Shown here piece after piece: positions 1 to 64,000 of a DNA stretch of 64,000 nt. The notes beneath the pieces are model-generated. The model was not told the DNA's origin. It did no database searches and saw only the letters and a program-made list of their open reading frames with translations. The stretch is from a plasmid, in sequence record NZ_CP014128.2, one strand, 5' to 3'. Made by a program: the position numbers and the translations under genes. How positions within the stretch are numbered: the stretch's first letter is position 1; each line of letters opens with the position of its first letter.

Positions 1-622
1 TCAGCACAATAATGGTGGCCACCATGATGTGATTATCAAAACGCTGATAGCCGTAAACCACGGCCAGATAGCCAATTCCCCCGGCTCCGATCGTTCCGGC
101 GATAGCGGAATACTCAATCATCGAAATAAGATTCAGCACAATGGCTGCCACAATTGTGGGCAGGGCTTCACTGATCTGGGCGCGGGTAATGATTTGCCAC
201 GTGGAGCCGCCGGAGACCAGGCCCACGGCGGTGACATCAGCGGGCAGTTCACGCAACGCATTGCTGACCAGTCGGGCAAAAAAGGGCGTGCCGGCGATGA
301 TCATTGGCACCACGGCTGCGGGGATGCCAATGGTGGTGCCGGTCAGCCAGAAGGTAAAAGGGATAATGGCCGCCATCAGCACCAGAAAAGGGAGTGAACG
401 GCCCATGTTGATAATCCAGCCCAGAATCTGGTGCAGCGTTCTGTGCGGAAACAGCCCCTGCCGCGAGGTGTTAAACAGCACCACCCCCAGCAGGCCACCG
501 AGTGTCACCACAAACAGCATCACCACAGCCACCATCAGCCAGGTTTCGCCGTAGGCGGGCAGCATCAGCGCCGGGATTTGGTTCCACGGCGTATCCTGAC
601 TCAGTACGTCAGCAGGTTTCAT
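1..622 (-). CDS. ABC transporter permease, MetI-like (partial; C-terminus runs off window start)
   Basis: Reverse-strand translation from ATG at 622-620 gives MKPADVLSQDTPWNQIP...IGAGGIGYLAVVYGYQRFDNHIMVATIIVL. This is a MetI/NIL-type 5-TM permease. The ATG overlaps the stop of the upstream ATPase gene (ATGA-style coupling). Confidence 0.75.
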   Translation of the reverse strand, partial: MKPADVLSQDTPWNQIPALMLPAYGETWLMVAVVMLFVVTLGGLLGVVLFNTSRQGLFPHRTLHQILGWIINMGRSLPFLVLMAAIIPFTFWLTGTTIGIPAAVVPMIIAGTPFFARLVSNALRELPADVTAVGLVSGGSTWQIITRAQISEALPTIVAAIVLNLISMIEYSAIAGTIGAGGIGYLAVVYGYQRFDNHIMVATIIVL

Positions 623-1659
623 ACCACCTCCTGCAGGGCCGCACGTTGTTCCAGAATCTCAGCATGAATGCCATAGTGCTGTAGCAGCTCCGTCACCTGC
701 CGGGGCGTGACGCCAGAATGGGAAAAACGAATGGCCACCCGCATCCGTCCCGCCAGCGCATCGCCAACCTGCTCAACGTGGGCCGCCAGCAGATCCACCT
801 GCACGGCAAACTGCTGCGTCAGACGGCTGATCCAGTCGATGGCTATCGGGCGGTCGCCGTAGGTGAGTTGCATCAGCAGATCGCCCGACCCAGCGAGCGG
901 CTGGAGTGGGAACAGCTGCTGACCCAGCGACGAATCGGGCGTGGCCAGCAGCTGACGTAAATGGCCCTGTTGCACCAGCCTGCCGTCTGCAATCTGCGCG
1001 ACGGCGTCGGCTGCGCGCCGCACCACATCCATTTCGTGGGTAATAAAGATGATTGATAGCCCAAACTGATCGCGCAGGGTTTTCAGTAACGTCAGAATGG
1101 CGCGGGTGGCATCCGGATCAAGCCCGGACGTGGCCTCGTCAGCCAGCAACACCGAGGGCTTAAGCGCCAGCGCCCGGGCGATACCCACACGCTGGCGCTG
1201 GCCGCCGGAGAGCTGAGACGGATAAAAGGCCGCCTTGTCACTCAGACCGACGCTCTCCAGTAGCGTGCCAACATGGCGTTTGATCTCCCCGGGCACCACA
1301 CCCAGCCACTCCAGCGGCAGCGCCACATTTTCCCAGGCGGTTTTGCGCTGCAACAGCGCGGATGACTGAAACACCGTGCCTATCGCCCGACGTTTGTGAC
1401 GTAAAGTCTCACCCGTGTAATGTGACAGATCCTCGCCATTGACCCGGATGCTTCCCGATGTTGGTCGCTCCAGCAGACTGATGCACTTTGCCAGCGTCGA
1501 TTTTCCCGCGCCGCTGGGCCCGACGACCGCCGTTATTGAACCGGCAGGAACGCTGAGCGTAATATCTTTCAGCACCTCAACCTGACGATTCTGTGGCCCG
1601 GCGTACGTTTTACTTAGCCCCGTAATCTCAATCATGAGGCCTCCACGCTTTCTGTCCAC
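619..1659 (-). CDS. ABC transporter ATP-binding protein, MetN-like (methionine/D-Met-type importer ATPase with C-terminal NIL domain)
   Basis: Walker A GPSGAGKST, ABC signature LSGGQRQR and Walker B LLADEATSGLD. C-terminal regulatory extension typical of MetN. 346 aa. Confidence 0.85.
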   Translation of the reverse strand: MDRKRGGLMIEITGLSKTYAGPQNRQVEVLKDITLSVPAGSITAVVGPSGAGKSTLAKCISLLERPTSGSIRVNGEDLSHYTGETLRHKRRAIGTVFQSSALLQRKTAWENVALPLEWLGVVPGEIKRHVGTLLESVGLSDKAAFYPSQLSGGQRQRVGIARALALKPSVLLADEATSGLDPDATRAILTLLKTLRDQFGLSIIFITHEMDVVRRAADAVAQIADGRLVQQGHLRQLLATPDSSLGQQLFPLQPLAGSGDLLMQLTYGDRPIAIDWISRLTQQFAVQVDLLAAHVEQVGDALAGRMRVAIRFSHSGVTPRQVTELLQHYGIHAEILEQRAALQEVV

Positions 1660-3041
1660 TGCTCCGCGCTGGCGATACGGCGATAACCAGCCCCCGGATG
1701 CGGCAACGCCAGCCGCGGTCCCTGTCCGAACAACTTTTCACGCAGCGTGCCGGGTTGATAGTCCTGCTTGTAAACGCCGCGCTTTTGCAGTTCCGGCACC
1801 AGCAGGTCCACCACGTCAGTGAAAGTTTCATGCGTCACGGCGTAGGCGAGGTTAAACCCGTCAACGTCAGTTTCTTCAACCCAGCTCTGCAGTTCATCCG
1901 CTACGGTTTCGGCGCTGCCCACCAGCAACGGGCCAAAACCGCCAATGCCCACCCAGTCAGCCAGACCCTGCACCGTCCACTGACGATTGGGATCGGCGGT
2001 GGAGAAGGTCTCAACCGCCGACTGAATGGCGTTGGTATGCAAATGCTTTAATACCTGTTCCGGCTGATACTGCCCGAAATCGATACCGGTCCAGCCCGAG
2101 ATGAGCGCCAGTGCCCCTTCGTAACTGACATAGCTTTTGTACTCCTGCCATCTGGCCTGCGCCGCAAGGTCAGTTTCACCCACAATCACCGTCTGCAGAT
2201 TGAAGATCAGTATGGATCGCGGGTCACGTCCAGCCTCAGCGGCCCTGCGACGAATATCTGCCACAGTTTTCTTCAGCAGTACTTTCGACGGTGCCGCGAC
2301 AAATACGCATTCAGCATGTTCCGCCGCAAACGCCTTGCCGCGGCTGGAGGCACCGGCCTGGTATAGCACTGGCGTGCGCTGCGGTGACGGCTCGCAAAGA
2401 TGAATGCCCGGCACCTGGAAAAACGTTCCCTGATGGTTAATCGGATGGATTTTATTAGGGTCGCTGAATATATGACGTTCACGATCGCGCAGGACAGCGT
2501 CGTCTTCCCAGCTTCCTTCAAGCAGCTTATAGATAACCTGCAGATACTCATCGGCGTAGTCGTAGCGCGCATCGTGGTCGGTCTGGGTCTGCTGGCCAAT
2601 ATTGCGTGCGCCACTTTCCAGGTAGGAGGTGACAATATTCCAGCCAATACGGCCTTTGGTCAGATGATCCAGGGTCGAGATCCGTCGCGCAAACGGGTAG
2701 GGGTGTTCAAACGACAGCGAGGCGGTCAGGCCAAAGCCCAGGTGTTCCGTCACCATGGCCATCGGCGTGATTAACGCCAGCGGATCGTTTACCGGCACCT
2801 GTGTAGCCTGACGGATGGCGGCATGGTTATTACCGTTGAGCACGTCATAGACACCCAGCACGTCAGCAATAAACAGCCCATCAAACTTACCGCGCTCCAG
2901 CAGGCGCGCTAAATCGGTCCAGTACGCCAGATCTTTATACTGCCATGAGCGGTCGCGGGGATGCGCCCACAAACCGGGTGACTGATGACCAACACAGTTC
3001 ATATCGAAAGCATTCAGGCGAATTTCACGTTGCGATGACAT
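1632..3041 (-). CDS. LLM-class FMNH2-dependent monooxygenase, DszA/NtaA-like
   Basis: 470 aa from ATG at 3041, preceded by GGAG. N-terminus MSSQREIRLNAFDMNCVGHQSPGLWAHPRD...GKFDGLFIADVLGV...GWNIVTSY resembles the nitrilotriacetate/dibenzothiophene-sulfone monooxygenase family. The longer ORF-track start at 3278 would overlap the upstream gene and lacks an SD. Confidence 0.75.
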   Translation of the reverse strand: MSSQREIRLNAFDMNCVGHQSPGLWAHPRDRSWQYKDLAYWTDLARLLERGKFDGLFIADVLGVYDVLNGNNHAAIRQATQVPVNDPLALITPMAMVTEHLGFGLTASLSFEHPYPFARRISTLDHLTKGRIGWNIVTSYLESGARNIGQQTQTDHDARYDYADEYLQVIYKLLEGSWEDDAVLRDRERHIFSDPNKIHPINHQGTFFQVPGIHLCEPSPQRTPVLYQAGASSRGKAFAAEHAECVFVAAPSKVLLKKTVADIRRRAAEAGRDPRSILIFNLQTVIVGETDLAAQARWQEYKSYVSYEGALALISGWTGIDFGQYQPEQVLKHLHTNAIQSAVETFSTADPNRQWTVQGLADWVGIGGFGPLLVGSAETVADELQSWVEETDVDGFNLAYAVTHETFTDVVDLLVPELQKRGVYKQDYQPGTLREKLFGQGPRLALPHPGAGYRRIASAEQWTESVEAS

Positions 3042-3108
3042 AGCGGCTCCTGAGCGGATGCGGCAATCGCTTGCCGCCCACCTTTTAATGTGTGTTTTAA
3101 GGAATGAT

Positions 3109-4521
3109 TTAGCAGGTGAGTGAGCCGGGACATCGCTCGCTGAGGAGCAGCGGCGGGGCGGCAAGCAGTTGCCGTGCGACGGCCTCTGCATGTTCCGCCA
3201 CCTGCGGTAATCCCATGAGTTCACCAAAGCGGCCCCGCGCGGCAGGCCCGGCGACATAGAGTCCGGGATTCGCTTCACCGTTCACATTCAGCGTCTGTGA
3301 TAGCGCATTCACCTGGATCCCCAGCGCCAGCGGGTCAGGCTGGATAACGCCATCGCCATGGAGCTGACGCAGCAGCGCATTGCTGTTAAGCAGCGCGTTG
3401 TGTGCAGGGCCGGTGGTGACAATGACTTTCTCCACCTCCAGCATGTGCGATTGCACACCGCGCAGGCGCAACGTCAGCCGGAGCGTTGCGCCATCTGATT
3501 CAGCGGCGATAAGACGCGCCGCCAGCAGAGTCAGCTGACCGCTGGTCTGCTGCTGGCTGAGAACCTGACTCACCTGCGGCGCAATCCGGTAGCGATGAAC
3601 ATCCCACCAGGGGCGCAGATGATGCAGAAAGCGCTGCTGCTCGTGCAGCGACAGACTCTGCCAGATGTGCTGACCGTTACGACGAATATCATCCAGCACC
3701 AGTTGCCAGGGCAGATTCAGCGCCGCCGCCTGTTTAACGTCCTGTCGCACCCGCTGTAGCCAGCCGCGCGCGGTGGCGGGTTGCGGCTGACTGTAATCCA
3801 GGGCGTAAGTCTCATTGCTGCCACTCAGGTTGGCACGCGGCAGCTGGCCACGACGGGAGAAGACGGTAATCTTTCCACGGTGCTGCTGGCGATGCAGCGA
3901 CGCCACCACATCGGACATGGTCAGCCCTGAACCGATAATCGCCACCCGATCGTCAGAGGCGACCTGTGTCAGCGCGTCGCGCTGCCAGGGATTGGCAATC
4001 AAAGCCGGATGGCCCTGTAGCGGCCTCAGCAGAGCAGGCAGATCCGGCGGGGGATGACTGATCGCCAGCACTACCTGATCGGCATGAATCTGCTGCCCGG
4101 AGGCCGTGGTCACCACGCCATTCTTAAAGGCAACCGCACTGTCACGCAGATGACTCAGTTTCACCGGTGAGTACTGCTGCTGATGAACAAACTGCGCATT
4201 GACCCAACGTCCGAACTCACCGCGTTGCGGGTAGACGTTGCCGTCATGCCACAGCGCTTCCGGATCGGTCCTGAAGCCGGCAGAGGCGCGATAGTCGCGA
4301 TCGAAAACACCCTCTTCATCACCGGCAAGCTGCATTCTGCCGGCCGGTACATTAATGCGGTGGGCCGGATCGGTGGTGCCGTATGCCACGCCCTGCGCCA
4401 GCTGTGCGCGAGGTTCAATCACCGTCACCTGCAATCCCGCCTGGCCAGCGCGGGCCAGATGGATCGCCAGCGCGGTGCCGGTGAACCCACCGCCGATAAT
4501 GACAATCTGCTGTTGTGACAT
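3109..4521 (-). CDS. FAD/NAD(P)-binding oxidoreductase (YdhS-like)
   Basis: N-terminal Rossmann dinucleotide motif IVIIGGGFTGTALAIHLA. 470 aa. Confidence 0.65.
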   Translation of the reverse strand: MSQQQIVIIGGGFTGTALAIHLARAGQAGLQVTVIEPRAQLAQGVAYGTTDPAHRINVPAGRMQLAGDEEGVFDRDYRASAGFRTDPEALWHDGNVYPQRGEFGRWVNAQFVHQQQYSPVKLSHLRDSAVAFKNGVVTTASGQQIHADQVVLAISHPPPDLPALLRPLQGHPALIANPWQRDALTQVASDDRVAIIGSGLTMSDVVASLHRQQHRGKITVFSRRGQLPRANLSGSNETYALDYSQPQPATARGWLQRVRQDVKQAAALNLPWQLVLDDIRRNGQHIWQSLSLHEQQRFLHHLRPWWDVHRYRIAPQVSQVLSQQQTSGQLTLLAARLIAAESDGATLRLTLRLRGVQSHMLEVEKVIVTTGPAHNALLNSNALLRQLHGDGVIQPDPLALGIQVNALSQTLNVNGEANPGLYVAGPAARGRFGELMGLPQVAEHAEAVARQLLAAPPLLLSERCPGSLTC

Positions 4522-4547
4522 AAGCGAGCCTTTTTTCTGTTAACTGA

Positions 4548-5720
4548 CTAGCTGGCGCTGGCCTGTTTAGCCGGGCGACGGTCGCCGCCGATGGTTTCAC
4601 CAAACGGACCGGTGTTGACGCTGCGCTGTTTCTTTTCGGCGTTGGCGGCCAGCGGCAACAACGGCATGACCAGCTCCGCAAAGCGGTGTGCCTCTTCAAG
4701 GTGCGGATAGCCGGAGAAGATAAAGTTCTCAATGCCCAGTGCCTGATACTCCCGGATGCGATCGGCAACCTGCTGCGGATTGCCGACCAGCGCAGTTCCT
4801 GCGCCGCCGCGCACCAGGCCGACGCCTGCCCAGAGATTGGGACCAATACGCAGGCTCTCCCGCGACCCCTGATGCAGGGCACTCATCCGCGCCTGACCGG
4901 CGGAGTCCATGCGGGCAAAGATCTTCTGCGCGGCGGCGATAGTTTCTTCATCCAGATGAGAAATCAGTCGATCGGCCGCCGCCCAGGCTTCCTCTTCCGT
5001 TTCACGTACAATGACATGCAAGCGGATGCCATAAGAGAGCGTGCGGCCATTCTCCTGCGCCCGCTGACGAACCACCGCCAGCTTCTCCGCGACCTGTTCA
5101 ACCGGCTCGCCCCACGTCAGATAGGTGTCGATCTGATTCGCCGCAACGTCGATAGCAGCCTCAGATGAGCCACCGAAATAGAGTGGCGGACCGTCTTCCT
5201 GCACCGGCGGGAAGAGGATCTCGGCACCTTCCACGCGAATATGCTCGCCTTCAAAGTCTACCTTCTCGCCTTTCAGCAGACGGGAGTAGACCTCAAGAAA
5301 CTCTTTGGTCACCTGATAGCGTTCTTCATGACTCAGGAAGATGCCGTCACCTTTGTTCTCCACCGGATCACCCCCCGTGACCACGTTGATCAGCAACCGG
5401 CCGCCGGAGAGACGGTCCAGCGTCGCCGCCATCCGCGCCGCCAGGCTGGGCGGTTGCAGGCCGGGACGCACGGCCACTAAATAGCGCAGCTTTTTGGTGA
5501 TCGGTGCCAGTGCCGAGGCGACCAGCCATGAATCCTCGCAGCTTTTACCGGTCGGGATTAACACACCGTAGTAGCCCAGATTATCTGCCGCCAGCGCAAC
5601 CTGCTGTAAATAGGGTAAATCGACTGCTCTCCCGCCTTCGGTGGTACCCAGATAGCGCCCGTCGCCGTGGGTAGGCAGAAACCAGAAGAGGTTGAGGTTT
5701 TCCTGTGTCGCATGACTCAT
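4548..5720 (-). CDS. ssuD: Alkanesulfonate monooxygenase-like LLM (SsuD family)
   Basis: 390 aa with [26 protein letters not shown]...[10 protein letters not shown]...YFGGSS, an SsuD-like FMNH2-dependent monooxygenase signature. It is the first gene downstream of the sigma54 promoter. Confidence 0.75.
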
Positions 5721-5790
5721 TAGCAGATTCCTTTATAACGATATTAAAATTTATCACATAGGGTTAATCCCTTTGGTTATATAGCCTCTA

Positions 5791-5805
5791 GCAGGATGCG
5801 TGCCA
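5791..5805 (-). promoter_or_regulatory. Sigma54 (-24/-12) promoter for the ssuD-like operon
   Basis: Minus strand reads TGGCACG-CATC-CTGC, a perfect -24 TGGCACG element with GG-N10-GC spacing. It lies about 70-85 nt upstream of the ssuD-like ATG (5720). Confidence 0.65.
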
Positions 5806-5868
5806 GTGCGATGAAATATTTTTATTATTAAAATTCAGTGATTTATAGTTTTGCTGGCAGACGCTAAT

Positions 5869-5917
5869 CTGCTGCATTCGCAACAGGCATAGTTGTATCC
5901 TGCTGCATTGGCAACAA
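5869..5917. promoter_or_regulatory. Two 18-bp direct repeats (CTGCTGCATTCGCAACAG / CTGCTGCATTGGCAACAA), candidate enhancer (UAS) for the divergent sigma54 activator
   Basis: 17/18 identical copies spaced 31 bp start to start. Each contains a TGC-N4-GCA dyad. They sit 65-110 bp upstream of the -24 element, between the divergent genes. Confidence 0.45.
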
Positions 5918-5994
5918 TCTGGCTTGGTTCGCCTCTCGTTTCGGCGTCTGCGGCGCGGTATGGTCATGGTTTTCCCGTTCACCCGGTAAATGAG

Positions 5995-7884
5995 ATGCAG
6001 ATATCCAGCCCTGAGTTAATTGACCCCGCATCGCGCGCCTTCAAAAGCGTGCTGGATCAGCTCGCGCCCACCGATGCGACGGTACTGATCATCGGTGAAA
6101 CCGGCACCGGCAAAGAGGTAATGGCGCGCTATCTGCATCATCACAGTGCCCGCAGCCGGCAGCCTTTTCTGGCGGTTAACTGCGGCGCACTTACCGAGAG
6201 CCTGGCGGAGTCGGAGCTGTTTGGTCATGAGAAAGGCGCCTTTACCGGCGCACAGGACAGGCATCGTGGCTGGTTTGAGGCGGCAGAGGGCGGCACGCTG
6301 CTGCTGGATGAGATTGGTGAGCTAAGCCCGTCGCTGCAGGTGAAGCTGCTACGCGTGCTGCAGGAGCGTGAAATTACCCGCGTCGGATCGTCCAGGCCGG
6401 TAAAAGTCAATGTGCGGGTCATTGCCGCGACCAACCGGGATCTGGCGGTGGCTATCCGTGAACGGCGATTCCGGGAAGACCTCTATTACCGGCTGAATGT
6501 GGCCAGCGTCACACTGCCGCCGCTGCGCCAGCGCTGCGAAGATATTCCGGTGCTGGCCAGTCACTTCCTGCAACTCTATGCGCGCCGTCTTGGTCGTCCT
6601 CAGCTGCGCCTCAGTGATGAAGCCATGACGGTGTTGATGAACTACAGCTGGCCGGGCAACATCCGTGAACTGGAGAACACGCTGCACAATGCCGTGCTGC
6701 TCAGCAAAAACTCACTGGTCACGCCACAGCAGCTGCGGCTAAGCCCTCTTGCGGGGAGCGACCTGCCGCTGGGAGAGGAGGCGCTGGATCAGTTTTTACG
6801 CCAGCAGATGCAGCAGAGTGATACGCCGCTCTATCCCCGGGTAATTGCTGCGCTGGTGAAAAATGCGCTGGAACTCACGCAGGGTAATCAGTTACAGGCG
6901 GCCGCGCTGCTGGGTATCAGCCGACATACATTGCGCACACAGCTGGGGCATCTGGGGGTGATTAAACCGCGCCGCGGTTCAGTGCGTCAGCGCGATGTTT
7001 CTTTTGGTCAGCAGCCTGAGCAGGAGCGGGAACTGCGTATTGGTTATCAGAAATTTGGCAACCTTGGCATTCTGAAAGCGCGCCAGTCGCTGGAACAGCA
7101 GCTGGCCGGGCAGGGTGTCAGCGTCATGTGGAGTGAATTTCCTGCGGGTCCCCAGCTTCTGCATGCACTGAGCAATAAGGAGATTGATTTCGGGACCACT
7201 GGTGAAGTTCCCCCCTTGTTTGCCCAGGCCAGCAACAGTCCGATGGTCTATGTCGCCTGGGAACCAGCCGCTCCGCAAAGCGTGGCGCTGCTGGTGCCGA
7301 ACAGCAGCCCGGTTAAGCAGATTGGCGATCTCAGGGGCAAACGTATTGCCGTGAATCGCGGCTCCAACGTTCACTATCTGTTGTTGCAGATTCTGGATGA
7401 GGCGGGTTTAGCGCTGGATGATGTGCGCATTGTCTATGCCCCGCCTAAATATCCTTTGACGCCCAGCGATCTCAACGCGGTAGATGCCTGGATGATGTGG
7501 GATCCGTTACTCAGCGATGCGGAGAACAGCGGAGAGTTCAGGGTGATTGCAGATGGCACCGGCCGGGTCAATAACCATCAGTTTTACCTGGCTGAGCGCG
7601 GATTTGCGACGCACTCTGGCGATCTGTTACAGGTTTTGCTTAGCGCGCTGGAGCAGACCGGCCGCTACATTGATGCGCATCGGGCTGAAGCTGCCGGGCT
7701 GCTCTCCACGGAACTCGGCATCTCTGCCACCTCACTGATGCACGCCTTAGCCCGGCGCAGCCATCAGACCCAGAGAATGAACCTGGCCATCATCCGGGAA
7801 CAGCAAACCATCGCGGACCGCTTCTATGCGCTGGGGTTATTCAGTCGCGCCATTCGCGTACGCGAGTCGGTCTGGCATCCATAG
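5995..7884 (+). CDS. Sigma54-dependent transcriptional activator (AAA+ and Fis-type HTH) fused to a C-terminal SsuA/NMT1-like solute-binding domain
   Basis: Walker A GETGTGKE, GAFTGA motif, ELFGHEKGAFTGA, and HTH LQAAALLGISRHTLRTQL. After the HTH comes a ~300-aa domain (WSEFPAGPQLLHALSNKEIDFGTTGEVPPLFAQA...DLRGKRIAVNRGSNVHYLL...DAWMMWDPLLSDAE) collinear with the mature part of the adjacent SBP (7980..8927). Start chosen at ATG 5995 (MQISSPELIDP...) because the upstream repeats would otherwise lie inside the gene. The ORF track's alternative start is 5893. Confidence 0.7.
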   Translation: MQISSPELIDPASRAFKSVLDQLAPTDATVLIIGETGTGKEVMARYLHHHSARSRQPFLAVNCGALTESLAESELFGHEKGAFTGAQDRHRGWFEAAEGGTLLLDEIGELSPSLQVKLLRVLQEREITRVGSSRPVKVNVRVIAATNRDLAVAIRERRFREDLYYRLNVASVTLPPLRQRCEDIPVLASHFLQLYARRLGRPQLRLSDEAMTVLMNYSWPGNIRELENTLHNAVLLSKNSLVTPQQLRLSPLAGSDLPLGEEALDQFLRQQMQQSDTPLYPRVIAALVKNALELTQGNQLQAAALLGISRHTLRTQLGHLGVIKPRRGSVRQRDVSFGQQPEQERELRIGYQKFGNLGILKARQSLEQQLAGQGVSVMWSEFPAGPQLLHALSNKEIDFGTTGEVPPLFAQASNSPMVYVAWEPAAPQSVALLVPNSSPVKQIGDLRGKRIAVNRGSNVHYLLLQILDEAGLALDDVRIVYAPPKYPLTPSDLNAVDAWMMWDPLLSDAENSGEFRVIADGTGRVNNHQFYLAERGFATHSGDLLQVLLSALEQTGRYIDAHRAEAAGLLSTELGISATSLMHALARRSHQTQRMNLAIIREQQTIADRFYALGLFSRAIRVRESVWHP

Positions 7885-7979
7885 CGTTTTTTTAGCTAAG
7901 CATCGAACATTTCATCGCTAAGCGCTTCAACCCGCGTTTGTTATGTTGCGCAGACAACAACCAGACTCAGGAATGAGAG

Positions 7980-8927
7980 ATGAAAAAAGTTTTACTTCGC
8001 GCTTTGATTATTGCCGCCCAGGCGGCTTTCGCGTTCAACACCCAGGCAGCAGAGAAACCCGAGACAGTGAACATCGGTTTTCAGAAAGCCAATATCTTTG
8101 CGCTGCTGAAGTATCGCGGCACGCTGGATCAGGAATTTAAAAAGCAGGGTATTGCGGTGCACTGGATTGAGTTCCCGGCCGGGCCGCAGATGCTGGAAGG
8201 CTTAAACATCGGCAGTATCGATCTGGCCGCTACCGGCGACGCGCCACCGACGTTCGCGCAGGCAGCGCAGGCCGATCTGGTTTATCTGGGACACTCGCCA
8301 GCTAACCCTAAAACCGAAGCGATTGTGGTGCCCGCTGACTCCCCGATTAAAAGCGTGGCGGATCTTAAAGGCAAGCGTGTGGCGCTGAATAAAGGCTCTG
8401 ACGTTAATTATCTGCTGGTCACCGCGCTGGAGCAGGCAGGGCTGACCTATAAAGATATTACGCCGGTCTATCTGCCACCTGCGGATGCGCGTGCCGCTTT
8501 CCAGCGCGGCGCGGTGGATGCCTGGGTCATCTGGGATCCCTACTACGCCGAAGTGGAAACTAATGCCCACGCGCGGCTGATTAAAAATGCCGAAGGGCTG
8601 GTGCCGCACTACACCTTCTATCTTGCCAGCCGTAAGTTCGCGGAGCGCTATCCCCACATCGCTTCTGAGGTGGTGGATGAGCTGGGTTCACTGAGTCAGT
8701 GGGCTAATCAAAATCAGGAAGAGGCCGCAAAAATCATGTCCACCTCAACCGGCCTGCCGCAGCCGATCTGGCAGCGCGCGCTGGCAAGGATGCCGTTTGG
8801 CGCAGAGCGGATGACGCCAGAAGTCTTCACCCAGCAGCAGGCGCTGGCAGATACCTTTACCCGGATTGGTCTGTTGCCGGTGAAAGTCGATATCCGCAGC
8901 GCAACCTGGTCGCAGGATATGAAATAA
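7980..8927 (+). CDS. Periplasmic substrate-binding protein, aliphatic sulfonate/NMT1 (SsuA/TauA) family
   Basis: Signal peptide MKKVLLRALIIAAQAAFAFNTQA. Body WIEFPAGPQMLEGLNIGSIDLAATGDAPP...DLKGKRVALNKGSDVNYLL...DAWVIWDPYYAEVE. Good SD GGAATGAGAGA before the ATG. Confidence 0.8.
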   Translation: MKKVLLRALIIAAQAAFAFNTQAAEKPETVNIGFQKANIFALLKYRGTLDQEFKKQGIAVHWIEFPAGPQMLEGLNIGSIDLAATGDAPPTFAQAAQADLVYLGHSPANPKTEAIVVPADSPIKSVADLKGKRVALNKGSDVNYLLVTALEQAGLTYKDITPVYLPPADARAAFQRGAVDAWVIWDPYYAEVETNAHARLIKNAEGLVPHYTFYLASRKFAERYPHIASEVVDELGSLSQWANQNQEEAAKIMSTSTGLPQPIWQRALARMPFGAERMTPEVFTQQQALADTFTRIGLLPVKVDIRSATWSQDMK

Positions 8928-8938
8928 AGGAAAGGCGG

Positions 8939-8980
8939 GCGGATGCAGTAGAAAAGATAGGTGCATCCGCTTAGTTTGTG
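8939..8980. terminator. Convergent hairpin terminator between the SBP gene and higA
   Basis: GCGGATGCA-(14 nt loop)-TGCATCCGC followed by TTAGTTTGTG on the plus strand. The T-tract overlaps the higA stop. Confidence 0.35.
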
Positions 8981-9276
8981 CTCCGCAACTGATCGGGCTT
9001 ATAGCGGCTATTCAGCACGCTTAAATCCACTTTTTTTGCTGCGCGGTCAAGGTCATAGGCCGCCTGTATGCGTAGCCACATTTCAGGTGTACTGCCGATC
9101 ACAGCAGATAATCTAATGGCCATTTCTGGGGTGACAGCAGTAGTTCCGGAAACCATTCTGGAAACAGTCGAAGGTGCAATTGCCAAAGCACGAGCCAGTT
9201 CCCTGATCCCGATACCGAGGTCTTCCATGATATCGGAAATAACTTCACCAGCGTGCGGGGGGTTATGCATTTTCAT
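8971..9276 (-). CDS. higA: HigA-family antitoxin (XRE-type HTH)
   Basis: MKMHNPPHAGEVISDIMEDLGIGIRELARALAIAPSTVSRMV... HTH. Start overlaps the higB stop (TGATG). Confidence 0.8.
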   Translation of the reverse strand: MKMHNPPHAGEVISDIMEDLGIGIRELARALAIAPSTVSRMVSGTTAVTPEMAIRLSAVIGSTPEMWLRIQAAYDLDRAAKKVDLSVLNSRYKPDQLRSTN

Positions 9277-9554
9277 CAGTGATAATCCTCATAATTCAGA
9301 ATCCAGGCATCCCCATCTTTAAACTCAAAAGTAATGCGCCAGTTCCCTGTGACCGTGATCGACCAGATACCTTGTCTGTCACCTTTAAGTGGATGCAGCC
9401 TGTAGCCGCTGAGGTTCATATCCTCAATATTTTCAGCAAGGTCGATAACCCTTAAGCGAGTACGTAACCGTTTTTCATGGGCTGCATTAATTTTTCTGGT
9501 TGAGCCGGTGGTGTAAAACTCTTCAAGCCCCTTGTGTAGCCAGGTTTTGATCAT
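9276..9554 (-). CDS. higB: HigB/RelE-like toxin (plasmid maintenance system killer family)
   Basis: MIKTWLHKGLEEFYTTGSTRKINAAHEKRLRTRLRVIDLAENIEDMNLSGYRLHPLKGDRQGIWSITVTGNWRITFEFKDGDAWILNYEDYH, 92 aa from ATG 9554. Toxin-upstream, antitoxin-downstream order is typical of higBA. Confidence 0.75.
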   Translation of the reverse strand: MIKTWLHKGLEEFYTTGSTRKINAAHEKRLRTRLRVIDLAENIEDMNLSGYRLHPLKGDRQGIWSITVTGNWRITFEFKDGDAWILNYEDYH

Positions 9555-10046
9555 CCGTGTTTCCCAGTGTTGCCTGATGTGGAACATCATAGCATGTGTT
9601 GCATCTAATGCAACAGAAGGGTTAACAGACAGCAATTTCTTAAAGAAGATGAGCGATACAGATATGACACTGATTTAACAGACTTTACGGGTTGACACTC
9701 TCTCTTCAATACTCACATCTACGCATCCGTTCCTCATTGATATCCCGGCCACATCAGGCAACGACTGCGGAGCTTGAAGGCATGGCTGTAAGAATGGCCG
9801 CCTCATTGATGGATAAAAACAGCTAAGCGAACTCAAAAAACTTTGCGCGCTTCAGCGCAGGAAAAAGCGTGTGGCAGGACGGCGGGGCTGTTACCTCGGC
9901 CGGCAGAGAGAAAACCGGACTTTAGCGAAGCGGTGCCGATATTTCAAAGAGTTACACCATATTTATTTCACCAGACGGCTTCATAAGCTGTTCTACACTT
10001 ACATCTTCAGTCGCGCCATTTGACTGAAAAAGCCGCATCACGAAGA

Positions 10047-10082
10047 GGGTGGCGACAGCAATGCATCACGCAGTCGCCACCC
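10047..10082. other. Perfect 10-bp inverted repeat (GGGTGGCGAC-N16-GTCGCCACCC) in the fdhA leader
   Basis: Seen directly. Lies 33 nt upstream of the fdhA ATG (10115). No T-tract follows it. Confidence 0.3.
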
Positions 10083-10114
10083 TCAAAACTGATCATGCAA
10101 GAGAGGTGAACACT

Positions 10115-11248
10115 ATGAAAGCAGTTGTCTATAACGGACCATTTGACGTTTCAGTCAAAGATGTCCCGGATCCGAAAATCGTTCGTCCCACCGATGTGAT
10201 TGTCCGTATTACCACCACCAATATCTGCGGTTCTGACTTACATATGTACGAAGGGCGAACCAGCTTTGAGCAGGGTCGCATCTTCGGCCATGAGAATCTG
10301 GGCCAGGTTGTTGAAATTGGTAGCGGTGTAGAGCGGATTAAAGTCGGTGATTATGTCTGCCTGCCCTTTAATGTCGGCTGCGGCTTCTGTGAAAATTGCG
10401 AGAAAGGGTTAACCGGTTACTGTCTGACGGCCAATCCGGGCACGGCAGGTGCCGCCTATGGCTTTGCGGAGATGGGCGAATGGGAGGGTGGACAGGCGGA
10501 ATTACTTCGTGTTCCCTTCGCTGACTTTAACTGTCTGGTTTTGCCTCCGGATGCGGCAGAAAAGGAGGAAGACTACGTTATGCTGTCCGACATCTTCCCT
10601 ACCGGCTGGCATGCCACTGAGCTGGCAGGCTTGCGCCCTGGCGAGAGTGTTGCCATTTACGGCGCTGGCCCGGTCGGCTTAATGGCGGCGCATTCGGCCA
10701 TGATTAAAGGCGCATCACAGGTCTTTGTGGTCGATACCCATCCGGACAGACTGGCGTTAGCCGAACAGCTTGGCGCAGTGGCGATCAATGGCGTGGGCGA
10801 TGACGCGGTCAATAAAATCCTCGACCTCACCGATGGGCGCGGCACGGATTGCGGTTGCGAATGCGTGGGCTACCAATGCTGCAATAAACATGGCCACGAA
10901 GATAACTCCGCCACGCTGAACAGCCTTGTTGCATCAACTAAAGCCACGGGCGGGATTGGTACGGTAGGCGTTTTTGTTCCTCAGGATCCCGGCGGGGCAA
11001 CCGAACTGGCTAAAGAGGGCAAAGTGCCGTTCGATTTCGGTACGTTCTGGTTTAAAGGTCAGTCAATGAAGACCGGCCAGTGTAACGTGAAAGCCTACAA
11101 CCGCCAGCTCGCAAGGCTTATCCATCAGGGCCGAGCCAATCCGGCGCAGATCATCTCGCATCGTCTTGCACTGGCAGACGCTCCCGAAGGCTATAAGCAT
11201 TTTGACGATCGGGATAATGGCTGGACAAAAGTCATTCTGAAGCCCTGA
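10115..11248 (+). CDS. fdhA: Glutathione-independent formaldehyde dehydrogenase (zinc ADH family)
   Basis: MKAVVYNGPFDVSVKDVPDPKI...GHE...GxGxxG (IYGAGPVGL), Zn-binding Cys ladder CLPFNVGCGFCENC. SD GAGAGGTG 7 nt upstream of ATG 10115. Confidence 0.8.
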   Translation: MKAVVYNGPFDVSVKDVPDPKIVRPTDVIVRITTTNICGSDLHMYEGRTSFEQGRIFGHENLGQVVEIGSGVERIKVGDYVCLPFNVGCGFCENCEKGLTGYCLTANPGTAGAAYGFAEMGEWEGGQAELLRVPFADFNCLVLPPDAAEKEEDYVMLSDIFPTGWHATELAGLRPGESVAIYGAGPVGLMAAHSAMIKGASQVFVVDTHPDRLALAEQLGAVAINGVGDDAVNKILDLTDGRGTDCGCECVGYQCCNKHGHEDNSATLNSLVASTKATGGIGTVGVFVPQDPGGATELAKEGKVPFDFGTFWFKGQSMKTGQCNVKAYNRQLARLIHQGRANPAQIISHRLALADAPEGYKHFDDRDNGWTKVILKP

Positions 11249-11540
11249 GTCGTGACGCACAGGATATAAGCCACATTCAGGCGGAGGTGAGAAGCAGAAT
11301 TAAAAGCCTGTCTGTGGTTCGGTGCTTTCAGGGGGTGTTATGACTCTTATGAGAAAGAGGCGAGGTGAAAGCGTCGGGGTGTTGCAAATTAAATCGAATG
11401 GCTCTTCGCAGAATGACTTAGCGTTTAACTTTTTTGATAAAGAAAACATCAGCTTCAACGGATTCTGAACATGCCATGGCTGATTCGCAGTGCCTCATGC
11501 TGATATTATAAAGCGCTGTCAGATAGCCATGGAGGTGTTA

Positions 11541-11792
11541 TGTCACACATTATTTTATGCGATACCCGTGCCTGCATAAAGGCGCTGAAAAGCGATCCCA
11601 TTGCCATTGTTAAATGCAGGGAAGGGTTATCCGGTCGCAATACTCAACCACAATCATCCTGCATTTTATTGCGTCCCGGCTGAGCTATACGAACTGATAC
11701 CTGATGCCCTTGACGATCAGGAACTGGTTAAGCGGGTCCACGAACGCAGCAACCAGTCTCTGCTTGATATCGATCTGGATCAGCTTTTGTGA
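11541..11792 (+). pseudogene. StbD/Phd-YefM-family antitoxin with in-frame TGA (opal) at 11586-11588
   Basis: One frame reads MSHIILCDTRACIRR*KAIPLPLLNAGKGYPVAILNHNHPAFYCVPAELYELIPDALDDQELVKRVHERSNQSLLDIDLDQLL. GGAGG SD before ATG 11541. A single stop interrupts an otherwise intact antitoxin. Confidence 0.6.
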
Positions 11793-12075
11793 GTTATAAC
11801 GTCAAATTCAGGAAGAGGCTTTTAAAGAGTGGCAGTAGCTTGACAAATCTCTCCAGCAGCAATTTGCTAAAAGTCTGAAGAAATATTGTGATAATCCCCA
11901 TATCCCCTCGGAAAAACTACGTGGGATTAAAGACTGCTACAAAATAAAAATTCGGGCGTCCAGTTTTAGGCTGGTTTATCAGGTGATCGACGATTAACTG
12001 ATCATTGCGGTAGTGGCTGTCGATAAGCGTGAGCGCAGCAATGTTTATGATCTTGCCAGGGAGAGGATGCGGTAG
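11789..12075 (+). pseudogene. StbE/RelE-family toxin remnant (frameshift plus two internal stops)
   Basis: Pieces VSYNVKF (frame 0) and ...EAFKEWQ*LDKSLQQQFAKSLKKYCDNPHIPSEKLRGIKDCYKIKIRASSFRLVYQVIDD*LIIAVVAVDKRERSNVYDLARERMR* (frame +2). Clear RelE/ParE fold signature but degraded. Confidence 0.6.
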
Positions 12076-12236
12076 TGAGGCAGGATGAATCTGAAGCTAT
12101 TAATATCGCTGAACAACCTTAAAAATTATGCAGTCATGATAAGAACGTTATCATTGACTTGATACATGCCTTTTCATCGCATCAATGAAATAGCCTTAGT
12201 TTGCACTCTGCAAAGGATCAGGCTTGTAACTGCTAC

Positions 12237-12515
12237 TCAGCACGGATAAATCCACTGTTTTAGCCGCCCGGTCAAGGTCATAGGCAGCCTGGATGCGAAG
12301 CCACATCTCTGGGGTACTGCCAAAACAGCGGCTAGTCTGATAGCCATCTCAGGCGTTACAGCGGTGATGCCAGAAACCATTCTTGAGGCTGTCGAGGGTG
12401 CGATAGCCAAAGCACGCGCTAACTCCCTGATTCCGATATCAAGATCTTCCATAATATCGGAGATAATTTCACCTGCGTGTGGGGGTTCTGCATTTTCATC
12501 AGTAATCATCCTCAT
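12237..12515 (-). pseudogene. Second, frameshifted higA copy
   Basis: First 55 aa about 85% identical to higA at 8971..9276 (PHAGEIISDIMEDLDIGIRELARALAIAPST...). A 1-nt deletion relative to copy 1 puts the C-terminus out of frame. Confidence 0.6.
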
Positions 12516-12660
12516 AGTTTAGAATCCAGGCATCACCTTCTTTAAATTCAAAAGTAATGCGCCAGTTTCCCGTAACGGTATCGACCAGATACCTTGCCTG
12601 TCACCTTTCAGGGGATGCAATCTGTAGCGACTGAGGTTCATATCCTCAATTTTTTCAGCC
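12515..12660 (-). pseudogene. Truncated, frameshifted higB copy
   Basis: About 150 bp with high nucleotide identity to the 3' half of higB (9277..9440), with an indel. Homology ends abruptly near 12660. Confidence 0.5.
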
Positions 12661-12886
12661 AGATCTTATTATTTAACATAATTAGTATTTTACGCATCTA
12701 TACGCGATGTCATTTAACCAATTAATCTTGTCGAAGATCTCTTTGTATCCTAATACCACTGCGCCTTTCAGAGCACACTCTTTAGAATTGCTACCTATCA
12801 CCAAGTGAATTTACCTATATGTGATTCATTGCTTACAGAGGCTCGTTCAGAATAGCGCAGATGATTTATATGGAGGACAAGCTTCC

Positions 12887-13402
12887 GTGACACTGACACA
12901 AAAATCCGCTCATCTGGCCTGGTGCGCTCTGGCAGCTCTTGCATTTGCACGTCAGGACGGTACCGTTTCTTCTGCTGCTCAGGAAAATCTCTTTCTCACA
13001 CGCTGGCTGGCAATCGCCCTGAAGCAGCGCCGCTTTTACCGTGAGGTTGCACCTGACATTGAGTGGCGGCTGAAGCAGGGACGCCAGTATGGCGTCAGCG
13101 CAAAGCTTGCAGGCAAGCTCGACTACCTCTGGCGCTCCTGTACCGGCGAGTTATCTCAGCAGAATGACCTGTTCCGGCTGACATATGCCCTGGAAATGGC
13201 AAAAGATATGTGTTGGGCCTACCGGTTGCTTAGCGATCGGGAGTGGTCTGGAAGGCACGCCACTATCCTGAATGCTGGCGTAGACGGAATTTATCTGTCT
13301 CGTACCAATCTGGATGCTGCGTTCGACGATGACGGCCAGCAGCTTATACCGGTAATGGCTACGACTTACCGGGCGCGTTCAGGGACTGAAAACGCTTTTT
13401 AA
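12887..13402 (+). CDS. Hypothetical protein (orphan ORF upstream of the dspEF end of the island)
   Basis: 171 aa from GTG 12887, preceded by GGAGGA with 9-nt spacing. The ORF track gives the 193-aa alternative from ATG 12821. No recognisable motif. Confidence 0.4.
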   Translation: MTLTQKSAHLAWCALAALAFARQDGTVSSAAQENLFLTRWLAIALKQRRFYREVAPDIEWRLKQGRQYGVSAKLAGKLDYLWRSCTGELSQQNDLFRLTYALEMAKDMCWAYRLLSDREWSGRHATILNAGVDGIYLSRTNLDAAFDDDGQQLIPVMATTYRARSGTENAF

Positions 13403-13819
13403 CCGCTGTGGATGGCAGATTGCTATTCGTGAGTCTTCAGGACTGTATGAGCTGATTGCAGAAAAAACTGATGAAACAATAATTAAGGAAAATTGGCTCA
13501 GCTAATAATGTCTTTAAACTGACCGCAACAGCAATCTTTACTGACTATAGTGAACATCTGTTAAAAGAATGAGTTTTAAAATTGAACTTTAGGTGATGCT
13601 AAAAAGGTTCAGAGCGCTTCGAAACATTTACTGCTAGCGCGCGGGGGAAATTACCAATAAGGAGTTATGGTGAATTTATCCCGATTAAATGATGCCAAAA
13701 GCCCATAACATTAATGAAGTTCAAAAATGGCCCGGGTATCACTGAAAGGCGGGACAGTGAAACAACTGGCAGACTGAGCCTGACGGTTCAATGGCAGACC
13801 AGGAAGAATAGCGAATTAG

Positions 13820-14761
13820 TTAGTGCCGGATTTGTGCCAAATCGTCTTCCGTCAGGCCAGTCATTTTCATGACGGTGCTCCGATCGATACCGTTCTGCAG
13901 CATGGTCCGGGCAACTTCGATTTTGCCTTCGTTTCGACCTTTTTCAATGCCGCGCTGTTCACCCAGCTGGATACCTTGCTCAATACCTTTCTCGATGCCT
14001 TTTTGCTCTAATTGCTGTGCGATGGTCATGAGTGCATCTCCGTGTTGCGGCACACGCTGTGCCAGTTCGCGTACAAAGGCTTCGGCGTCTGACGTGTCGC
14101 CAGCCTGTACAATATAGCGTACCAGCGATATTACTTGTGATGAAGACAGATATCCGGCCAGCAGAATGGGGACAAGCCTGTCGACCAGTTCAGCCAGATC
14201 CCGCTGATGAATATGCTTCTGCAGCAGAGTCAGGGCAGCCATACTGCGATGGTCCGCGATTTCATCATCTGGAATAACCGTAACATCCACCAGGGGAAAT
14301 GAGCTGCCATAGAGGTTTTCCGCCAGCGCTGGGTCATCGAACTCATCAAGCCATCGGGTTGAGTAAGGATAAGGGCTGCGCCTGCCGGTATAGAATAGCA
14401 CCGGTATCACCAGTGGCTGCTGTTTATGGCCTGCCTCAAGGTGCCGCTACATGGCGGCAACAGCATACCGCATAAGCCTGAAAGCCATATGCCGGTCAGG
14501 AGTAGACTGATGCTCGACGAGAACATGTGTATATCCATCGCCTGCAGTGGTCTTAAGGCTGTAGAGGACGTCGCTGAAATATTGGCGGAGGTCGTCTTCA
14601 ACAAATGAGCCGGATTCAAGCTTCAGCGTACTTAGATCACAAATAGCAAGCAGCTTTGCGGGCAGATGGAGTTCCATGAAATCACGGGCGACATCCGGGT
14701 GGGTAAGAAACTGCCGGAACGTAGCATCGTGAGGCGTTGGTGTGCGGTTTTTCTTCTTCAT
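13820..14761 (-). pseudogene. Rpn-family recombination-promoting nuclease / YhgA-like putative transposase, interrupted by a single in-frame amber codon
   Basis: ORFs 14447..14761 ([34 protein letters not shown]...MRYAVAAM) and 13820..14410 (..IPVLFYTGRRSPYPY...MKMTGLTEDDLAQIRH) are in the same frame. They are separated by TAG at 14447-14449 where YhgA-like proteins have Gln ([24 protein letters not shown]). Confidence 0.7.
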
Positions 14762-15036
14762 AAGTTCCGGCTCTGAAAATTAATCGACCTAAGTTACCAC
14801 AGGCCCACAACCGTCTATATTGATAGCGGACGAATCTGCTACCCCTGAAAGTTGCCATCGGATTATTTTTGGCGACCAGGGACTCACTGACTCATAGAGC
14901 GATTGCTAATAGTAGCTGTTGCCTGCTCATTCAGGCATCAAAACAGAGCCGTTAACTGAGAGCTTCATAAGTCTTTTTATTCTGAATGAGTACAGGTAAA
15001 AGTCAGTGTCGAAAGAATTCATCTTTCTCTATTTCT

Positions 15037-15456
15037 TCAGGCCACGCTGTGACTGATTATTTGACCGACAAACTCCCGAACTTCAGCAGCCTGTTCAATA
15101 AAACCGCTCACGACGTGGCTGAAAGTGGCTTCATCAAGCTGAAACAGCGACTGCTGGAAACAGAGGCGCACCTTATACTGCTCATCCATTGCCAGCCAGC
15201 AGCCCTGCATTGCGGCCATTTCAAAGTTCAGCTGTAACAACAGTGGATAAAGCGTCAGCGAGCACTGCGGATCGGTTTCGGTTAACTGACAGTGAATCAG
15301 CAGGCTGTCACTCTGTTCCGGCACCTCCAGCACCGCGGCTTCCTGCCCCTGAGCATCGTACAGGGCGCATACCCCGTCCTTCAGATGCAATGGCGTTTTG
15401 CAGCCCGCAGAGAAGTACTGTAAAAATTTCTCCACCTGCCGTTGTGATGCTGTCAT
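15037..15456 (-). CDS. dspF: DspF/DspB type III secretion chaperone of DspE
   Basis: 139 aa, MTASQRQVEKFLQYFSAGCKTPLHLKDGVCALYDAQGQEAAVLEVPEQSDSLLIHCQLTE... Immediately downstream of dspE with SD AAGGAG. Confidence 0.85.
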   Translation of the reverse strand: MTASQRQVEKFLQYFSAGCKTPLHLKDGVCALYDAQGQEAAVLEVPEQSDSLLIHCQLTETDPQCSLTLYPLLLQLNFEMAAMQGCWLAMDEQYKVRLCFQQSLFQLDEATFSHVVSGFIEQAAEVREFVGQIISHSVA

Positions 15457-15511
15457 CTTCTCGCTCCTTAATTCTCTGTTTAACGGTCTGGCTGGCGACG
15501 ATTAACCGCGG

Positions 15512-18500
15512 TCAGCTTTTCATTTCAAACCCTTCTTTTCTCAGCTCAGAGAGAGCCGATGCCACTTCCGGATTGGCTTTAGCAATGTCACCCTCGAGAG
15601 TGAAGCGCCGGGGTGTGTCCTGGTCCTGACCGTATTTGAAGTTAATGGTGCCGATATTGCGTTCCATACTGACGCCCGCGCTGTTGCTGGCGCCCAGTAA
15701 GAGCGTCGGCGTGTTGAATCCTTCACTTTTGGTAACATTCTGGCTGACGCTGATTGATCGGATGCGCAGGTTATTACGATCCTGGAACAGCAGCCCCAGT
15801 TCCTCGCGCCCTACTTTACCGTCCAGAATGGCTTTTTCCGTCTGATCGCGCAGGCCATCCTTCAGCTCCATCGAGACGCTGGCGCTACTGAACGGCGTGT
15901 TTTGCAACTGTTTGATCAACCCCTTCAGTACCGGATCGTTATCTATCATCGCGCTCAGACGGGTAGCATTAGTGGGTGGCAGGGCCGCGTTAAAATGCTG
16001 CTTCAGCATATCCACAATACCGTTCTCATCCAGCCGGGACAGATTGCTGTAAGAAGTACTGTGCCTGGCCGAGCCCAACCCCATCACGTTGGTTTCAGCA
16101 GCCTGCTGCTGCAGTACCAGCTGTTCCAGGTTGCGTACCGCCTCATATCTGTCGTCACCGATGACCTTATTGCGGGTAAAATGGCGGTGTAACTCGTTCA
16201 GTTGCTTTGAGGGTTCAGGGTTTTCCTGTTTTTTCAGGTCGGCCAGCAGTTTGGTGCTCTCGCTGTCCTTGAAATGTTTGCCTAGCGTGGAGGTCAGCTC
16301 GCTGATATCGTTGCTGGTTACCGGATCGGCCTGCTTCATCTCCACGCTGATCCTTTGGGTGGTGCGGTTATCCATCGCCAGCGACACCGCCACGTTAGTG
16401 GAGGTGAAGGCCGGAAAAGTCCCGACGGACTTAGCCGGCTGTTTGGTGGCATTGTCGGTGACCTTACCATCATGAGTAAAACCGTGGGCGACACCGACAC
16501 TGAAGGTAAGGTTGGCCCCGACGTTAGCCGAGTTAAGGAAAGTCGCACGGTTGTCACTGGCCGCGACCGTGCTGCCAAACTCGCCTTTTTGCGTACTGCG
16601 TTCGCGTCTGGCGGTCATCAGGTTAGCCGAACCGCTTACCCCGGTGGAAATACGGGCGGTTACACCGTCAGGTTTTGCGCCGTCGTTGGTGATGTTAATC
16701 CCGGCACGCAAATCGAAGGCCGCTGAGGTATCGACGTTGAACACCAGTTTGGTGCCCTGCTTCATCTGATGTTCAATCCCTTTTTTCATCAGCTCGGTCG
16801 GCGTCAGCGTGCCGTGCGTCAGGCCATGCAGAAAATCAGGCAGTTCATCTTCGGTCAGTTTGAAGTTAAGACTGTTTTGCAGCGTCCCCTGGACGTTACT
16901 GCTGATGCTGCCGCCGATACGAAAATCCGGGCTGATCTTATGTTTTTTGCTCAGCCAGTCGCTGGCATTTTCGGCGGTGTTTTTTTTGCCGGTCATGTAG
17001 GGCATTAAATCGTGGCCGGTAGCAACAGAGATGGTGCCGGTTGCCCCCCCGTCACGACCAAAGGTGACGTCCAGTCCACCGCTGGTACGGCCAAAGCTCA
17101 GGTTATAAGCACGGTCGAGGGTGATCCCCGCGCCGGGCACGATCGGCACCGGGATTTTGTTTAGCGTCGGTACAAACGCGGTGCTGAGGCCACCGCCGTA
17201 GGCACGGCTGAAACTGATGCTTTCGCCGCCGTCCAGCGACAACAGCGTGTCTTTTAATTTTTTCTCCAACTGGGCGTTGCCCTGGGTGTCCAGCACGGTG
17301 CGGGTGGTCAGGTTGACGCCGTGGTGCTCTTTCTTAAAGGCGTTGATAAAGGCTTTCACCGCATCGTAATTGGCCTCCAGCGGTGCGTTATGGCTGAAGC
17401 CCATGTCGGTAAACTGCTTCACCGGGTTAGCGCCATACTGCTTTTCGCGCAGGGTATCGAACTGCTGACGCAACTGCTTGATCTGGTCGGGATCGGGCTG
17501 ATGTCCTGATACCAGTGCCGCCTTATCCGCCAGCTGATGCAGATCGCCGATGGTAACGGTATCCAGAATCAGCCGCGATTTGGTGAGGGATGTTTCGTCA
17601 TTGGGATCGCGCTGACGCCCCATCGGCACGTCACCTTTCTGGTGACTCATATTTACCCCGGCTTTGACGAAGTGTCTGAGCAGCGCTTGCAGCTTACTTT
17701 GTGGTGACGGCGCGGCAGAGCTGACCGCTTTTTCTAACGCTTTACTGAGGTCACGACCTGAGCGGTTGACGTTAAAGCTTTGAATGACCGCCTTACTGGC
17801 TGAAGGTCTGAACTCTTCGTTAATCTGACCGTTGCTTTTCAATACCCCCTGATGCTGACCCAGTTCAGTGGCCGAGCGGACGGCATTCTGTTCCAACTCT
17901 TCACGGAACCGCTTCATATCATTCAGCAACGCCGCACCGTGTTCACCTAAATCCAGCACTTCCATTTTGCTGTGCAAATCCATTTGTGTGCCGCTGTTAC
18001 GCACGTTGTGCGCTTCCAGCTGCTTAATCAGTGCGCCCTGCATTTCGTAAACCGAGCCCAGACCACGCCGTCCCTGCCAGTTATGCTGTATGTTGTAGGC
18101 CGCATTCTTGATCGGACGCGGCGTCGCCATCGTCGGATTGAAAATATAGGCGCGCACCCGATCGGTAAATTTACTGGTGATTTTGCGGTTTTCCATCCCG
18201 GTCTGCCCGCCCACCTGCGCAGTAAGCTGCATGTTCACGCCGGTTCCGGGGATCAGGCGGCCTTTGAGGCCCTGATTTAAACGGGCAAATACCTGTTCCG
18301 AACCACGCTGGCCTACCTCCAACGGCCCAGACTCTGGCGCGGTATGCGCATGCCACTCCCCTTCTCTCAACTTATGCAGGGTGCCGTCAGCCATCGTGGC
18401 GACCGGCTGGTTGTCATGGTCCATCTCCAGCCGTTGCAGTTCACTTTCGCTGTGCGGCATCGCCAGTTTTTGCCAGTTACCGCCAGCCTCCCCGCTCTGC

Positions 18501-37103: not shown

Positions 37104-37120
37104 AGCAATGCCTGTGCCAG
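37104..37120 (-). promoter_or_regulatory. Sigma54 promoter of hrpL
   Basis: Minus strand reads TGGCAC-AGGCA-TTGCT, consensus -24/-12 spacing. Lies about 40 nt upstream of the hrpL ATG. Confidence 0.75.
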
Positions 37121-37182
37121 TCGAAAATAAAATTTCAACTTATTGAAATTATAAAGTTATTTATTTTTATTCTGTCATTTAC

Positions 37183-37198
37183 TGGCAATTTATTGCCA
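37183..37198. promoter_or_regulatory. Inverted repeat TGGCAA-N4-TTGCCA, candidate HrpS enhancer site
   Basis: Perfect 6-4-6 palindrome 65-80 bp upstream of the -24 element. A TTGCAA-N4-TTGCAA pair follows at 37215-37232. Confidence 0.35.
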
Positions 37199-37269
37199 GG
37201 GGTGTAGGGGGGAATTTGCAACTCTTTGCAAAGCCAGGTTTTAACTTTTTCAGCAGGAAAAATCATCAG

Positions 37270-37297
37270 GGAACCGCAGCACCTAACACGCCACATA
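37270..37297 (+). promoter_or_regulatory. hrp box for the hrpJ-hrcU operon
   Basis: GGAACC gcagcacctaacacg CCACATA. Lies 35 nt upstream of the hrpJ ATG. Confidence 0.75.
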
Positions 37298-37331
37298 CCT
37301 GCAACAGCTCTCATATTTGAGGTTCGCCAGG

Positions 37332-38495
37332 ATGAAAATTGCTCCCGTTATACCCGGCATTCAACCGACGCTGCCGGTTGCTACCAGCGTGGTAGATGAT
37401 GTTCTGCCGCCGGTCAGTGTTGCGCCCTCATCGTCCAGTGCATCATCACGCATGCCTGCTTCCCTGCTGGAAGACTCGATGGAAGAAGTCTCAATGACCT
37501 TCGCGGAACACGTAGAACGTAAAAGCAAGGCGTTAAATCAGCGGAAAGTGGTGGCACAGCCGGGTAGCCGGGCGATGCAACATATTGAACGTATTGAGAA
37601 GTTAGACGAGCTGATGAAGTTGCTGGAGCACCCGCAACACGCACAGCTGGAAACCCTGAATCAGAAGATGCAGGCCCTCCTGAGCCGTTCACCCTCTCCA
37701 CATCTGGATGTGCTGCTGGACGCTGCAGGTGATGATCCTGTGCGCTGTGACGTAATGCTGCGTCACACAATGCTCCAGGCACAGCTGACGCAAAACACCG
37801 AACTGGCAGCCAGGGCATTACAAAGCCTTGAGTTGTTACACAAGGAAAAAGGGGCCGAAGTCAGCGCCGGGTTGAATACCGCCAGCGCCATTGCCACTTT
37901 CAGTACCGATCCGAAACAAAAACAGGCGATGCGCCAGCTCTACTATAAAACCATTGTTCATCTGCAATCAGGCCATGCGATGCTGGATGCGCTGCTGAAC
38001 AGCGTTGGTAGCGTGCATTTCAGACAGGGATTGCGCACCTTACAGCGCGCGTTATCTGATGATATTGCGGCTCACAGTTCTTCCATCCCGCGAGGCGCAC
38101 TGCAAAAAATCATCGCCAGCCTTCAGGATGCTGGCAATATCAGTCAGACGCTGACCGCCAGCAAAATTTTGCTGGCACGTCTGGCCGGGAAACTGCCCGA
38201 TATTAGCTTCAGCCCATTAGAGTTGACCCGTCGCCTGTTAAATCTGAGCGGAAACGGCGCTTACCTGCGGGATCTGCAAAATCTTTCACGCGATGTGGCA
38301 GGCCAGCATCCCCATCATCAGGTGCTGTTTCTCAGCGGGCTGGTGCCGCTGGTCTACCATCTGCCGCTGGGACTGTGGCGGGATGAGAAAAGTAAAAACC
38401 GCCAGATGGCGTTAAATCTGTTGCGCACGGTGATCAGTGAATACGCTGCCCATGAGCCGCGAGCCTCGCTGTCGCAACCCAGAGCGGCGTTATAA
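37332..38495 (+). CDS. hrpJ: HrpJ gatekeeper (YopN/SepL family)
   Basis: 387 aa from ATG 37332 with SD GAGG. First gene of the long plus-strand operon. Confidence 0.75.
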   Translation: MKIAPVIPGIQPTLPVATSVVDDVLPPVSVAPSSSSASSRMPASLLEDSMEEVSMTFAEHVERKSKALNQRKVVAQPGSRAMQHIERIEKLDELMKLLEHPQHAQLETLNQKMQALLSRSPSPHLDVLLDAAGDDPVRCDVMLRHTMLQAQLTQNTELAARALQSLELLHKEKGAEVSAGLNTASAIATFSTDPKQKQAMRQLYYKTIVHLQSGHAMLDALLNSVGSVHFRQGLRTLQRALSDDIAAHSSSIPRGALQKIIASLQDAGNISQTLTASKILLARLAGKLPDISFSPLELTRRLLNLSGNGAYLRDLQNLSRDVAGQHPHHQVLFLSGLVPLVYHLPLGLWRDEKSKNRQMALNLLRTVISEYAAHEPRASLSQPRAAL

Positions 38496-40649
38496 ATGGG
38501 GTCTTTGTTTGTCTGGCTAAACCGTCTCGCCATCAGTGCGATGCAGCGCTCGGAAGTGGTGGGCGCCACCATTGTCATGTCGATCGTCTTCATGATGATT
38601 ATCCCGCTGCCTACCGGCCTGATCGATGTGCTGATTGCGCTGAATATCTGCATTTCGTCACTGCTCATCGTGCTGGCGATGTATCTGCCGAAACCCCTGG
38701 CCTTCTCGACATTTCCCTCGGTGTTGCTGTTAACCACGATGTTCCGTCTGGCATTGTCGATATCCACCACCCGACAGATTCTTCTGCAACAGGATGCAGG
38801 TCATATTGTTGAAGCCTTTGGTAATTTCGTGGTTGGCGGCAATCTGGCAGTAGGTCTGGTTATCTTTTTAATTCTGACCGTGGTGAACTTTCTGGTTATC
38901 ACTAAAGGTTCTGAGCGGGTGGCAGAAGTCGCCGCACGCTTTACCCTTGACGCGATGCCAGGGAAACAGATGTCGATTGACAGTGACCTGCGTGCAGGAC
39001 TGATTGAAGCGCATCAGGCGCGTCAGCGCAGGGAGAATCTGGCAAAAGAGAGCCAGCTGTTCGGCGCAATGGATGGCGCCATGAAATTTGTAAAAGGGGA
39101 TGCAATTGCCGGGCTGGTGATTGTGTTTATCAATATGATCGGCGGCTTTGCTATCGGCGTTCTGCAAAATGGCATGGATGCTAGCCTGGCGATGCATATC
39201 TACTCAGTACTGACCATCGGTGATGGTCTGATCGCGCAGATTCCGGCGCTGCTTATCTCGCTAACCGCCGGTATGATCATTACCCGCGTTTCCGCTGACG
39301 GGCAGCAGGTGGATGCCAATATAGGTCGCGAAATTGCCGAGCAACTCACCAGTCAGCCTAAAGCCTGGATTATGTCTGCCGCTGGAATGCTGGGTTTTGC
39401 CCTGCTGCCCGGTATGCCTGCCGCGGTCTTTATCGTTATCAGTATTGTGGCATTGAGCAGCGGCCTGTTTCAGCTCTGGCGTACCAAACAGGAAACCACT
39501 CAGCAAGAGGCAAACCAGCGTCAGGGGCTGCAGCTGGCCCCGGAGGACAATGGTCATCAGGATTTGCGTCGCTTTAACCCTACCCGCGCCTATTTATTGC
39601 AATTCAGCCAGGGCCATCAAAACAGTGAAGCAGCTACAGCACTGATCCAGAATATCCGTCGATTGCGTAACCGGCTGGTTTACCAGTTTGGCTTTACACT
39701 GCCCAGTTTCGACATTGAATTCTCGCCGATGCTGGCCGATGACGAATTCCGTTTCTGCGTCTATGAGATCCCGCTGGTTACTGCCACGTTTGCTGTCAAA
39801 CATCTGGCGGTAAGAAAGAAAAGTCTTGAAGCCTGGCTCAGTGAACATGCTGACGATGCAAAGCATCCGGTGATAGAGAGCGTGGCGGAGCGCGGTGAAA
39901 CACACTGGTGCTGGCTGCCTCCTGAGCATCCACTGCTGCAACAGGAGGAGCAGCAAATATGGAATGCCAGCGACCTGATCATGCTGCGCATGGAGCAGGC
40001 GATTCATCAAAGCGGTTCTCAGTTTATCGGCTTGCAGGAGAGCAAATCGATCCTCAACTGGCTGGAGAGCGAGCAGCCGGAACTGGCGCAGGAGTTGCAA
40101 CGTATTATGCCGCTGTCGCGTTTTGCCGCCGTGCTGCAACGGCTGGCTTCCGAACGTATGCCATTACGTTCAGTGCGAACTATCGCAGAAACGCTGATTG
40201 AACATGGCCAGCACGAACGAGACAGCGCTGCCCTGACCGATTTCGTGCGTATTGCGCTGAAAGAACATATCTGCCACCAGTATCTGCAACCTAACGGGCT
40301 GGATGCCTGGCTGCTGACCCCGGAAACCGAAGAGCTGCTACGTGACTCCATGCGACAGGCCCAGAGCGAAACCTTCTTCTCGCTGGCCCAGGATTATGGC
40401 ATCAGTCTGCTGCATCAGATGCGCCAGGCCTTTCCCCCTTATGACAGTACAACCGCGCTAATCCTTGTCGCCCAGGATTTACGCAGCCCGCTGCGCGCGC
40501 TACTGAAAGACGAGTTCCACGCCGTACCGGTTCTGTCCTTTGCTGAATTAACCAATAGCGTTGCCATCAATGTGCTGGGACGGCTCGATTTACAACAGTC
40601 ACCGCCAGACCTCCAGGAAAATGACTCATGCATGAATTACGCGTACTGA
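38496..40649 (+). CDS. hrcV: HrcV export-gate protein (FlhA/YscV family)
   Basis: 717 aa. N-terminus WLNRL...VFMMIIPLP..., FHIPEL-like TM core, and VITKGSERVAEVAARFTLDAMPGKQMSID motif. Confidence 0.9.
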   Translation: MGSLFVWLNRLAISAMQRSEVVGATIVMSIVFMMIIPLPTGLIDVLIALNICISSLLIVLAMYLPKPLAFSTFPSVLLLTTMFRLALSISTTRQILLQQDAGHIVEAFGNFVVGGNLAVGLVIFLILTVVNFLVITKGSERVAEVAARFTLDAMPGKQMSIDSDLRAGLIEAHQARQRRENLAKESQLFGAMDGAMKFVKGDAIAGLVIVFINMIGGFAIGVLQNGMDASLAMHIYSVLTIGDGLIAQIPALLISLTAGMIITRVSADGQQVDANIGREIAEQLTSQPKAWIMSAAGMLGFALLPGMPAAVFIVISIVALSSGLFQLWRTKQETTQQEANQRQGLQLAPEDNGHQDLRRFNPTRAYLLQFSQGHQNSEAATALIQNIRRLRNRLVYQFGFTLPSFDIEFSPMLADDEFRFCVYEIPLVTATFAVKHLAVRKKSLEAWLSEHADDAKHPVIESVAERGETHWCWLPPEHPLLQQEEQQIWNASDLIMLRMEQAIHQSGSQFIGLQESKSILNWLESEQPELAQELQRIMPLSRFAAVLQRLASERMPLRSVRTIAETLIEHGQHERDSAALTDFVRIALKEHICHQYLQPNGLDAWLLTPETEELLRDSMRQAQSETFFSLAQDYGISLLHQMRQAFPPYDSTTALILVAQDLRSPLRALLKDEFHAVPVLSFAELTNSVAINVLGRLDLQQSPPDLQENDSCMNYAY

Positions 40650-41554
40650 CCGGGCTGCATCGCGGTGCAGCGTTGCCCCTGAGTGGCGAACAATGGTGGA
40701 TTGGTGCCGCAGAGGATGCCGATCTGGCCCTGTATGATCCGGGGATCAAAGATCGCCACTGCCAGCTTCTCAAAACCCTGCAAGGCTGGGTGGTAAAGGC
40801 ACTGGAGGGACCGCTGAATGACAACGAAGGCCAGCGATGTGAAGAGCTGAACAATCTGCAACCGGGCACGGCTTTCGCTATCGGCCATATCTGGCTGAGC
40901 ATCGTCAGTGCTGCTACCCCCTGGCCGGATGAGGCCAGTGAACCGGTAACGTCAGAGGAGATCCCGGCGCTTTCTGACCCAGCGGCAACGACACCCGCTG
41001 AAACAGCCCTCACGCGAGTGACAGAGGAGAAACAACCGCTACCGTTCTGGGCAAAAGTGGTTTATGTGGCGCTGATTCTGCTGCTGGTGATGATGCTGGG
41101 AAGCTGGCTGCTGAACGCCAGCATCGCCTCGCCTTCTGCGCCGCCTGCACCGGGTAAACCGCAGCTCACAAGCGTGGGACGAACACGGCAGATCATCAAT
41201 AGCATGCTGCTGGATCGTGGTCTGAATAAACAGGTTGCTCTTGCATCGGACAACAACAGCCTGACGTTGAGCGGTAATCTCTCCGACGACGACAATCAGC
41301 GTCTGCAGCGTATGATGCGCAACTTTTACCATCATTATGACGTGCGGTTAGTCATCCATAACAGGACAAGTGCAGTCAGCGCAAAACTGCCGTTTAAGAT
41401 TGTGCAGATCACCAGCGGCGCGCACGCCAATATTGTCACCGATAGCGGCCAGCGCATGTTTATTGGCGATGAAGTTAACCAGCTACGCCTTGTGGCGATT
41501 AATAACGACAGCATTGAATTCGCCGGCCGTGAAAACATCAGGGTGAAATGGTAA
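40628..41554 (+). CDS. hrpQ: HrpQ (YscD-like, FHA-domain inner-membrane ring protein)
   Basis: N-terminal FHA-like LRVLTGLHRGAALPL..WWIGAAEDADLAL. Single TM (VVYVALILLLVMMLGSWLL). Confidence 0.75.
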   Translation: MHELRVLTGLHRGAALPLSGEQWWIGAAEDADLALYDPGIKDRHCQLLKTLQGWVVKALEGPLNDNEGQRCEELNNLQPGTAFAIGHIWLSIVSAATPWPDEASEPVTSEEIPALSDPAATTPAETALTRVTEEKQPLPFWAKVVYVALILLLVMMLGSWLLNASIASPSAPPAPGKPQLTSVGRTRQIINSMLLDRGLNKQVALASDNNSLTLSGNLSDDDNQRLQRMMRNFYHHYDVRLVIHNRTSAVSAKLPFKIVQITSGAHANIVTDSGQRMFIGDEVNQLRLVAINNDSIEFAGRENIRVKW

Positions 41555-42912
41555 TGAGTGCGCTACGCCAGCAGCTGGCGCTGTGGGAACAGCAGCAGCA
41601 GCAACACCTCGGCCGCTATGCGCCAGCCAGTCGTTATGGCCGTGTTACCGGCATCAGTGGGATTCTGATCGAATGCAGCCTGCCCGATGCACGTATCGGT
41701 GACCTGTGCCGCATCCTGCGCAGTGACGGCGGCAGCGTGCTCTCCGAGATTGTCGGTTTCAGTCCGCAGAAAATTCTGTTGTCAGCGCTTGGTGCGCTGG
41801 ATGGCATTTCGCAGGGTGCGATCGTTATTCCACTTTATCTGCCGCACAGTATCTGCGTCAGCGGCAGGCTGCTGGGTAGCGTGCTGGATGGCTTTGGTCG
41901 GGCGCTGGAACCTGGCGGATGCAGCGCGTTTGCAGAGCCAGGGACGCAGGTCCACACCGTGCCGGTGCTGAACGATGCACCGCCACCCACCGAACGCCCG
42001 CGCATCCACACCCCATTACCCACCGGACTTCGGGCCATTGACGGGCTACTGACGATGGGTAACGGGCAACGGGTAGGCATTTTTGCCGGGGCTGGCTGCG
42101 GCAAAACCACACTGCTGGCGGAGCTGGCGCGAAACACGCCATGCGATGTGATCGTTTTCGGGCTGATTGGTGAACGTGGTCGTGAACTGCGCGAATTTCT
42201 CGATCACGAACTGGATGATGAATTGCGTAGCCGTACCGTACTGCTGTGCGCCACCTCTGACCGCAGTAGTATGGAACGTGCCAGAGCCGCGTTCACCGCC
42301 ACCGCCATTGCCGAGGCATTCCGCGCCGAAGGAAAAAGCGTGTTGCTGATCGTTGACTCTCTGACCCGTTTTGCCCGCGCCCAGCGCGAGATCGGCCTTG
42401 CCCTTGGCGAGCCGCCGGGACGAGGAGGGTTACCGCCATCGGTTTACACTCTATTGCCACGGCTGGTGGAACGTGCAGGACAGACCCGCGACGGAGCCAT
42501 TACTGCGCTCTATTCTGTGCTGATTGAGCAGGATTCCATGAACGATCCGGTCGCCGATGAAGTCCGCTCTCTGATTGACGGCCACATCGTCCTCAGTCGC
42601 CGCCTGGCGGAGCGTAACCACTACCCCGCCATCGATATTCTGGCCAGCCTCAGCCGTACGATGAGCAATGTGGTGGACCACGAGCACATGATGCAGGCCG
42701 GGCGCGTTCGTGGCCTGATGGCGGCTTATAAGCAGGTAGAGATGCTGCTTCGCCTGGGGGAATATCAGCCGGGTAACGACAGCCTGACCGATGCCGCCGT
42801 CAATGCCAACGACATCATCAATCACTTTCTGCGCCAGTCAATGCGCGCCCCCGAACCGTTAGACAAAACCCGCTATCAACTTGCCGAGGTCAGCGCCCAT
42901 GCCCCTGATTGA
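41554..42912 (+). CDS. hrcN: HrcN T3SS ATPase (FliI/YscN family)
   Basis: Walker A GIFAGAGCGKTTL, Walker B LLIVDSLTRFA. The second ATG (41554) is preferred on SD spacing. The ORF-track start is 41548. Confidence 0.9.
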   Translation: MSALRQQLALWEQQQQQHLGRYAPASRYGRVTGISGILIECSLPDARIGDLCRILRSDGGSVLSEIVGFSPQKILLSALGALDGISQGAIVIPLYLPHSICVSGRLLGSVLDGFGRALEPGGCSAFAEPGTQVHTVPVLNDAPPPTERPRIHTPLPTGLRAIDGLLTMGNGQRVGIFAGAGCGKTTLLAELARNTPCDVIVFGLIGERGRELREFLDHELDDELRSRTVLLCATSDRSSMERARAAFTATAIAEAFRAEGKSVLLIVDSLTRFARAQREIGLALGEPPGRGGLPPSVYTLLPRLVERAGQTRDGAITALYSVLIEQDSMNDPVADEVRSLIDGHIVLSRRLAERNHYPAIDILASLSRTMSNVVDHEHMMQAGRVRGLMAAYKQVEMLLRLGEYQPGNDSLTDAAVNANDIINHFLRQSMRAPEPLDKTRYQLAEVSAHAPD

Positions 42913-43342
42913 AGAAGATGAGCTGGAACAACAGGACAGCCCGCTGGAAAGCCTGCAGCAGGCGCTGAATGTGCTGATCCCAATCCGCCGCCAACGTCTT
43001 AGTCGAGCGCAACGCCAGCAACGCCAGCAGCAGACGCTGCTGGCCGAGGCTGAAGCACAGCAACAGGCAGAAGAAAAACAACTGGTGCAGGACCAGCAGC
43101 ATTATCAGGTGCAACGCGAACGCCTGCAGTACCACTCTTCAAGGGAAAAACTGACCCGTCATGTCAACAATGCGCTGAGCGCCTTACAGACGGTGGATCA
43201 GCAGAAGAAGCAGTGTCAGCAGGCGCAATACCGCTGTCAGCAGGCCGCTTATGCACTGGAGCAGGCGACAGAGTGGGCGCGTGAGCAGCAAAAAGCGGTA
43301 GAGAAGCTGGACTATTTATCTGAACACCTGGAGGACGCGTGA
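42899..43342 (+). CDS. hrpO: HrpO (YscO/FliJ-like coiled-coil stalk)
   Basis: 147 aa. Gln/Glu/Arg-rich coiled coil. SD GAGG, 9-nt spacer. Confidence 0.65.
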   Translation: MPLIEEDELEQQDSPLESLQQALNVLIPIRRQRLSRAQRQQRQQQTLLAEAEAQQQAEEKQLVQDQQHYQVQRERLQYHSSREKLTRHVNNALSALQTVDQQKKQCQQAQYRCQQAAYALEQATEWAREQQKAVEKLDYLSEHLEDA

Positions 43343-43821
43343 TGAATACCCCTACATCGGGATACCCGGACCGGGTGCCATCTTCTCAGCGGCAGGTTCA
43401 GCCGGATGAGCGTTATCGTGAGCGTATACCCACAACCCGCCGACATCAGCAGGAGAGCAAAGAGTCGCTGAATGCGCTGGGTTCACTGTTTTTTGCCAGC
43501 ACCACCGAATTTATGTCTGAGCACGAGAGGGTGCAGGATGAAGCCCCCTCGCCGGATTGGCAGCAACTGCACGAGGCGTTGCACGAGCGTATCGCCAGCC
43601 ATGCCGATGAGGATTGCGCCTTTACTTTGCTGCTGCCGCAAGCGGGTGAAGTTGATGTCACGCTCGCCAGGGCCCAACCCGCAGGCTGGGAGATTGCGCT
43701 ACGTTTTTCTCCACAGGTCTGGCCTCAGTGGCAGCGCCGGGAAATCCTCTGTCGCCGTCAGTTAAGCCAGTCTCTTAACGCGCCGGTACGTCTGAACATT
43801 GAGCAGGGCAGCGCATCATGA
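43342..43821 (+). CDS. hrpP: HrpP (YscP/FliK-like substrate-specificity switch)
   Basis: 159 aa. SD GGAGGA 6 nt upstream. TGATG overlap with hrpO. Confidence 0.65.
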   Translation: MNTPTSGYPDRVPSSQRQVQPDERYRERIPTTRRHQQESKESLNALGSLFFASTTEFMSEHERVQDEAPSPDWQQLHEALHERIASHADEDCAFTLLLPQAGEVDVTLARAQPAGWEIALRFSPQVWPQWQRREILCRRQLSQSLNAPVRLNIEQGSAS

Positions 43822-44834
43822 GCGAGGTTACGCGGCTGCATTTTCCCCGTCTCACCCGCCCGGCGGTTCGCTCACAGAACCTGCTGGCGCGCGCGCACTG
43901 CTTTCCTTTCACCCTCGGCGGCGAAGCCGGTGAGCTGTATCTGCTACCCGGTGATGTGTCACCCCCGACTACCTTCAGCCACTGGCACTGTGCGCTGGGC
44001 CACTTTTCGCTGGGAGACGCCTCGCCAGTACTTAATCTGCTGTCGCTGTCGCCCATCAATGTCCTGCACAGCCTCTGCGCAGAGGATGAGTGGCAGACAA
44101 TATTATTTAATCAGTACCTCAGTCCGGAACTGGCGCGATTATTCGGCGACTTAACCGTAAGTCACGCGCAGGAACAGCATGAATTATGCGCCAGGCTACA
44201 TGTCCGGCTGGGGGAGCGCCATGCAGAGTGCCCGCTACAGCTAAGCCATTCACGGCTGGCACACTGGCTGAAGCAACCGGGCTGGCAGAGGAGCCAGAGC
44301 ACGCTGCCTGATACGCTGGTTTACAGCCAGCCGTTAGTCCTGGGGCGCACTACCCTGCACATGCCGCAGCTGCAGGCGTTGAGTGCAGGCGATGTACTGG
44401 TGCCTCCCGTCAGCTATTTCCTTCCAGATGGTCAGGGCAGCCTGATCCTTGCCGGGCAGCAGTTACACGGCGAATTGCAGTTGCCTCACCACTTTTTGCT
44501 TAACCATATGGAGAGTACCGCCTTGGATCCTTATGCTGCTGATGAATTTGACGCTGTGTCTCAGCCTGAAATAGTCGCTACGGATGAGAATACGCAACTG
44601 GCCTCGCTGCCACTGTCGCTGGAAGTGCGCTGTGGCCGCACCCGACTAACGCTGGGCGAACTGCAACAGTTACAGGCAGGCAGCGTGCTGACGCTCGCAA
44701 ATGTGACACCCGGTGAAGCCGGCTTGTACCACGGCGATACGCTGATTGCACACGGTGAACTGGTGGATGTGGAAGGCCATCTTGGATTACAGCTGACCCG
44801 GCTGCTGCTGACCTCGCAGCAGGAGGCCGGATGA
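43818..44834 (+). CDS. hrcQ: HrcQ (YscQ/FliN-family C-ring; SpoA domain)
   Basis: C-terminal SpoA motif [46 protein letters not shown]. Confidence 0.85.
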
Positions 44835-45484
44835 ATACCGAACAGTTCGACCCGATGACCTTTGCCCTGTTCCTTGGGGCATTGTCACTGATCCCGATGC
44901 TGATGATCGTCTGCACCTGCTTTTTGAAAATCTCGATGGTGCTGTTGATCACCCGCAACGCGATTGGTGTGCAGCAGGTTCCGCCTAACATGGCGCTGTA
45001 TGGCATTGCCCTGGCGGCGACGCTGTTTGTGATGGCACCGGTGTTTAATCAGATGCAGCATCAGTTCAGCCAGGCCCCCGCCGACTTATCCAGTACGGAT
45101 AATCTGAAGACCAGCGTGACCAATGGGGTGGCCCCACTCCAGAAATTCATGACCCACAACACCGATCCGGACATCCTGATCCATCTGCAGGAAAACAGCG
45201 TGCGGATGTGGCCGAAAGAGATGTCAGACAACGTCAGCAAAGACAATCTGCTGCTGGTGATCCCCGCCTTCGTACTGTCGGAATTACAGGCCGGGTTTAA
45301 AATCGGGTTCCTGATCTATATCCCGTTTATCGTTATCGATTTGATTGTCTCTAACGTCCTGCTGGCGCTGGGTATGCAGATGGTGGCCCCGATGACGCTG
45401 TCGCTGCCGCTGAAGATGCTGCTGTTTGTGTTAATTAATGGCTGGACTCGCCTGCTGGACGGCTTATTTTACAGTTACCTCTGA
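44831..45484 (+). CDS. hrcR: HrcR (FliP/YscR export apparatus)
   Basis: 217 aa, 4 [32 protein letters not shown] motif. Confidence 0.9.
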
Positions 45485-45491
45485 GGCAAGC

Positions 45492-45752
45492 ATGGAAATA
45501 CTGAATCTGTTCAAGCAGGCGATGCTGCTGGTGGTACTGCTCTCGGCCCCCCCGCTGCTGGTGGCGGTGATTGTCGGGGTACTGGTGTCATTGTTACAGG
45601 CGGTGATGCAGTTGCAGGATCAGACCCTGCCCTTTGCCATTAAGCTGGTGGCAGTCGGTATCGCGCTGGCGCTGAGTGGCCGCTGGATCGGGGTTGAGTT
45701 GCTTGAACTGGCACAGCAGGCCTTCGCCATGATCCCTCAGACCGGGGCATAG
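45492..45752 (+). CDS. hrcS: HrcS (FliQ/YscS export apparatus)
   Basis: 86 aa from ATG 45492 (MEILNLFKQAMLLVVLLSAPPLLVA...), 2 TM. Confidence 0.85.
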   Translation: MEILNLFKQAMLLVVLLSAPPLLVAVIVGVLVSLLQAVMQLQDQTLPFAIKLVAVGIALALSGRWIGVELLELAQQAFAMIPQTGA

Positions 45753-45754
45753 CG

Positions 45755-46552
45755 ATGGCTAACGATGCCATCCACATCCTCTATCAATACCTGTTTGCCC
45801 TGACGCTGGGCGCCGCGCGCATCTATCCCTGTCTGATTCTGGTTCCGGTATTTTCATTCAATATCCTGAAAGGCATGGTGCGCAACGGGGTGGTGCTGGC
45901 ACTGGCGCTGGTTCCTGCCCTGGGTTTACAGACACAGCTGGCGATGCAGATGCCTGACTGGCCGCAACTGATTGCGTTGATCCTGAAAGAGGTAGTGATT
46001 GGTATCCTGTTGGGGCTGATCATGGGCATGCCCTTCTGGCTGTTTCAGTCGGTGGGGGCACTGTTCGATAACCAGCGTGGCGCATTGATTGGCGGCCAGC
46101 TAAACCCGGCGCTGGGCAGCGATGTCACCCCTCTGGGCCTGCTGCTGCAGCAGACGCTTATCCTGCTGCTGATCCTTGGCACGGGGTTAAGCGGCATCAC
46201 CCAGATCATCTGGGACAGCTACCGTATCTGGCCTGTGATGCAGTGGTTACCGTTGCCCCATGAACAGGGATTTAAACAGTATCTGACACTGCTGGCCGAT
46301 ACCTTCAGCCATATCATCATTTATGCCGGTCCACTGGTAGCGCTGCTGCTGATCCTGGATTTCAGTATCGCTATCCTCAGCCTCTACAGCCCGCAGTTGC
46401 AGGCGTTTGTGCTATCTGTTCCAGCAAAATGTCTGGTTGGCCTGCTGTTTTTTGTGCTGTATATCCCAACACTAAACGCTCTGGGGGAAGGACGTTTACA
46501 ACTGCTATCTGATCTGAGCAAGCTAACGCCGCTTCTGCTGGGAGACCATTAG
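45755..46552 (+). CDS. hrcT: HrcT (FliR/YscT export apparatus)
   Basis: 265 aa polytopic membrane protein. Confidence 0.85.
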   Translation: MANDAIHILYQYLFALTLGAARIYPCLILVPVFSFNILKGMVRNGVVLALALVPALGLQTQLAMQMPDWPQLIALILKEVVIGILLGLIMGMPFWLFQSVGALFDNQRGALIGGQLNPALGSDVTPLGLLLQQTLILLLILGTGLSGITQIIWDSYRIWPVMQWLPLPHEQGFKQYLTLLADTFSHIIIYAGPLVALLLILDFSIAILSLYSPQLQAFVLSVPAKCLVGLLFFVLYIPTLNALGEGRLQLLSDLSKLTPLLLGDH

Positions 46553-46553
46553 C

Positions 46554-47636
46554 ATGTCTGAAAAAACGGAAAAACCCACGGCGAAAAAGCTTCAGGATGC
46601 ACGTCGTAAAGGTCAGGTGTCGCAGAGTCAGGATGTTCCCAAACTGCTAATCTGCGCAGGGATTGTGGAAACCGTTTTGGCACTGGATGACGTCGGGATG
46701 CAAAAGCTGCAGGCGCTGATGATGTTACCCCTTGCACGCCTTAATCAGCCTTTTGAACTGGCCTTAAACGAAGTGGTTAGCAGCGCACTGGTACTGGTTA
46801 CCACCTTTTGCGGCCTGACAGTGGCAGTGGCGGTACTGCTGCGTATTATCGGTGGCTGGGTTCAGTATGGCCCCCTGTTTGCACCGGAAGCCCTGAAACC
46901 TGATTTTAACCGCCTCAATCCCATCAATCAGTTCAGGCAGATGTTTTCGGTAAAAAAACTGACCGACATGCTGAACAGCATGCTCAAAGCTGCTGCTATC
47001 TGTACCATTTTTTATCTGGTGCTCACGCCGGATCTCGAATCGCTTTCCAGACTGGCTTATGGCGATCTGGACAGCTTTTGGCCGGCGGTAGAGGTGATGC
47101 TGACGCGCGTGTCACGTCAGACATTGATGACGCTGCTGGTGCTGACCCTACTGGATTTTGGTCTGCAAAAATATTTTTTCCTCAAGCAACAGCGGATGAG
47201 TCATCAGGATATCCGTGATGAGCACAAACAGTCTGAGGGCGATCCGCATATGAAAGGCCACCGCCATGCGGTGGCGCATGAGTTGTTGAACGCTCCGGCG
47301 GCCCCGGTGAAAAGCAAACCGGTTGAGGAGGCTGACTTGCTGCTGGTCAACCCCACCCACTATGCGGTGGCGCTCTATTACCGCCCGGAGCGGACCCCAC
47401 TGCCGCGCATCATCTGTAAAGGCGAAGATAAGGATGCCCAGGCGCTGATCGCCAGGGCGCAGAAAGCCAATATCCCGGTGATCCGCTTTATCTGGCTGGC
47501 ACGAACGCTTTATTGCTCTGAGGAAGGCCAGATGATCCCCCGTCATACGTTGCAGGCGGTGGCGCAGGTTTATCGGGTGCTGCGTGAGCTGGACAATCAG
47601 ATAACCGATAAAGTGATCGAGCTGGAAGCGGAATAG
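46554..47636 (+). CDS. hrcU: HrcU (FlhB/YscU autoprotease switch)
   Basis: 360 aa with NPTH autocleavage motif (LLLVNPTHYAVAL). Confidence 0.9.
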   Translation: MSEKTEKPTAKKLQDARRKGQVSQSQDVPKLLICAGIVETVLALDDVGMQKLQALMMLPLARLNQPFELALNEVVSSALVLVTTFCGLTVAVAVLLRIIGGWVQYGPLFAPEALKPDFNRLNPINQFRQMFSVKKLTDMLNSMLKAAAICTIFYLVLTPDLESLSRLAYGDLDSFWPAVEVMLTRVSRQTLMTLLVLTLLDFGLQKYFFLKQQRMSHQDIRDEHKQSEGDPHMKGHRHAVAHELLNAPAAPVKSKPVEEADLLLVNPTHYAVALYYRPERTPLPRIICKGEDKDAQALIARAQKANIPVIRFIWLARTLYCSEEGQMIPRHTLQAVAQVYRVLRELDNQITDKVIELEAE

Positions 47637-47741
47637 CGGGAACTTTTGTTTGCCGCACACCACCTATATGCTAAATGAATCGGGCAGAGAGCCTGAAACA
47701 TGTCCGGTCAAACCACAGCACGCTTGTAAGGAATATGGCCA

Positions 47742-48188
47742 ATGAATATGACAATGACCGACACGCCACACCCTGATGATGTCAGTCAAATCCGCCAAAA
47801 ACTGATGGCGTTCAATGCACAACATGTTGATATTGGTCAGATAAAAGAAATCGCCGTTTTTCTCAATGACGCAGAAGGCAACAAAATTGCCGGACTGCTC
47901 GCCGTCACCTGGGGAAACTGGATGCATATTCATTTTTTATGGGTCGATGAGGCACAGCGAAGAACCGGCCACGGCGCCAGACTGTTGCAGGCGGCCGAAC
48001 AGGAAGCTATCGTACGTGGCTGTCAGCGCGTCTGTGTCGATACCTTCAGTTTTCAGGCGCGGGAATTCTATGAGAAACAGGGCTACCGGCTGCAAATGAC
48101 GCTGGAGCAGATGCCACAACATCATCGTCAGCATTATCTGGTTAAGCAGCTGGAATCTGCCAGTTGTGCGCTTTCCAGAAGTAATTAA
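47742..48188 (+). CDS. GNAT-family N-acetyltransferase
   Basis: 148 aa with acetyl-CoA-binding motif QRRTGHGARLL. SD AAGGAA. Confidence 0.65.
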   Translation: MNMTMTDTPHPDDVSQIRQKLMAFNAQHVDIGQIKEIAVFLNDAEGNKIAGLLAVTWGNWMHIHFLWVDEAQRRTGHGARLLQAAEQEAIVRGCQRVCVDTFSFQAREFYEKQGYRLQMTLEQMPQHHRQHYLVKQLESASCALSRSN

Positions 48189-48283
48189 CTGCAGCAGACA
48201 CGCAGTACAGGAGAATCCGGGCACTTCCCGGCTGCATAATAACCGGAAAAGCCGCCTGATAAGACAGGCTCAGAGGAATAAAT

Positions 48284-48667
48284 ATGTTTTGCAAACACTA
48301 TACTGTTGACCCGAACCATGTTGATTTTCAGGGCGTGGTCGATGGCCTTTACTACCCTTTCTATCTGGAGTGGGCACGTCATGCTTATATGGCCGAAGCG
48401 CTGGGTCTGAACCTGGAAGAGGAATTTAAACAGGGCCGTATTCATATGCTGCTGGCGTATACCCTCAGTTTCAGGAAAAGCCTGAAGGCAGGTGACGAAC
48501 TGGTGGTGACCTGTCAGCCGGTAAAAAATGAAAAACGCAGCCGTGTAAATTTTTTCCAGCAGATATTGGTTAACGATGTGGTGTATGCCGAAGCGACCTT
48601 CACCGCCACCTGTCTGACCAACGGCCGCCCCGGCGTCCCTCCCTGCCTTGCGGCAGTCCTCGAATAA
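48284..48667 (+). CDS. Hotdog-fold acyl-CoA thioesterase (4HBT/YbgC-like)
   Basis: 127 aa, MFCKHYTVDPNHVDFQGVVDGLYYPFYLEWARHAY... Confidence 0.6.
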   Translation: MFCKHYTVDPNHVDFQGVVDGLYYPFYLEWARHAYMAEALGLNLEEEFKQGRIHMLLAYTLSFRKSLKAGDELVVTCQPVKNEKRSRVNFFQQILVNDVVYAEATFTATCLTNGRPGVPPCLAAVLE

Positions 48668-48814
48668 TGAATCCTGAATACAAGGCACATCCACGCCTGT
48701 TTTCATATAATTGACAGATACTCCCTGGTAAAATATTCAGTTAACCCTGTGCCACACAGGTGAGCGTCAGGGTCAATGATGATCCGGGTTTCAGATCAGC
48801 GAGGGACAAGCCCG

Positions 48815-49330
48815 TTAATGCGCTTTTGGGAGGCCAAACTGGCCCAGTACCGGATCAACGTTATGATCAAAGCGCTTCTGCTCTTTGTGCTTATTGACCG
48901 CGCTGACGATAGAACTGATGCCAAAACCAATCGCTATCGCGCCATCAACTACCCAGCCCACCGGACCCGCTGCGGCACCTATGGTGCTGGCTGCGGCCAT
49001 CGCTGTACCTTCTCCGGCGACTATACCGACCGCACGTCCGGCCGCCATGCCCGCCATACGGCCAAAGCTGGCGGTAGTTTCGCTGCCGATGCTCTTAAGC
49101 GCAGTATCCACACCCAGTTTAGCCAGTTCGCTACTGCCATGGACGCCATCGTAGATCGCTTTCGCGGCCCCTGCTTTATTGCCGCTTGCTAGCATGCTGG
49201 ATACAGAGAAGAGGCCGACCACACCGGCGGCACTGCTCATGCCGGTTTTTATCAGACCTTTCATGCCGGTTGCCGCCCCCTCTTTATTCAGCGCGTTATC
49301 CACCGAACTCAGCATCTCTTTACCACTCAT
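48815..49330 (-). CDS. Gly/Ala-rich protein with glycine-zipper hydrophobic hairpin (function unknown)
   Basis: 171 aa. No signal peptide. Repeated GxxxG/AxxxA segments (RMAGMAAGRAVGIVAGEGTAMAAASTIGAAAGPVGWVVDGAIAIGFGISSIVSAV). Basic C-terminal tail. Confidence 0.45.
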   Translation of the reverse strand: MSGKEMLSSVDNALNKEGAATGMKGLIKTGMSSAAGVVGLFSVSSMLASGNKAGAAKAIYDGVHGSSELAKLGVDTALKSIGSETTASFGRMAGMAAGRAVGIVAGEGTAMAAASTIGAAAGPVGWVVDGAIAIGFGISSIVSAVNKHKEQKRFDHNVDPVLGQFGLPKAH

Positions 49331-49512
49331 TTTTTTTACATCACCAGAGATTGTGCGCCTTATTTTCTGACTTGAGTTCCATCTGGTTTTGCCAATCTAC
49401 CTTCAAGCCTATCGCTGCCCCCAAATCTTGAGTATTCCTCATCAGTGTCCTACCTTCAGACAGCGTCTGACAAAGCCTCACAATCACACTCGTCAGATCT
49501 ATCGGAGGCCCA

Positions 49513-50208
49513 ATGAGCAACACTATCAACCCCGAATCCTGTAGCGGCACCCTGTTTTTCGATGTGAATGAAACCCTTTTGTCCACCACCGAACTCAATC
49601 AGGCTGTCGCGCAGCGGCTTGGCAACAGGCCGGAGCGCGCCGAGGCCTGGTTTACCTCGCTGTTGCATCATTCACTGGTCGAGTCAGTGACCGGCAGCTG
49701 GCACAGCTTTGGCGATATTGCCGAAGCGGTACTGAAGATGACCGCTGCGCGTTATGACGTCACTCAGCCAGCTGACGCGACACCGCTGGCTGACATTATC
49801 GCCGCCATGCCCGCCCATTCTGACGTCGCTGCAGGACTGACTGCCCTGAAGCAGCAGGGTTTTACGCTGGTTGCGCTGACCAACTCTTCTGCCTCGCTGG
49901 CAGAAAAACAGCTCAGCTCAGCCGGACTGGGTCCGCTGTTCACTCGCATTCTCAGCGTGGAGGCGGTTCAGATTTATAAGCCCGATCTGAGAGTTTATCA
50001 GTGGGCAATGAAAGAGATGGGCAAGCCCGCCGCAGAGTGCATGATGGTGGCAGCGCATGGCTGGGATGTTGGCGGAGCAAAACAGGCAGGCATGAAAACC
50101 GCCTTCGTCAGCCGTCAGGGACAGGCACTTTATCCGCTGGCACCTGCACCTGATTTGATCGTCAGCGATATCCAGGCGCTGGCTGCACAGCTTAAACCGC
50201 TCGGCTGA
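49513..50208 (+). CDS. HAD-superfamily hydrolase (haloacid-dehalogenase type II-like)
   Basis: Motif I FFDVNETL. 231 aa. Confidence 0.6.
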   Translation: MSNTINPESCSGTLFFDVNETLLSTTELNQAVAQRLGNRPERAEAWFTSLLHHSLVESVTGSWHSFGDIAEAVLKMTAARYDVTQPADATPLADIIAAMPAHSDVAAGLTALKQQGFTLVALTNSSASLAEKQLSSAGLGPLFTRILSVEAVQIYKPDLRVYQWAMKEMGKPAAECMMVAAHGWDVGGAKQAGMKTAFVSRQGQALYPLAPAPDLIVSDIQALAAQLKPLG

Positions 50209-50245
50209 GCATAGTGCGCAGGGATTCCCGGTGAAACCCAGGCAT

Positions 50246-51775
50246 TCAGTCTGTCTGAGTTTCAAACGCCGATCTGACCGCTTCCACGATACGCCCGGAC
50301 AGCGTCGCATCGTCCAGCAACGGGAACGTTTTTTTAAGCTTGCCGGAAATCTGCCAGCCATTTTCCTTCAGCGAACGAATAATGCGACTCGCGTCCTGAT
50401 CGGGCATTTCAATGACTTCCTTCAGGCGCTGCTGTGCACGCTGAAATATCACCAGTACGCGCGCTTCATCAGCCATCTCTTTTCGGACGGTGTGCTCTAT
50501 AACTTTGCAGGTATAGAGCACATGCTCGGTTAAGTCGGGATAGCGCCAGGCGAAACGGGCATCCTCATAGTCGCTAAAACTGAAGTTGCTCAGCGTGCCA
50601 TCTTCATAGGTTTTCAGTTCGCCAAACCGATAGCAGCCTGCATAGCGCCGCATCAGCCGTTTCGAGAACACATCCAGCGTGCGGTCATAACCAACCCGAA
50701 AATCCATCGAACTGGTAATGGTGGCTGATACCGGCAGGATGACCCCATCCGGTATCGCCCCGTCACGAATCAGCGTGTCATTGATTAAAAACCGGTGGAT
50801 GCGGCCATTGCCATCGCGCATGGGGTGGATATAGACGAAGCCAAACGCTATAACCGCGGCACGGGCCAGTGGCGCGGCACCCTGTGTCGCCAGGTCAAAA
50901 GCTTTCAGGCCCTGCATGAAGCGGGGAACATCATCATAGTGTGGCGCAATATAGTGGACGATATCTTCACGCATTGTCGACTGCCCGACAAACACGGGTG
51001 AGCGGCGCAGGCCCAGTCCCAGTGCGTCCTGGCCAAGAATGCCCTGCTGTATGGTATGCAGACTGGCATTGCTGAGGGGATCGTCCAGCTGACCGCAATA
51101 CTGCGCAATCACGTGAGCAAAACGCTGAATGCGGTCGCCCTGGTCCGATTCTTTTTCAATCAGAAAACTGGCGCGTGACTCTTTAAATGTCAGCCAGCTG
51201 GCAGTGCGCATCAGAATATCTGCGCCAAAGGTGTTATCCAGATCGGTAAAAGCAACATTGAGATCGAACGCCAGCGCCTGCTCAACGGCCGCGGTCCTGC
51301 GTACCAGCGGGCAGAAATCCACCGATCCTGGCAGGTTATCATTGATGCGCCAGCGTCGGACGCGCTTCATGGTCGTTCGGGTCAGATACGCTTTGGATGA
51401 AATGGCCTCCACATAGCCGCCATTGGTGACATCCGGGACCTGCAGCGTGTTGCCGGTCAGCCATTCATAGAGAAAGCCAGCCCGGCGCGCATACTGCCCG
51501 AACGGCTCCTGACGGCACCACGCGTCCAGAGGTTTCGGGCCGACAGCGGTAAACAGGCGGGCAAAAAACTCCAGGTGAATCTCTTCGTATTTGAGGCCAA
51601 AGGCAAAGTGACCGGCAAAATCATCTTCCGGCTGATAGCCAGGTGGATAATGATTTTCCACCTGCCCCTGACTCTCATGATGAGAGCGTACCGTTCCAAT
51701 AGCTGACTTAACGCGTAATGGCTGCGCCAGTTTGATAGCATAACGTTCGCGCAGCGCGCTAAAGCCGACCAGCAT
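50246..51775 (-). CDS. Fic-domain protein (putative AMP-transferase)
   Basis: 509 aa with Fic motif HPMRDGNGRIHR (HxFx[D/E]GNGRxxR with Phe to Met). Confidence 0.7.
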   Translation of the reverse strand: MLVGFSALRERYAIKLAQPLRVKSAIGTVRSHHESQGQVENHYPPGYQPEDDFAGHFAFGLKYEEIHLEFFARLFTAVGPKPLDAWCRQEPFGQYARRAGFLYEWLTGNTLQVPDVTNGGYVEAISSKAYLTRTTMKRVRRWRINDNLPGSVDFCPLVRRTAAVEQALAFDLNVAFTDLDNTFGADILMRTASWLTFKESRASFLIEKESDQGDRIQRFAHVIAQYCGQLDDPLSNASLHTIQQGILGQDALGLGLRRSPVFVGQSTMREDIVHYIAPHYDDVPRFMQGLKAFDLATQGAAPLARAAVIAFGFVYIHPMRDGNGRIHRFLINDTLIRDGAIPDGVILPVSATITSSMDFRVGYDRTLDVFSKRLMRRYAGCYRFGELKTYEDGTLSNFSFSDYEDARFAWRYPDLTEHVLYTCKVIEHTVRKEMADEARVLVIFQRAQQRLKEVIEMPDQDASRIIRSLKENGWQISGKLKKTFPLLDDATLSGRIVEAVRSAFETQTD

Positions 51776-51922
51776 GCTGAATCCTTTATCAGTCGTCCTG
51801 AAACGATAACAAAAACGATTTTTATCACGAAAACGCTAATTTCGCTATTACGGCAGCATTAATTCCTGACCTAAAATGCTAATAAAAAGGATTGATGGTG
51901 CGAAAATAGTAATAAGAGGGCG

Positions 51923-52288
51923 TCAGCGCGTAACCATAATGCACAGCAACCCGATAACAATAATCGCCACGCCCGCCAGGCTATGCCAGCTGAACACCTC
52001 ATGGAATACCGGCACGCAGACCGCCACCAGCCAGACCAGCACGTAACTCAGGCTGAGCAGCGGATAGACCCGGCTCAGAGGAAAATAGTGCAGTGCCCGT
52101 ATCCAGCAAAGCATCGAGACACCATACGCACCCAGCCCGGCCAGCAGCAGCAAGACGGGCAGTATGGCAACAGCTGGCAGAGACACAATGCTGCTGGCAT
52201 CGGGCAGCCGCGGCATCGCCCAGCGCATCATCAGCTGTGCCGCTGAGACCAGCAGCACGCTGCAGGCGACCCACCCATACCCTTTCAT
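51923..52288 (-). CDS. arnF: ArnF, undecaprenyl-phosphate-aminoarabinose flippase subunit
   Basis: 121 aa, 4-TM SMR-like. Last gene of the arn operon. Confidence 0.7.
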   Translation of the reverse strand: MKGYGWVACSVLLVSAAQLMMRWAMPRLPDASSIVSLPAVAILPVLLLLAGLGAYGVSMLCWIRALHYFPLSRVYPLLSLSYVLVWLVAVCVPVFHEVFSWHSLAGVAIIVIGLLCIMVTR

Positions 52289-52605
52289 AGCTGACTCGCC
52301 ATCAGCGCCACACCCGTCACCACCAGCAGCGTGCCGGCAATCTGGCGCAGCGTTAACCGCTCACGCCAGAGAATGCGGCCGGCCAGCGCAACGAAAATGA
52401 AGTTAATGCTCAGCATCGGATAAGCCTGGCTGACAGGCACCCGCTGCAACACCAGCAGCCAGAGCAGCATCGCGACACCAAGCAGCAGCACGCTCGCGCC
52501 AATCCAGCTTAAGCGAATCCGGCGTGAAGTCGCGTGAGTCGCCTGTTTCTGGCACAGCTGCGCACTGCAGCTGAGCAGACTCACCAGCACAATCAGCAGC
52601 AGCAT
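52285..52605 (-). CDS. arnE: ArnE flippase subunit
   Basis: 106 aa, SMR-like, overlapping arnT and arnF. Confidence 0.7.
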   Translation of the reverse strand: MLLLIVLVSLLSCSAQLCQKQATHATSRRIRLSWIGASVLLLGVAMLLWLLVLQRVPVSQAYPMLSINFIFVALAGRILWRERLTLRQIAGTLLVVTGVALMASQL

Positions 52606-54272
52606 TACTTCATCTGACCGTAGTAAAGGCAGACCAGCCTGCCCTGCCGATAGACGGCGTCCGGCACCGGCACATCCTCACCGATATCACTGTGTGGTGA
52701 ATCAACCAGCAACAGCAGCGACACGCTTCCCGTGCGGCGATGATCGGCAAGCCAGCCGCCGAAGTCGGCCTGAGAGACAAAGCGGGACTGCGCATCCGGG
52801 TAGCTCAGCCCATATTCCAGCTCGCCTTTGGTGTCGTAGAAGCCAATATCGCTGCGCTGCAGATGCCAGGCGACGGCAGAGGCCACGCCGGGATTGTCCG
52901 CCAGGATAAAGCGGCTGGAGGCCAGACGCGCGCTGATCGTGGTAACAAAGTGCTGCGGCTGTTTAGCGTCGCGGATTTTATCGGGGATCGCCGTACCAAT
53001 AAGCAGTGCGACGCCCAGCGGGCAAAGCGCGGCCGCCAGCCAGCGGCGCTGTGAAGATCGGCAGCTGTATGCGCCCACCAGCCCCCAGATGAGAAATGCC
53101 AGCGCGCCCAGCACCAGCTTCAGCATCTCGTGCGTAGCGAACAACGGATGATGCGTCACGCTCCAGGGCGCCAGCACCAGCAGCACCGTTGCCAGGGTGA
53201 GAATGCCGAAAATCAGGTTAAGCCAGCCATTAACGGTTAATGCGCGCCCGGCCCGCTGCGCGGCGTTCAGCCCATAGTGCGCCATCAGCAGCGACAGCGG
53301 CACAAAACAGGGCAGGATATAAGTCGGCAGCTTGCCCTTTGCCAGGCTGAAAAACAGCAGCGGCATCACCGTCCAGCTCAGCAGATAGAGCGCGCCCGGA
53401 TGCTGCTGACGCTCGCGCCAGCCGGCCATTAACGCGCCCGGTAACAGCGCCAGCCACGGCAGTGTGCCCAGCAGCAGAACCGGCAGGTAATACCAGAACG
53501 GTGCTTTGTGCTGTGCATTCTCTTCTGCAAAGCGCTGGATATGCTCAACCCAGAAGAAGTAGTGCCAGAAATCGGGGGCCTGATGATAGATCGCCACCGC
53601 CCAGGGCGCGCTGATCGCTGCGGCTGAAAGCACCGCCAATGGCCCGAAGCAGAGCAGCTCCGGAAGTCTCTTGCGCCAGATCGCCCACGGCAGAATCGCC
53701 AGCACCGGAACCGCCAGTGCCAGAAAGCCTTTGGTCATAAATCCCATGCCACAGGCGAGACCCAGCAACAGATAGCCACCTACGCGGCCAGCGCGACCGG
53801 TGGCCTCCATCGCCAGCCAGAAGCTGCACATCGCCGCCGCCAGCCAGAGCATCAGCATGGGATCGAGCACCGCATAGGTGCCCACGCCGTAGACCAGCAG
53901 CGAACTGAGGAAAATCAGGGTGCCGACCGCGGCGGTGCGCGCCGAACCAAACAGCCGGCGGCCAAGCCAGAAGATCAGCGCAGCGGTGATCGCTGTGGAG
54001 AATATCGAACCCGCCCGCACGCCAAAATTGTTGTGGCCAAACAGCCACTGACCCAGCGAGTTAATCCAGTAACCCGCAATTGGTTTTTCAAAATAGCGCA
54101 GGCCAAAGAAGTGCGGTGTGATCCAGTTACCGGTCGCCAACATCTCCCGGCTGATCTCCGCATAGCGGGTCTCATCCGGTTGCCAGAGATCGCGGAACAC
54201 TGGCGGGATAAGGTAATAGAGAATAAAGAAGCTGAAAAAAAGCACCCACTTCGTGTTGTTACGTATCCGCAC
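52605..54272 (-). CDS. arnT: ArnT, L-Ara4N transferase to lipid A
   Basis: 555 aa. WQPDETRYAEISREMLA..., near-colinear with E. coli ArnT. Confidence 0.9.
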   Translation of the reverse strand: MRIRNNTKWVLFFSFFILYYLIPPVFRDLWQPDETRYAEISREMLATGNWITPHFFGLRYFEKPIAGYWINSLGQWLFGHNNFGVRAGSIFSTAITAALIFWLGRRLFGSARTAAVGTLIFLSSLLVYGVGTYAVLDPMLMLWLAAAMCSFWLAMEATGRAGRVGGYLLLGLACGMGFMTKGFLALAVPVLAILPWAIWRKRLPELLCFGPLAVLSAAAISAPWAVAIYHQAPDFWHYFFWVEHIQRFAEENAQHKAPFWYYLPVLLLGTLPWLALLPGALMAGWRERQQHPGALYLLSWTVMPLLFFSLAKGKLPTYILPCFVPLSLLMAHYGLNAAQRAGRALTVNGWLNLIFGILTLATVLLVLAPWSVTHHPLFATHEMLKLVLGALAFLIWGLVGAYSCRSSQRRWLAAALCPLGVALLIGTAIPDKIRDAKQPQHFVTTISARLASSRFILADNPGVASAVAWHLQRSDIGFYDTKGELEYGLSYPDAQSRFVSQADFGGWLADHRRTGSVSLLLLVDSPHSDIGEDVPVPDAVYRQGRLVCLYYGQMK

Positions 54273-55174
54273 TAGTTCGCCTCTTCAGTCAGTTGCTGGC
54301 AACCCAGCCACCCTTCCCGTCCGGGGATTTCACCTCTGACGACCCTGCCCACCGGTAACGTACTCAGATCGTCGGGCAGCAGCTCGCCTAACGGACAGAA
54401 CTGAATGCCGTTACGTTCTGCAGCATCCAGCAGCCGGTCAAAGTCCGGGTAGCCGATGATCCCCTCGATTTCGGCATGTATGGTGTAAACCGCGCCCTCA
54501 TCAGACGCGAGCATCTTCGCCAGAATGTAGTCGTTATAGCCTGCTGCGCTGACCTCGCGGCCAACCACTTCATCCCATGTGGGCAGCGTCACCGGGATCT
54601 GCACCGTGCCGATCTGCCCATCAGGCAGCAGGGGCCGGAACGGGCCGCTGCCGCGACAGTCGCTGTTGTAGTGAAAGCCGAAGTCCTGCTTGGCGGCGAT
54701 CACCCGGCCATCGGCGCGCCAGCCTGCAACGGCTGAGCAGTTGACCGGGTGACCGAGGATTTCACTTAGCGTCTCGGTGCCGCGCGCTATCTGTTCAACC
54801 AGCTTATCCTGCGGCCAGACGCCCGCCCAGGTCTGCCAGGCAAAATGGTCCCAGGCGTGCAGACCAACTTCATGCTGACGGGTGGCGTCCTGCATGATTT
54901 GCCGCAGGCCGCGTCCCATCAGCTTTCCCGGCCAGGCCGTGCCGGCGAGCAGGATGTCCCAGCCATAGAGCGATGCGGCGCGGGAACGCAGCATCTTCAT
55001 GAGAAATGCCGGTTTCACCAGCCGCCAGAGATGGCGGCCCATGTTGTCCGGTCCCACGCTGAAGAAAAAGCTGCCCCGCACCGCATGACGCCGGAACAGC
55101 TCAAGCAGCGCCGGCACCCCCTGCTTCGTGCCGCGCCAGGTATCTACGTCAATCCGCAGACCGATCTTCTTCAT
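54272..55174 (-). CDS. arnD: ArnD, Ara4FN-undecaprenyl-phosphate deformylase
   Basis: [27 protein letters not shown]..., polysaccharide-deacetylase fold. ATG 55174 overlaps the arnA stop. Confidence 0.85.
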
Positions 55175-57153
55175 CACTTATCAGCCTGTTGCTCGACGGT
55201 GCGCAGGAAGAAGTCGAGCGTGTTGTCGATAGTGACATCCATCGTGACGGTCGGCGTCCAGCCCAGCAAACGACGCGCATGGCGGATAGCGGGTTTGCGG
55301 TGCTCCACATCCTGATAGCCTTTTCCGTAGTAGCTGCTGCTCTCCACTTCCCGGAAACCGGCAAACGGCGGGAACTGGCTGCGCAGCGGATGACGCTCGA
55401 AGCTTTCCAGCAGCTGCTCGGCCAGCTCTTTGATACTGGCTTCGTTGTCCGGGTTACCGATATTGATGATCTGACCATCACAATTCTGCTGCTTGTTTTC
55501 GATAATGCGGAACAGCGCTTCCACACCATCCTGAATATCGGTAAAGCAGCGCTTCTGTTTGCCGCCGTCGATCAGCTTAATCGGCGAACCTTCTACCAGG
55601 TTGAGGATCAGCTGAGTGATCGCACGGGAGCTGCCGATGCGTGCCGCATTGAGGTTATCCAGACGCGGTCCCATCCAGTTGAAGGGACGGAACAGGGTAA
55701 AACGCAGCCCCTCATTTTCGCCATATGCCCAGATCACGCGGTCCAGCAGCTGTTTGGATACGGAGTAGATCCAGCGCTGTTTGTTGATCGGCCCGACCAC
55801 CAGATTAGAGGTATCCTCATCGAAGCTGGCATCGGTACACATGCCGTAGACCTCAGAGGTAGACGGGAAAATGATGCGCTTCTGATACTTCACGCAGTCG
55901 CGAATGATTTTCAGGTTCTCTTCGAAATCGAGTTCAAACACGCGCAGTGGGTTGCGGGTGTACTCAATCGGCGTCGCAATCGCCACCAGCGGCAGGATGA
56001 CGTCACATTTTTTGATGTGATACTCAATCCATTCGGAGTGAATAGCGATATCCCCTTCGACGAAATGGAAGCGCGGATGTTCCAGGAAGCGGCTGATAGC
56101 GTCTGAACTGATATCCAAGCCGTAGACTTCGAAATGTTCATCCTGTAGCAACCGCTCGGTGAGATGGTTACCGATAAAGCCGTTAACGCCGAGGATTAGC
56201 ACGCGGGTACGGCGTTGCAGCACCGACTGCGGCTGTGAATAGAGCAGTGCGCCTGGCACCATGCCCAGGCTCTGCGCCAGCTGGCTACCGTTCATATAGA
56301 CGCCATGCTCAGACTGTCCGGTCTGGATTTCCAGTGCACCTCCGCCGCAGGCGATCAGGAACGGCTGTTTAGAGATGACAGTGCCCGGTTTCGTCTGCTG
56401 CTGCTGCGGATGAACCCGGCTCTTCCAGACGATAAATTTAACCGAACCGGCAAAGGCGAATGCGCCAGGCCAGGGATCGGTGACCGCTCTGACCAGATTG
56501 TGAATCGTCGTAGCAGGCTGATTCCAGTCAATGCGGCCATCTTCGGCCGTGCGACCACCCACGCGGGTAGCCTGGCTCTCATCCTGTGGCCACTCACTGA
56601 CCTCACCCTGACGCAGGCGAGGCAATACGTCGCTCAGCAACTGCTCTGCGGCCTGGGTCAGCTTGCGGTGCAGCGTCAGCGCGTTGTCCTGATCGTCAAT
56701 AGCCACTTTCTGCTGCGCCAGAATATTACCGGCATCAGCGCGCTTCACCATGCGATGCAGCGTGACGCCGGTTTCTCGCTCGCCATTGACCAACGCCCAG
56801 TTCAGCGGTGCCCGGCCGCGGTATTTGGGCAGCAGGGAGCCATGCAGGTTAAAGGCCCCCTTCTGAGCGCATTCCAGGATCTCATCGCCCAGCAGATGAC
56901 GATAGTAGAAGGAGAAGATCATCTCTGGTGCCATGGTACGGATGCGGTCAAGCCAGATCGGATGATTCGCCTCGTCCGGCGCATAGACCGGAATGCCGTG
57001 CTCTGCCGCCAGGCGGGCTACCGAGCCGAAAAAGTTATTTTCGGTCGCCACGTCGTTATGCGTAAAAATGGCGGTGATCTCATAGCCTGCATTCAGCAGC
57101 GCATTGATGCCGACACAGCCCATGTCGTGATAGGCGAAAACAACGGTCTTCAT
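55174..57153 (-). CDS. arnA: ArnA, bifunctional UDP-GlcA decarboxylase / UDP-Ara4N formyltransferase
   Basis: 659 aa. [32 protein letters not shown]... Confidence 0.9.

Positions 57154-64000: not shown

Follow-up and report, generated by a model that had tools for sequence, protein, structure and literature searches.

Genome Context of the Regulator Gene

The analyzed window is a 64,000-nucleotide stretch of plasmid DNA (NZ_CP014128.2). The features considered here are a gene for a sigma-54 activator, the genes divergent from it, a downstream gene for a solute-binding protein (SBP), and the regulatory sites between them (Table 1). The regulator ORF is unbroken from the ATG at position 5995 to its stop codon, and in RefSeq the same 629-aa CDS is annotated on the 97%-identical plasmid pVag2 of P. 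vagans. The length of 663 aa given in the preliminary description resulted from a mechanical ORF that starts at TTG-5893; this extension overlaps the upstream binding sites of the regulator itself and is missing from its orthologues, which comprise 627–639 aa at 100% coverage.

The SsuD-type gene, the first predicted target, is the conserved divergent neighbor of the regulator at all Enterobacterales loci as well as at the distant locus L088, and the NAD_binding_9 oxidoreductase gene is co-conserved with it (six loci). The conserved partner of the regulator is the divergent monooxygenase operon rather than a transporter. Matches above the cut-off of the SsuD equivalog models were obtained in the window and at L087, L088 and L089, and above that of the SfnG model in E. 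amylovora, L087 and L089, while those to DszC/SfnB-like genes were under the cut-off. Next to the MetN-like gene, the MetI and MetQ genes run past the window start. The same window also encodes a sensor-less HrpS-like bacterial enhancer-binding protein (bEBP).

Table 1. Positions of genes, protein domains and predicted regulatory sites in the window.
Feature	Position	Strand	Basis
MetN-like ABC ATPase	619..1635	-	Pfam ABC_tran and NIL; pVag2 annotation
NtaA/DmoA-family FMN-dependent monooxygenase	1632..3041	-	TIGR03860, 570 bits (cut-off 279.7); RefSeq 469-aa CDS
FAD/NAD(P)-binding oxidoreductase (NAD_binding_9), operon gene 2	3109..4521	-	Pfam PF13454, 6.2e-27
SsuD/MsuD-type FMNH2-dependent alkanesulfonate monooxygenase, first predicted target	4548..5720	-	TIGR03565 equivalog, 618.8 bits (cut-off 518.2)
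Sigma-54 (-24/-12) promoter TGGCACGCATCCTGCT, toward ssuD-like operon	5790..5805	-	1 mismatch to TGGCAC-N5-TTGCW
IHF-like site ATTCAGTGATTTA, between upstream sites and promoter	5833..5845	.	Inferred by eye from alignment
Putative upstream activator site 1, palindrome TGCTGCATTCGCAACA	5870..5885	.	Exact TGYTGC-N4-GCARCA; columns invariant in 6 loci
Putative upstream activator site 2, palindrome TGCTGCATTGGCAACA	5901..5916	.	TGYTGC-N4-GCARCA palindrome; 31 bp from site 1
Regulator CDS, 629 aa	5995..7884	+	ORF and sequence; AAA+ sigma-54 activator, Fis-type HTH and SsuA-like domain in a single open frame
AAA+ sigma-54 interaction domain and lid, residues 13-248	6031..6738	+	Pfam PF00158, 2.5e-69; PF25601, 3.3e-24
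Fis-type helix-turn-helix (HTH_8), residues 287-314	6853..6936	+	Pfam PF02954, 31.1 bits (cut-off 22)
Flexible linker between HTH and SBP domain, residues ~323-343 (~20 aa)	6961..7023	+	pLDDT <50 at residues 325-341
Cytoplasmic SsuA-family solute-binding domain, residues ~344-629	7024..7881	+	TIGR01728; PDB sequence matches; no TM segment or signal peptide
Possible degenerate third regulator site TGTTGCGCAGACAACA	7944..7959	.	Weak one-mismatch match
Periplasmic SsuA-family SBP with signal peptide	7980..8927	+	NF008588, 326 bits (cut-off 299)

Domain Architecture of the Regulator

Pfam searches of the regulator returned Sigma54_activat (residues 13–172), AAA_lid_14 (178–248), HTH_8 and NMT1 (374–500), so that the layout initially read from the sequence, an AAA+ domain with GAFTGA followed by a Fis-type HTH and a C-terminal SsuA-like domain devoid of a signal peptide, was borne out. 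The Walker A (GETGTGKE), GAFTGA (6235–6252) and Walker B (DEIGE) motifs are all present, and their columns are 92–100% conserved among 77 family members. In a Foldseek search with the AlphaFold model, the AAA+ domain matched the sigma-54 cores of FlrC, ZraR and NtrC1 with target-normalised TM-scores above 0.9, and DmpR was also among the structural matches. Judged by sequence and comparison, the AAA+/GAFTGA core is catalytically complete. Residues N298, Q299, L306, R310 and R314 of the HTH are invariant in the family of fused regulators.

Across the family, the linker that joins the HTH to the SBP domain varies from 8 to 55 residues, with an identity of 8–31%. The AlphaFold model has a mean pLDDT of 87.9 and a pTM of 0.50, with disordered linkers and interdomain packing that is not confident; therefore, it supports no structural mechanism. 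Neither a transmembrane segment (the top 19-residue Kyte-Doolittle mean is 1.13) nor a signal peptide was found in the regulator, and no N-terminal sensor is present, which leaves the SsuA-like domain as the sole candidate sensor. Since this domain has no signal peptide and is fused to a transcription factor, it is expected to be cytoplasmic.

The SsuA-Like Domain and Its Binding Pocket

The NCBIfam model SsuA_fam (TIGR01728) covers residues 347–627 of the regulator with 168 bits (cut-off 163.5), whereas the score against the full-length SsuA subfamily model NF008588 (235) is below its cut-off of 299. A PDB sequence search matched the SsuA proteins of E. coli (2x26) and X. citri (3e4r), each at ~3.5e-55, and Foldseek aligned the C-terminal part of the AlphaFold model to SsuA structures with target-normalised TM-scores of 0.81–0.88; the SBP-like fold anticipated there was thus recovered by profiles and structure alike. 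The domain was also said to be alignable to the mature part of the neighboring SBP, and BLASTP gave a gapless alignment of 289 aa (38% identity, E = 5e-73), which begins at the mature N-terminus of the SBP.

In X. citri SsuA, the ligand is contacted by Gln36, Gly68, Gly86, Ser141 and Trp185 (PMC3839906). The corresponding residues of the regulator are Gln352, Gly385, Gly403, Asn458 and Trp502. Four of these positions, Gln36, Gly68, Gly86 and Trp185 in X. citri numbering, carry the same residue in about 258 of 259 sequences, while that of Ser141 is occupied by Asn in 234 members of the fusion family and by Gln in 20. Such conservation indicates that the anion-binding pocket is preserved and under selection, and the family-wide replacement of Ser by Asn or Gln at a sulfonate-contacting position may point to a different ligand. 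Within Enterobacterales, conservation amounts to 76% for the SBP domain, 83% for the AAA+ core and 31–37% for the linkers.

The pattern bears on the idea that the C-terminal domain has ceased to sense anything and serves as a dimerization or scaffold module, or as a protein-docking surface, with control exerted solely through the expression level of the regulator. Sensor-less bEBPs do exist (PspF, HrpS and SfnR, as well as the HrpS-like protein of the window), the activity of SfnR is reportedly set by its expression level alone, and the AlphaFold model has no confident interdomain contact. However, the four near-absolutely conserved ligand contacts, and the restriction of the fifth to Asn or Gln, extend across three phylum- or class-level groups, and the entire 290-aa domain is kept at nearly AAA+-like conservation. 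A purely structural role is, on balance, improbable.

Conservation and Origin of the Fusion

In total, 258 full-length fusions were gathered from Pantoea, Erwinia, Serratia, Rouxiella, Tatumella, Methylocystis, Sorangium/Polyangiales and many metagenomes, all with the AAA+ domain preceding the SBP domain. In most of them, the AAA+ domain starts at an offset of 0–20 residues, and hence no N-terminal sensor is present there. The occurrence in Enterobacterales, Alphaproteobacteria and Myxococcota implies that the fusion is old. As was argued in the preliminary description, the fusion is no read-through artefact. The notion that a sequencing or assembly error, or decay to a pseudogene, merged two genes through a frameshift or the loss of a stop codon has practically no likelihood: no point in its favor was found, identical architecture and length recur in hundreds of independent assemblies, the same CDS is found on closed plasmids, and the junction of the domains falls at the mature N-terminus of the SBP. 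It was rejected as ruled out by conservation. The regulator gene is genuine and unbroken, and the sigma-54 transcription activator that it encodes is widely conserved.

The downstream SBP carries a signal peptide of the Sec type. It has no SsuBC-type permease or ATPase gene next to it; the sole adjacent ABC system is of the MetNIQ type with its own MetQ. Among the loci checked, this SBP was found in Pantoea and Rouxiella only (70% identical and in the same position in the latter); it is absent from the loci of Serratia marcescens, E. amylovora and Tatumella, and the fusion also occurs without a neighboring SBP at the Sorangium and Methylocystis-type loci.

The C-terminal domain had been regarded as a copy recruited from the binding protein of the transporter itself, and a scenario in which the adjacent gene was recently duplicated locally and fused to a sensor-less regulator, so that both proteins read the same compound, would fit the adjacency and homology (38% identity) of the two genes and the synteny of the pair in Pantoea and Rouxiella. 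The identities contradict this origin. The C-terminal domain is as far from the neighboring SBP (37.7%) as from the SsuA proteins of E. coli (38.0%) and X. citri (36.8%). The SBP is nearer to these two (44–46%) than to the C-terminal domain. Nor is the SBP closer to the local domain than to the C-terminal domains of most other fusions (36.9–42.6% at six other loci, with 41.8% for Sorangium, and 34% for the Methylocystis-type locus L089). The pocket motifs differ as well (GSNVH in the regulator, GSDVN in the SBP). With the distribution given above and no cognate permease or ATPase adjacent, the recruitment claim could not be upheld, and a local duplication is highly improbable. We infer that some lineages carry the downstream SBP gene as an accessory and that the C-terminal domain does not derive from it.

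Predicted Promoter and Regulator-Binding Sites

The promoter initially placed at 5791–5805 proved to be a real -24/-12 element (5790–5805). Its orientation is that of the minus strand, however, so that it would drive the divergent ssuD-like operon, for which sigma-54 dependence is predicted. Its GG and GC are kept in Serratia, Erwinia, Rouxiella, Tatumella and at the distant locus L088. Relative to the start site of this promoter, the centers of the two palindromes lie an estimated ~100 and ~130 bp upstream. Promoter and upstream palindromes are conserved in 6 loci, in one of which the regulator is just 49% identical.

The motif TGYTGC-N4-GCARCA is specific: it was found in 9 of 11 fused-regulator loci, two of which are duplicate Serratia loci, with zero matches in 80 unrelated control bEBP loci. 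The two E. amylovora loci carry a variant site. Allowing at most one mismatch, 10 matches were observed in the window versus 1.97 expected. In distant family members, the palindrome also precedes SsuD-type, SfnG-adjacent, DszC/SfnB-like and ribB genes, with a -24/-12 element alongside in two cases. The putative IHF site is perfect in Serratia (WATCAANNNNTTR) and has 1–2 mismatches in other Enterobacterales. The possible third site, only partly conserved in Rouxiella, precedes the start codon of the SBP gene by 21 bp.

Comparison with Known Systems

Similar to the regulator described here, SfnR has no N-terminal sensory domain; it differs in being ~370 aa long and in having no C-terminal SBP domain, and its expression is CysB-dependent. 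Both are sigma-54 activators for genes of FMNH2-dependent organosulfur monooxygenases (the SfnG, MsuC and MsuD pathway), and the regulon predicted here overlaps with that of SfnR in SsuD/MsuD-type, SfnG and SfnB/DszC-like genes. SfnR (SfnR1/SfnR2) of P. putida and P. aeruginosa activates sfnFG, sfnA and msu genes (papers cited in PMC8234197 and PMC13352529); dimethylsulfone is converted to sulfite by SfnG, then MsuC and then MsuD (PMC8234197). The short bEBPs examined, from the P0160/Massilia clade, are encoded outside an sfn context.

Ligand-sensing bEBPs such as XylR/DmpR (V4R), NorR (GAF), TyrR/PhhR (ACT-PAS), PrpR and AcoR have N-terminal sensors. With these the regulator shares the one-component logic of a small-molecule sensor (here a candidate one), an AAA+/GAFTGA core and a Fis-type HTH, along with a -24/-12 promoter, upstream activator sites and a putative IHF site. 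The order is inverted, however: the candidate sensor comes after the DNA-binding domain and not ahead of the AAA+ core, and intramolecular repression of the AAA+ domain by an N-terminal domain is not simply transferable to it. To our knowledge, none of the classic bEBP sensors has a type II periplasmic-binding-protein fold of the SsuA family. A literature search found no characterized regulator of this architecture, in agreement with the preliminary description.

The periplasmic alkanesulfonate-binding proteins SsuA/TauA (PDB 2x26, 3e4r, 3ksx, 6ssy) belong to the same family and have the same fold, and their ligand-contacting Gln, two Gly and Trp are kept, but the domain of the regulator is cytoplasmic and joined to a transcription factor, carries Asn or Gln in place of Ser141, scores below the NF008588 cut-off and has no ssuBC linkage. 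The LysR-type regulators CysB, Cbl, SsuR and AsfR, which control ssu/tau-type genes, and LTTRs in general likewise have an HTH followed by an effector domain of the type II periplasmic-binding-protein fold; theirs are a winged HTH_1 and LysR_substrate rather than Fis-type HTH_8 and NMT1/SsuA, and they are sigma-70 activators without an AAA+ motor. Intracellular periplasmic-binding-protein homologues act as ligand sensors in cyanobacterial NrtC, whose NrtA-like C-terminal domain belongs to the same NMT1/NrtA superfamily, and in P. aeruginosa AmiC, although these sensors act through an ABC ATPase (NrtC) or an antiterminator partner (AmiC/AmiR) rather than through a sigma-54 AAA+ activator.

Proposed Function

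With a probability of roughly 0.6, the regulator is a cytoplasmic one-component bEBP by which an organosulfur-scavenging operon is activated for sigma-54 transcription. The one-component sensor put forward earlier remains the best reading, consistent with the conserved fusion and an SBP domain without a signal peptide or transmembrane segment; the ligand and switching that we infer are as follows. HTH dimers would sit on both palindromes, and in Enterobacterales IHF would help to form a loop. The SsuA-like domain would bind a small intracellular sulfonate-like compound, with methanesulfonate or a short alkanesulfonate as a first guess and methanesulfinate or dimethylsulfone as alternatives. 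Closure of the domain on its ligand might release or promote assembly of the AAA+ ring, which would then remodel the sigma-54 holoenzyme. The regulator probably represses its own gene too, because both palindromes sit between a sigma-70-like promoter match and its start codon.

Sulfonate-utilization genes are classically under the control of CysB/Cbl and sulfate starvation, and therefore the domain might read sulfur sufficiency, not substrate. It would then bind sulfate, sulfite, thiosulfate or an APS-like anion and act as a co-repressor switch that turns the activator off when sulfur is plentiful. The membership of ssu, msu and sfn genes in the sulfate-starvation stimulon, the family-specific Asn or Gln at Ser141, and the fact that the conserved residues form the anion-coordinating dipole of SsuA and are not readers of the alkyl chain are in line with such a switch. 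On the other hand, Trp185, whose side chain in X. citri SsuA stacks against the organic moiety of the ligand, is invariant in the family, the domain as a whole matches SsuA-type proteins and not sulfate or thiosulfate binders, and substrate induction is the common logic among ligand-sensing bEBPs. Sensing of a sufficiency anion is accordingly a minor possibility, if a somewhat better one than a domain without any sensory role. The regulator is most likely a one-component organosulfur sensor, an uncharacterized yet widespread variant of the bacterial enhancer-binding proteins.

Domain architecture of the regulator

Two plus-strand genes are found between positions 5700 and 9000: the regulator gene and, downstream of it, the gene of a periplasmic SsuA-family solute-binding protein (neighbour SBP). 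The regulator gene opens with an ATG at 5995, ends with the stop codon at 7884 and encodes 629 aa. This form is annotated by RefSeq on Pantoea vagans plasmid pVag2 (97% identical), and the orthologues, 627–639 aa in length, all align from residue 1. The 663 aa given in the preliminary description arose from mechanical extension of the ORF to the TTG at 5893. This start was rejected because the orthologues begin at ATG and the 34 extra codons would overlap the predicted operator sites. The positions of all features are listed in the table below.

Features of the window and their positions
Feature	Position	Strand	Remark
SsuD-type gene	4548–5720		divergent operon
Sigma-54 (-24/-12) match	5790–5805	-	TGGCACGCATCCTGCT
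Sigma-70-like match	5800–5828		
Palindrome, site 1	5870–5885		predicted operator
Palindrome, site 2	5901–5916		predicted operator
Plus-strand sigma-54 candidate	5909–5924	+	rejected
Regulator gene	5995–7884	+	629 aa
GAFTGA contact loop	6235–6252	+	residues 81–86
Candidate third site	7944–7959		5' of SBP gene
Neighbour SBP gene	7980–8927	+	315 aa
HigB/HigA toxin–antitoxin pair	8971–9635		
Zinc-type alcohol-dehydrogenase family gene	10049–11248		
Truncated higA-like ORF	12237–12515		
hrp/hrc type III secretion island	15512–42912		complete
AvrE/DspE-family effector	15512–21130	-	
HrpW-like pectate-lyase protein	21310–22764	+	
HrcC secretin	27267–29405	-	
Second sigma-54 circuit	32890–37119		
HrpS-like sensor-less bEBP	32890–33888	-	GAYTGA loop; hrpY and hrpX next
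ECF sigma gene hrpL	36505–37077	-	
Sigma-54 match 5' of hrpL	37104–37119	-	TGGCACAGGCATTGCT
HrpJ, HrcV, HrcN	37317–42912	+	
Fic/DOC-domain protein	50246–51775		509 aa
ArnT-, ArnA-, ArnB-like genes	52605–59364	-	

Pfam analysis of the regulator revealed Sigma54_activat (PF00158; residues 13–172; 2.5e-69), AAA_lid_14 (178–248), HTH_8 (287–314) and NMT1 (374–500) domains. Residues 347–627 pass the NCBIfam SsuA family model TIGR01728 (168.0 bits vs. cut-off of 163.5); the score for the full-length SsuA subfamily model NF008588 is below its cut-off (235.1 vs. 299), and models for NtrC, ZraR, AtoC and similar proteins match the AAA+/HTH part only, far below their cut-offs. The Walker A (GETGTGKE) and Walker B (DEIGE) motifs, the GAFTGA loop, the arginine fingers and sensor II are all present and 92–100% conserved among 77 diverse relatives, with R160, R166 and R224 conserved in 77 family members. 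The regulator is predicted to drive ATP-dependent activation of the sigma-54 holoenzyme. The AAA+ domain begins at about residue 13, and Pfam detected no receiver, GAF, PAS, V4R or other N-terminal domain in the regulator. Likewise, no Response_reg match, i.e., no NtrC-type receiver with a phospho-acceptor Asp, and no Pfam match to the LysR-type domains HTH_1 and LysR_substrate were obtained.

The BLASTP alignment of the regulator with the neighbour SBP extends over 289 ungapped residues (38% identity; E = 5e-73) and starts at the mature N-terminus of the latter, and a sequence search of the PDB with the regulator returned the SsuA proteins of E. coli (2x26) and Xanthomonas citri (3e4r), both at ~3.5e-55. 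Thus, the AAA+/GAFTGA core, the Fis-type HTH and the SBP-like C-terminal domain (C-domain) without a signal peptide, all noticed from the sequence alone, were confirmed by Pfam, NCBIfam, BLASTP and PDB matches, as was the homology of the C-domain to the product of the downstream gene. No signal peptide, transmembrane or hydrophobic segment was found in the regulator; therefore, the SBP-like domain is cytoplasmic.

The AlphaFold model of the regulator (77-sequence alignment) has a mean pLDDT of 87.9, with residues 253–258 and 325–341 disordered. The pTM of this monomer is 0.50, i.e., the domains are confident and their mutual arrangement is not, so no structural mechanism was drawn from it. Foldseek comparison with the PDB returned the sigma-54 AAA+ cores of FlrC, ZraR, NtrC1, DmpR and FleQ together with three SsuA structures; none of the matched entries spans both halves of the regulator.

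Conservation of the fusion

The first protein search with the regulator yielded >120 clusters of full-length orthologues (70–94% identity) from Pantoea, Erwinia (including E. amylovora), Serratia, Rouxiella, Tatumella, Paramixta, Gibbsiella and Kalamiella. When representatives clustered at 50% identity were searched exhaustively with HMMER, eight full-length clusters and four fragments of the same domain order, 39–51% identical, were recovered; Methylocystis and a Myxococcota MAG are the named members. The follow-up profile search brought in ~115 more full-length clusters, mostly from soil and sediment metagenomes and including Sorangium, Polyangiales and Myxococcaceae. In total, 258 full-length fusions were collected, and the conservation of the fusion, raised as a question by the preliminary description, is borne out: the AAA+ domain precedes the SBP domain in every one of them. 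The AAA+ match starts no more than ~20 residues from the N-terminus in 235 of these fusions, which therefore leaves no place for an N-terminal sensor. A sequencing or assembly artefact is effectively excluded, the fusion being conserved across 258 full-length proteins.

The fusions go by two names, "sigma-54-dependent Fis family transcriptional regulator" and [quoted passage not shown], and no curated family model covering the whole fused protein was found in NCBIfam or the source annotations. The annotation is thus inconsistent, and the second name is wrong because the fusion is a cytoplasmic transcription factor.

Origin of the C-domain and the neighbour SBP

The neighbour SBP carries a Sec-type signal peptide and shares 46% and 44% identity with the SsuA proteins of E. 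coli and X. citri, respectively. The C-domain of the regulator is 37.7% identical to the neighbour SBP, 38.0% to E. coli SsuA and 36.8% to X. citri SsuA. When compared with the C-domains of other fusions, the neighbour SBP shows 36.9–42.6% identity to those from Serratia, Erwinia, Rouxiella, Tatumella, Sorangium and the distant loci L087 and L088 (the latter metagenomic), and 34% to that of the Methylocystis-type locus L089. These values are similar; therefore, the neighbour SBP is no closer to the local C-domain than to the others. The proposed paralogy of the two proteins thus holds at the family level, and the idea that the regulator had recruited a copy of the adjacent gene does not, since the C-domain is equally far from other SsuA proteins. 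Recent local duplication as the source of the C-domain is effectively excluded on the same grounds.

In Rouxiella, the regulator gene is followed by an orthologue of the neighbour SBP (70% identity), and no SBP was found in this position in Serratia marcescens, E. amylovora, Tatumella, Sorangium, the metagenomic or the Methylocystis-type loci. No SsuBC-type permease or ATPase is adjacent to the neighbour SBP, and none of the loci checked has adjacent ssuBC genes. The fusion is ancient and the neighbour SBP a lineage-specific accessory gene. The neighbour SBP has Asp at the position of X. citri Ser141 and Asn in place of the next His (motif KGSDVNY), both kept in the Rouxiella orthologue; the acidic residue argues against a simple anionic sulfonate as its ligand.

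The HigB/HigA pair separates the SBP gene from the formaldehyde dehydrogenase gene, the two being adjacent on pVag2, and the core of the truncated higA-like ORF is near-identical to the first higA. This arrangement suggests a small insertion or rearrangement.

Ligand pocket of the C-domain

In X. citri SsuA, the sulfonate group is contacted by the side chain of Gln36, by the backbone NH of Gly68 and of Gly86, and by Ser141 through both its backbone NH and its hydroxyl, and Trp185 packs against the organic part of the ligand (PMC3839906). These positions were mapped by alignment of all fusions and the two solved SsuA proteins.

Sulfonate-pocket positions in 259 C-domains (258 fusions and the window protein)
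X. citri SsuA	Regulator	Residues in 259 C-domains
Gln36	Gln352	Q in 258
Gly68	Gly385	G in 258
Gly86	Gly403	G in 258
Ser141	Asn458	Asn in 234, Gln in 20
Trp185	Trp502	W in 254

Four of the five residues are kept in the regulator, and the Ser141 position is changed. Among Enterobacterales, mean identity is 76% for the SBP domain, 83% for the AAA+ core and only 31–37% for the two linkers; in the family as a whole, the HTH–SBP linker has a length of 8–55 residues. A kept pocket with variable linkers is the pattern expected of a pocket that functions on a flexible tether. The C-domain is probably a ligand sensor; in the rival reading, it would be a non-sensing scaffold. One ligand contact has changed in a family-specific way, a hint that the specificity differs from that of the transporter SsuA proteins.

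Promoter and operator sites of the divergent operon

The minus-strand sequence TGGCACGCATCCTGCT has one mismatch to the sigma-54 (-24/-12) consensus and is directed at a gene whose product passes the SsuD equivalog model (618.8 bits vs. cut-off of 518.2). Genes for an FAD/NAD(P)-binding oxidoreductase, an NtaA/DmoA-family monooxygenase (570 bits vs. cut-off of 279.7) and a MetNIQ-type ABC transporter follow 3' of it. The divergent intergenic regions of six loci (Pantoea, Serratia, E. amylovora, Rouxiella, Tatumella and L088, the regulator of which is 49% identical) were aligned. The -24 GG and -12 GC are kept in these regions, and the defining positions of two 16-bp palindromes, TGYTGC-N4-GCARCA, 31–32 bp apart, are invariant in all six. 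In Enterobacterales, an AT-rich tract with an IHF-like site, perfect in Serratia (WATCAANNNNTTR), lies between the palindromes and the promoter. Transcription is estimated to start at ~5779, which would place the palindrome centres near -99 and -130, a geometry like that of the pair of strong NtrC sites at glnAp2.

None of 80 unrelated bEBP loci, picked up through the generic bEBP peptide FGHEKGAF and serving as a negative control, contains the exact palindrome. It occurs twice per Enterobacterales locus (as a variant in E. amylovora) and twice in L088. In L087, it is found 5' of the SsuD-type and DszC/SfnB-like genes, in L089, 5' of both monooxygenase operons, with a -24/-12 match beside one of them, and in Sorangium, directly upstream of a ribB-like gene, again beside a -24/-12 match. 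The regulator very likely acts as the sigma-54 activator for the divergent operon. The predicted operator lies between the sigma-70-like match and the regulator start codon, so the regulator probably also represses its own gene.

The plus-strand sigma-54 candidate, with two mismatches, lacks conservation, overlaps site 2 and was rejected. The candidate third site has one mismatch, is poorly kept in Rouxiella and represents a weak lead.

Target genes and sulfur metabolism

In the distant loci, genes neighbouring the regulator pass the SsuD and SfnG equivalog cut-offs, and the products with an acyl-CoA-dehydrogenase fold match DszC and SfnB below cut-off. In pseudomonads, the same enzyme set converts dimethylsulfone via methanesulfinate and methanesulfonate to sulfite and formaldehyde (PMC8234197; PMC13352529). 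The zinc-type alcohol-dehydrogenase family gene of the window is annotated on pVag2 as glutathione-independent formaldehyde dehydrogenase and is located there directly 3' of the SBP gene; in the window, the higBA pair is inserted between them. When MsuD cleaves methanesulfonate, the carbon is released as formaldehyde, and the nearby dehydrogenase is circumstantially consistent with a C1 sulfonate. Based on this context and on pocket conservation, an organosulfonate or sulfone is a tentative guess for the ligand. The regulation of sulfonate and sulfone assimilation is otherwise attributed mainly to sulfate starvation, acting via CysB/Cbl, and to SfnR expression. A rival explanation is that the C-domain acts in co-repression and senses sulfate, sulfite or another signal of sufficiency.

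Riboflavin-synthesis genes (ribB or ribBA) are found in or beside the regulon in L087 (12604–13872), L089 (11263–12324) and L086 (16146–17330), another locus of a distant family member. The position of ribB and the Sorangium operator suggest that flavin supply is co-regulated with FMNH2-dependent monooxygenases.

Other features of the window

The window also harbors a complete hrp/hrc type III secretion island and, within it, a second sigma-54 circuit with an HrpS-like bEBP and hrpL. The sequence 5' of hrpL is the only perfect match to TGGCAC-N5-TTGCW in the window. The Fic/DOC-domain protein, encoded just outside the island, may be an effector. Genes resembling arnT, arnA and arnB, for lipid A aminoarabinose modification, are apparently plasmid-borne as well.

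Comparison with known systems and proposed mechanism

No description of this architecture was found in the literature, the coverage of which included few subscription journals, and this absence is not proof. In function, SfnR, which lacks a sensor and activates sfn/msu genes with sigma-54, comes closest to the regulator: SsuD/MsuD-type and SfnG genes lie beside family members, with the palindrome 5' of several. The nearest short bEBPs bear no SfnR label in their cluster names and have no sfn context; relatives of one of them, P0160, form an Oxalobacteraceae clade in a TonB-receptor/ExbBD context that is not sfn-like. In its proposed ligand-sensing logic, the regulator is similar to XylR, DmpR and NorR, but its sensor would lie on the other side of the DNA-binding domain. 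The succession of HTH, linker and type II binding-protein fold recalls the LysR-type proteins Cbl and CysB. SsuA proteins are secreted and work with SsuBC, whereas the regulator has neither a signal peptide nor adjacent ssuBC; cyanobacterial NrtC is a precedent for a cytoplasmic domain of the NMT1/NrtA superfamily.

The proposed mechanism is as follows. Dimers of the regulator would bind the two palindromes, probably also repressing the regulator gene, and a sulfonate-like metabolite would close the SsuA domain. The closed domain would then permit or promote AAA+ hexamer formation, followed by open complex formation at the -24/-12 promoter. We assign a probability of about 0.4 to the reading as a whole, i.e., that the family represents a new layout of sigma-54 activators, in which an SBP-derived sensor placed after the HTH gates AAA+ assembly from the DNA-proximal end; that it would be the first direct intracellular sensor of organosulfonates or sulfones; and that it would control a regulon of C–S-cleaving monooxygenases and flavin supply across phyla, independently of or atop CysB/Cbl.

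To our knowledge, the mechanism of bEBP control has been studied almost entirely with N-terminal sensors or inhibitors acting in trans. If the proposed reading is true, gating from the DNA-proximal end would differ in mechanism from repression by a domain at the N-terminus. A large, phylum-spanning family in which the only candidate sensor follows the HTH can serve as a natural test of whether AAA+ assembly can be gated from the other end. The C-domain is a concrete, purifiable candidate for direct organosulfur sensing, and the predicted 16-bp operator and promoter provide a ready biosensor chassis for sulfonates. The regulator family is widespread, its domain order is unusual, and the predictions are clear and testable.
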